This document shows, piece after piece, positions 1 through 64,000 of a stretch of 64,000 bases of DNA. Source of the DNA: Lepidodermella squamata. Its lineage: Eukaryota; Animalia; Gastrotricha. The position numbers and the translations under genes were made by a program. Below the pieces are notes generated by a model. That model searched no databases. It was not told the origin of the DNA and saw only the letters and a list, made by a program, of their open reading frames with translations. Numbering within the stretch: the stretch's first letter is position 1; the number at the start of each line of letters is the position of its first letter. The stretch spans positions 4,030,001 to 4,094,000 of the forward strand of contig JBLDXI010000009.1 in the NCBI GenBank assembly GCA_047495785.1, in the 5' to 3' direction.

Positions 1-1342
1 ATTTGTTGAAAGTTAATATCCTTTTTGATTAGCCGAAATCTTATTAGCGCCAGATTTATTGGTCTAGTATTTTTACAAAAAATGACAACTTACTTGGCCG
101 GGTAGACTCGGTTTTCCTGAGTTGACCGATTACCGCGGGTAAAAATGTCACCAAAATCGCGATTAACCGCATTTTTGGTGAGCGGGATAAATATTCGAGA
201 GCGAAAAATATTCTTAAAGTCGCTACCTATTATTAGAGCACAAGTTAATCACTACAGCTAACAATAGCGAGTGAACTCGGAGCCGAGACGCGCACGGAGC
301 CACCGCGCATCATTCATTATTACAGTTATAACGCGCGCGCGCGCAAAAGGTCGACGCAAGTTCAGTGCGCGTCCTCGTTACAACTGCGCGGAAAACATCT
401 CGCAGTACGTAAAAAACCAGATAGGATCAATTTATACATTGAGTTATACATTGAGTTGCTTAGATAGTATATAAGAACTAAAAAAGAATAACCACCAGGG
501 TTTGCGCATTGATTGCCCTTTGCGTCTGTTGCAAGGTGTAATAAAACGCCGCTAACGCTGTAACACTATGTTAACCTTTTAAACGCGCGTCGCATGTTTT
601 GTTATAATACGCGACAATGTTGGCGACTGTGTCATCTGATGCTTTATTGCCGTTAGCTACCTGGTATTGCAATATACACCGAACGCCAGGCAGTGAACGT
701 AAAGGTATAAGTCGCCATCTGTTTATGCACTGGATATACAAGAGTGAGCAGATGAACAGCGCTAATTTTGACACAAAGACGGCTATTTTGAAAACTTAAC
801 AGTTGCCTTTCACACCTATGCCGCATCTCTTCCTTGAGTACCAGCCACCAGACTGATATTGAATTCAATGTTAAATTCTATTCCTGAATTTCTTTGAAAT
901 TGTTTGTAAAATTACCTTAAAATTATCTTTTTGATATTAAAATGGAAATTAAATTAATTATATTAGGAATTGGTGGCATGATCGACAACGTCAAAGTTTG
1001 TAACAAAGCCAAGAGATATTTAATAATTAAAAAATTCAAGCATCGATATTTCTTCCCGATATATGAAGCTATGGATGATACGCGACAACTCACAAAGCTT
1101 AACCTTATTCTCATTCTCACCGGTTTTATTTTTTGAATAAAATGTTAGCCAAATCCCTTGTCTTTGATCATCATGCGGAAATGACTGCAAATTTCAAGGG
1201 CTGTGGAAAAAAATCGATGGAAAATATGAAATTCGAAAATCGGAAAGCGGTTAAGAGCAGCATTCACGTGAAAAAAAATTACAAAAATAATGGCAGCATT
1301 CACAAAATTATTCAAAGTCAACATTTATAGACAGTTTCAGTG

Positions 1343-4300
1343 TTATTCGCAAACTGGGGGCGGAGCACTCCATTGGCCGTCATTTTGGCACGTGATTGCC
1401 TGTGCCCCGCGGAGGCGCCGATTCGCGGAGCATGTGTAAGTCACTCGATGACCTACAAGGTTACCAGGACCACTTGCTATCCCGCCAATAATTTGAGGAA
1501 TTTCTGCATTTAAATTAAAAATCACAAATAGTAATCAATAATACGACATTTTCAAAAATATTTTACCTGGGCAAGAGTTTACTAAACTGCATTGTCGGAT
1601 CTCGGTCGACCACTGGCCCTCTGCACTACAACGCAGGTCGAAAGACTGGGCGCCAGCTGCCGTTGTTCTGCCTTGGTTGCATGTCACAGTTTCCTTTGTT
1701 CCAACAAGAGCCGTGCCACCATCCGACCAATCACTGTTACCAACCGTCGCCGATGGGCATAATTTCGCCTTTTGACCATGTCCGAAATCAACATGAGCAC
1801 AAGGCCATCCTTCGAATTCAACCGGGTAAATACGCATATATCTGGCAACGATTCCGTAAGGCAACAGGCTGCAGACTTTAATCGTGACGGAGTTAACATT
1901 CCCGTCGAAAATTTTCACCCCGCCTGACGCGTCGCTAACATTGGTCCAAGTAAGTCCGTCGATAGAATAAGCAATGCTGAATTTAGTCGTGTAATAATTG
2001 TTACGACGGCAGCCTGATATTGCGTACCAGCCGACTGAGTAAGGAAGGCCCAGGTCTAACTGAAGCCAAGAAGCATTTCTATCACAGACTGCAGGCCGCC
2101 AAGCTTCGACTGCATCCGTATCAAAAGTCGACTTGTCAGGATGAAATTTGTCGCCGACATTACGACAGGCCTCTCCACAAGTCTCTGCTGCTGATTCCTT
2201 GTACCAACTTGATGCAACCCTATTCTGGCCAGTGAGGAATGACGTTTTCCTTTCAGCCTCGGTAAAACATGTATACTGAACGTAGGCGTACATTGAACAC
2301 GATGGGCAGTCAGTATCGCCCTTCCAGAAGATTTTCGCAGGCATACCACAGCTATCTTCTCCGTTGCATTCCAAAGACACGGTTGTAGAAATATCGTCCC
2401 AGTTGCAACCACCTCGATACAAGTTGCAGCTTCTCTTAGAGCTCTGGTCCGATCCACAGCTTGCAGATCTTGCCGCGGCGTAAGGGCTGTAAAGATTGTC
2501 AGATCCACATTTCTTCTCATCGTCAATTCCCATTCGGCCGAAATGAGCTTCTAAGACCTGAATTTTATTGCCGTCGTCACATTTCAAGTTCAACTGGCTG
2601 CCGAAACAAGCTTGGGCGATTTTGACCACCGGGCAACGCTCTGCTTCTTTACGAATTTCTTCGTAACAATCCTCGTCGATTTTCCCATCGAAATCGTTGT
2701 CAATATTGTCGCCGCACAGTTCTTCGTCAACCACGCCGTCACAGTCGTTATCGCGTTGATCGCTGATAATCATTCGACTGGTTTTGCAGTCGTCGGTAAT
2801 ACTGATGCAAGATCCGGTCGGGTAGCCAATCGATTCGCGGTCACCTGAGCCGTAGATATAGGCTTCGAATCTTGTGCCAGGCACAGTGTGCTCAATGCGG
2901 TATTGATGGTAGGCCGAGCTAAGCCGGAAAAACCCTCCGACCATAGCTGGCACTGCGCCAGTTCCCGTGCCTGGAATGTCATTCCACCGGATAGATTGCA
3001 AATTTGGCCGATAACTTGAATCAGTCGAGGTGAGCTGGAAACCGTTTCGCAATGACTTCTCAACAATAAGGGTCATGAAATCTGTGTAAGGGCTCGAAAC
3101 ACCGATTGGTGTGACAAAGGAATAGCCAAATCCGAACTGTTTCGTCGGGATACAAATTGTCATCGACGGATCGCCAGGTATTCCATTTTGCGGGGCGCCA
3201 ATTGCTGAATGAGAGAACTGAATGGCCTGAAATGGCTTGTCACTTTGCGAATAGAATCGCATCCAAATGGTGACAGACTCTGCGGGGAAGCGTACCGACT
3301 GCCTCGCGTTCAGTCTGTACTCCTGCTCCGGCGTGCCTCGATACGAGTCAACTTTTATAACAGTGTTATCCTTCGCAGCTGTTATGACCCAGTAGTCAAA
3401 AAGCCCAGCGGTACGATTGGGCGTTGGCCAAGCTATGCAATCCGTGCCCCAGGTGTAAGTCGGAAATAGTTGCTCCACTTGGTGATCTCGAGAGGGCGAG
3501 GTACCTACGTTCACACGAGAGTTTCCCGACCAAACAGCCACGTTATCCTCGGCTTCGATAAGGGCTCCAGTAAGGTCACATAAGTCTTGGATTTGTAGCA
3601 CTTCAAAAGGCTTCAGTGGTATGTTGACGAGCTTCTCTCCATTCGAATAACTTTTTCCTTGGTAAGGAACTTGGCAGTAAGTTGTTCCACCTCCATCAGT
3701 GACTAATGACAAGAAAACATAACTTGGAATTCATGGCTTCATGGAAGGCGGGACTCTTACTTCCTTCGGGGCTTAGATCTTGATCCCAGTTTCCAACATT
3801 CCTTGTAGGTGTTCGTGGCAGAGTTATATTCACGCGAGTATTGCTTGCTGCTACAACAGCGAACTCGCAGTTATACTTGGGTGGCCAGAAACACGCGGCC
3901 ATGTAACTGGTTCCGAGCGATAGAGTGGGTAGACCCATGAAAGCGTCAGCTGTGAAATTCTCTTTGTTCACGCCATAGAAAACGAACGGCTTATCAGACT
4001 TGAGTCGAAGTGCTTTCTTCTCAATCACTAGAGCGAAGTTCCTTTCGTTGTCGGTAACCTGACAGAAAAGTTTTTTTTACCTTAAAGTTTTGGGAATATA
4101 GCAGTACGAACCTTCCAAGTGTACGGAATGGTGACTTGCTTCACCTGCTTATAAGCGACGGTGAATACCTCGTTGATTGGCGAATTACGGGTAGGATACG
4201 GGTCTGAATCGAGCGTCACCGTGATAGGTGTCATGCTGTTATCTTGGCTGACCCAAATCTCCAGCGACTTGTTGACAGGATTCTCGGCTCGATTAGACAT

Positions 4301-4725
4301 GAAAGCGACCAGGAAATCCTTACCAACATTGGACACATCGCAGGCTATGAGGCCTTTGTAGTAGAAGTTCTGCTTATCGCCGACTCTGACATATTCGATT
4401 CCGTTGTCGCAACTGTCGCTAACCATTTGACACTCCTGACGGTCGGTAACAAAATTGAAACCTTTGCATTCACTTGCTGTGTTGCATCGGTTTGCGCACT
4501 CAGCTAGTGTGCCTTCACGGCCTCGATAGTACAAGCCGAATCTTCGCCCGCCTGAGCAGATACCGTCGATTGTAGTGTAACCAGAAATACCTGAAAAAAT
4601 CGAAACAAATGGTAAAAACTCGCGGAAAGGTAACACTTCTTACTCGGCCTAGGATCTTGCGTCTGATCCAAAGCAGCTCTAACCGTCCAAACAATTGCCA
4701 GGGGAAAGAGTAGCCTCAGCGGCAT
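1343..4725 (-). CDS. Secreted mosaic protein, paralogue A (signal peptide, PAN/apple, IgGFc-binding N-terminal domain, 2x DNDCDG metal-binding-like motif, SUEL-like, F5/8 type C, 2x Sushi/CCP)
   Basis: Exons about 4725-4644, 4590-4112, 4058-3761, 3702-1567 and 1503-1343, joined by frame-preserving GT-AG introns. Signal peptide MPLRLLFPLAIVWTVRA; PAN motif CANRCNTASECKGFNF; IgGFc-type RDHQVEQLFPTYTWG and GDPSM; DNDCDGVVDEELCGDNIDNDFDGKIDEDC; SUEL-like ACFG..L.C...AHFGR; F5/8C WLQLDLG and ARYMRIYP; Sushi VTYTC...GAQAITCQNDGQWSAPPPVC. Confidence 0.88.
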
Positions 4726-5605
4726 TTTTACTTATTTTCGAGCTAATTGGTTGGGGAGGAAATCAAAATGACTGAAATATGAGATACAAAATGGTTGTGT
4801 AAGCTGTTCGCACTCATTCTTCGACAGAAAGTTCTCAGCTGACTAAATTCATGAGTTCATTGAGTTGATAGATTAACCCCTAATATAATGTTACCCTTTA
4901 TTGAGCAAGGTTGATTAGGGTGCACAAGTGTGTATGTGTGCGTGAGTAGGAAAACGACCAGTGCCGTCGACTGGTCGATGACTTTCACACGTACTGCTCT
5001 TCTTTGGGCATCAGAAAGGTGTAGTAAATGAAGCGCACGGGTAGCGGTGATAACGTGTAGTTAACACACGGAAGAGTGGTGTCAATGATATCATTTGGCG
5101 AGAAAGAAGATGCGTCCATCTTTACGAGCTGTTTTCGTTGAAAATTAATTGCTCTCTCACTCCACGCTTCTAGAGTTGACAAGAATGAGGTTTAGTTCAC
5201 GGTTTTATAGCGGTTCATATCGATTACCTTAGTTTCAGACTTCACCGTGAAAATGTGAAGCACGTGATCAAGGCTAACTGAACTTTAAAAAACAGGGCAC
5301 ATACCTCTTGCTACGCTCAATATTGTCTCATGCTGAGCTTCAGAATTGGCTTCGCTCATAACCTAAATACCTGATGATATTTCTATAAGATATATTTATA
5401 AACGACTCCATACTTTCTTGGCAGTCTCTGTTAAATTAGAATTTGTTCTCTTTTGATGTCGGATCATCTTCCTCAGAGAGGCTTTTACATCTTCTATAAG
5501 GGATTTAATGAAAATACTTTCGAAGGCGAATCAACAGGAAACAGGAAACTAAAATAGGTTCAGAAATGATCGTGTCATTTGATAGCTTCAATTTCTAATG
5601 ACAAA

Positions 5606-8600
5606 TCACTCGCAAGTTGGCGGAAGGTCGCTCCACGATCCATCTTCGCCGCAAGTGATAGAAGCTGGTCCCCGTAGCCTGAGGCCATTAAAGCAGGTGT
5701 AAAAGACCCGCTGGCCAATTTGATTGCCGCCACTAGCGAACCCGTTCGATATCTGAGGGACCTCTGAGGAAAAATAAAAGGTTTCATTGCTTTTTTTGTA
5801 ACAAGGATTCATTTAGTAATATACCGGAGCAGGATCTAACAGCGCTACACTGCTTAAATTCGCTTTCCCAAGACCCGCTAAGGCTGCAACGAACATCAAA
5901 TGATTTCGATCCATCTGCGGTGGTTCGCCCGGTGTTGCAAGTTATTGTCGCCTTAGAGCCAAAGAAAGCTGTGCCTCCCTCAGCCCAATCACTATTAGGT
6001 ACAGATCTCCACGAGCAAGTCCTTGATAGGGCAGCGTGGCCAAAATCAACATGAGCGCATGGCCAGTCACGGTATTCAATAGGGTGAATGCGTATGTACC
6101 GGGCAACAATGTTGTAAGCGAAAAGCGTGCAGATCTTAACGGAGACTGAGTCTGCATTACCATCGAACAACCGCATGCTATCTCCGTTGTAAATTATCGT
6201 CCACGTAAAGCCATCGATTGAGTAGGAAATTCCGAACTTGGTAACATAGTAGTTGTTGCGACGACAACCTGAAATTGCGTACCAGCCAACTGAGTGGACC
6301 AAACCAAGGTCGAGCTGTAACCAAGGCGTTTCCTTATCGCATTCAGCGGCTCGCCATGCCTCAACAGCATTAGAGCTGAAAGCTGATCTTTCAGGGTGGA
6401 ATTTACTGTCTGAATCCGAGCAAGAGGCACCGCATGAACCTGGCGATTTCTCCTTGTGCCAGCTTGATGCGACCCGGTTTTTGCTGCTTATATAGCTGAA
6501 CTCTTGCTCTCGGTCGCTTAGACAGGCGTATTGAACGTGAGCATACATCGAACAGGAAGGGCAGCTACTTAATCCCTTCCAGAATGCACTGGCAGGTACG
6601 TAACAGTTTTCTCGAGTGTTACACTCTTGAGAAACAGGGAGACTAATATCATCCCACTCACAGCCGTTATCAGTGTTAAAGCATTCGTTTCGCTTGCCAT
6701 CGCCACTGCAGGAGGCTCTTGACGACGGAGCAGTGTAGGGTGAGTAGAAATTGTCTGATCCGCAAGACGTCTCGCCTTGAAGGTTCATTCGGCCGAAATG
6801 GGCATCTAAGACTCTGATGCGGAAGCCATCATCGCATCTCAGGGCTAATTGGCTTCCGAAACAAGCTTGGGCAGTCTTCACCCGAGGACAGCGATCTGTA
6901 GTTCGAATTGGGCTTGTTGTTGTTGTAGTCGTAGTTGTAGTCGTAGTTCTTGTCGTTGTAGTTGGTGCCCGGGTTGACGGAGGAGGGCTTGGAGGAAGAG
7001 GAGGTAAGGTCCTAATAGGGGTACTTGGTGGGGGCCTTGGGGTGGTAGCAACGAATTCAGCGTAGCAATCCTCGTCAGTTTCACCGTCTAAGTCGTTATC
7101 AATACCATCACCGCAAAACTCTTCATCGACAGCTCCGTCGCAGTCGTTATCAACAAGATCGCCGATGATCATTCTGGTCCGTCTACATTCTTCAAGATTG
7201 GAAAATGAATCGTAAGAAAATATTAAAGATTAAAAAATTCACAAAAATACCTTCAAGATTTGTAATGCAGGCGCCAGTTGGATAAGCAATGGACTCACGA
7301 TCACCAGACCCGAAAATGTAGGCTTCAAATCTTACGTTGGGGTCATCATTTTCAATACGAAACTCGTTTTTATCATCCGGCAACTTGTATGAACCACCAA
7401 CCATGGCAGGGACTGAATTAGATCCCGTGCCCGGGATGTCATACCATCTTAAACCTTTCAGGTCATACGACTGTTGTGAATCTTTGGTCGTAAGCCTAAA
7501 ACTTTGGCGATACTCTCTGCCTACGATCAAAGTCATATATTTAGTGTAAGGGCTGGATACACCGATCGGAGTGACAAAGGTGTAGCCGAAGCCAAACTGA
7601 GCAGTTGGAATACAAATAGTCATAGAGGGATCTCCGGGAGTGGTCGTATCCTGCGGCATAGCGGAGTGAGAATACTGAACCGCTTGGAAAGGCTTATCAC
7701 GCTGCGACGAGAAACGCATCCATTCCGTAACCGATCGAGCCGGAAATCGAACAGACTCCTTCGCATCTAATGAAGTAGTATACGTTCTCCGCTCGCTTGA
7801 TTGCACTGTGACAACAGTGTTATCATACAGGGCCGTGATGACCCAATAGTCAAAGAGCCTCTCGGTGCGATTTGGCGTAGGCCAAGCTATGCAATCATTG
7901 CCCCAAGTGACCGTAGGGAAAAGCTGTTCGACCAAGTGGTCCCTGGATGGCGAAGTTCCAACATTTACGCGAGAATTACCCGACCAAACTGCAACATTTT
8001 CAGAAGAAGTAATCAATGTACCAGTAAGGTCGCATTCGTCTTGAATCTGTAGAACTTCCATCGGACGCAAGAGTACGTTCAAAATAGTTTCTCCATTGCC
8101 GTAATTCCGCCTGTTGTAGCTGACTTTACAAGCTGTATTTCCAGCACTTTTATCCTGATCCCAATCTCCCTCGTTTCTCGCCGGCGTTGAGGGGAGTGTT
8201 ATGTTTACGAAAGTGGGGATGGTTGTAGCAATAGCGAGTTCGCAATTATAGTTTGGCGGCCAAAAGCAAGATACGACGTATGACTTCCCAAGGGCAGTCG
8301 TTGGAAGGCCCAAAAACGCATCGGCGGTAAAATTCTCCTTGTTAACACCATAGAGCATGAAAAGCTGGTCTGATTTAAGGACCATGGCTTTCTTTTCGAT
8401 TGAAAATGAATTATCAGCGTCAAACATCTAAATTTTTTGAAGAGATAATTAGGATTGGTTCAGAATGAATTAAAGGCATGACGCACCTTCCAAGTATAAG
8501 GAATATATTGCGGGAGGATGTCGCGATATGGGAGAGAAATGGTTTTGTCTATTGGAGCATTTTCAGTTGGTGCGGGGTCTGACTTGAAGGTGATGGTGAT

Positions 8601-9120
8601 CGGGTTCTCGTTCATATCTTGAGTTACCCAAATCTCAAGGTCTTTCTTCACCGGACTGTCGGGACGATTAGCCATGAATGCAACAATAAACTCGCGACCG
8701 ACGTTCGAAACATCACACGCGATTTCTCCCTTTCGATAGTAGTTCCGTCTAGGTTCGGATCTTACCGGAACTATGTTTTCGCAATCCTGCCCGAATAACT
8801 GACACTCTTGGCTGTCGGTGAAGAAGTTGAAGCCACGACAGCTCGGCTGTATATTGCAGCGCCTAGCGCACGCCAAAAGAGTTCCCTCTCGACCCTGATA
8901 GTATTCTCCATTACTTTCGTCGGCACATATTCCGTCAATGGCAGTGTATCCCTTTATTCCTACGAAAATAAGCCTATCAATTATAAATAATCTTGGCATT
9001 ATAAGATGGTTTACCCGGCCTGGAATCTCCAGCAATTCGTCTTTGTTCTCTTTGTACCTGAGCTTTTACCGTTGCTGATATGATTGCTGTAGCGACCAGA
9101 AGTCGCAAAGCAATTATCAT
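5606..9120 (-). CDS. Secreted mosaic protein, paralogue B (same architecture plus a Thr/Pro-rich mucin-like linker)
   Basis: ATG at 9120 (MIIALRLLVATAIISATVKA signal peptide). Exons about 9120-9015, 8959-8487, 8427-7251, 7189-5825 and about 5763-5606. Same domain motifs as A; a PTS-rich insert follows the DNDCDG repeats. Confidence 0.87.
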
Positions 9121-10147
9121 GTCTAAAGATAGTAAAGCAAAAAGCTGGTTTTAAACTCAAATTAAATTCTGGGGTAGATTCAAAATGCTGTGAGGATCTG
9201 AGGTACTTTTTCCTTCTAGTTCTGTAACACACTTTTGCCATTAGAGAGTTGGAAGCATCTAAAGGTCAATTAAGCCGCTTGAGGCCGGTAAAAAGCTTGC
9301 TCGTGCCATCAGTGTCATTACAAACTTTCAGCTTATTCAAAAAGCTGTTTATTTTCCACTCGCTTTCATGCTGACATCGGTCAGCAAACTTATGTAGGGT
9401 GAAGGTTAAGCTCCACGCAACCTGAACACGATTCACTAGTATTAATTGCAAATCGGTGGGCAGTGAATTCGTGTCAAGTACCCAGTAGCAGTATTATAAC
9501 CATGATAACTTTTTGATTACGTGCGTGATAAATTCGTTGGCGCTGCTGAAATGAAGAATGTTGTGGAAAAAGAACAAAATTTCACTCAGTTGTTCAGGTC
9601 AATCTCGAGTTTAGCCCTGCTGTAATTTGTTTTTCTTATTATGCCTTCATTTTACCCTTTTACGTGCACTATGCAAATGCTTTAGGCATGAAGCACGCAT
9701 TGAGTTCAACATTGGGAAAACCTCTCCCGGAGCCTGAGAGCGTCAGTTCCGTTTGATAGCATGTTTGCGGATTCAGTAAAACTGCTATATATAGCCGTCT
9801 CAAAGGTTACCTTGTTATTTTGACAAAAATCAACAAGTATTAAAAGCTGATAGCAGCTTCTAGTGGTTAATTTTGTTTCCATTCAATTACTCAGGTGTTA
9901 ACAACTGCACTATTTATTATCTAAAAAGTACACTCAGGAAACAAAGGAAAGAACATGTACATTGGACAAAACATCATAATTTTGATGTGTGCTATTTCTA
10001 ATGTCAATTTATGGCAGCTGCTTCGGGGATCATGAGATGCAAAACCAGAAAACCATTTCATTCAATCAGCACTTTGTAAATAATCATATAGGAAGTGCGT
10101 CAATTCAAGGCATCTTCGGTTTTCCTAACTAGCATTTGCCGTCTCGC

Positions 10148-13100
10148 TTAAGCGCAGGTTGGAGCCCGATCGCTCCACGTACCATCATTGCGGCACGTGA
10201 TCGTGGACGCTCCGGTGAGACGGCGGCCGTTGAAGCAGGTATAGGTGATTCTGTTACCAACTAGGTTACCAGGTCCGCTCGGGGTACCGTTGTCGATCTG
10301 CGGAACCTCTGTACATCATAACCAAAATTGTTCGAAAATTTAGTGAGGTGAAATTGAAACTAAACTAACCAGGGCAAGAGTAGACCAAGTCGCATTGCTT
10401 TACAGGCGAATCCCACTTGCCATCAGCGCTGCAGCTCATCTCGTATGACTGGGCGCCGCCAGAGGTTGTGCGACCCTTGTTGCAGGTAACAAGAGCCCTC
10501 GTGCCAACCAATGCTGTACCTCCTTCAGCCCAGTTGCTGTTAGCAATAGTCTGAAGCGGGCACGATTTGACGGCAGCGCTGTGACCGAAATCAAGATGGG
10601 CGCAGGGCCAGTCCTTCGACTCAGTCGGGTAGATACGAACAAAACGTGCCGTGATGTTCTGACTGATGATTGTGCAAACTTTGACGTTGATTGAGTCAGA
10701 ATTTCCGCTGAATACCCGGTCTTGGCCGTTGGCATCTTTCACTGAGGTCCATCTCATGTTGTCGGTCGAGTAGGCCATCGTGAACTTGCTGATGTAGTTG
10801 TTGTAGCGACGGCAGCCTGAGATGGCATACCAGCCGAGCTGGTATGCACTGCCAAGATCGATTTGAAGCCATGGGGTAGTCTTGTCACAGGCAGCTGGGC
10901 GCCAAGCTTCAACAGCGTTGGTTCCGAAATGCGATTTTTGTGGGTGGAATTTATCGCCAGACTGGCCACATGTGTTGCCGCAAGATTCAGCAGCGGTCTC
11001 TTTGTACCAGCTGGAGGCAGTTCTGGTCTGAGTTGTCATCAAATTGGAGAATTTCAACTCATTGGGCGAAAGGCAGGCGTACTGGGCTTGTGCATACAAA
11101 GAGCTCGACGGGCAGTTGGAATCTCCCTTCCAGAAAGTGTTCACAGGAATAACGCACTTGCTTTTCCCGCGGCATTGAAGCTGAACATTCAACAGCGTGT
11201 CTGCCCAGTTGCAGCTCGTGTCTGAGTTGCATTTATTCTCGGCGTTGTCAGCGGCGCAACTTGCTCTAGACTGGGTCCAGAGATTATCGTTACCGCAGCT
11301 GAGTTCGGCAGCTACACCCATTCGGCCGAAATGCGCATCGAAAACGTTGATGTCAGTGTTATTCGGGCAGCTAAGCACCAACTGGCCGTTGAAACAGGCT
11401 TGGGCAACCTTGACATCAGGGCATCGGTCACCGGTGAGGATTCTTGGAGCGAGAGGTGCTGGTTTTCTGGCGTAGCAATCCTCGTCAATCTTGCCGTCAA
11501 AGTCATTATCAACATTATCGCCGCAAAGCTCCTCGTCAACAACGCCATCGCAATCGTTGTCTTTTTCGTCGCCAACTCTCAGCTCTTTCTCAGGGGCGCA
11601 TTGCGTCAAGCGTGACGAGCAAGACCCGGTCGGGTAGGCGATTGACTCACGATCTCCAGCACCATAGATGTAGGCCTCGAACCGAGTGCCTCGGACAGTG
11701 TGTTCGACGCGGAATTGTTGTTTGGTGTTGTCGAGCTTGTACCAACCACCGACCATTTGCGGCTCTTCAGACGGAATGCCGGGGACGTCGACCCAATTGA
11801 TGTTCCTCAGTGGTGCATTGTCAAGAAGGAACCCATCCTTGTCAGCTTTTTTAGCGATGATGGTCAAGTAGTTGGTATATGTCGAAGCGACACCAGTTGG
11901 TGTGACGAATGAATATCCGTAACCAAACTGGGCTGTGGGAATGCAAACAGTCATGGAAGGGTCGCCTGGAACTCTTGTGTCGGTCGCTGAATGAGTGTAT
12001 TGCATCGCCTGGAATGTCTGGTCCTTATCTGTCGGCCGTGTTGCTTTAGGACTTGAAAATCGCATCCATTCAGTCACTGATGCAGCTGGGAACCGAACCG
12101 ACTCGTATGCCTTGAGAGTGTAGGTTCTTCTTGGCCGCTCGTTCGAATCAACGTTGACGACCGCGCCTTGCTCTGATGCTGTGATAACCCAATAGTCGAA
12201 CAACCCGCCAACACGGCTCGGTGTAGGCCAGGCGATGCAGTCAGTGCCCCAAGTAGCAACTGGGAAGAGTTGCTCGACAAGATGGTCACGAGACAGCGAA
12301 CCTCCGACATTAACGCGAGCATTGCCAGACCAGACCGAAACATCATTGTTTGCAGTGATCAAAGAGCCAGTCAGATCACACTTGTCTTGAATCTGCAAGA
12401 CGTCCAACGGGTTCAACTGAACATTAGTGATAGTGTCACCGTTCGTATAAGTCTTGCCCTGGTAGCTCACAGAGCATTTTGCGTCGTTGGTTGGAGGAGT
12501 GATCGGTTGGTCCCAGGTCCCGTCGTTGTTTGTTGGCACTCTCGGCAGAGTTACGTTAACGCGAGTCGCACGGCTTGCCGCGACAGCAAATTCGCAGTTT
12601 GTTGTTGGTGGGTAGAAACATACTGCGACGTAGGAGCGACCAAGACTCTCCGAAGGCAGGCCAGTGAAAGCATCGGCAGTATAGAATTCCTTGTTGACTC
12701 CGTAGAGGACGAAGTCTTTGTCAGACTTGACACGGACAGCCTTCTTCTCAATGATCATCGCTTGGTTGATGTCAGAATTGGTCATCTTCCACGTTGAAGG
12801 GATCAAGAATTTGTTCACCTCTTTGTTTGCGATGGTCAATCGCTGTGATTGTCTTGTATTTCCAGTAGGGTTGGCATCGGATTCGAGTGTGATGAGGGCT
12901 CTATCAGCCTTGTCCTGAGAAACCCATATCTCCAAAGACATATTGACTGGTTTTTCAGCACGGTTTGACATGAAGGCTACCAAGAACTCCTTCCCTTCAG
13001 TTCCTGTTTCGCAAGCAATTGAACCGCGAAGGTAGAAGTTTTGAGGGTTTCCAGCTGGAGCGGGCGAGGTTTTGTCGCACTCCTTTCCGAAAAGCTGGCA

Positions 13101-13404
13101 TTCTTGCTCAAGCGCCTTGAAATTAAACCCCTTGCATTCGGCACTCCGCCTGCATCGCTCTGCACATTTTTTAAGGGTTCCGTCCCGTCCAGAAAGCAAG
13201 CCGCCGGATTGGATTCTGTCGTTATTGTTGGTACAGATTCCGTCTATTGCCGTGAACTCCATGATAGCTATAAAAAGATAAGTTTATAACCATTTTTTTG
13301 TTCATTTCGTTAGAATTACTCGGCCTAGTGGCGTCCGTTTTCCTCAACTGCCCAAAAGCAGCTGGTGCCAACGCAGCAGCGATGGCGAGAAAGCTGCACA
13401 GCAT
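10148..13404 (-). CDS. Secreted mosaic protein, paralogue C
   Basis: Signal exon MLCSFLAIAAALAPAAFG from 13404; 965-aa main ORF 13262-10365 carrying PAN through the first Sushi; last Sushi exon about 10308-10148 ending PTCA-stop. Confidence 0.88.
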
Positions 13405-15240
13405 ATTGCCCTGGATGAAACCAATGTAGAATATGGTAAATAATGATCAAAAAGAGTGTTACCTCGAGTCGAAAATTCAATAAATATCAAAAAGCTTGAA
13501 CAATGCAGAAACCCTGGCGTTAATCTTGGTTAAATATCGGACCGTCGAGGCTCCCGGCGGCTTCAATACGCCCACCGGCTTACAATATCTTTTACTTATT
13601 CGATTCGTTCCACTTATAATTTCATTTCATTGTTTCATAACTTTTTCGCTCTTTTTTCAGCGCATGGGTTATTTGTTCAACCGCTGCTCATAATGATAAG
13701 CGGTTTAGTTTAAATACACGCTCGTGCGATTTTGAATCTTAAGAGATTACTTATACCGGGTGAAACAAAATTTTATCACGTTCTTTCTCGAAAATTTCTC
13801 GCGGGATTTTCATTGTTGACGATGAAATTGGAAAGCTAAAAATAAGAAATTGGTACGAGCTTACAAGGCGTGCCCACGAAATGCGCTTATTAAATCGTCT
13901 TACCGTTCCTGAATTCAAAGAATTATCTAGATAAAAAACTGCGGGGCTTATTTCCGACACCTCAAAAATGTATAAACATTACCTCTTACGGTTTCGACCG
14001 GATTCGAGTTGCGAATTATCCTGGCAAGCTAATCAGGGCTGCATGCATGATAGGTAATAGATTTTTTTTTTAATTTTTCGATTATTAAAATTGCAGTGAT
14101 TACTAAACTTTTGTTCTGAAACGTAAGACTGAATCAAAGGCTAGTTTCGGGTTTGACGCAATTTCCAACCTTGCATAGCACATTATATTGAACAGCGCAT
14201 AAAGTTGATAGAATTCGCACCATAGATAATAATAATTAATTCGCACGAAAGAGCAATTATCCGTGGTCTATTCAATCCAATGTGTCTTACATTGGGTTCA
14301 AGACCTGTCCTTTGCATGCATCCTCGAAACGAAAATTGCGGAATTCACGAAGAAATTAAGTTTGCATAAGCTTTCCCTTTTAGTAAAAAAATTTCTGGCG
14401 CACTAGTTGTTGTTTCAAACAAGGTGTTTTATCGCCATGTATCGCGCCCTTTGGGCCCTGCTCAGGGCCCATTGTTAAACGACGCCCAATACATTAAAAT
14501 GGAAAACATTGCCGCTTCGCTTATCCGTCATGCCCCGTGTCGTGTCTCATTAAATTAATCCCGTTGATGGTAATTTAACTTCGTTTCAAGTATGGGTTAG
14601 ATAGTGCAAACTCTTAGAAGAGGCTATTTTTCATTATCATGCCCATTCAGATTGCAGATGTTAGTCAATGACTCATGCTAGAAATTTTGCATAATCAAGA
14701 AGTTTGGAGATCGAGAAAATTTCATTGCATAACCTTGTTACCGCCTTTATAACAAATATACACCTCTTGTAAAAACTCTCCAGCATTATTCATCGTTTTT
14801 TATTTTAATGCGGTTTGACACGAATTTCATGACGAGCAGCAAATTCTTCAACCACTAACAAGATTTCATTGTTGTTTCATTGTGTGACCACTAGAAGATG
14901 GCGCGCGTGCGCGTTGTAACGGCAAAGCCGTTCTCATAATTCCATGCTAAATTCATAATCTTCATCTCCTCTTCTTGTTTGAGATTTTCTCAGCATAAGG
15001 TATAATGCCCTGGAGAGTTATGGCACGTTCCACTAACGAAACTTTATTAAATATATGTCAAATTTTGCATTTGCGTTGCAGCAATTATTGCCACCTCTTT
15101 TGTGTGCATTCTGCCACGCGATTTGAATGAAATATTCATCATCAGTTCATTAATTTATCGGGAGATGGGTGAATTTAAAACTAGGACAGTACCACGCAAA
15201 TAATTCAGGTCATAGCTGATCATTTTGTGTTTCTTTGCAC

Positions 15241-18200
15241 TCAGATGCATCTTGGTGCGGGGTCGCTCCAAGTTCCATCGGCGCGGCAACTGAGAGTCGA
15301 TGCACCGGAGAGACGACGGCCGTTGAAGCAGGTGTATGTGATACGACTACCAACGAGATTTCCAGAACCACTCGCAGAACCTCCCTCGATTTGCGGAATT
15401 TCTGTGGAGACAAGTATATTTCACTGAAAAGTATTATGGTATTCCGAAACTCACCGGGGCAAGAATAAACCAAGTCGCACTGCTTCAGCGGTGAACTCCA
15501 TGTTCCATCGCTGCTGCAGTCGAGTCCGTAAGACTGAGCTCCTCCAGAGGTAGTGCGACCCTTGTTGCAAGTAACCATTGCTCTGGTACCGACCAAAGCC
15601 GTTCCTCCTTCAGCCCAGTTACTGAAAGGAACTGTTTGCGGTGGGCAAGATTTGACAGTTAAGCTATGAGCGAAATCAACATGAGCGCAAGGCCAATCTT
15701 TAAACTCAGTCGGGAGGATGCGAACGAAACGAGCAACGATGTTGTAGGCGAAAAGCGTACAAACTTTAACGTTGATCGAATCTGAGTTGCCGTCGAAAAC
15801 CTTGATACTGCCGCTAGAGTCAGTAACCGGAGTCCACGTTGCGCCGTCAAGCGAATAAGAAATCGTGAATTTGGTGACGTAGTAGTTATTGCGACGGCAG
15901 CCTGAGATGGCATACCAGCCAACAGGGTAGGCTGAGCCAAGGTCGATCTGGAGCCAAGGCGATGTTTTGTCGCAGGACGCCGGGCGCCAAGCCTCGACTG
16001 CATTTGTGTTGAAGGAGGACTTCTGGGGATGGAATTTATCGCCAGACTGGCCACAAGTGTTACCGCAAGACTCAGCAGCGGTCTCCTTGTACCAGCTCGA
16101 GGCCGAGCGCGATTGCATTGGCAGGTAATAACCGCTTTGCTGCTCCTTGTCATTCGAGCAAATGTACTGAGCATGGGCGTACAACGAACTTGACGGGCAG
16201 TTTGAATCTCCCTTCCAAAACGTATTCACGGGGATGATACACTTCGATTTAGTGCCGCATTGTAGGGAGGTCGTCAAGTAGACATCAGCCCAGTTGCAGC
16301 TTGTGTCGGAGTTGCATTTGTTTTCAGAGTTGTCAGCCGCGCAGCTTGCTTTAGCTTGGGTATAGAGGGGGTCATTTCCGCAGCTCAGTTCGTTGGCAAC
16401 GCCCATTCGGCCGAAATGGGCCTCCAAAACGTTGATAGCTGTTCCCTCAGGGCAGCTAAGGACCAGCTGGCCGCCAAAGCAAGCTTGGGCGGATTTCACC
16501 TCAGGGCAACGGTCAGTGTCGGCCGGCTTCGAATCGAAGCAATCTTCATCGACCCTTCCGTCGAAGTCGTTATCGATATTATCGCCGCAAAGTTCCTCGT
16601 CGGCAACACCGTCACAATCGTTATCACGACCATCGTTAACGACTATCTCCGTGCTTGGTTCGCAGTCAGTCAGGCCTATCAAATGGTTTCAAGGTCACCA
16701 GCTACAAAAATTTAGAAAAAAAAACTTACGCAATATACAAGATCCAGTCGGATAAGCGATCGACTCTCGGTCGCCTGCGCCGTATATGTAGGCCTCGAAT
16801 CGGACACCGCGCACGGAGTGTTCAATGCGGAACTGCTGCTTGGCCGAGCTGAGTTTATAGAAGCCACCGACCATCTGAGTTTCTCCAGCTGCAATGCCAG
16901 GAATGTCTACCCAGTTGATACCAGTCAATGGGGTCTTGTCGAGCAGGAATCCATTTCTCGCAGCCTTAGCGACAATAATCGTCAAATAGTTGGTGTAGGT
17001 CGATGCGACTCCAGTTGGCGTAACGAAAGTGTAACCAAAGCCGAACTGAGCAGTAGGAATGCAAATGGTCATCGACGGATCTCCAGGGACTTTTGTATCG
17101 ACAGCGGAGTGAGTGAACTGAATCGCCTGGAAGGTTTTGCCCTTCTGCGACGAAAATCGCATCCACTCGGTGACAGAAGTGGCAGGGAATCGGACAGTTT
17201 CATGCTGTTGAAGCGTGAATGTCTGACTAGCCCTTTCGTTCGAATCAACTGTAATGGTTGTGTCGTCAGCGTCGGCAGTAATCAACCAGTAGTCAAACAG
17301 CCTAGCAACACGGCTAGGAGTCGGCCATGCAATGCAGTCACTTCCCCAAGTGGCGATGGGGAAAAGCTGCTCAACGAGATGGTCACGAGACAGCGATGCT
17401 CCGACATTGACGCGAGAATTGCCAGACCAAACTGCGACATCATCGCCAGCCTGAATGAAAGTACCCGTCAAGTCGCACTTGTCCTGAATCTGAAGGACAT
17501 CCAGCGGTCCGAGGGGCACGTTCATAATAGTTTCGCCGTTGGTGTAAGTTCTGCCTTGATAAGGCACCGCGCATTTTACATCAAGGGAATTAGGTGGGTT
17601 GATGGGCTGGTCCCAAGTTCCAACATTCGACGCGGGAAGTGTTGGCAGCGTGATGTTAACTCTCGTTATAGTGTTTGCCGCAATAGCGAACTCGCAGTTA
17701 TAATTTGGTGGCCAGAAGCAAGCAGCGACGTACCAACGGCCAAGGGTATCGACAGGCATGCCCAAGAAAGCATCCGCAGTATAGTATTCCTTGTTGACAC
17801 CGTACAAAACGAAGTTTTTATCTGACTTGAGGCGAAGAGCTTTTTTCTCGATGGTCAATGCCAGGTTGGATTCAGAATTGGTCATCTTCCAGGTGTAAGG
17901 AACAGTCAACATTTTAGCCTCCTTATTAGCGATGTTGAAGCTCTGTGAAACCCTAGAGTTTCCGGTAGGGAGGGGGGCTGATTCCATGGTGACTCCGATC
18001 GTTTCATACTTGTCTTGCGACACCCAGATCTCGAGAGACATGTTAACAGGACGTTCGGCTCGGTTAGACATGAACGCGACAAGAAACTCCTTGCCCTCTG
18101 TACCAACATCGCAGGCGATGAGTTCTTTAAGGTAGAAATTCTGGACGCCGACAGCTGGGACGGTGCTGTCGCATTCACGGCGGAAGAGTTGGCACTCGTT

Positions 18201-18489
18201 TAGGAGTGGTGAGAAGTTGAAGCCTCGGCATTGCTCAGCGCGACGGCATCGTTCAGCACAGGCCTTGAGAGTTCCGTCGCGGCCACGAAGCGGACCTTCA
18301 AGCCTATCGTTGTTGTTGTTGCAGACACCGAAAATCGTGGTGAAGTCCGAAAGAGCTGTAAAATGTTTGGTAAAATAGAGCTTGATATCAAGCGGTTTTC
18401 TTACAGGGACGATTATCTTCTTCGGTTGCTTCCAAAGCTCCGAGGGCCGCGCCGACAGTCGCGGCTATGGTGAGGAGACGAAAAATCAT
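15241..18489 (-). CDS. Secreted mosaic protein, paralogue D
   Basis: ATG at 18489 (MIFRLLTIAATVGAALG signal peptide); ORFs 18071-16695 and 16682-15210 joined by an intron at 16729-16676; last Sushi exon ends APRCI-stop at 15241. Confidence 0.87.
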
Positions 18490-18609
18490 TGGTAACCTGC
18501 AAGAAAAACGGAATATTGTCGAAGTTCTTTAAACTGAGTTGATGCGTTCGACTTACAGCAGGGTCAGTCGTAAGCAGAATGCTGGTCAAGAAGCCACCAG
18601 CTCAGCCGG

Positions 18610-18618
18610 TTTATATGC
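18610..18618 (-). promoter_or_regulatory. Candidate TATA box of paralogue D
   Basis: Minus-strand CATATAAA about 55 nt upstream of a GTAAG donor (18556) that pairs with a CAG acceptor (about 18497) just before the ATG, i.e. a short non-coding first exon. Confidence 0.4.
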
Positions 18619-19126
18619 ACCCCTCAAGGCACCCGGCGTCAAAATCCTCCGCCCCCACTTTAATGGCAGCTAAAGATTGCATATAATCAAAAATATTCAG
18701 ACAAAACAATGCGTTTTTGCAATAACAAGAGGCAATTCGCGGTATTTACATGATGTTTCTATCTCATTTCAAGTAATACGTGTAGCTGCTATAAAAGTAT
18801 AGCACATCTCCAGCCATTTTTTCATACGTCCACGTTCCAGCTCATATGGTGTGGCCGGCATGCGGCAAGTTATGCTGCTGATCCTTGGAATTTCAAACTT
18901 GTTACTTTAACGAGAAATGAAGATGCCACTAACAATGCAAGCATCCCATGCACTTACACTGAATGCACCGAAGGTTAGCCACAGCTTAAAATTGACATTC
19001 CAAACACGCATTTTTCGCCACGTGATTTTTCGTTATTTTATTAATTAATATGTCAAGTGCACTCAACTTAAAAAATTGCAAAAAAAATCACGAAAAATTC
19101 TTGGATAATCACAGAGTAAAATGAAA

Positions 19127-22100
19127 TTATTTTCCATGATGAGCAAGTGCAGCGACGATTTCGGTCGCTAACTGCGCGACATTAGCCGCATCGTTCGCTA
19201 TCGATGCCGTATCGGTAGCAGCCGTGGAAGGCGGTCCTAACGAGGCAGTTGCCAGCTTTTCAATAGCCCGCACGAGTCCGTCTGAATTGAGGGCAGTTCG
19301 CCGAGCCGGGGCGCTATCAGGTTGCTGAACCAGTCTTCGAAGGGTTCGAAGCAGCGGTTTAGCCCTGGAAGGCGGCGGTGGGTTCGAGAAGTGCGGACCG
19401 CTGTTGCTAAGGACGCTGACCCAAACGTGAACGTTGTGCTCGCTGAGGGCGCCTGACAACTCGGCTGGGCCGTAAAGTTGGGCCAGAAGCGATAAAATAT
19501 TGGCGGCAGTATCGACCATCTCAGTATCGTCGATAACAAGCTGAAAAAAAAGGAATTTGAATTTATGGGAGAAAATTTAAATTTTTTAATAAAATTTACA
19601 AATTTCAGCTATCATCATTCAGCCGTAAAATTATATTGAAAATTTCAAAAATTAGTAAATAGTGCAAACTCATTTTAATTTCAACTTTTGTGGAAAATTT
19701 TTGAAAATCATATAAATTTCCTAATTTTTATGATATTAACAAAAATTACTTACCAAATTGACCAGAATGAAGTCTAGGGTTGCCAAGCCTTTCGCTGATT
19801 TCAACGCTTCCTCGGCCAGCTCCTGAGCACTCGATCCAAGGCCTTGCTGTCTAGCCTGAAAATTCGAGAAGAAATTAGAAAAAATACAATAAATGTTTTT
19901 AAAAAATTACCTGAATCGCTTTTCTTGCCGCTAAAGCGACATGTCGCAGCATATTATTGACAACAGAAAGCGACGCAAAAAGCGGCCTAGCAACCGGGTC
20001 CAAGGCGTTAGAAGAAATAGGCACGCCGCAGACACCCGCGGATTCCGTCAAAGTCGAGCACAAACCGGTGATTGTCTCAATGAAAATCGGCTGTAAAAAC
20101 GCGCCCAATTCAACGCTAGACTGCGCTAGAATCGCATCGATTATCTCCAGCAAGTGCTGAACGACCGACGTTTGCGGCTTGCGTTTATACCCGTCCAGGG
20201 TTGCAAGAATCACGCTGATCGTCGAGCTGGAATTCGATAGGGTTTTAACGATTCTCGGCGAAATTTGACAGGCCCCGAGTAGGAAAGACGCGGCCAGGGT
20301 CGGTAACGGGTCCGAGGCGACGAATAATCGGTCCAGGGTGGGTAGAATCGCCCTCAACAAATCGCTAACTCGCATGTTTTCAATACTTTTCTCCACCTTG
20401 AAAACAGCTGGTAACAAATCGGTTAGCAGCCTTAGTCCAGCTGCTTGTAACTCAATGTCTTGGGTATCGATGACTAATCGACTCAGTGGGGCTAGTAATG
20501 GGTAGTAAGACAACTGGCCGGTTGTTATTTGGTCGGATATCGCTGATTGGACGGTTGCTTCCAGGGCGCCTAGGACACCCTGGCGCAGGTCTTCGACGAC
20601 CACCATGACCGTGGTTGATGAGGCGACGGTCGATGAGGCGGATGACGTGGCCATGACTGCGTCGACTAGGGCGTTGTTCAGCTCGACCATGTCTGCGATG
20701 AACGCCGCGTCGATGACTTGCTGCCGGATGAGGGAGCAGCTGATCAGGTAGGCGACTACGGCTACTCCGGGCAGGGCGGCGTTGAGTTGCTTTGTTTGGG
20801 CGGTTGTTGGGTGCTGTTTCAGGGACACGTGGCGCAACGCTTCGATGGCTAGCTTGTTGAGTTTTGGAGGCAGGGCAGCTAAACTTGCGACGGCAGATGC
20901 TACACCGTGTTCTAAAATTTAAAAAATTAAATTAAATTAAATAATTGAAAAATTGATTAAAAATTTTAGATTTTTGTTTCGAAATAACGTGACGATATCG
21001 TACAGAAGGGGTGCAATCTAGTCGACTGCCACCGCAATTTGATTCAGAAAATTAAAAATAAATGGTTATTCTCAAAAATGAAACTTGAAGACACCGATAT
21101 AGTAAACCCTTCATTTGAGCTTAATTTTAATATAAACCGCCAAACGCTTCCCAAAAAGGCAAGGTGTAAGAGATAACGCCATTCTAATTTCTAATTTCCA
21201 ATAGCTGAAGGGCTAAATTGCCTCTATTTAATCTCTCATTATTTACCTAGTTTCAAGTATTTCATTGTCAAAGCCTATTTTGAGGTGACGTATGGGCAAC
21301 ATTGTTTGTTCACCTCGTAACTTCAAGATACTCCACTAAAACCGTAGGGTTGGGTAAAATAGGCTGTTTCATCAACAAAAGATTGAGAAAAACACAGATG
21401 TTACAGATCGCTCTTCCTTTATTTACTCACAGGGCATCACTTGAATTTAGCAGTCTCATCTAATAGGAACAAGCCGATCTGTTCTAGTCTAGTTCCTTCT
21501 CTGTGATGTCGAGAATCAACGTCGAAAAACTTATTGGTAGAATTTGTGTTCGTAGCCCTCTTGACCGCACCAAGTCGCACCAAGATTTCCAAGAGGTTGC
21601 GGTTCTCCATTAAATTGGCAGAATCGATTGCTGCAAACAAACAGGTGCCAAATCACGCAATTACTTTCTAACAGCCCTTCCAAAGTTTGAGGCTGGCCTC
21701 CAGAACTGCACCGTGGATTTACGCAAACTCCTTTCCCAACTCCTTTCAAATCTTTCTGGAGGAACTTGTGATAACCGGGTCGAAAATCACCAGACGCTAT
21801 GCGTGGAGGGCATTCAGCAAACGTTTTCGTGAGGGCAGCTAAATTTGGGAAGACTTGACCCTCCGAACGGCACCCGGCAGCATCGCATTTAATCCCGTTC
21901 GCTGATTCAGAGATTCTGTGCTCGGTTGTCTCTTTAACGAACCAGCATTCTTTCTTAAGCAGCAACTCCTTAACAGGTTGGGGTTCTTGACGCAAAGGGC
22001 AACTCGTATTGGTGCAAACGACCTGGTGATCTGCAATGCAGGGAGTTCTTTTGAGCAGCTCCAAAGCTTGAGGCACGCCTCCATAACGGCATCCCGTGTT

Positions 22101-25100
22101 TTGGCAAATCGCCTTACGCCTATCCGTCATACTGAAGCCTTAAAAAAATCTCTAAGTTGAATATAATTGAGGGGGAGCAGATGCAATAAACTCGAGTCGT
22201 AAAACTGAGACATCAGGTTAACAAGTTATCACGGAAAGTTTAGAGCAACCGAATAACTAGAGAAGGAAAATCAGCGATGTTATCAATGTAAACGCATGTG
22301 AAAGCCATTTCGGCTATTCGCAAATGATGATAATTGAAGAAATAAGTACATATAAGGAGAATCGCATAAATGTGTGTAAGAATTAAAATCAGAAGTGAGA
22401 CTACACTGCAGTTTACAAACGGCGCATGAAATCTGGAATGTTCCACGCCACGTGGACGCATTTCACGCGCAAGTAGTGAACAGTCGGCACGCTAGTATAT
22501 TTATGGTAACGACAGCCCACCTATCTCACACCAAATCCACGCTAGTGCATTTATGTTTAACGCCGGCAAAATTGTCCCAAATGAGGACGCGTAATAAGAA
22601 TGTAACGCTGTTTCAATACAGTAACGCTAGTATATTTATGCGTGCCGAGATGACTCGCCACGAGGCGTTACTCGTTTTGACGTGCAGCGGAAGAAATAAC
22701 GAGTGATAATAAGTACCGTGTTTTATCCAACACTATCCAACCTCAAATAATAGCCCCTCGAATAATAGCCACAAAAATTCATCCTAATATTGGGTCCAAA
22801 GGTTAATAATAGCCCACCTCGAATAGTAGCCACATTCCATATAATAATAGCAATACATCTAGTATGAGGGGAGGTGGCTAACGTGCCAGAAGGAAATTGA
22901 GACGTAGAGAAGAGAAGTGCGACAACGAGGAAGATAACAACAGTGCATTTAAGCTTAATTACAGCGACAAAGAGGAATATATTCAAGCAAAAAATGACTA
23001 AAATGTCTGTTGAAGTGATGATTTGACGTTTGAGCATGAATAATAGCCTGCCTTGAATAAAAGCCCCCTCGAATAATATCCCGATTTCTTTCACTACTTT
23101 TCGAGTTCGGAAAAAATAATATCCCAGGATACTATTCGATAAAATACGGTATACTGCAAAAAGGTGGCACCTATCAAGTTAAAAAGGGTGCCTGCTTTGA
23201 AATTGAAAAATCGTAAAAACATAGTCGTGCCCATTTGGACATACCTATAATCAATTATTTTAACTCAATTATTAAAGGATAGAAGTAAATAATATAGTAA
23301 TTTAATTTAATTAAGTTATCATGATTAAAGTAAATTATTGAATTATTGAATAATTTCGCAGGGGACAAGTAAGACAGGCCAAATACAACGAAAAAGTAAA
23401 GATATTACTGCGCGTGGTCAGACTTTTCAACAGTGACACCTCGGCGAATGAGGGTCAAATCAACCGTGACTTTTCATCAGTGACAACTTGTCGGTAGAAA
23501 ATGCACCCGTTCCAATAATTTTGATTCAATAAATAATTTTGAAAGCACTAATTTGAGATAATGCTATGAAAATTCGCCAAATATCGCCTCCAGAAGAAAA
23601 AGTAGGCCAGCAGGTAACAGGAGTGGAATCTTTTAGTGGACAACACTTTACACCGTAATACCTCGTGATCCTCACACGAATTCAATGACTCGCGGGTATT
23701 AGATATTAATCCACCAGAAAAAAATTCAAAAAGCTATTTCCGACTCCGAGTCTAAAGCATCCTACATCCGACGTCATGGTTCGATAATCAGTCACCAATG
23801 AGCTCAAACAATCGAAGCACTCTCTCGCGCATTATTTATTACAAATTATTGTAAAACCCAAATTCAACGTCAATCACAGAAGCTGTGAGGCTCGTTATGT
23901 CGAGTGCTAGCAACGCGTTCAAAGCATCTAGGATGTTTGTTTTTGAGTTCTTGTTCAGATTCGAAGACGGCCCCCGCCGACGGACACCTGAGATCAACGC
24001 ACGCCGTTCTATCGGCATTGAACACGTGAAGATCAGTCATTACACTGAGCACGCAAGTTAGCTCACGCAACAGCTCAACAGATCGCGGCTCTCCACGGAA
24101 AGGGCACAGCTCATTGGTGCAAACCGGCTGGTGAACAGTGCGCATCGTGCAGTAAGTGTTTTCTAACAAGTGCAACGGTTGAGGCCGGCCTTGGAAAGGG
24201 CAGCCTTGGTTACGGCAAATCGCGCGAGTTTGATGAGCCATACTAATTTTAAGCCTTAATTAAACTCTATTCGAAATAATTAAGGAGGATCACATTCTAT
24301 GAACCAGAGTCACCGAAATGAGGCATTAGGTAAAGAATTTTTCAGAGAATTAACCGAATAAAATTGTCCGAAATTAAGACGAATTTCTTACCCAAGTATT
24401 CGTGACGAGTGGCTGGCGAGATCGCTTTTTGAAAATCGCGTTCCAAATGCGAAGATAGCCTCGACTGGGTGCAATAGATCAGCATATCCGGGTTGTGTTT
24501 GACCACGATTCCAAAGCCGAGATAGCCCTTAGCTCGAACAATCGGCGATGTGTGTTCCATTTCAAACAGCAGCCCATCTAAAACCTCCTTGGACGAGGCC
24601 AATTTCGGTAGACGGCACAGAGCCACGCATAAAATGGTGATTAACGACTGGTGAATTCGAGGCGATTGGCTTGAAATAAGTGGGTCGAGAATTCCGGCCA
24701 GTGTGACGACTTCCATCAACGGTCCGACTAGGGCCGAATCGTGGAGTAAAATTCGACTGAGAGCGAGGGTGCATGAAATTTTGAGGGCGTCGTTGTTGCT
24801 ATTGCTGAAAATTGCCCAGAGTTGTTGCAGCGTCTCGCTGGTCAGAAATCGACGAAGTAAAGGATTTGCTGAAGCATTACGCGGGCAGGCCATAATATTT
24901 TCAATGATTTTAGCCGCATAGTGTCCAGTCGTAGGGCAATCACCTTCCTAGAATTACAAAAATGAATAAAATATTTAGGGAAAATCGTGGCTGGTGCAGT
25001 AATAGCTCTTTCCAAATTGGAAATTAGGAATTGTACAGTTCTTAACTCAATTTATCACGCTGGTCAATAATCAGAAACCCGCATCTCAAAATTCGCTAGG

Positions 25101-27696
25101 GATCAAAACTAATACATCCACCTCCGCGTTTTTCAGAGGTCGTTCTTTTTCGAAATATAAGTCCTATCTTCATGGCATGAGTTCAAACAGGGCATCAAAA
25201 AAATGGTACAGCTTAAAAAATATTTAATCGAAAAAATAGGCGATGGCTCAAACGAGTTGCAAATAAAAAATATGAAGTCGTGAGAAATCGATCGATGCCA
25301 AGTGAAAAATAACCTTATTTGCTTAGACCAAAAAAGCAAAATAGCGGAAAAATGAATGCAGCGTAAAGACTCGAACCACAACCTTCAAAAACCAGTAACA
25401 AGAGAAGAAAAATCCGCCAAAGAGTAATAGCTAAAGTAAATGTCCCTATAGCGCAATAATGATGCAACTTCAGTCCAAGTGGCCAATTACCCTTAATTAT
25501 GACCCCGGTAAATTATTTTACTGATTCTTTTCAAATAAAGCTGTTTTTCGATTTATCCCATTATTATTAGTCTTGGAGATATCACTTCTAGCCCCACCGA
25601 CGAAGAAATTTTTTACCTTGAGACATCGAAATACCAAGGTGGCCACAGAGCTGTGAATGTCATTGCCAGTCGCAATAGGGGTGCACCGAACCACAGCGTA
25701 GACTAACTCGCCGAAAGTAGGCAAAATGACGAGTCTCATCGACCTTTGATGGTAGGCATCGCGAAGCATTTCGCCGACGCTATTGCAAGAAAGAACCAGA
25801 TCGGCAACTGCCTTTGAGTCGTCCCGAATGCCCGTGGGAGATAGACGACTGCAAGCCACAGCCACGAGATGAAGCAATCGCTGTTTGCTGAAAATTTCAA
25901 AATTATTTTCAAAAAATTAGCTCATAAAGTCAACGTACTTATCAACAGTTTGATTAGACTCTTTGATGATTTTCAGCACTGAAGATAGCCCATTCAAAGC
26001 TACAAAGGCGTCGCTAGCATGCGGACTCGAGGCGAATAGCGAGGCGCAATAATTTATATGATTGACCCGCTTCGCCGAAATCGGTCCTTTCTCATTCGCG
26101 CCACTGATATGCTCAAGCAAACTGGCAACATATCTCGTTCGATCTCGATCAGCCATTACGCCTAGCTTATCCGCTGTTGTCTGGGCAACAGGCAGCATTT
26201 TCGCGTCAAACTTGGCCGTTGCGTTGTTGTTATTCGACAACGGAGTTGTTTTAACGATTCTTTGATTATCAACGATTGAAGTTACGGTTAAATCGGTTTC
26301 GTGGAATAGCTGCAAATTGCCCCATTCTGCCATTTCGTCGTCTCCACCGCAGCCTAGGAGAGGCGCAGCAGCTGCGGCTTGAACAGCGGCCTGAACCGCA
26401 TGTTGCGGCGTTCTGGCTGTTCGAGTCTCGACAGGGCCTGAGTCCAACGCCTGGCACGGGGTTAGTCGCCCGGCTGTACCTGGTCTACTGGTGGCTAGAG
26501 AAGCCCCAGCAATCAATAACGCGGCGCGACCGCAGGCAGTTGGCGGGCGATTTGCGTTGAAGTCAACAATTCGGTTCACACTACCGGCTAGAGTCGAATT
26601 TCGGCCTTCACTTTCGCCGGCTGTGACCACCATGTTAGACGCCCTGGGTGTCTCATCCCCACTGCCCCCGGATACGTCGTGTTGCTCTTCATCGCCGCTC
26701 ATCGTGGCTGTCTCACTGTCCAGCAGGGTATGCTGCCCGTCAGTAGCCAGTGTAGCTAGACGATCGCCGAACGCAGGGTGCGACAAAATATCAGACCAAG
26801 TATAGCGTTTTAAAGGGTCTGGAACCAGCAGTCCGGTAACTAGATCGCGGAAATTTTCCGAGGGTGGTGTTCGGTTTTTCGAGCCTTCATTCCAATGCAG
26901 GGCTGAGTTAGACTGGGGCGGTGATCCAGTGAATAAATGGTAGAGCATGACTCCGAATGAGTACAGATCAGATGGAACCGACCAATCATACGTCAACCCA
27001 AGCTCAGGAGCTCGATAAGCTAGAAGAAATTCGTTTAAATATGGTAACATAAAGAATAAATTTCATTACCATCATTCACTTCAGGCGCTGCTAGGTCATA
27101 ATCCTCGCCTTCTTCGCAGAATTGGTGTTTCAACACGTCGACCAGATTTTCCCCATCTAGTTTTGATATTCCGAAATCGGCGAGTTTAAATATGCCAACG
27201 CTATCCAGTAGGACGCGAGATGGTCGCAATGGGCCGAACAAGATGCCAAGGGAGTGGCAATGGTACAAGCCAGATGCGACGCTGCTCGCGAATCGCAGGG
27301 TTACATCCTCGGGTAGATAGCCGTCTTGCTGAATTATTTTCTCTAATGTTCCACCCGAGCACAGCTCAACCACCAACCTGTAAATAAATTTGAATTGATC
27401 AATGAACTAGGATCTTCTTTAAACCTACCACAGATGGTTGTTAGTCTCATACCACTCGAAGAATTTAACGATGTTTTTGTGGGTTATCTCATAAGTTAAT
27501 CGAACCTGTCAAAATTAATTGATAAATCTAAGGACTTGATATAAAAACAAGTGCTCACCCTATTGGTAACTTCAGGCCGGCGGCATTTCTCGATGCAATA
27601 GATGGAGACAAAACTTATTTCTCCCTTCTTGCGCCCCTTGTACACGATTGTATTAGTGTACTTGTCGGTTTCCTCATAAAGCACATAATTCTCCAT
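19127..27696 (-). CDS. ULK4: Serine/threonine pseudokinase ULK4 (N-terminal pseudokinase, C-terminal HEAT/ARM repeats)
   Basis: The spliced N-terminus MENYVLYEE..VYKGRKKG..CIEKCRRPEVTNR|VRLTYEITHKNIVKFFEWYETNNHLW|LVVELCSGG is diagnostic of ULK4. Exons about 27696-27559, 27505-27429, 27377-27069, 27019-25938, 25887-25617, 24948-24392, 20911-19911, 19855-19753 and 19540-19127. Confidence 0.92.
21531..22130 (-). CDS. Intron-nested 199-aa Cys/His-repeat protein (5 repeats of C-x4-C-x16-19-C-x3-13-H), family not recognised
   Basis: Intronless ATG ORF with periodic CxNxxC...GxPQxLxxL...C...H repeats; paralogue at 23870-24241; AATAAA at 21418-21423 (minus); AG acceptors immediately before the ATG. 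Confidence 0.8.
   Translation of the reverse strand: MTDRRKAICQNTGCRYGGVPQALELLKRTPCIADHQVVCTNTSCPLRQEPQPVKELLLKKECWFVKETTEHRISESANGIKCDAAGCRSEGQVFPNLAALTKTFAECPPRIASGDFRPGYHKFLQKDLKGVGKGVCVNPRCSSGGQPQTLEGLLESNCVIWHLFVCSNRFCQFNGEPQPLGNLGATWCGQEGYEHKFYQ
22716..23149. mobile_element. Non-autonomous Tc1/mariner-superfamily (Tc2/pogo-like) MITE
   Basis: TA flanks at 22714-22715 and 23150-23151. Including the TA, the left end TACCGTGTTTTATCCAACACTATCC matches the reverse complement of the right end TACCGTATTTTATCGAATAGTATCC at 21/25. Internal repeated GAATAATAGCC motif. Confidence 0.75.
23870..24241 (-). CDS. Intron-nested 123-aa Cys/His-repeat protein (3 repeats), paralogue of 21531-22130
   Basis: AICRNQGCPFQGRPQPLHLLENTYC aligns with AICQNTGCRYGGVPQALELLKRTPC; AATAAA at 23835-23840 (minus); homologous upstream non-coding sequence. 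Confidence 0.78.
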   Translation of the reverse strand: MAHQTRAICRNQGCPFQGRPQPLHLLENTYCTMRTVHQPVCTNELCPFRGEPRSVELLRELTCVLSVMTDLHVFNADRTACVDLRCPSAGAVFESEQELKNKHPRCFERVASTRHNEPHSFCD

Positions 27697-27835
27697 TTGT
27701 TGTAAACAAAGCTAAAATGTAACCAAATGATGCAGCTTCTTCGGTAATTTTTAATTCATAACAGAAATCTATCAGCAAACGAACAAAATTAGGTAAATTA
27801 AAATAAGGCAAGCAAATCAAGATATCTGCCATAAA

Positions 27836-28768
27836 TTAGAGGTAAACTGAAGCAACTTTCTTAACCGAGTCATCGTCTGAGGCAGCATATTTCATACACT
27901 CAATCATATCCATATCAAATGCAACACCAGTTATCTGCTGAATAGCGGCAGTTATTCGCCAAGCATGATCACTGATATTAGACCAAGCGTTGCAAACACT
28001 ACCGGAAAGAATGTCGTCAGAAATATTGATCGGACCTAGAATAGCCGCCGGTATTCTCGACATGACGAAAATTTGTGACATCACTGTCAGAAAGGTATCA
28101 GATGTGACCCAATCTTCCGGGTTCAGAGATTGAAAGCCGAAACTAGGACAATCGTTGTACAGCACTTCCACATTTCTAGCAGCATTACTAGCAGTGCCAG
28201 AGGATACCGCACTGGATGTGGCGGTGGACGTCGGGTTGAATCTGTTGCTTCTCAGTTGGTGCTCTCCGGCGGATAATTGAGCCATGGGAATCACATCAGA
28301 CTGGCGCAATATCAAGGGAGCTATAACAATAATTTTCGAAATAGCGTTGAGCACGAAGTAATTATAGAGAGATGGCAACAAAGACATCGTTTCAGCCGAA
28401 GTCAGTGGTGTATTAACTGCGTAAATCATGAAAGGCTCATATTTTGCTTCCAGAAGATTTAATGCACGCGCCTCCCAACTCAAGTGATATAGACCCCCGG
28501 TCGCTTCAGTCGTGTCTTCCCTCATAACCATATCAGTAGCGTCGCCCTCGTCATTCATCAGATTCTCGGTATTAGCAGCAGCTTCATATAAAGCGTCGTT
28601 TTCATCGGGTTTCAACCAGGTGGGAGATCGTGTTTTCAGAATGTATTTCGAGAGAGGATCTGGCAAGCGGCGGTGCTCGCAAGGCGGTTGTATCCCAAAC
28701 AGAATACGATTTCCCAGACCGAGTTTATCGCAGTAACTGACGAAAGCGATTCGATTAGCCTTTTCCAT
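27836..28768 (-). CDS. Uncharacterised 310-aa protein
   Basis: Long single-exon ATG ORF of globular composition, preceded by a likely 5' UTR intron (GTAAG about 28882, CATAG acceptor just before the ATG). No family confidently recognised. Confidence 0.65.
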   Translation of the reverse strand: MEKANRIAFVSYCDKLGLGNRILFGIQPPCEHRRLPDPLSKYILKTRSPTWLKPDENDALYEAAANTENLMNDEGDATDMVMREDTTEATGGLYHLSWEARALNLLEAKYEPFMIYAVNTPLTSAETMSLLPSLYNYFVLNAISKIIVIAPLILRQSDVIPMAQLSAGEHQLRSNRFNPTSTATSSAVSSGTASNAARNVEVLYNDCPSFGFQSLNPEDWVTSDTFLTVMSQIFVMSRIPAAILGPINISDDILSGSVCNAWSNISDHAWRITAAIQQITGVAFDMDMIECMKYAASDDDSVKKVASVYL

Positions 28769-29695
28769 GATCTTCTATGAATCACGCTGCTCACGGCATT
28801 CAACTTAACGAGAGGATGATGAAGAACAAGTCGGCTGCATATACAGGCCATCATGGTCGCCGCTAATGACGCTAAATCTTACCAACGACTTTAATGCTCA
28901 AAGAAAAAATATGTTTTTCATTCACTAATTAATTATTTTTATGATTAGGAAATAGATTGCAGGTATATTATAGCAAGGTCGACCGCATGCTTTATTCGTG
29001 GAAAATAAGCCAAGGGCCAAAACGCTCTTATCTCGCTTTTGACGACTTGGACGCTGATTTGGATCGGTTCCATTGCTGTCAAATACGCCCATCCATATTT
29101 GTCCCAATTCTCACTACTTGCTACTCATTATCTTTCTCATATCCCCCGCCGTAATTCGAAGGCATTGAAAGAATGTGAACAAGGCCTGATCCATGAAAGA
29201 AGTGAAACTCGCGATGAGACCATCGGAATTCTGAATGACTACTTTTACTGCTTCGCGATGCCACTAATGTTCTTATGGTCCAGCTGGCATCTGCGACAGC
29301 GCGAACATTTTCATCAGCACTTCACCAACAGCCTCACCAGCAGCTACCTTGTGTTGTAGATCAAACCACTAGGCCCTTCCTCCTTGTTTAGAAAATTGTT
29401 GTAATCGTATCTGCAACAGCTCGCACTTTTAGAAATGAAACCGAATCAAGCATCAGGCCTTTGAATGATTTCTAAGTTATACTGATGTTAAAATGGATTG
29501 AAAAATGTTTCCATAGCCATGAATCAGCATGAATAATCGCATGAGTTAGAAAATAATGATTTATTGAAGAAAAACGCATGATGATTTATTGCTTCAAGCA
29601 AGTCGATTAAACTAGTGCTGGTCTACGGTTAAGAGGCGTAAATATGTCTACCGTCATTCAAGCTTATATAGGGATATTTTCATAAAGTTAACGAA

Positions 29696-30422
29696 TCAAG
29701 GTCGGCTGCCGCTGGCAAGTACAACAGGCGTCTCGTTGATGACAACGCCACCAAAGAAATCGTCCTGAATTGGCTGGTTGTACTCCATGGGAATATCGTA
29801 CTGTGGGACGCCCTGCTCTTCCAATTCACGCACCCGCGACCGTTTAGTGACGCGTTTTTCACAACAAGGCAACTGTTCCTCTGTCTTTTCCCAACAGGCT
29901 TTCATCTTCGTCTCCAACTTCTCCAAACATGGAAACGTTTTCTTATCGCACCATGTACACACAAATACGACTATCATCAACGAGACGGTCGTGCAAACTA
30001 GAATCGTCACGATCTTAAGAGGAATGAATAAAGCTAAAAAATGACCAAAATCAATCATTGCAAAAAACCTGAATCATTTTCTGGGGATCGCCAACACCCT
30101 TCACTGTGCTAGAGTCGCAGCAGCCTTTAGCACCAGTTCCCTGATCGATGCAACATTTCGTTCTTTTCGCTTCGATAGATGTATCGGTCAAGCATTGAAA
30201 ATCGTAGTTGCCTTCAACATTCCCTTTGGCTTTATCCAAAAGGCAATCAGCTGAATACAGTGGATCAGTCTCATTGATCTCTGTAAGAAGAGATAATTGG
30301 AGTCAACAATGTTGAAAATCGCAGAAATTACTATTGGTGTCTTGATAGATTGAAGCTGAACAAATCGTTGCTCCGAAAACGGCAACGAAAAGAATTGCTA
30401 GCTGGATTTTTACCGTGCCCAT
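29696..30422 (-). CDS. Shisa-like (WBP1/VOPP1/TMEM92-type) single-pass membrane protein
   Basis: Three exons (30422-30332, 30280-30069, 30014-29696) give signal peptide MGTVKIQLAILFVAVFGATICSA, an ectodomain with a C-C-CC-CC pattern (ADC..FQC..KCC..GCC), TM IVTILVCTTVSLMIVVFV and juxtamembrane cysteines. Confidence 0.72.
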
Positions 30423-31733
30423 GCTTACTGTTGATAATGGTAGAATTCACTCACTGTAAGAAAAATTACTGTCAAAAGGTTTCGCTTCGAACCAACAACC
30501 GGAGGCCCGTGTTCCTGGTGTGATGAGAAAATCATGAATAATTGAAACCTGCAGCGTCTTTGTCTACGATCGAGCAGCGCTGTTAAATCGATTCAAAGAA
30601 AACGGCGAAACACGAATGAGCGTGATCAAGCAACGCATTGAAATCAATATTCTGCATGAATAAGGAGCTTTTTGAAAATTCTCGAAAACCCCGAATTAGG
30701 TTGAAAAAGTCGTAGCTGAGTCCCATTTATTCATGTTTATTATCATCTCTTTTTCATCATCCTTTTTACCACAAATCATCGATTAAAAACCGTGACAAAG
30801 CCTACAGGTTAAGGTACACACAAGTATGGTGGTAACTGGAATAAAGGGCGCTTTTCACATTGTGTGACTACAGAAAAATAAATAACGCCGTCGCAATCTA
30901 CCACAGCAGCTTCGATTTATCTACAATAATAAGTGTGAACTCGCGATGCAAATCTCCGCATTTTTTTGTAAGAAAAGACCAGAAAAAGACGTATTATCAT
31001 ACACGAGCGTTATTGCTGGATCTGACATTGAACGTTAGTATCAAATAACCGGAAAATCTCTTCCCTTAAAATCGCAATTCAATCACAAAATTCGCGGCAA
31101 TTCAAGCGGACTGAGGAAGAACTGCGGGGATGATGGGCGGGGTTCTCAAGCCACTGGGACACTATTCGTCGATTCAACACAAAAGCAATAAGAAACCTGA
31201 ATATGGCACATATCAAGTGTAACAAAAAACACGAATAAGCCGATGAGAAAAGTCATGACGAGACACGTAGAGAAAGCGACATATGAACGGAATATACAGC
31301 AGTGCAAGTATTTTGCTCCCAAAATTACGAAGATAATAATCGAAAATAAAGAGAGACGATTCGCGATGGTGAATCTCTTGAAGTTATTATCATCATTTTT
31401 CAACAATACCAAATGGTTGTTTCAAGTAGCTTTCGAAAGCTTTTCGGGGTGATTTGAAGCGCAGACGCAATAAATAAGAGGGATCACGCAATTTCACAGT
31501 TTGATTTTCATCTCTCAACTCGAAGAGATCCTGCAGATTTTTTTTTACAACAAAGACACCAGGCGCGTAAATTATTTGAGGGCGGAATAATACAGGACAA
31601 ATTACTGCGAGTTGATTATATTTACGTATTTTCGACAATCATAACAATGTAAGGAGATTTTTGCTTCTTTTAAAACGCTTGATTTTCAGTACAATATGGT
31701 AAAATAGAATAGACTAAAGTTCGCAACGATTCT

Positions 31734-34700
31734 TCAAATGTCCTTGGCTATGTGAGCCATGCGTTGAAAGTGCGTCGCCTCGGCCGAGCGTTGCTGCATT
31801 GTCGCCAGATCGGTCATTTCAGCAACGCGACCCGCGTCCATGACCAGGACACGGTCGCAGCGGCTCGTCGGCGAGACAATCGCCTCAACGCGATGCACGA
31901 TCGTTATGATTGTCCGCTTGTGAGCTTCGACGTTCAACGTCGCCTGGATGCGGTTCTCCGTCTCGGCGTCGATACTCGCCGTCGCCTCGTCTAGGATCAA
32001 AATCGGCGAATCGCGAACTAGTGCGCGGGCTAGGCACAGCAACTGCCGTTCGCCGGTCGAAAAACGCACGTCATTCGACGAAATTGGCATCTCCAACGCA
32101 GCGGGCGAGTTGTTCTGCTTGCCCGACGTCATCGACTGGAAGAGGGTAGGGTGACCCCACCTTGACCCCATATTTGACCCTAGGAACAAGTCATTACCAC
32201 CCCCGGCCATTGATTCAGTCGACTGGTAGTAACGCGACGCTTTTTCTTGAATTTTACTCTTCATCGCACACCGCTCTAATGCCGCCCATAACTCGTCGTC
32301 TTTCCGCTCGTTATAAGGGTCGAGATTCGACCGAATAGTACCCGAAAATAGGAAAGGATCCTGCGGGACGACGGAAATGCATTTTCTCAACCGTTTTAAT
32401 GGGACATTCGCAATATCAACGCCGTCGATCAAAATCCGGCCTTTGTTGATAGCGTAGAGGCGGGTTAAAACAGCGGCGATTGAGGACTTGCCAGACCCAG
32501 ACCGGCCGACTACGGCCAGAAATTCGCGAGAATGAACGTCGAAACTAACACTATCCAACGCTAATTGGCTAGTGCCACCCTCTTCATCCTGGCCGTAACA
32601 CAACGAGACATTTTCAAATGAAACAGCCCCCTTCGACGGCCAATTCGCAGTCAATTCAACAGTTTTAGGCAGCAAAGCTTCCGCCTCAACCTCTGTTGTG
32701 AGCGACTTTCTAGTCTGGGGTGATTTCAACTCATTTTTCGTCGCATTTCCGTCAGATTCAAGGTCTTCCCTCGGCATCCGATCTTGGAAAGTTGAAATTC
32801 GCTCAACTGCTACGAAGCTGGTTTCAGCGTTCAAAAACATGCGAGTGGCGACCTGTAAAATTCCGCCCATTTCAATGACCAATGACAGGGCCAGGCCGGC
32901 AAAAGCCGGGGCGAGGTGGTTGCGCAGGACGAGAATTAGAGTGCCGGCTACTCCGATGAGTAGATTGACTAACACATCAAGCCGCCAACTCATCCAACGG
33001 CCGCTGAATTGCAGCAGCAACATAACGGCTGATGTTCGATTGATTAAGGCGGCTGCTCGATTCAGAAACATTTGCGTACGCCCGAATGAGGCGATAATCG
33101 GTGCACCGGCTACGATGGAAGCCAACAAACTGAGTAGCGGCTGGATAGTGTAGGCCTCAACGCGGCGCAAATCGCGTAGTGCAACTTGAGCGAGGCGAAA
33201 CACGAAGAAGCAGAAAACAATCATGACGAGGCAGCAGATTAAAAACCACGGCATCACGAATGAAACAGTTATACTCGCCGTAATTAAGACTGACAGGTTT
33301 GATAGCAGGAATTCAACGGAGGCTGGCAGTTTTGCTGTTACTGTACCAAAACATGAAATTATGATTGATTATTGTTGTAAATATAGTAATATTCGCACTT
33401 ACGTTCGTCAATGTCTTTGGCGAAACGCGTTATGATGGTGCCAGTTTTTGTTCGTTCGAAAAAGTGAAGAGGTGAGGACAGCAGACTCGATAGCAACGAT
33501 TTGTGCATATTATTGGAAGCCCGAAGAGCAAACTATACGTAAACGGGAAATCATACACAACTATTAATCAACAGTTACATAATTAATACCTTACCGAATT
33601 GGGGTATCAATTTTTTTTACATAATTTATCATAAAGTTAGCGTCCCTGAGATTTCAATAACTTTAAAATTCAACTATTTATTCATTCATTCGACGCTTTC
33701 GCCAATAAAAAAAATATTTCGTTGGTTATTAAATCATTTATTACTGATTAGCTGCCACATCTATAATCTATAAGGACTAATTCTCATGAATTACGGAAAA
33801 TATTGGGAGCAAGTTTGTCAAAACATGATTGCATGAGGCCATTTTTTGGGGCAAATTCAAGCAAATTTTGAATTTTCGGCGAAATTTGCAATGAAATTCA
33901 CAGAAATTTGAGCCGTTTTGGCCGTTTTGGGGCGAATTGATTATTTGGCGTAAAAAACGGATTCATCTGAAACCATCGAATCTACAGAAAATTACTACCA
34001 GCTACAAATAGGGCTCCTTAGGTAGCAAAATAGTGGAAAACCACCAAAATAACTGAAAATTGGTCGAAATGAGGCCGATGCTTCAACTACTAAACAATGT
34101 TGCTGGGAGTGAAAAGCCCTTTCTAGGCATAATTTACTGCGGGGAGTAATCAGAGTGAACCATTCTTCCGACCCAAGTTACATTTTAACATTTAAAGGAA
34201 AATTTGGAAAATATTAAGGCACGCATATAATGGAAATATTATCTTTATGACTTACCATAGCAACAAAGCAGCTTTTGATAATGGCAGAGACCAAAACACC
34301 GAAAGCACAGCAAATGTAAACAGTCGCATAGAAGTGAACGGATGCATTCGTCGAAAGATCATTATTATTGCTATTCGCCATAGCAGTAACCGTCGCGTTC
34401 ATCGAACTCGAAAAATTCGCCGAAAACCCATCGGCAACTAGCGTCCCATTATTGGCGGATGTAGCCCCGCCGCCTTGTTTCAACCAGTACGCGAGCCAGT
34501 ATTTCGTAAAGGCGACCAAGCCATGCGTGAAAACGTAGCCGAGAAACACGAACAGTATCAAAATCGGGCGACGGGCGGCGTTAGCGTACGTCCTGTAAAC
34601 AGAAAACGCAACTCGACCGCGTTTCGCCGCATCGATATTCGACTCGTCCAAATCAGGCCGAGATCGGAACAACGACTCGCCAACAGGCTGCTCAACCTCC

Positions 34701-37700
34701 GCCTCGCCATTTTCATCCGCACTTTCTTCAATTGTTAGGACCTTAGCGCTACCCGGCGACTTCGCGCTGCTGGTTTCGTTGGAATTCATCGTATTTTTCC
34801 GGCTAGTTTTCGCCAAAAACACCTTAGCCCCGACTGCTGCGGTTAGCGAATCGACATGGCCGACGAATTCAGGGTTGTTAGGCCGGTGGTTTAGTGACAG
34901 TGAGACATCAATAGGCGGCTCGTCGGTGACTAAGCCACCCACGTGTTGGCTGACCAACGAAGTAATTCGACCCAATTGAAACGCCTCTTCCTCCTCCTCA
35001 GGCACATCGAAAAACTGCTCTTCCTCCAGACCATTGGCGAAAGATTGTTTCCGTTGCCGGTAGAAACTCTGGACCAGGCTTAAATACTCCCCACCAGCCT
35101 TCGACATCAACTCGCTGTGAGTCCCAGATTCTGTCACAGTGCCGTCTCTCATTACGATGATTCGGTCGCATTTCATCAAAAACTCAAGTCGATGCGATAC
35201 GAAAACTACGGTGGTAGAGGTGTTACGCAACGGCATCAGAGCGTCTTCAAAAATTTGCCGACTTAGCTGGACATCAATTGCGCTCAACGGGTCGTCTAGG
35301 AGTAACAAATCAGCCTTGGCGTATAAGGCCCGGGCTAGGCTGAGTCGTTGCCGCTGTCCGCCAGATAAATTCGCGCCATATTCCGACAGCTCAGTCATAT
35401 CACCATAGTCCATAGCCCCGAGATCACGCGATAGCCCGCAATTTTCAACAACTGAATGATAGAAGTCGGCATCATAAGGCTTTCCGAATAAGATGTTTTC
35501 ACGAACTGAGCCATTATATAGCCAAGCGTCTTGCATTACAATCGAGTAAGTCGTGTTCTTAGCCAGGGCTATCGACCCGGATGACACATCTAACCGGCCT
35601 AAAATCGCGTGTAGTAGGGTAGATTTTCCTGAACCAACCCGGCCGCAAACTCCGATGAACTGGCCTCGTTTAATCGACAGATTCAACCCTTTCAGGGCTA
35701 ATGGGTTGCGTTTTTCTGACGAGCAGGGCGTGGCAGGGTGTTCAGACCCGGTGTCGCTGTCATGCGCAACAGCCAATAGATTCGCGTTGACTGGCGCGTC
35801 GGTATCCGATGTCGGCGCCTCGCTGTTCATCTCTTCGGTTTTTTCAACTGATTTGCTCTCAACAATTGGTTTATTCCGGTTATTTCGGCTCCTTTCCCTC
35901 GTTCTCTGATGGCGGCGTTGCGGTTTTCGCAGGCCTTTCGGTGCTTTGGGATAGCTAGCGGTTAAATCACTGATTTCGACGATGGGTTCAGAATCAGCTG
36001 GTAACACAGGCAACGGGGTGAGCTCGGGTAAGTAAAACACGCGGCTCAATCGATAGGCGGCCACTCGTGAATCGTTGAAGCCTTTCATACAGTTCGGAAT
36101 TTGATGGACAAATTGACGAGCCGCAGCCTAAAAAAATCGGAAATTTCAATAAAGTTTCAAAATTCAATCCAGTACTCACCCAAAGGCCTACGAAAGCAAA
36201 CGCTTGAGCAGCATCTAGTCGATTGCCGAGCAGGATGTGGGGTAGAAAGACGCTAACAGATGCGAGTAACGGTACGGTGAAAACGAGCGATACGCTGAGC
36301 GACGCTAGAATCCAGCTTATTCTCAAGCATCTCACCTCCTGTCGCCAAATGCGAAGTATTCTCTTGTAGAAAAACGTCTCCAAGCCGAGGAATTTGACTA
36401 GTCTAACAGATGAAAGCAACTCGCGCATAATATCAAGCCGCTGATCGGCTAAATGCTGTGTTTTACGTCGATATCGCATGATTATGCCCGAAATGAAGAA
36501 CTCAACGGGTATGTAGACGACGAAAACAGCCGTGGCCATCAGTGACCACGGGCCAACGATGAAGAAGCCGCAGACTGATACGGCGATGACCATAACAATC
36601 GCGCTGAACAGCGTCGTCAAGTGAGTTGGGAAGTCTAGGAAAGTCCTCGAGTCGTTTGCAAATATGTTCGTGATTGTAGGGCGGATTGAAAGCAGAGATT
36701 TGGACTTTAAAAGCTTGTGTAGGCATAGAAATAAAACTGCACCACGTAGGCGAACACCTGAATTGGAAAAATTCAAGTAAAAACATATTCGATAATTCAA
36801 TAATCCATCGCTAATCAGAAAAATCCAATATTTTCCATAAATCAAATTATGTCTTAAATTTCTATATAAATTTTTTTATTTGGACAATTTTAAGAATTTA
36901 CAAAAATATAAAAAAATTTTTTGATAGAAAATAGGGGTCCTCAAGAGTTAATAAAAATCACAAACCGGCAATTCCGCCGACGCAGAAAGCTTGAGACCAT
37001 AGAACTGATTTGCATAGAAGAAGAGCAACCATGCCAGCAAGGGCGCTGATGCCGATGAACATATCGACGGAACCGTTTTCGATCTCTCTGATCAGCGTGC
37101 GAAGACCAAAAATTGCACTCGCCAATACGACGACAAGCGTCGCCAACCGCAGAAATAGAATGCCGAATAATGTGAGGAATTGGAAGCGCAAAATCGCCCA
37201 AACGAGGTTTAGATGCGGCTCTTTCGCTTCTTTCTGAGGTTTTCGCTTGGCGTCGGTTATCGACTGAGTGCTGAGTTGAGGCTCCGGTGTTTTACCGTTC
37301 GCTTCAACGGGTCGACTTGCCGGCGATCCATCGAGTTGACCAACATGCTGACGCTCAATTTCAGCTTTTACACATCTCTCCCACTGAAAAATAGAAATAA
37401 TTCAGCAATAATTCTCATTTACAAAAACGGAAAATATTTTAGGTAGAGAAAACTTTGCTAGAAATGAGGCTAAAAACGATAGAATACTAAACCAATTTTT
37501 AGAAGAAAATTTAACCCGATTCCCAATACAATAAACGGGCAAGATTACTTTTCTTGCGCGCTAGGGTTCTATATTCTGTCATCCAAATTGAATAAAAGAA
37601 AAATTTGATAAACGCCAAAAATATCACAACTGATTTTTGCTTATCTTACAGTCATTTTTTCAAAAGATAAATTGTTTACCCACCTTGTGAAGGACGACAT

Positions 37701-38031
37701 CGCAAGAATCTGCACTTGGGTAGGGCCAAATATCAGTCGCATCGACGTGGCCTTTCCGGAACGTTTTCCATATAAACGGAGTCAGCCATGTGTAATTTAT
37801 TAAGGAGCAAAAGCTGGAGTGGTAAATAGGTATTTCTGGCGGTTGACTGTAAAAATAATTAATTAAACAATTTATCAACATTTTTGTATGAAAAGCAAAC
37901 CTATGACAACCGCATCGGCATGTGCAACTAAGAAGGGTACAACATCGCCATCTGTGAAGGGTTTTCTGAGGGTTGGGAGTTGCAAGTTCAACTTGATTCG
38001 CGTCACTCGTCGCACGTCCGTTTTCACTCAT
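31734..38031 (-). CDS. ABCC5: ABCC/MRP transporter of the short (no TMD0) ABCC5/11/12 type
   Basis: NBD1 GRVGSGKST, LSGGQRQR, LLLLDDP; NBD2 GRSGSGKSS, FSTGERQ, ILILDEAT; two TM domains; WLAYWLKQG motif and a basic insertion in NBD1 as in ABCC5. About 7 exons. The symbol reflects subfamily resemblance, not proven orthology. Confidence 0.85.
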
Positions 38032-38218
38032 CAACAACTTAATAAATGTAAAAATATACCTAAATAAAAAATAGATACACTGTAATGCAAGCTTTTCTCA
38101 ATTTCATTTTACCAATATATAGCATTAATATTAAACGGAGCAAACGGGTTTCATAAGTGGCGAGTTGGCCGAAAATTAAAGCCATACGTTGTTCTGGTTA
38201 CAATTAACATCACTTTGT

Positions 38219-41200
38219 TCAAGTTTTACAAACTTCAAGACTAGGAAAATCGGTGGCGTTTGCGAAAACAAAAGCTATTTTAGTGCGCTTTTTCGGCGCA
38301 CTTGACGCCGCCACTTCGTTGTTGCTGTTTTCAACAGGTTTCGGCGGTAATTGCTTCTTCGGTTGCGGTTTTTCCGCCGGCTTCTGATCGTGGTGATGGC
38401 CCGAACAGCACGAGTCGTGGCAGCTGGACGGCGCCGGTGGTTCGACCAGGCTCAGCTGGCTAGCGGCCGGTAGCTCTGACATTAGGATATTGAGAACGAT
38501 CTGAATGCGTTTAATTGTCATCGCAATCGGTAGAATCGGGTTGGCGGGCCGGGGTAACGGCGTCGGAATAGCGAACAAGGTTTGCCATTTCAGTTGAGCC
38601 CCGCTGAGGCTCTCCAATCCGCGTTTGGCGTGGTGGAAAAACAGAAACGCTTGTTGGTAGCATTTAGCAGGGTTGCTACAGTCTCGGAATATCTGTACAA
38701 ACACCAAATATGATTCATTACAAGGTATGAAATGCAATATTGCATCAGATAGACCGAAATGGAGGAAACTCGAATTTTAATAAAAATAAATGATAAAAAA
38801 TAGTTTGTTTCTATTTTTAGCTAAGGGGCTCATGGGCTTTTAAAAGATTGTGGCTTTAGAATAAACGGTTAAATGAGAAAATGCAGCCCACTTGATTGGA
38901 ATGAAAAAATCGATTGCCGGGCTAAGTATTTGCTCGAATGAGACGAAGGTTGATACGGAAAACCCATATAACGTCCACTAGATGTCAATTTCTCTTGTGT
39001 GTCCCAAGAATTTAAAGCAGAAACAAAATCGTCCCAATTTTACAATAAATTACAAAAAATCGAATCGATGAGGCATAATAATTGGAATTATCCTTCCATA
39101 CGGTAAAATAACGATTAAATCATTAGCCGGTACATTTTCTTAAAATGACCTCAAATACGTAGTTCATTCGACTACTCGTAGTAATTAAGATAATAATAAG
39201 GCGATAAGGCTATACTCGTATAAAAAAAACTTGCCTGTTCAAATACGCGATGATACATTTCGTAGGAGAAGTACGGCGGACGGGTCACGCTGGCAAACGG
39301 CGAGAAGCGATAAAAGTAACGCCGACTTTCGTCGTCATATTTCGACGTTTTCGGCGTCGGAATTCGCCCGTCTAAAATCAAACCATGGCTCAGGAAAAAG
39401 TAGGCCATGCACAGCGTGTAGTACGTCTGTGACAGGCGCATCAACTCTTCGAGGAAAATCGCGCTGGGTGGTGGCGCGCTGTTCGCGGCCTGCTTCGCGT
39501 TTTTCGCCTTGTTTTTACCGGATTTCGGCGGGGCACATGACATCATGACAATGGCGTGCGCGTTTTCAATGAATGCGACGTAGTATCGCATGAAATGCTC
39601 GGCCAATCCCGCGAATACGTACCGGTATTCATGAGCTGAGTAGATTCCGAGTTGAAAGCCAAGCAGTACATAGCGCATTTGCATACACGTAGTCAAGAAA
39701 GTGGTGAGCAATTCTGTCAATAAAAATGGAGTTATCAAGATCAAGTTGAAAAATGAGTAAAACTAGAACAAAAAATAGTGATTCAATATAGGTATGTACG
39801 CTTTTCCTTGAAGATAAAACAAGAAACTTTTGGAAAATGCATCATTATTTCATCAAAAGATAAGCACTATGAGTCTCATCTCAGATGAATCATCAAATTA
39901 TATTGTTTAGGAATTTACATTCCGTGAATCATGGTAACTCAAATCTTTCAATGATTGCTAAATAGCCTAAATATCCTGAGAATTAAGCAGTATCAATATT
40001 TTGATCAAAGTTCCTTAAACTGAAAAATTGAACCAAAATAGCTAACCTAAACGAGGCTTTTCAGCAGCCGGGCTCGCTCCAGGTTGAGACGCCAGTACAC
40101 TGTCAACAGTTTCAGCCTGATCAGTGATCATGCACATTTGATCCAGCAGTTTTCCAATTTTGTCACGCTGGCGCGACAAATTAAGGTAGTGCAGCTGTAT
40201 GTACGAAATAAGGGTGCACGTCAAATTTGTCAGGAAGACTTGGCAGGTCGCCCGCGCTTCAGCACTCATTTGCTGCAGAGATTTCTGCGAAAAATCGCTG
40301 CAGTTCAGAAAGACTTGGCACATGTGCGGCACAATACCAGCCGATTCATTCACCTCGCCCTTGCCAGTTGAGCTCGTCGCTTCTCCCGCGCTATTTATGA
40401 TCGTAGTGAGCAAATCTCGGCCAATCAGGCGAACCAACACATTCGGCGCTCTCGCAGTGAAAGAAACGAGGTAATCGAGGAAATCCCACGGATCATAGCG
40501 CAAATCAGGTTGCATAAAGAGCAACTGTAAATCATCCACGAATTTGACCAAAAATGCAATTGAATCCCGTCTTGACTTGATGTAAGGTGCCCTGGGTAAG
40601 GTTGGCGGTAACAGATGCTGATTAGCCAGTGGATCGAACCCCATGATCGTAGGATAGTCAAAGCGCGTGGCGGTCGAAGATTCTGGTTCAGGTGAACCAT
40701 TTTTTGGCTTGCACCCGATGTCAACGCTTCCTTTCATCGACTCCAGTAATTGCTTCAGAGATGCGAAAGACTTGGTCAACCAATCAGCATCTCGTTCATA
40801 TTGAGAGATGCTGGTGTAATTTCCACAGGTGTTCAGGCATTGCACCAGCAGTCGAAAACAGGAAATTCGATTAATGACAAACTTGAAATTCGGATTCGTT
40901 CCAACTTTTGACGCAAGAGATGCTTCAACTTCTTTGGCATGAGTTAGAGCTTCGACATCAGAAATATCCGTAGCTAAATTAAACGACAACTGATGAACGC
41001 TAACAAAATCCTCCTCGTAACAAACGCGACTTGAGCCGGTGTGAATAATCACCCAATTTACAAATTTGAGCACCAAGACAACAAAAGCATGAAGTGCTTG
41101 ATCTTGAACTTTCTTGTGATCATGGAGGTAAAGATTAGTGAACACTGTTTGCAAAATGTTTTGCCCGTCAAGCCAAGTAATCAGTGTTGCTATGGTTTCG

Positions 41201-41466
41201 TCCATTATACCAATCAATTCTTCAATTTCAAGGTTGTCAGTCTTAACTACGCCAGATCGTATTCCTTCTTCGAAAGTGAGAATTTCTCGTCCCAGGCTGA
41301 AAAGCGCAGCTGTTGAGTCCATTTTTGGATCCATTATTTCAATCGCCGACATTGCATCCACCAAGCCGAATTTTTCATCGCTGTACAATTCCCCTTCGGC
41401 GAGCGAAGCACAGGCTTCTTTGAAGCAACCAGTGATGTCAATCCACGACGACTCTTCATCCGACAT
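38219..41466 (-). CDS. NAA35: N-alpha-acetyltransferase 35, NatC auxiliary subunit (Mak10)
   Basis: FGLVDAMSAIEIMDPKMD, TWLDGQNILQTVFTNLY, YEEDF, GFDPLANQHLLPPTLPR, RQRDK, RYFYRFSPF; exons about 41466-40047, 39712-39231 and 38692-38219. Confidence 0.95.
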
Positions 41467-41524
41467 TCTTAAAGCTCACTTTAAAAATCTAGAAAGCAGG
41501 AAAGAATTAGACATCAACGTGTAA

Positions 41525-42139
41525 TTATTTTTTGCTAAATCGATTAGTAGGAATTGAAAATGGTTGTCGCCAAACTCGCAGATGAATTTTCAACCTGCTG
41601 CCTTCTTGGCCATCAATGGCAATAACGCGAACCCGCCTTAGTGAGCCTGATTCACTCGCTTTCTTGTCTTCCGCCCCGCCAGAGCCATGACTTATCAAAT
41701 CGATTGCATCTCCTGCACTCACCAATTGAGATTTTTTTGTTAGGCGCGAACCATTCAAATAAATACGCTTGGCGTAAAATTCTTCTTCCAAAACGGTGCG
41801 ACTAACGGCAAGGCCAATAGCCAAAATACTATCGATGCGAAGTGACTTAACAGATTGCGACATTTCACGGTAATATTTTGGCAAAAAGTCATCATCGTTG
41901 AACCAATTATCTTCAAATATTTCTGAGGTGCCTTCATCATCGTCCAATCCGGGATCATCAAAGGCGGGAGGTTTATCCTTGGAAGAGCTACTGATAAGCC
42001 GAGTGCAGAGCGGTGAGAAATGGGTCTGTGGACGAGATTCTGCAATGAAGATACGTTGACATGCTACTAATGCGAGCGAATGATACTGCGAGCTCCTCGC
42101 TCCAAGACATATTCTTTGGAGAGACGACCGCAGAGCCAT
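41525..42139 (-). CDS. MTRES1: Mitochondrial transcription rescue factor 1 (C6orf203), S4-like RNA-binding protein
   Basis: Arg/Ser-rich presequence, acidic patch, then SLRIDSILAIGLAVSR..EEEFY..RIYLNG..LTKKS..V..GD.IDL. Confidence 0.88.
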   Translation of the reverse strand: MALRSSLQRICLGARSSQYHSLALVACQRIFIAESRPQTHFSPLCTRLISSSSKDKPPAFDDPGLDDDEGTSEIFEDNWFNDDDFLPKYYREMSQSVKSLRIDSILAIGLAVSRTVLEEEFYAKRIYLNGSRLTKKSQLVSAGDAIDLISHGSGGAEDKKASESGSLRRVRVIAIDGQEGSRLKIHLRVWRQPFSIPTNRFSKK

Positions 42140-42614
42140 TTAATCAATAACTAAGCCGGTGATAAACAAGTTACATCAAGCAAAAAAAACCCAGAGCAAG
42201 TTGAATGGAATTGAAAGAAACAGTTGTAAGATACAATGAGGTGAGGTGATCTCAGGTTTCAGGTAATAACAGGGGAATGCATAATTATTCAGAGTCTCGA
42301 AATGCCAACTGCTCGAATTTCAATTCCAAGTTCCAAGGGAGAAACGATTTGGTTCTTCTCGACACACAAGATATCCCACGACACGCAACAAACCCGGCAT
42401 TTTTTGTTAACGATCCCCATTGGGAACACTTTATTAGGGGTGTAGCCCCCTCGTCGAACTAATAAAATAATTTTTAAATTTTAACGCAGCTCAACATTTT
42501 TGATTACTTATGTCTGGTATATATTACCTGGATAATATCAAAAATTGTTAATGTCAATAATTAATGAAGGCATGCAGATGACGTATTATTACACTTTCAT
42601 CGTCTTTCTCGCGT

Positions 42615-43091
42615 ATATATTTTCAATCGCCGTCGTCCCGCTGATCGGTTGCCATGTCGCATTTCCGCGTTCTGTGTTCCGCCTGCTGCCTCAAGCTTCA
42701 CACTTTTCTCTTCCTATTTAACCTATATTGGAGCATCATCTGCAACAATAATTTACGAGGTTTTAGTTTGCCGAAATCAACGCTAGGCATTTCCAGCTTG
42801 GGTACATTCTAGGATTTTCAATTTACAATTATCTCATGAAATAAGTATGTTACATTTTAGGCGGCCCAGTCTTTATTTGTACTTTTACTAAGGAACTCGG
42901 GACAACAATTACGAGAAACCTTGACGATTCTGTAATTTTAGCTGCATTTGCCCTTTGAACTAAGACGTGTCCATAGGTAGTGTAGAACTAGAACGCTGAA
43001 GGCTCAATGCTCAATCAACCTTTTGGAGATCGAAAAGCTTTTCTTGCCTGGGTTTTCTTAAAGATTTAAGATTTCGTTATAATGGCTTATT
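42615..43091 (+). repeat. 477 bp direct repeat, copy 1 (target-site duplication)
   Basis: ATATATTTTCAATCGCC...TATAATGGCTTATT recurs at 47550-48026 with the same 4935 bp offset at both ends; no mismatch seen by eye. Confidence 0.95.
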
Positions 43092-43705
43092 CGCAGCCAA
43101 ACAAGCCAAACGCAGCCAAACAAGGACAGGCCCATCAGGGCGGCAAGCGACAAAGCGATCAAAAGCCCAAGCCCAAGCCGCAAGGTGGATCAACCGACGC
43201 AGGAGATAAGGGCAGTACGGACAACAGCGTACCGAAGCAGGCTGGGTCGGAAAAGCGCGTGGGCCGCAACGTGGAGCCGCGGGCGCGACGACTAGCCAAC
43301 GAAATCAAGGCTAAAGTCGACGCCGATTACTTCCAGGTTCGAGGCTGCTTGGTCCGTTTCGTTCGCGGTTCAACTGTGGTCGGGCGCTACGGGTTTGACG
43401 AGGGACAAAACTCGTTGGTCCCCCTAAAACCCAATCCGAAATTTGACAGCTACTTCCCTAAGGTCACTGATCTGAAACCTGGTCGCCCGGGCATCGCCGA
43501 ACTCCGACAATTTGGCCGCTCAATGATTGCTAGTAGTGGCGCAGACGACTATCAGATACGGGGTACTAAAGTACGCCTCCTGAAGAACGGCCTCGACTGC
43601 GGCCACTACAGTTTCGATGGCACCCGAGTGGTACCCGACTTCGCTACCGACTTTAACACCGGATTCCCTCGACTGGTTCCAACAGGGGCCGGCCAGCGGA
43701 TATAG
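43082..43705 (+). CDS. LINE ORF1 (C-terminal part; ATG lies in the flanking duplication)
   Basis: 207-aa basic ORF with a Q/K/G-rich N-terminus and two internal repeats of about 60 aa; ends at TAG 43703-43705, in frame with ORF2. Confidence 0.75.
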   Translation: MAYSQPNKPNAAKQGQAHQGGKRQSDQKPKPKPQGGSTDAGDKGSTDNSVPKQAGSEKRVGRNVEPRARRLANEIKAKVDADYFQVRGCLVRFVRGSTVVGRYGFDEGQNSLVPLKPNPKFDSYFPKVTDLKPGRPGIAELRQFGRSMIASSGADDYQIRGTKVRLLKNGLDCGHYSFDGTRVVPDFATDFNTGFPRLVPTGAGQRI

Positions 43706-46700
43706 GGATACCTCTGCGAGCCCACAACGGACCCCTGCTACCTGCATACCTCAATCACAGTAGGGTTCCTAAACCTACTCGACGCCGAGCGATGGTGCAG
43801 CGAGTCGCTAAAACAGGCGGCGCGCGGATGCGACATCTTCGTCGGCGTCGAGACGCATGGACCAGCTGCTCACCTGGAACTAGTCGGTTACGAGAAGTTT
43901 ACAGCAGCGGCGACACGACTGGGCGGCAAACGCGGTCGCCTTTCAGGTGGTCTTGTGCTGTTCCTCAAAAGCTGTCTCCACAAACACGTAAGCTTACTCT
44001 TTCTCAGTGAGTACTTCGCGTTTGTGGAGGTATTTCAGGCGCGAGGCCGGCGATTACTCGTGGGCCTGGTTTACGTCCCGACTGACTCTACGACCCAGAC
44101 CCACGCCGAAGTTTTCCGCGAAATGAACAGCCTCCTAGAATCTTTCTCTATCTCGCCAGGTTTCACGACGGAAATCCTTCTACTTGGCGATTTCAACTGC
44201 CGCATGGGACGAGAACCTGACGTTCCACTCGGCGACGCTAGCCTACCACACCGAAACAGCACCGATACGCGCACCGACGGCACGACCGCAATGCTACAGT
44301 CGTTCTGTCACGACCACAACCTGCACGTTTTGAACGGCCGGTACGCACCCGACTTGCGCGGCGAGTTGACGCACTTCTCTTCAAACGGAAATTCGGTGAT
44401 CGATTACGGCCTTGCAAGCGTTTCGCTGGCACCGTCCATCCGCTCGTTCGAAGTACTAAGGGTTTCCGAGGCTTCCGACCACGCCGTTATCACGGCCATC
44501 TTGGCTGTGAACACGGAGCCTCGCCCCATTAGACTTCGCACGGTGTCAGCTAAGTTGCGCAATGCCTTAATACATAATCTAACACCTTTTCTGTCCACGA
44601 CAGCGGACGACATGGCCTGTCATCTGGCCGAAGTCGTCGAAAGCAGCGTTGAACGGAATGCGACAGTCAAGGCGGTCAGCGCTATCAGGCAGCTCGCTTG
44701 GAAACCCGCGCGACACACCGAGCCCGGCCCGAGTCACAGCGCAGGTGGCCCTCGCGCCGACCAGTCAACCTTCGACTACCTCGTGCGCAACCCGAGCAAG
44801 TTGTGGAAACTGAAGACTCGCGACCCCCCTGGCGAAGACCCGCCTGCAGAGTCCTTCCGAGCGCACCTGATGGGCACGTTTGCGATCGCACCTCAAAACG
44901 CATCAACCAGCTTCACCGACGGAGTGCCGCGACGACAGTTCCTCGATCCGCTCTTCTACCCGTGGGCCGCAGCAAATGCGCGGCAACTAGGCGGCGGACC
45001 AAGTAGTCGAGACCTGGAAATGAGGTGGCGGGTATTATGGCAACCCCCGGCGGCTAAAACGCCCGTCATCAACGGTCTGCTTTGGGGCAAAGAATACGCG
45101 CCACCAACGCTGGCGACCATTCAACACAGTCTTGACGAATGGCGCAGGAACATGCAGCGTAGCTTCGAGGACGTCCCGACTACCGCCCGACAGCCGGCGT
45201 CTCAAATAGGCTGTCTCACTGGTCCGGTCTCGGAGGCAGAAATCGTCAATGTCCTGGAAGACTGCGGCAACAACTCTGCTGCGGGACTCGACGGTCTCTC
45301 ATACGCCGACATCAAGGCCAACGAAGATGTGCTGCTGCCTTACCTGTCGGCCCTATTTACGAAGGCTATGTGTGATGCCACCTACCCCGACGCGTGGAAG
45401 GTTTCGCTCTTATGCCCCATTTTCAAGAAGGGCGACAGGTCGGTCGTTTCCAATTATAGGCCTATCTGCCTGCAAAATTGTGCCTCCAAGCTCTTCTCCA
45501 GAATATGTGAAAGGCGACTGCGACAATGGCTCGCACGCTACAGCCCGCTTAGGCGTGAGCAGTTCGGGTTCCAGCCTGGTTGCGGCACCATGGATGCGGC
45601 AGCGGTTCTACACGCGGCCGTGTCTTACGCCATGGAGCGCCTAAAGCGCGTCCACTGTGCCTTTATCGACTTCAAATCGGCATTCGATACCATCAGTCAT
45701 AGTCGCCTCATGGCCAAACTGCGGAAGCGTGGCGTACCGGGAAAGTTCGTTGACCTGCTCTCTTCCATGTACTGTGGCAACAAGGCCGTGGTGCACAGCA
45801 ACGGCGAGCTCTCAGAGCCTTTCCCCGTCGAAACGGGTGTCAAGCAGGGCGACCCCTTGTCACCGCTACTCTTCGCCATCTTCATTGACGATCTTGTGGC
45901 TTGTCTTGAGAAAGTCGGCGGACGAGGACTACGTCTGGGGGATGTGGTGATCCGCGCCATCCTCTACGCCGATGACGTCACCATTCTCGCAGATTCCCCG
46001 CAAGAACTGCAACGCTACCTCCACGCTCTGCAAGCTTACGCAGACGAGAACGGCCTGCTCATCAGTGTAGCGAAATCGAAGGTCATGGTTTTTGAAAAAA
46101 CTCCGGACCCCGACAACTGGCCCAAGCTACAGCTGTGCGGAACTGAGCTGGAGACGGTGTTAAAATTCAAATTCCTGGGCCTCTGGCTCGACTGTCGGCT
46201 GCTTTACAAAACGGCAGTGAAGGAGGCGCGAATCAGGCTCAAACGCACGGTTGGGGCGATACCGACGCTCTTTGCCGACATTGGCTCCTTCCCGGTGCAG
46301 GCAGTCAAAACGCTCTACAACGCCTGCGTCCTCGGAGCTTACACCTACGGCGCGGAGCTGTGGGGCATGTTCGCTGGCAAACTGGACCTGCCTGAGCATA
46401 TGCGCTTTGTTAAGAGGTGCTACCACCTTCCAAGAGCCACCAGCCATGACCTGCTTGAGAAGGAGATTGGTCTAGTACCGCCTAAAGTCGCACACGAAAC
46501 AGCGGCTTTGCGGTTTTATCTACGAATGCAGGCAGCTCAGCCCTGCTCGCTGCTAGCCAACGCTTACACCTCGATGAATTCGATGGGCAACGCGCCGCGC
46601 AACCTAATCAAAAGGGCCGAATCGATCATTTCGGAACTAGACCTGGGATTTGTATGCGGAAGCTCGCTGCCGGAATGCACCAAGCGCGAGCTAGTCAAGC

Positions 46701-47218
46701 GGCAGCTATTGATGAAGCGATGGGAGCTAGTCGACAGCAGGCTAAAGAGAGAGTATGCTGACCACGAATTCTTCGCGAAACCGCGCGTTCAAGACGCAGC
46801 GTATGGGTACTCGCTCGCACTGCCGCTAGACTCATTCCAAGCCTTGCTTCAAGTCCGGACAAACGGATTTTTCAAGCCTCAGCAATACACGTGGGCGGGC
46901 AAATGCCCTCTTTGTCATGGCGGCCTACCCGGTAGTGATGGTTGGGCTTATGTGAAACACCTAGCCATCGAGTGCGCAGAAGCTGCCGACGTCATGATTC
47001 CCTTCAGGTCTTCGACTTCACGAGGCTTCGACGGCAACAGACTGGCGCGCTTGCTCGATTTCGACGAGGAGGCCGACGAAGAAGCCCCAGCGCTCCTAAA
47101 ATACCTACTTCTCCAGCTAGACAATGTCCGGAAACGGCTATCACCCAGACAGCAGCTCGCCACCGCGCCCTCTGAAGCACTAAGGGAACCGAGTGGCACC
47201 GGGCGGGGTCGCCTCTGA
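43706..47218 (+). CDS. LINE ORF2: APE endonuclease, reverse transcriptase, CCHC
   Basis: The frame is open from 43706. EN motifs ITVGFLN, DIFVGVETH, GRLSGG, VYVP, LLGDFN, SVIDY, SDH; RT motifs NYRPI, FIDFKSAFD, GVKQGDPLSPLLF, YADD, FKFLG; C-terminal CPLC...HLAIEC. No frameshifts. Confidence 0.95.
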   Translation, partial: GYLCEPTTDPCYLHTSITVGFLNLLDAERWCSESLKQAARGCDIFVGVETHGPAAHLELVGYEKFTAAATRLGGKRGRLSGGLVLFLKSCLHKHVSLLFLSEYFAFVEVFQARGRRLLVGLVYVPTDSTTQTHAEVFREMNSLLESFSISPGFTTEILLLGDFNCRMGREPDVPLGDASLPHRNSTDTRTDGTTAMLQSFCHDHNLHVLNGRYAPDLRGELTHFSSNGNSVIDYGLASVSLAPSIRSFEVLRVSEASDHAVITAILAVNTEPRPIRLRTVSAKLRNALIHNLTPFLSTTADDMACHLAEVVESSVERNATVKAVSAIRQLAWKPARHTEPGPSHSAGGPRADQSTFDYLVRNPSKLWKLKTRDPPGEDPPAESFRAHLMGTFAIAPQNASTSFTDGVPRRQFLDPLFYPWAAANARQLGGGPSSRDLEMRWRVLWQPPAAKTPVINGLLWGKEYAPPTLATIQHSLDEWRRNMQRSFEDVPTTARQPASQIGCLTGPVSEAEIVNVLEDCGNNSAAGLDGLSYADIKANEDVLLPYLSALFTKAMCDATYPDAWKVSLLCPIFKKGDRSVVSNYRPICLQNCASKLFSRICERRLRQWLARYSPLRREQFGFQPGCGTMDAAAVLHAAVSYAMERLKRVHCAFIDFKSAFDTISHSRLMAKLRKRGVPGKFVDLLSSMYCGNKAVVHSNGELSEPFPVETGVKQGDPLSPLLFAIFIDDLVACLEKVGGRGLRLGDVVIRAILYADDVTILADSPQELQRYLHALQAYADENGLLISVAKSKVMVFEKTPDPDNWPKLQLCGTELETVLKFKFLGLWLDCRLLYKTAVKEARIRLKRTVGAIPTLFADIGSFPVQAVKTLYNACVLGAYTYGAELWGMFAGKLDLPEHMRFVKRCYHLPRATSHDLLEKEIGLVPPKVAHETAALRFYLRMQAAQPCSLLANAYTSMNSMGNAPRNLIKRAESIISELDLGFVCGSSLPECTKRELVKRQLLMKRWELVDSRLKREYADHEFFAKPRVQDAAYGYSLALPLDSFQALLQVRTNGFFKPQQYTWAGKCPLCHGGLPGSDGWAYVKHLAIECAEAADVMIPFRSSTSRGFDGNRLARLLDFDEEADEEAPALLKYLLLQLDNVRKRLSPRQQLATAPSEALREPSGTGRGRL

Positions 47219-47501
47219 AGTACCCGCTCCCGGCGCCTGCCCTATAGACTTCACAGGGAACGAGCTAAGTCCCCCTTTATATGCCTACATAACTCTAGTT
47301 CTGTCTTTCCCCCCTCAGATGGGCTCGCAGACCCGGTACCAGCTAACATTGTAAACTATATGTCTAACAAAACTATTTTTATACTCTTTTATAATCAATA
47401 CACATTCTCTCTTTTTATCAACGACCTAAGCTACAATCGCGCTTGTTTCTTTTTTAATTTATGTTGTTTTAACTTAACAAAATGATCAACTACGAATTCG
47501 A

Positions 47502-47549
47502 CGACAACAACAACAACAACACGAATAAATCATCATCATCATCATCATC
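47502..47549 (+). repeat. LINE 3' microsatellite tail, (CAA)n then AATAAA and (TCA)n
   Basis: GACAACAACAACAACAACACGAATAAATCATCATCATCATCATCATC directly abuts duplication copy 2. Confidence 0.85.
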
Positions 47550-48026
47550 ATATATTTTCAATCGCCGTCGTCCCGCTGATCGGTTGCCATGTCGCATTTC
47601 CGCGTTCTGTGTTCCGCCTGCTGCCTCAAGCTTCACACTTTTCTCTTCCTATTTAACCTATATTGGAGCATCATCTGCAACAATAATTTACGAGGTTTTA
47701 GTTTGCCGAAATCAACGCTAGGCATTTCCAGCTTGGGTACATTCTAGGATTTTCAATTTACAATTATCTCATGAAATAAGTATGTTACATTTTAGGCGGC
47801 CCAGTCTTTATTTGTACTTTTACTAAGGAACTCGGGACAACAATTACGAGAAACCTTGACGATTCTGTAATTTTAGCTGCATTTGCCCTTTGAACTAAGA
47901 CGTGTCCATAGGTAGTGTAGAACTAGAACGCTGAAGGCTCAATGCTCAATCAACCTTTTGGAGATCGAAAAGCTTTTCTTGCCTGGGTTTTCTTAAAGAT
48001 TTAAGATTTCGTTATAATGGCTTATT
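47550..48026 (+). repeat. 477 bp direct repeat, copy 2
   Basis: Matches 42615-43091; continues into unique sequence upstream of the 48110 gene. Confidence 0.95.
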
Positions 48027-48109
48027 GCCAATGTTCTCTGGCCTCTGAAACGATTTATTTAACATTCCTTGATTCTTGATGTTTAATAGGTGACTTTTTA
48101 AATCATTTT

Positions 48110-49681
48110 ATGCCATTTCCTGCGCTGCGGAATGGCAGATCGAAACTCGTACCACAATTTTTATTTGGAGTATTTGCATTTGCCACGCTGCTTCTCATGA
48201 CACTTCTTACTGCTCAATATAAAAGTTATGGGCCCCTAGAACTGGTCGCATCAGTAAAGAAGTCAAATCGGTCGATCTTTCGCAAAGCATTCAACGATGA
48301 TGATCATTTGCAGCTGGTGAACGGATTACAAACATACACAATACCTAAGTCGGTTCATTCGTCTAGACCGAACGCCGAGTCTTGCCGCAAAGATGCGAGA
48401 TCTACAGCGAGCTTCATGTTTTCAAACTTGAATTCGACGATTCCCCACGACAAGTATGTATGCAATTCTAAGCTTAATGGATTCATCGTTCCAACGCTCA
48501 AACCCATTTCCCTTGCGACGGCTGATGTTCGAACCGACTTGGTGTACTCTTTCGTAAAGGATATAATGAACGACGTTGGCGGGGAATTTAATCTGGATTG
48601 GCGCGGGGATGTGCTGCCCATCAGCCCTGCTATTGCGATATTAAAAGATGAAATGGTTCTGGTATCGCGGATATGGCTGAATAAGGAAAAGCATTACTTT
48701 GACGATAGTTACAAGCAGTTTTCAAGTGGCGCGAAAGCTATGTTGGATAACTATCTGTACAAAGTATCATACGATTTGAGAATGAAGAAAATTGTTCGTG
48801 GGTCGCTGTTGCGTATGAATATCCCTCGTCTAAAGAGGGCTTTGAGCGGCGATGGACCAATGGATCCAAAAATTTTCTTTCTGAACAACCGTCTTCATGT
48901 GATGTTCAATGCCGTAACTTCAGAAAAATCATCTGGTCGTTTGGTCGATCGAATGTACATGTTTTTGCCTGACATGGGCCCGGATGCTGTTTATGAGTTG
49001 AAGATGGATAATGTTACTCTCGCACCTCGCGATAAAGGATGGACTCCTCTCGTTTATGGCGACAAGTTATATTTTGTGTATAGATATGACCCGTTGGCCC
49101 TGGTGCAATGTGACCCAAGTGATTTTAACAATCCATGCTCTTTGATCACTCCGTTCAATGAAAATGTGATGAGCGGCTCGAATTTTGCCGACAGGTCGAC
49201 TCATTTGCGTGGCGGAAGCCCTTTTGTCGAATACATGCATCCATATTTCATCTCTGTTGGCCATGGCACATTTTTCGTGAAAAGTGGAACTCGTTATTAC
49301 ACAACAAATATAATGATGTTGAATATTCAATCGCAAAAACTCGTCTACTTCAGTTCTGACATTGCCTTTTGTGCAGAGTTATTAAATCGAACTCCTCTTG
49401 CACGGCCCTGGGTTGCCGCGTATCCATTTTTCTTTCCACTCGGTGTCTATGTATCTAATCCCAACGAACTCATCGTCTCTGGTCATTTCAACGATGCAGA
49501 AGCTGTTCTAATTCGAATCACTGGGGTGAAAGCTATTTTAGACGCTGCCATTGCTGGTGACCTTGAATCTGTCGGTGGAAATTCCGAAGATGTAAACAAA
49601 AATCTGAGAAATGGCAAGCTGAACTTTCTCCTGTTACGACAACTAACTAACGAAACTGGTCTATCTTTTGTCAGCACTTGA
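48110..49681 (+). CDS. Type II membrane protein with a five-bladed beta-propeller (GT91 beta-mannosyltransferase / GH130-like)
   Basis: Intronless, 523 aa; N-terminal TM FLFGVFAFATLLLMTLL; GPMDPKIF, DKGWTPLV..LYFVY and LRGGSP resemble the GPEDPRI, EKNWTPF and LRGGT motifs of this family. Confidence 0.7.
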   Translation: MPFPALRNGRSKLVPQFLFGVFAFATLLLMTLLTAQYKSYGPLELVASVKKSNRSIFRKAFNDDDHLQLVNGLQTYTIPKSVHSSRPNAESCRKDARSTASFMFSNLNSTIPHDKYVCNSKLNGFIVPTLKPISLATADVRTDLVYSFVKDIMNDVGGEFNLDWRGDVLPISPAIAILKDEMVLVSRIWLNKEKHYFDDSYKQFSSGAKAMLDNYLYKVSYDLRMKKIVRGSLLRMNIPRLKRALSGDGPMDPKIFFLNNRLHVMFNAVTSEKSSGRLVDRMYMFLPDMGPDAVYELKMDNVTLAPRDKGWTPLVYGDKLYFVYRYDPLALVQCDPSDFNNPCSLITPFNENVMSGSNFADRSTHLRGGSPFVEYMHPYFISVGHGTFFVKSGTRYYTTNIMMLNIQSQKLVYFSSDIAFCAELLNRTPLARPWVAAYPFFFPLGVYVSNPNELIVSGHFNDAEAVLIRITGVKAILDAAIAGDLESVGGNSEDVNKNLRNGKLNFLLLRQLTNETGLSFVST

Positions 49682-50069
49682 ATGCCGTGCTAGTTTTATA
49701 GTCATTGTACTTCTTTATACTAAAATCTTACTATTTTTCGATTCCACCTAATCAAATGTCTTCGCCGTGCACTTGCTTGTTGGTTACTGATAGTCACTTC
49801 CTCGTATATTTTACCATGCATTGTATACATCTCTTGATATATAATGTTCTAGCCGTTGCTGCTGTGGGACCTTGAACTCGTTTATTTTTCAAGTGTAAAC
49901 ATCCTGCAGTACACTCGCATGACAGGGATTGTTTATGTTTCTGGTGTGGCGACCGTTTTCATCATTAAATACCAGTCTTTCACGACAAAGATAACGCAAC
50001 TCAAAAATATTTTTCTAATTCTAGATTTTATCGTGGTTAAATTTGGAAAAAAACCGGATCTTTATCACC

Positions 50070-51152
50070 ATGTTTGACTTTCGAAGGTGAGATTATTACC
50101 TAATCAAAATTCGAATATAATTTATTGCTCATTTAGGTTCGATATTTACCGCAAAATCCCGAAAGATTTGACTCAACCGACCCTAGCCGGCGCGATTATT
50201 TCCGTACTATGCTGCGTATTTATTACCTTCCTGTTTTTGGCTGAACTCTCTGCGTTCATGACTCCAACAATGTGAGTCCATTTTTAATCAGATAATTTTT
50301 GAATATTGCGAAATATTCTCTAGAGAATCGAGCCTTAGCGTTCTAGATCCGGTTGCTACCACGGAGCGAATCCCTGTCAATCTGCGAATTATTCTGTTTA
50401 ATATGGACTGTGAAAGTAAGAGGATACCTACCTTGAAGAAATTAAGCATGATTTAATTTTTCCAATTAGTGCTTGGCCTTGATATTCAAGACCAATCAGG
50501 CCGCCACGATGTTGGTTTTGTCGAAAATGTCGAAAAAGAGGGTTACGAACACGAAAATGGAAAAGGCTGTCGGTTGACTGCTAGCTACCACGTAAATAAA
50601 ATTCCTGGAAATTTTCACCTCTCAACCCACGCTTACGCGCATGCTCAAGCCCAAGCTCATGCTCAAGGCTCGACAGTTCACCAGGAAATGCCGAAAGGTC
50701 CTGCTGACATGACTCATGCAATTGAATCTCTCACTTTCGGCCATGCTCATCAATTTGATGCACAGGGCTTTGGAATCGAAGGATCTTTCAATCCGTTACG
50801 CCATAAAGCTGGCGTTAATGGAACTCCAGTTATTCACGAGTATATTCTGAAAATCGTGCCTGCCGTGTTTCACAGTGCAGAGGGCCTTGATTTCTACCCT
50901 TATCAATACACCTACGCATATCGAGCGATCAACGCCGCTGAATTTGGCGCCATGGATTCGACTATTTGGTTTCGATATGATTTGACCCCAATCACGGTCA
51001 GCTATAAGGTGATCAAAAAGCCGCTGTATCACTTTTTAACCACCGTTTGCGCAATTGTCGGCGGAACATTTACGGTCGCTGGCATATTGGATTCGATAAT
51101 TTTCACTGCCTCAGAAGCTTACCGCAAATGGGAGATTGGAAAGCTGAATTAA
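50070..51152 (+). CDS. ERGIC1: ER-Golgi intermediate compartment protein 1
   Basis: MFDFR|RFDIYRKIPKDLTQPT, LGLDIQD..GRH.VG, NKIPGNFH, IWFRYDLTPITV, CAIVGGTFTVAG, C-terminal IGKLN; 4 exons. Confidence 0.95.
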
Positions 51153-51542
51153 TGACGAAAAATTCGCATTCTTTTAATTGAAAACATGTGATTTGCTATT
51201 GGTTTCGGGCTCACTTTATATGCTTCCACGATAGTTTTAATTTTTACTCACCTCATCTCACTATTTTATGGTGAAAATATTTGTGATATTTTATCAAAGG
51301 GTTTGATAATTTGTTTTTATTTCCTGGTTAAAGGTGCATGTTCAAAGGTTGTGTTATCTTGCCATTTACATTGAGATTTTCGAGCTTTAATGAACTTCCT
51401 CATGTGCAAACCGAAGACAAATCAAAAATTGAATGTTAGCTCATATTGTTGCTGTCTTAATTTATATTTAGAGCAAGATCTCAGTAAAATTACACTCAGT
51501 CGGTCTTAAACATCAATTCGCTTCTTACTTAGGGTTTGAAAA

Positions 51543-52767
51543 ATGAATAATAATTTATACTTCTGTATTTGTGCCGGTGGCATTTTTGTATGCTACTTCT
51601 ACTTCGGCATCATGCAAGAAGACATGTAAGCAGAGCAATTACTCCTTGAAATTTGAAAATAATGATTTTTCTTTACCAGAACGAGCCATAAGTACACGGT
51701 TGATGGCAAAACAGATCGTTTTACCTTCACGCTGTCTCTCGTATTTTTCCAATGTTTGGTCAACGCGTTGTTCGCCACCACCCTACGCGTGTTCCACCCC
51801 GACAAAAAGCCGAGCGATGCGCATTTCTACAATTACGCGTTGATGGCTATCTCGTACTTGGGCGCTATGTTGGCTTCAAATCACGCCCTGCTACACGTTT
51901 CATACCCGACACAAGTAATCGGAAAATCGATCAAGCCAATCCCGGTCATGATTTTCGGCGTTGTCTTCGCGCATAAAAGATATCCGATGGCGAAATTTTT
52001 GTTCATTCTGATGATTACGCTTGGCGTTGGCCTTTTCATGTACTCTGGCAAGTCGAGCAAACACTCGGTTGAATCAACCTCGTCAGTTCCGTATTTCGGC
52101 GAAATGCTGCTGTTGATCTCGCTGGGCTTGGACGGAGTTACTGGTGCTGTTCAGGATCGAGTTCGCCACAGACACATGCCGTCTGGCTTGGCGATGATGG
52201 TCAATTGCAATCTCTGGGCTACTATTTATTTGGGAATTGGTAAGTATATTTTGGAATATTTTCGGTTTTTCAATTGAAAAATAAGCTGGGAGTAAAATTT
52301 GAGGAAAAATCACTAAATTAAATGAAAAAACAACCTTTTTAGCTGTTTTATTATAACAAAAAAAAATTGGGGCTTTATTTTAATTTAATCGGTAGGAATT
52401 AGGTTTTCTGGCCTTAATTTATTTTTCTTCGATTTCAGCTATGGTAACATCAGGTGAAGTCTGGACTTTCGCAGAATTTGCCCAGCGCCACCCGATTGTT
52501 CTCGGCAAATTGGTCTCATTCAGTTTAGCCAGCGCTCTTGGTCAACACTTCATTTTCATGACCATTTCGCACTTTGGCCCGCTGGTTTGCTCCGTAATCA
52601 CGACTACCCGAAAGTTCTTCACCGTCCTCGGCTCAGTCGTCTTTTTCGGCCACCCTCTCGCTATTCATCAATGGTTCGGCGTCCTATGCGTATTCGTTGG
52701 CCTAGGTCTCGATGCTAAATACGGAAAGGAGCGAAAACAGCCTCATGCTGGTGAGCATAAGAAGTGA
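51543..52767 (+). CDS. SLC35B1: Solute carrier family 35 member B1
   Basis: GIFVCYFYFGIMQE, YLGAMLASNHAL..VSYPTQVIGKS.KPIPVM, DGVTGAVQDR, FGPLVCSVITTTRKFFTVL; 3 exons; C-terminal dilysine. Confidence 0.95.
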
Positions 52768-53342
52768 CTAGACAAAGGCTCTAGTAATATTTAAAATTGA
52801 TGGCGAAAAAGGAAAATAATATATTTATTATAATAATATCGCTAAGTTAATTTTTGTTCTAAACGATGATAAAGTGAGCGAAATCATCTCAAAACCTATC
52901 GCTGTGTTTCTGTAATGTGATAAACTGCTTGGTTTGCCAACAACGGAAAGTGACTGCTGTTTTCTGGGGCTCAATTGATACGGCTGTTTTCCTTGAAAGG
53001 CGAGGTGTCTGAAAAATCTAGCTTAATAACGCAATATTTCTCGGTTGTTTCTTTCTCTTTATTTCGGTGTTGAGTTCTGGTGTCGCAGTTTTTGCATACT
53101 TATTTATTGTTATTTTCTCTTTTGAGGAATTCGGGACTGAAAATTAGATTTTTTTCAGGATATTTATGACAAACCATTCTGCTGCCCTTTGCAAAGCATG
53201 AAATATTTACCTATGTGATGCGAGTATTCCAAAAAAACAATTTTGTTGTTGATCTAAGCTGCTAATAGCTGCTCAAGAATAAGATGAGAGAAGTTGAGAA
53301 TATATCTTGCCAATTCTATTTTTAGATTTTTTAACTTGAAAA

Positions 53343-55388
53343 ATGGACCCGACTACGTCTTATATGATTTCGTACGCAGTTTTCGGCCTTATTATTTTGG
53401 CCTTGTTTATCTACGCCGCTATTTATAATCGATTTTTTGCAAATCGCAACGGTCCCGGCGCAGCGGCGGTCGATGACGACGGTGAAGAGCGCCGAGTTGC
53501 ACCCAGGCGCCGTCAACAAGCTCGCCGCGTCCAACTCGGTAATGATTTATTTTGAAAATATTTTTGTTAATAACCTTTTTATTGAAATTTATGGGCCCAA
53601 TTTGAATTAATGTCTCGCCTCAAAAATGAATTTTGAAAATTTTGGAAAAATAGAAAATAAATTCAATTTTTTTATTGAATTCGTATTGTGTTTAATAGAT
53701 GATGATGACGATGAGTATGGCCTCGACGCCGCTATGCAAGACGTCGACGATACGATCGGTGCCGGGAAGAAAATTGGCACGAAGAAGCTGAAAAAACTCG
53801 AGGAGAAAGAAGCCCGCCGTCAGGCGAACGAAGCCATGAAGCAAGACCGAGCCGAACGAGCTGAACGGCAAAAGCAGCTCGAGGAAGAGCGTAAAGCGAA
53901 AGAGGCCGAGGATGAGGAGAAGCAGAAGGAAATCGAGGAAGAAGAACGGAAAAAGCGCGAAGAAAAGGAGAAGCAGGAATATGAAGAGTATTTGAAGATG
54001 AAGGCTGAATTTTCGATCGACCAAGAAGGCACGGATGAAGTCGGCCAGGAGGAAGAAGAAAACATGCTCAGCCAATTTATCACCTTCGTACAAGTAAGTT
54101 GCTCCCCTTTCATATATATATTATTTTATTTTGAAGCCCTAGTTAGTGAAGCGTATATCATTTCGTAAGAATTTTAAGGTAGATTAATATTTGGAAATCG
54201 AAACACTTCTGCACAACTGTTGGTATGCTTATTCAGGTTGTTATTTTTTAAGCCTGGGAAATGGGTTATTAAGTAGGTCATTGTGAAGTGTTATTTCACA
54301 TGCCGATCTTGGCAACAACTCAACACCTCCACCGCTGGCTGAAAATGCACCGGAATGCACCGGTATTTTAAAAGCTTATGACTGAGCTCGTAAAAACGGC
54401 TTGAACGGCGGATTGTTGCGCCGGAGTAGTGTTCGATGATGAATCGGGTTCCGCCGCTGGCGGTTTTTTAGAGGATCAGGTGAATCCTTGAAGGGTCGCA
54501 GTTGATCAGAGTATCGACGCCAAATTGGTCTGTCAGGCAAATTTAATTTCGCAAGTACGTGGACCTTCAACCTCCAGAGCTTCGGCCGAATACCATTTCG
54601 GTTCTCGATCACGGACCATGGTAGAGCGGTGATAGGACAATCAAATCGATTTTCGTACGAATTTGTCTTCCATTTAACAGTTAGTTCACTTGGTGAATGA
54701 TCATTCGGCAGCGGTGTACGACGGTAGGTGATGAGAAACTCGTTCAATGCAATTTTCGGAGCAAGATTTGACTTCTTCATGCTTTGTTTGAAAGTTTCCA
54801 CCAACCTCTCGGCTTGACCGTTCGTTCGGGGTGATACGGCGCCCCGGTCAGATGAACAACTCCTTTTTCATCGCACCACTCCTGGAACTCGTCCGATTTG
54901 AAAGTGGCTGAATTGTCAGTTACAACAGCATAGAGAAATCCGAAATGAGCCAGTAAAATTCTGTCAAGATTCTCATATCCCGTTTTGCCAAAAAAATGGT
55001 TCAGCTTAGTAACATTTTCTCATAAAATTGGCGGCGCCGCAAATTTGACTTCTATTTCATTTATTTCATTTTTCATGTGTTGAAAGCTTACATTGTATTT
55101 TGTTTGTATTTTATTTAGACTGAAAAAATCGTAACCCTCGAAGATTTGGCGGCGCGGTTCAAGCTGCGCGTTCAAGACGCGATCGACCGGCTGCAGCGGT
55201 TGATAGCCGATGGCCGCGTGACCGGTGTGATCGACGAGCGAGGCAAATTCGTCTACGTCAGCCATGAAGAACTCGCGGCTGTTGCCGAGTTCATCCGCCA
55301 GCGAGGCCGCGTTTCTTTCAGCGAGCTCGTCAACTCTTCCAATTTGATCGTGGTGCCTCAGAAAAAAGCGATAGCTGTCGAAGAATAA
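53343..55388 (+). CDS. DDRGK1: DDRGK domain-containing protein 1 (UFBP1)
   Basis: N-terminal TM; [18 protein letters not shown] coiled coil; EYEEYLKMK; LEDLAARF; [13 protein letters not shown]. Exons 53343-53538, 53699-54093 and 55119-55388. Confidence 0.95.
54376..54955 (-). mobile_element. Degenerate Ty3/Gypsy integrase fragment in DDRGK1 intron 2
   Basis: [35 protein letters not shown](frameshift)[19 protein letters not shown]...[14 protein letters not shown]; no LTRs or RT seen. Confidence 0.85.
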
Positions 55389-58300
55389 TTTTCATAAGTA
55401 ATTGAATATGATTCCACTCGTGGAACTTTTTGGTGAAAGATCGCTGTTATTGTATTTCAATGATAATAAAACTTGCTATGTATCTCTGACAGGTGACAAA
55501 ATATGTAATAAAGAGCTATTATTATTTTGCTGGAAATCAACCTTGTCTTTTAATATGAAATTTCTTTTCAGGCTCGGAATTTTTATTTTTAGAGTAATGG
55601 AGAGGTTAAGATTCGGAGTTATTTCGGTTTCTGCAGCTTGGAAAATCAAGAAAACCGATGGCGTCAAATAATTTTCTGTTTTGAGTCAAGTTTTTAACAG
55701 CTCGAGAACCTACGACCACTTCACGAAATCCGGGCAATTAAAATTAATCGGCGATATTTTACTGTTTTATTATTACCTTCCGGCCGTTGGCACTTGAAGC
55801 GCGAAAAAAAATGAATAAAAAAACATTGCTGGTCAAAATAGGGTCAAATCTACCTGCTAAAAGGGTGGTTTCTCTCAAGCCTTTTTAACTTCAGCTTTTC
55901 CAACTCCCACTCATCGATTCTTCACTTATATTATTCACTCCTTTTCTACCTTTTGCAGGAATATTATTCCGAATGGAGGTTCAGGTTATAGGTTCGTGCC
56001 TTTAATCGCTCAGTTACCTATAATCCTTATCTCAGCATTTTATTAAGCCTCTTTTCTTAACGATGGAATTCGGCAATTCGGAAAGTGAAAATTACCATAT
56101 TATTATTATTGAAAACTGGTCTGATTTGTTGGAAAGCCGGCAATTAAATTTCGTTTCGTGAAAGCGCCATCTTTATTTCTTGCTTCTTTGAGACCTCAAG
56201 CTTTCTGATTTATGTTAATTTTATCCCTCAGATTTCCACTAATTGCTTTCAAGTCGCGTCATCTGCTTTCGAGTGAAATTCCCCTCGAAAATTATTACCC
56301 TTTTGAATTTAATTGCGAAACGATTGCGACATGTGCTGATGTAAATAACAATAAAAGCCATCGCCGGCTTAGTCATATAATTGGGCACGTTTCAGGCTTG
56401 GGCGCGGGCGGATAATCCCGGGCCGCATGTGCCCGGTTCGGATTTGAGAGGAATTTTCGCAACACGACGCCGTTTCAAGAACGTGATTTACATGCGTCAA
56501 AGCACTTGCCACGGGCTGTTTTGGCCCGGCAAAAATGCGCCGCGTCGCCATATTTACCTAAATGTCTACCACGTGTGCGTCGCCGCGTTGCTGTCTCTGT
56601 GGCGTTGTTAATTATAAAACTCGGCAGGAGGCGCGGATAGACAGCAGATACTACCTAGGCTTTATACTTTCTTTTGATTGATGGGCCTTGAAAATCGCAC
56701 CGTGCAACATAACAACAAACGTTTGATGATTAGCCATGCTTGTTTTGCGTATTTATTACCTGGTTACAACGTATCGTTCATTCAGCGCCTATTTGCGTAG
56801 GTTGTAGAGAGGCGAATTCCAGAGCCGCCGCGTGCACGTGTTCGGGCCATATGCTTGTTGGCTGACCGATATTAAGGCGGCCGGGCGCGCCCAAAAATAA
56901 TCTCTCGCCAGTCCCTGCTGCATTGTTTTACGTAGCTCTTCACACTGCACCGTTCGTTATTAGCACGAGGGGCATTTAATAATAGCTGGTACGAACCAAA
57001 AGGTAAACGCGGCGCACACGCTCCGACGGCTGCTCATCCAAGTTCGTTGTGTCCCGAGCAAACACTCCCCTCGGATTTATTATTGCCCATTATCACTGCT
57101 CCAGTTCGTTCAATAAGAATTATATTTCTTACTCCGCAACTATTTAGCGCGGTAAGTATTGTCCGTCGCGGCGCCAGGTGACGACCCGCTCCCGACACGC
57201 AAAAATGGCGCTTGCTGTCAGGGTTCATTGGCGTCTAATTCAGCGGAGACTAATAATGATCGCAAAAATAAGCAGCACGAGGTCGTCGCGCGTTTTGTTG
57301 TTGTTGTTGTTGTTACTTACTATTGTTGTTGATCGTACGACCGCAGCGGCGGCGGCGGCGCCGGTCATTCAGCCATCATCTATCAGCTCGATCTTCGCTG
57401 CTGAGCAATGTAACAACACCCAAGAATTTAACCCGCACGCGCTTCTTATACACGGCATATTCATCACAATTAATTAACCATTTTTAATTCAATTCATTAA
57501 TCCAATTATTTTTTGCTATGCTTTTGCCCGGCATTGCATATCGATAAACTTCACCACTACAAGGTATAATTACCCGTTTTTTCATCATGCCACAAAAATA
57601 ATGATGTCAGTGATTTCGCGGATGACGGATGAGTAAGAGCCGTTTTCCGGCCGCGGTGACCCAGTCGGCGTGACCTAGATTCGCCGCTTTGATCTTGAGC
57701 GGCGCAAAAACGCCGGTGGCGAGAAAATTTCCTCTCGTTATCATCTTCCCCTCTCGCACATCACTCGTCTACCATCTTACAATAATAGAGCTCTAATACT
57801 ATGTTCTTTTTACTGCTTGAGGAATGCTGAAATTTTGAAAACTCCGCCTTAAAAAGTCCTCATTTGCTGTTTTCGCACTTATTTTAGTGCTTTTTACTGC
57901 CCTTGTCTGTGTTTTCGATAGCTTTCGCGGTTTTACCTTCATCTTTTTATTAATTTATGATCGATTTTATTCTAAGGTACCCGCGATATTAAAACTTGCT
58001 CAATTTCCTCAACTAGCTTGGTCACATTCGATAGAAAGCTCTCGCGGGCTACAGAAAAATTAAGGGGGTATTATATACCTGTAGGCATTATTTTCCGTGA
58101 AAAGGGAAGAAACAAACAAAGTCATAGATGCCTATTGACAAAGGTATGTATTGTTTGTTTCTTGTTATGTCAATAGCCAATAGGCTTCTCCATTCACGTG
58201 TTTGTAAGGCAGAGATGATCGCGAAAAAGCAGGCGCGTTTTGTTGTCGTTGTTATAAGGTAGAGCGTAAATTTCGGTAATAACAATAATAACACCGCGTT

Positions 58301-61300
58301 TTTACGACGGTGGAAATATAATTATTATTTTACAGCTGAAATATAATTGCCATTACGAGAATAGACGACTGGCTTGTCGACTTATGTACCTTTTTATTGT
58401 TTTATCGCCACGTTCGCCATGCCTTATTATTACGGCGTTAATTGAAAAGAGTGGCGACAATAGTGGCCTTTTCATTAGCAGAAAGAGAGTGGACTGAACT
58501 AGAGAACTAGGCACCTGAGTTTCTTGTCTCCCACACCATCGCCTTGTCACTCATTTGTAATAACAAGCGTTATTTTAGTCCTTATCGCTTCAAGTGGCGT
58601 AACTGCAACTTCCTGGAGATTTCCGTCAGCGCTAACCTTTTCTTGTTTTATTTGTGTTTCTTCGTTCGTCGTTTTATTTTGCTGACTTGTGTGGCGCCCT
58701 CATCATTTAATCATACACTTTGGCTACCTACTTTTGCGCGACGGCCCGACCTCATTTTTATTACTGGGAGGATGCGATGATGAGCCAGTCGTCGCCGCGC
58801 GGCTGCCTTAATTACGTTGAATTTTGAACTCGGCCAAATGCGCATGAAACATTTACTAGTCGGCGATGAACAGCAAACATCATATACACGGCGTTGGAAT
58901 GTATAAACGCAAACTGCTGTTATTATTATTGCTGTTGTTACTGTTAAATTCTCGCACGCGAGTTATTGATTGCTTTCTGCTGCGGTGGCAGTGGTGGCGG
59001 GCGCGGGTCATCGTAGTTGTGTACCCACCACCCCCCGCGCCATAAATCAGAGGGCGATTTCGTGGCAAAAGTGTCACTTTTACAACACGCCTATGATATA
59101 TCGCTGTGCTAGACTGGGACCCGCGCATATGCGAACGAGTCCCCACATCCGCGACGAGGTTTGGGTTTCATGTAAGCGAGATCAATTTGCCGCATGATTA
59201 TGATTATGATGACCCTTTTGCGTGCATTTTACAACGCACAACGCGCCCTCAACAACTACTCCCGAGGCGGCCATCTTATAGGCGATTATAGCCTTACGTC
59301 TTCGTAGTCGTCGTCGTATACAGTCATTCATTAGCAGAATGGAGATGATTGCTGCGAGACAGAACGCGCGCGCGCCACTTAATAACTCCATCATCCTTTT
59401 TGTGCCTTGTTAATTGGTTCCACTTGTAGCGCTGATGATTCCCTCGTTTAGAGTTAGCAGTGACTTGTTCTACGAGAGAAAAAGATTTGCATTCCTAAGT
59501 TGTTTATGCTTTGTTTATAACAAGCACAGGCGACGCTCGGCTTCCGTCATCTTTCTTGTGTGCAGTGTTGTCTTCTTGTTATTTAGCGACGCTCTGGGAC
59601 TCGCCATCATTTTACGCGCTCGTGCTTTGATTTTCTTCTCTTTTATTATTCCCCGCGATATATACACGCGTAAAAAAGTCTCACGTCGCCGCCTTTATTT
59701 TTATTGAGAAAAACAAACAACTTTTATTGTTATGGCTTTTGCGCGCTCCGAGGAAGATTATCATACGATTATCATGATAATGCAATTTTTTTCGGTGACG
59801 GGCCTGGGTGAAAAAATTCCGATTTTGTAATTAGCTGAGAAATCGATGGATAATTTTCGCCGAAGAGATGAGGATGGCGGCTTGTCAAAATACACACGCT
59901 TCGGTGCATCGCGCTTGTGTGTAAGACAAAACTTGGCCAAAAATCTAGTTGTGTTAGTATATTGTATATTAAATTAGCAGCCTTAGCTAGCGCCGCCGCC
60001 ATCCTTCCTGTCAAAGATTTGTGCCGCGCAAATTAGCGCAAATCGAAGCTTGTGCAGAAAATTGGCCACAAAGTTGACAATAATATCGCTGTCTCAAGCG
60101 ACGCGGCCTGCCGTGTCCTAAAATCAACATCAACAACAACAACAAACGGCGATTATTACAATCACGTTTAATGTAAGCGGCGTGTGAATTCTTATCTCTG
60201 TCTTCTTGTTCTTCTGCGCGTGCTCGTTCGCGTTTTCAAGAACTGGCCAATCATGAGTCGACACAGTGCGCGCTCGGCTGATTACCCAGCTACTACCTGC
60301 ATTAAAAATTCGAGTTTGTTTTTCGTACGCCTTAAACAGGCCGAGCTGCGGATGACTTGTTTTCTTGATTAATAATATCGACGAGCTGCAGCAGCACCTT
60401 GGAAAAATCAATACAACACTGGCCGGCATTTCTTTATTAAAGAAAACAAGACATGCGTAGGTATTTGTACCCTCTACTACTCGTCTTGTTTCTCGCGCCC
60501 TCATCTACTACGTATTGTTTATTTGTTATTTTTACCGTTGTGCAATCTATCAACCGCCAACGCGGTGTTAGGCGCGCGCGCGCGTTAGAACGAACGCTCA
60601 TCATCATCATCTTCATGATTTTTCATTAACCTTGTCTGTTATAGGTTTATTGCTTGTTATTACTGCTGCGGAATCGGCGGCGGTGGTACTACTAGCTGTT
60701 TTAACACCTCGACCTCTTCTTCCTTTTCTTCCTGTGTTCCAAAACTGCTTCCTCAGGCTTGTTGATGTCTGTTTAATATATGTATGCTCAGTGTTGATCG
60801 CATTAAAAAGTTTGCGCTTTCTATTTATTCGGGGCGCTGCAGCCGCTGTTGTTGTTGTGATTTACCATTGTGCGAGCCCGCGACCTGAAAAGATGAAGCT
60901 TCATCATCGTTTCCGTGTCGGAAAAAAGCAGCAGCTGCATTATTGAGGTCAGCGTGTTTGACCTGCGCAAACATCATTGTCATTTTCTGCTGCGACGATG
61001 ACGACGTTTTATTGCCACTATTATGCATCAGTGTTATTGTTATTTGCCATACGGCTTGCTGCTTGTACCCGCCTCAATAACACAGGTAATCCCGGTGGCG
61101 ATTTTGGCGTGTAACCGCTTGAAAAACGCGCTCCACGCTGGCTACTGCATTATAGTATTTTTGTCGAGAGCGATGACCGCCGCTTTGTTTATCATGCCAT
61201 TTCCTGGCCGCGTAATACTACCGGCAATCTGGATTGGTTCTGGCCCAGAATCGACGGGATTGGCTATGTCATGATCGCGTGCCAGTTGAGCGGAAAATTT

Positions 61301-62795
61301 CGCGAAAATTTATTCCTCGAGCGTCGTCATCGTCGGTTTTTTATAGCGCATTTTTTATTGTCGCACTAAAAAACATTTATTTTATTACGCTTTCATCTGT
61401 GTGGATCTTTATTTTTTGTACCGTGTGATAGATACTTTGTGGGCACAAATCGTTGTTTTTATTTGTATTTATTTTGTTACAGAACCCACCCGGTCTTTGG
61501 CGGCGAGTATTAGTTGATACTCTAGTAGTGATGAAATAGATAGTAGTAGTAGTTTTTTATTTTATGATTCGCTCATTCAACCGGATGAGTGCATGCTTTT
61601 TCGCGCAATATTTGCGCCCCTGCCGCGTGTTTAATGAACGGCGCCGCTATACTGCGGTCAGATCGTGTTATTTTATTCACATTACCAGTAGCAGCAGCAG
61701 CAGCAGCAGCAGCGAACGATCATCGCTTTGTATGTTGTAGTTGTAGCCGGCTCGTGGTGGTGTTGGTGGTGGGGCTCGAGGCACAGGCGCGAGAAAATCG
61801 CCCTTTTTTATCAAATTACTCATACGCGGGTCATTCGCAAACACTTCCGACCGATATATTTTCAAAACATAGATATAGGTAGGCATAGCATACGAGCACC
61901 TAATGCAATAATATTTAAAGTGGCGCTTATTTACCACCACTTCTCGTTTTTATGATATAGGTAATATTTTTCTATTATTTTTCTGACGCGTTCAAAGGAA
62001 CAAAAACGCGAGCGTCTCGCTGCAAAACTGGCTATTATCATCCATGCATCTGCTCGTTTTTGTTGTTTTAAAAACAACACGCGAACAAAAATTGACAGTT
62101 TTAAGGCAGTTCATTTATTTTTGTTGCGCGCGTCAAAAGCTGCCGAAAATTGTCACCTTTTGCGCGAGACGCGTGTTCAGCTTTTGTTTAGCCACTTACT
62201 TACCTGAGTTTGTGTATGTTGACGTTGTTGTTGACGTCGCGCGCGCTCGTTTGAACTAAACTAGCAACATCAAGGGCGAAACACCTGCTGTCGACGCTCC
62301 GATCTCAAGAGTTGACGCCTTTCGTCGTCACTCACTGCTTTACAGACCCGGCTTTTTATTGCCGCCCTGCTTGCTGCTTCTCAAGTGTACGCTGCTGCGC
62401 GCATGATGTCTCGATTTCAATTTATTATATTTACTATTATCACTTTGGCTCATCTCATCATACTGCGTTCGTTTTGCACTCTCGTGTTGTCAAGCTAATT
62501 GATGCAACAAAATAGCCGGCGGCGCGGCACAGGTAGAATAGTACCCTATTACTTATTACTACTACTACTACTCTCCATTTAGTACCTACCCCCTCTGCAT
62601 AATTATTTTCATTAAAAAGACACGTGCGCACTAAATTAGATGATGATATTTTCCTCATTTTCTCTATAGAAAATTTATATTAAATCAATTTATCAAAAAA
62701 TAACCGCCGCATGGGAGTTGCCGTCCCGCACTGATCCGGATTTTTCGTCGATTATAAACACAAAACATCATCATTGTCAGTTCAATTTTTGAAAC

Positions 62796-62988
62796 ATGCT
62801 GGCCTCTTCCATGTCTTTATTGCTATTATCATCGTTAATTGTTACGACGAGCTACGTCGCGTCAAGTGGCGCGTCGACGGCGTGTTCGACATGTTTCTGC
62901 TCCGGGTCGGAGATCTACTGCCAGGAGAAGCGACTTCCGGCCATCCCCGCCGACCTGCCAAGCTCGATAACAACGCTCAATATGAAAG
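62796..62988 (+). CDS. First coding exon of an extracellular leucine-rich-repeat protein (signal peptide plus LRRNT); the gene probably continues past the window
   Basis: Hydrophobic signal then ACSTCFCSGSEIYCQEKRLPAIPADLPSSITTLNM, the canonical LRRNT cap; GTAAT donor at 62989. Confidence 0.82.
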
Positions 62989-64000
62989 GTAATACTTACT
63001 TGATAAAGTTTCCATATATTTCGCGTTAGGCTATATCATTAACCACTCGTAGTTTCTAATCCATTGTCAGTTATTTTTTGCCGACACCGCGGCAAATATT
63101 TGCCCACGATCTCGTGTGTTGTACGCGGTATAATAACTTCCGTTTTAGTGCTTTTAATTATTATTATTATTGCTGCAGCGCGCTCGCCAGAAAAAAAAAT
63201 ATGATGCCGTAAATTTTATTACGCAGTCATTAATCATTAAGGTGGACTTTTTTGCACCCGCGCGTGCGCTCTCTCTCTCGCCGGAAAAGGTGCCCGATGC
63301 CGGTTGTTATTATTTGCGCACCGTTTTAAGGGTGTCTTAATGAAAAGACAACACACTTATATAGCGGTTTTGTTTGGCGCAAACACGGCCAACGATACAA
63401 ACGGGCAGATGGCCGCGGCACGTCGCACCTGTTTGCCGAACAGGGCCACTGGGCTGCTGCATCTGCCTACCTGTGCTGGCTGCGAGGCCGGAAGAGGTGA
63501 GAAAGGCGACGCGTGATGACCCGGTTGTGACATCGATCCAAGCCGGGCCGGAAAAAGCGCCGCGCTGCCGTTGCGCAACCGCCATTAAGGCGGCGGTGTG
63601 AGGCCCGCTTTCGTCTTTGTGGCGCAACTAATTACTGAGGCTATAGCCGTTTTTTGTCACACATGACCGCGCGCCGACGAGGCGTAACTAGTTGCTTATT
63701 TATTAGTTATATGTTACAAGCAAAGCAGCTCGAGTCGGCAACCCTGGCGAGCGATGGCCTTTTCGCAGACGTTTATCACCGGCCGTGATCTGGCGCGGGT
63801 GCAACCGCTGTTTTGTGTTGGTTCCACCTGATGCGCTGCTATTAGGGCGTGTCCGCAATAATCGCGTGGGGGCCCACTCACTTTCTTAGCAACCGGTCAA
63901 GCGTGTCTGTTTCTTATCATTATCATTTGAAAAGCTGCAACATGTACGCACGCAATGATTGAATTATAATATAACGAGATGTGTTGTGAAAACAGTCTTG

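Follow-up and report, generated by a model that had tools for sequence, protein, structure and literature searches.

Does the long intron of the ULK4-like gene in the 64-kb stretch of DNA analysed here (the window) carry genes of its own, and do the Cys- and His-containing repeats encoded within it belong to a described class of zinc finger? We argue that the two open reading frames in this intron, ORF199 and ORF123, are probably orphan genes that evolve fast and encode an unclassified module resembling a zinc finger. In particular, we consider it rather likely that they are real, tandem-duplicated nested genes, putatively transcribed independently of ULK4, that encode putative zinc modules. 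The source, not a human one, is a tiny freshwater invertebrate, very probably the gastrotrich Lepidodermella squamata. The host gene and the one large repeat within its intron are laid out as follows.

20912–24391, minus strand: host intron of the ULK4-like gene, 3480 nt, GT–AG, phase 1 (read from the sequence and from alignment to a relative's exon)
24392–24893, minus strand: ULK4-like exon upstream of the intron, ending ...ATRHEYL plus the G of a split GAA codon (68% amino acid identity to the relative's ULK4)
19902–20911, minus strand: ULK4-like exon downstream of the intron, with HEAT_ULK4 repeats (PF23606, E 6e-16; 64–81% amino acid identity to the relative)
25920–27050: exon of the ULK4-like host with the Pkinase domain
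22714–23152, no strand assigned: MITE-like interspersed repeat of ~440 bp between ORF199 and ORF123 (>40 copies, 72–91% identity, on many contigs)

The phase-1 junction, as read from the sequence, splits the codon as G/AA. In a related organism the syntenic ULK4 is unspliced at this point and continuous (...HEYL-E-HGVA...): both flanking exons align to its contig L053 in the same frame (9225–9725 and 9729–9947), a single GAA codon separating the two alignments. Since the relative's gene is uninterrupted there, the borders of the intron are exact and the intron is lineage-specific, with no counterpart at the same codon in this one related organism. The ends of the intron are unique across the genome, and the only stretches of it that are repeated elsewhere measure 440 bp and 93 bp; the former, the MITE-like repeat, stands outside the ORF199/ORF123 gene family.

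The two reading frames and their eight repeats are:

21531–22130, minus strand: ORF199, intronless gene candidate, 199 aa, five Cys3-His repeats, 15 Cys, 5 His, pI 8.5
22020–22112, minus strand: ORF199 repeat 1, C-x4-C-x16-C-x3-H
21912–22022, minus strand: ORF199 repeat 2, C-x4-C-x17-C-x8-H
21756–21893, minus strand: ORF199 repeat 3, C-x4-C-x19-C-x13-H
21639–21731, minus strand: ORF199 repeat 4, C-x4-C-x16-C-x3-H
21540–21641, minus strand: ORF199 repeat 5, C-x4-C-x16-C-x6-H
23870–24241, minus strand: ORF123, intronless gene candidate, 123 aa, three Cys3-His repeats, 10 Cys, 7 His, pI 7.0
24125–24223, minus strand: ORF123 repeat 1, C-x4-C-x16-C-x5-H
24017–24127, minus strand: ORF123 repeat 2, C-x4-C-x16-C-x8-H
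23891–24007, minus strand: ORF123 repeat 3, C-x4-C-x18-C-x8-H

All eight repeats conform to C-x4-C-x16–19-C-x3–13-H, with the consensus xVCxNxxCPxxGxPQPLELLxxTxC-x(3–13)-H, in which C, C, L, C and H are invariant. When the six-frame translation of the window was searched with the expression C-x4-C-x15–20-C-x3–13-H, eight matches were obtained, every one within the two ORFs; shuffled windows gave 0–3 scattered matches (mean ~1.2). The length of ORF199 lies far in the tail for the intron (ATG-initiated ORFs of shuffled sequence: 95th percentile 119 aa, maximum 204), and that of ORF123 (123 aa) is by itself unremarkable. The two products share 40% identity across 112 aligned codons, rising to 52% in repeat 1, and repeats 4–5 of ORF199 are 39% identical in amino acids to its repeats 1–2. 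A preliminary description of this DNA is thereby upheld in its account of paralogous, intronless, same-strand ORFs with five and three repeats, of the likeness between repeats 4–5 and 1–2, and of a repeat 1 in which about half of the residues match and all Cys and His are kept. It was also right that no signal peptide is apparent, the N-termini not being hydrophobic (maximum 9-aa hydropathy over the first 35 aa, 0.93 and 0.26 in the two ORFs).

The case for selection is divided. At 44.6% nucleotide divergence ORF199 and ORF123 retain 9/9 shared Cys and 2/2 shared His; among 5000 neutral simulations a mean of 2.1/9 Cys was kept and none kept all nine, the probability of no stop codon was 0.018, and amino acid identity was 0.28 ± 0.03, against 0.40 observed. 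Every indel in the alignment is in frame (a multiple of three). Selection on the Cys/His scaffold is supported by these sequence comparisons. The preliminary description had proposed purifying selection, and had named a dN/dS near 1 between the paralogues as one of two observations that would together refute its reading of the repeats. The proposal of purifying selection holds for the scaffold but not overall: pairwise dN/dS is 0.73–0.94 and divergence does not peak at third codon positions, so there is no sign of constraint beyond the Cys and His residues. The composition of the ORFs (GC 0.49 and 0.53) resembles that of ULK4 exons (0.52) rather than the rest of the intron (0.36). Codon log-odds are 0.11 and 0.105 in what is the sole positive frame of six, verified exons giving 0.10–0.21; a control ORF within the MITE-like repeat scored 0.088, and the test therefore discriminates weakly.

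Signals that would be expected of independent transcripts flank both ORFs:

22131–22236, minus strand: ORF199 upstream region, with a T-rich tract, TTAAGGCTT (22135–22143) and a CAG acceptor-like site 1 nt 5' of the ATG
24242–24349, minus strand: ORF123 upstream region, homologous to that of ORF199, with TTAAGGCTT (24251–24259) and a TAG acceptor-like site 1 nt 5' of the ATG
21418–21423, minus strand: AATAAA, 108 nt past the ORF199 stop codon
23835–23840, minus strand: AATAAA, 30 nt past the ORF123 stop codon

The ~108 nt 5' of each ATG are as conserved as the coding sequence (66% identity over 286 nt of upstream region plus CDS). An AG lies directly 5' (1 nt) of both ATGs, as it does at other starts in the window, and in ORF199 the T-rich tract precedes it. 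Judged from sequence, both ORFs fit the description of a nested intronic gene, with complete reading frames, upstream regions and AATAAA all inside the intron. The 9-mer TTAAGGCTT is identical in the two upstream regions, which could be coincidence (probability ~0.3 by our estimate).

A profile search with the repeat, of the kind that the preliminary description had called for, brought up nothing related in 1.84 billion representative proteins, and metagenome contigs yielded no relative either. No family threshold was reached in Pfam, NCBIfam or PHROGs, there was no sequence match in the PDB, no orthologue of either ORF was found in the one related organism, and the 121-Mb genome holds only the two copies. 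Both ORFs are absent from protein collections, which says little, as the same-species ULK4 is absent there too. The proposal of a new repeat family is borne out in that no known family matches, but 'family' overstates what are two genes at a single locus in a single genome.

Sequence comparison places the Cys3-His module outside every described zinc-finger family. Classical CCCH/C3H1 fingers are spaced C-x7–8-C-x4–5-C-x3-H (more broadly C-x4–15-C-x4–6-C-x3-H) and Nab2-type fingers C-x5-C-x4–6-C-x3-H. The repeats share with the classical type the order Cys, Cys, Cys, His and a frequent tandem arrangement, and ORF199 repeats 1 and 4 end in C-x3-H; one Nab2 chain gave a weak match to the knuckle (E 1.9). 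However, their middle spacer is 16–19 residues with a predicted helix, as opposed to 4–6, and the last is 3–13; the CCCH/C3H1 model (PF00642) was rejected on spacing in 8/8 repeats and had no Pfam match (proteins at E <= 1, repeats at E <= 10). The LIM double finger is C-x2-C-x16–23-H-x2-C-x2-C-x2-C-x16–21-C-x2-(C/H/D). Repeats 1–2 and 4–5 resemble it as abutted double fingers with the 16–19-residue spacers of LIM half-domains, but LIM domains (PF00412) gave no Pfam match and an hhalign probability of 1.6% when eight from the same genome were compared with the double-finger alignment. LIM and LYAR-type knuckles are C-x2-C, whereas those here are C-x4-C; in the structural comparison the tandem finger at the N-terminus of LYAR (1wjv) ranked first, at a non-significant Z of 2.3 (rmsd 3.4 Å, 52 residues). 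A20 fingers are C-x2–4-C-x11-C-x2-C and C2H2 fingers C-x2–4-C-x12-H-x3–5-H. The A20 type (PF01754) was rejected on spacing and on the lack of a Pfam match at E <= 10 in any repeat, and the C2H2 type on a best match, to TFIIIA_zf-C2H2, that scores 15.7 bits where the cut-off is 27. The A20 model does find this genome's own A20 fingers elsewhere.

The TRAF/SIAH type (PF02176 zf-TRAF, PF21341 TRAF2_zf) bears on an alternative that accepts the genes as real and takes the module for a very diverged beta-beta-alpha, TRAF/SIAH-like or C2H2-like finger with shifted ligands, the helix His having become Leu and a downstream His having been recruited. TRAF-type fingers have the order C-C-H-C (C-x2–6-C-x11–12-H-x3–5-C). 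Both they and the repeats are tandem, with fingers of ~27–30 residues, a C-x-N-x-x-C style knuckle first and a short helix with a conserved Leu after it; the distance from second to last Cys is 15–18 residues in this genome's TRAF fingers and 16–19 (C2–C3) here. The third repeat Cys occupies the position of the fourth TRAF ligand and, as we read it, an invariant Leu that of the TRAF His. Each repeat is predicted to form strand-knuckle-strand-short helix, as this alternative would have it, and the sole Pfam signals, all sub-threshold, are TRAF2_zf (E 0.006–0.05 in 2/8 repeats) and TFIIIA_zf-C2H2 (E 0.015). But these matches span only 8–12 residues: TRAF2_zf reaches 13.8 bits against a gathering score of 27 over the C-x-N-x-x-C knuckle only, and TFIIIA_zf-C2H2 covers 12 residues. 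The repeat profile set against five of this genome's own TRAF fingers gives an hhalign probability of 2.5% over 14 columns, the ligand order here is C-C-C-H, the two ORFs lack the RING and TRAF-C domains of TRAF proteins, and no structural match was obtained; the TRAF type was accordingly rejected and we regard a ligand-shifted finger as unlikely. The earlier statement that the repeat is unlike CCCH and TRAF fingers stands in that spacing and scores fail both, with the knuckle match to TRAF2_zf qualifying its TRAF part. AlphaFold models of the two ORFs are of low confidence (pLDDT 47 and 57), so neither fold nor metal site is structurally supported; structure comparison gave no significant fold match, and a new fold was not borne out.

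The remaining alternatives concern the genes themselves. A dN/dS of ~0.9, the absence of repeats 4–5 from the shorter ORF123, the failure to find relatives and the insertion of repeat elements into a lineage-specific intron would all suit a pair of functionless relics, silent or in decay, of a duplicated stretch of DNA that either entered the young intron or expanded along with it, relics that are still open and owe their Cys pattern to descent. Drift of this kind predicts, however, that ~2/9 Cys would be kept and that 98% of copies would carry a stop; given also in-frame indels, exon-like GC islands in an AT-rich intron, and upstream DNA and poly(A) signals retained in both copies, we find such decay improbable, to the same degree as the ligand-shifted finger. 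A mobile element or virus that carried the ORFs into ULK4 as cargo or accessory genes, the insert later being spliced out as an intron, would explain why the relative's ULK4 is uninterrupted at this codon, and the intron does contain the MITE-like repeat, a fragment of a second repeat and orphan genes. Yet no ORF in the intron encodes a transposase, integrase, reverse transcriptase or capsid, its borders show neither terminal inverted repeats nor a target duplication, neither its ends nor the two genes recur elsewhere in the genome, and the ORFs use codons much as host exons do, all of which makes this origin quite improbable. A transposon accessory ORF, which the preliminary description had named as a refutation, was looked for and not found: the presence of just two copies in 121 Mb, together with the lack of any PHROG or Pfam match, speaks against a transposon or viral accessory ORF. 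Secreted or disulfide-bonded Cys-rich peptides (toxins or antimicrobials) typically have hypervariable loops on a conserved framework of Cys, with a dN/dS near 1, and could account for fast evolution on a Cys scaffold; but the N-termini are not hydrophobic, the 150 nt 5' of ORF123 are too little for a signal-peptide exon, and three Cys per repeat (an odd total of 15 in ORF199) with His conserved alongside render this reading very improbable.

If ORF199 and ORF123 are indeed nested genes, duplicated in tandem in the host's orientation within the lineage-specific ULK4 intron, their mRNAs would be independent of ULK4, probably formed by trans-splicing of a spliced leader at the AG one base 5' of the ATG and polyadenylated at the AATAAA past each stop. 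The predicted products are soluble, non-secreted proteins of 22 and 14 kDa with five or three modules of ~30–45 residues, each of which may coordinate a single zinc ion with three Cys and one His, running from a C-x-N-x-x-C-P knuckle through a putative short P-Q-P-L-E-L-L helix to C...H, with repeats 1–2 and 4–5 possibly packing as double fingers. We suggest that they could be small adaptors that bind nucleic acid or protein, their surfaces changing fast on a fixed metal scaffold. A stronger proposal, which we hold to be doubtful, is that a new type of zinc finger arose by module duplication within Gastrotricha, in two trans-spliced genes of a new intron, and that its surfaces evolve at least at the neutral rate on the fixed metal scaffold, suggesting recognition under conflict.

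As an orphan family of two genes in one species, the finding is of limited general importance as it stands. Were the products expressed and zinc-binding, they would represent a spacing class of zinc finger for which no relatives can be detected, in a phylum where molecular data are almost lacking. The nested-gene reading, if true, would offer a dated case of young genes in a young intron, one missing in a related species, and would bear on the origin of orphan and nested genes in compact, trans-splicing genomes; it also poses the question of ULK4 transcripts reading past two same-strand poly(A) signals within the host intron. Unlike nested intronic genes elsewhere, ORF199 and ORF123 are orphans and their host intron is missing in the related species, but like those of spliced-leader animals they are small, intronless and on the host strand, with an AG by the ATG and a poly(A) signal of their own.

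We show, at the level of sequence, that ORF199 and ORF123 are real ORFs, conserved and built on a Cys3-His scaffold, that they belong to no known family and that they lie within a lineage-specific intron of the ULK4-like gene. The coordinates, lengths and orientation first assigned to both ORFs proved correct, and they and the host exons are placed in the window as follows.

23870-24241, minus strand: ORF123, ATG-initiated, wholly within the ULK4 intron
21531-22130, minus strand: ORF199, ATG-initiated, wholly within the ULK4 intron
25920-27050, minus strand: ULK4-like exon with the protein kinase C-lobe
minus strand: ULK4-like exon with HEAT_ULK4 repeats (PF23606, E 6e-16)

The 15 Cys and 5 His of ORF199 all fall within its five repeats, and ORF123 has three repeats; alignment of the eight gives the consensus xVCxNxxCPxxGxPQPLELLxxTxC-x(3-13)-H-x-F, with Cys, Cys, Leu, Cys and His invariant throughout. 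Across six frames of the 64-kb window the repeat pattern occurs eight times, confined to the two ORFs, against 0-3 scattered matches in shuffled windows. Repeats 1-2 and 4-5 are tightly abutted and joined by His-x3-Cys, repeat 3 has longer loops, and downstream of ORF123 no vestige of repeats 4-5 was found. The preliminary description proposed a new zinc-finger-like repeat, which is plausible but only in part supported; zinc binding belongs, together with expression, trans-splicing and function of ORF199 and ORF123, to what we infer.

The intron between the ULK4 exons (24392/20911) is 3480 nt long, starts with GTAAG, terminates in TTTTAG and is of phase 1, the split falling behind the first base of a GAA codon. 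The ULK4 host was queried as individual exons; in a word search the downstream exon, as sole query, returned two proteins from ENA metagenomes at 64% and 82% identity. The contigs that encode them, from a related animal, L053 (ERZ23486787 scaffold_1183, 34 kb) and L054 (ERZ27333047 k141_580635, 18.6 kb), have in common with the window the order of ULK4 followed by IgGFc-binding/F5_8C/SUEL-lectin genes. On L053 both ULK4 exons align in a single frame (9225-9725 and 9729-9947) with one GAA codon between them, and the related organism's ULK4 reads ...K-H-E-Y-L-E-H-G-V-A... uninterrupted over the intron site; the splice predicted in the window (TTG G / AA CAC) yields L-E-H, identical to the related organism. 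Since the exons are contiguous through a single GAA codon in the relative, the borders of the window's intron are exact and the relative has no intron there. On this comparison the ULK4 intron hosting the two ORFs is exactly placed and lineage-specific, and the finger ORFs were absent from L053 and L054 by regex and tblastn.

The relative's ULK4 has an apparent short intron of its own (~55 nt, L053:9948-10000, GTAAAA...TTTCAG) after ...YAFI, ~70 codons downstream of the site of the window's 3.5-kb intron, at a place where coding is continuous in the window (~20690-20700); this indicates gain or loss of introns in both members of this pair of related, gastrotrich-like genomes. Metagenome assemblies hold long contigs from an animal relative of the window's organism (ULK4 64-82% amino acid identity), and the neighbours upstream of ULK4 differ, being EMP24, NatB_MDM20 and VPS13 in L053/L054 versus an ABC transporter and NAA35 in the window. 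The published L. squamata assembly comprises 122 Mb in 157 contigs, and the terms introns, nested genes, trans-splicing and zinc each have 0 occurrences in that paper (PMC11660948).

Several observations speak for gene status. Although 44.6% of aligned nucleotides differ between the paralogues, these retain 9/9 Cys and both aligned His, and are separated by indels that are all in frame. In 5000 neutral simulations run at the paralogues' own divergence, a mean of 2.1 of the 9 Cys was kept and never all 9, a stop-free outcome had P = 0.018 (observed here), and amino acid identity was 0.28 +/- 0.03 as against the observed 0.40. The ORFs are GC islands, at 0.49 and 0.53, where the remainder of the intron has 0.36 and the ULK4 exons 0.52; the codon log-odds of both are positive in the proposed frame alone and within the range of verified exons. 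AATAAA lies 30 and 108 nt past the stops. DNA similarity between the copies is 66% over a stretch that opens ~108 nt before the ATG and continues into the CDS, so that conservation of the upstream region is no lower than that of the coding region. Counting against gene status are the Nei-Gojobori dN/dS (0.88 between the genes, 0.73-0.94 in double-finger comparisons), the third codon positions, which are the most conserved rather than the least, and the score of 0.088 that the codon test gave for an ORF within a repeat element. The purifying selection suggested earlier is supported for the Cys/His scaffold (9/9 Cys against 2.1 under neutrality), with no trace of constraint outside it. In our reading the scaffold positions would be strongly constrained and the remaining positions free or diversifying, a pattern that would fit a binding protein under conflict and also young genes under weak selection. 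Neither protein occurs in any protein collection searched; given that the same-species ULK4 is absent from these collections too, this is uninformative on expression. A neighbouring 204-aa ORF, looked up as an RNA-data control, gave no match.

AG-T directly precedes both ATGs (ttcAG/tATG and attAG/tATG), and a nearby (T/C)AG also stands before other gene starts in the window, where the following are unpaired.

8428-8432: tttag/ATG, start at 8427
13263-13272: tatag, 5 nt upstream of the ATG (13262)
42140-42160: ttag, 11 nt upstream of the ATG (42139)
41467-41497: tctag, 22 nt upstream of the ATG (41466)

Considering the ORFs as alternative ULK4 exons, we reject this reading, since by hand reading the phase-1 donor joined to either AG leads into another frame and an early stop. 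A retrocopy origin is likewise rejected, the genome having no intron-bearing parent and the locus no poly(A) remnant, and so is an introner, because neither end of the intron recurs in the genome. That the ORFs are not transposon accessory genes was borne out by searches of the 121.2 Mb assembly (151 contigs): there are two copies only, and the genes and intron ends are unique. Whole-genome searches with the two proteins, the repeat HMM and a degenerate DNA motif of 35 nt found ORF199 and ORF123 as the sole two genes of their kind; as diverged copies the repeat HMM, ORF123 and the motif gave only chance matches broken by stops. Within the intron, just two stretches are repeated elsewhere in the genome.

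22714-23152: interspersed repeat of ~440 bp between the two ORFs, >40 copies at 72-91% identity on many contigs
23413-23505: 93-bp repeat, a single arm here, with an internal 26-nt direct repeat (23421-23446, 23468-23493)

Short reverse-strand matches at the ends of copies of the ~440-bp repeat (e.g. C32:639134-639164 and C3:3757781-3757807, on contigs of the same assembly) suggest terminal inverted repeats and hence a MITE-like element; a further 123-aa ORF inside this repeat (22723-23094) is probably spurious. Elsewhere the 93-bp repeat forms inverted pairs 0.4-0.9 kb apart (C9:2455779/2456210, C10:908951/909849, C11:1462281/1462684, C9:1295875/1296353), which resemble the paired termini of a small DNA element.

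On present data the two-gene family is an orphan. Neither protein had an exact counterpart in public assemblies, a word-based protein search with ORF199 and scans of metagenome contigs (back-translated pattern and exact 29-mers) returned nothing, and a protein-language-model atlas gave no usable match. An exhaustive two-gene profile search of 1.84 billion cluster representatives gave three matches, rejected as compositional artefacts (repetitive low-complexity sequences lacking the C-x4-C pattern). Gastrotrichs are barely sampled.

The claim that the repeat spacing differs from that of known fingers stood for the classical CCCH finger, from which the repeats clearly depart in spacing, and needs qualification for TRAF fingers. 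No family reached threshold in Pfam, NCBIfam or PHROGs, and PDB sequences searched with the repeat and double-finger profiles gave E > 0.5 only. The sole recurrent family signal was TRAF2_zf on the C-x-N-x-x-C knuckle (13.8 bits versus a cut-off of 27). With fingers taken from a RING-TRAF gene of the same genome, and LIM domains likewise, hhalign probabilities were 2.5% and 1.6%, respectively. By spacing, the repeat's third Cys falls at the place of the last TRAF ligand, whereas its invariant Leu occupies that of the TRAF His; a ligand-shifted beta-beta-alpha finger is possible, if unsupported. The same genome has a 319-aa single-exon ORF with a RING and five TRAF-type fingers (contig C9:1611473-1612432 of assembly G000; 1279-2238 of L026, a stretch of that contig, minus strand), and a whole-genome zf-TRAF scan gave at least three matching stretches, so that the TRAF repertoire looks small.

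AlphaFold models of both proteins are of low confidence (pLDDT 47-57), and at that confidence they show a strand, a knuckle, a bridge and a 5-6-residue helix over L-E-L-L, with the third Cys and His after the helix. Foldseek against the PDB gave no match at E <= 5, the ESM Atlas shape search gave TM < 0.4, and VIA-align against ~48,000 chains reached top Z scores of 3.3 and 2.3, the best fold-search row being the LYAR tandem finger (Z 2.3). Because the models are so poor, blank fold searches are no evidence of a new fold; the proposed structural check returned no fold match and does not support a new fold.

The window also contains a LINE, with a 1087-aa ORF at 43955-47218 carrying endonuclease and reverse-transcriptase domains, which adjoins NAA35 (40042-41466) and the ABC transporter (31734-36088). 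Finally, a 17-nt motif, ACGCTAGT[AT/GC]ATTTATG (plus strand), occurs in three copies, 50 and 85 nt apart, in 22489-22640, 360-510 nt upstream of ORF199, in a stretch otherwise unique in the genome.
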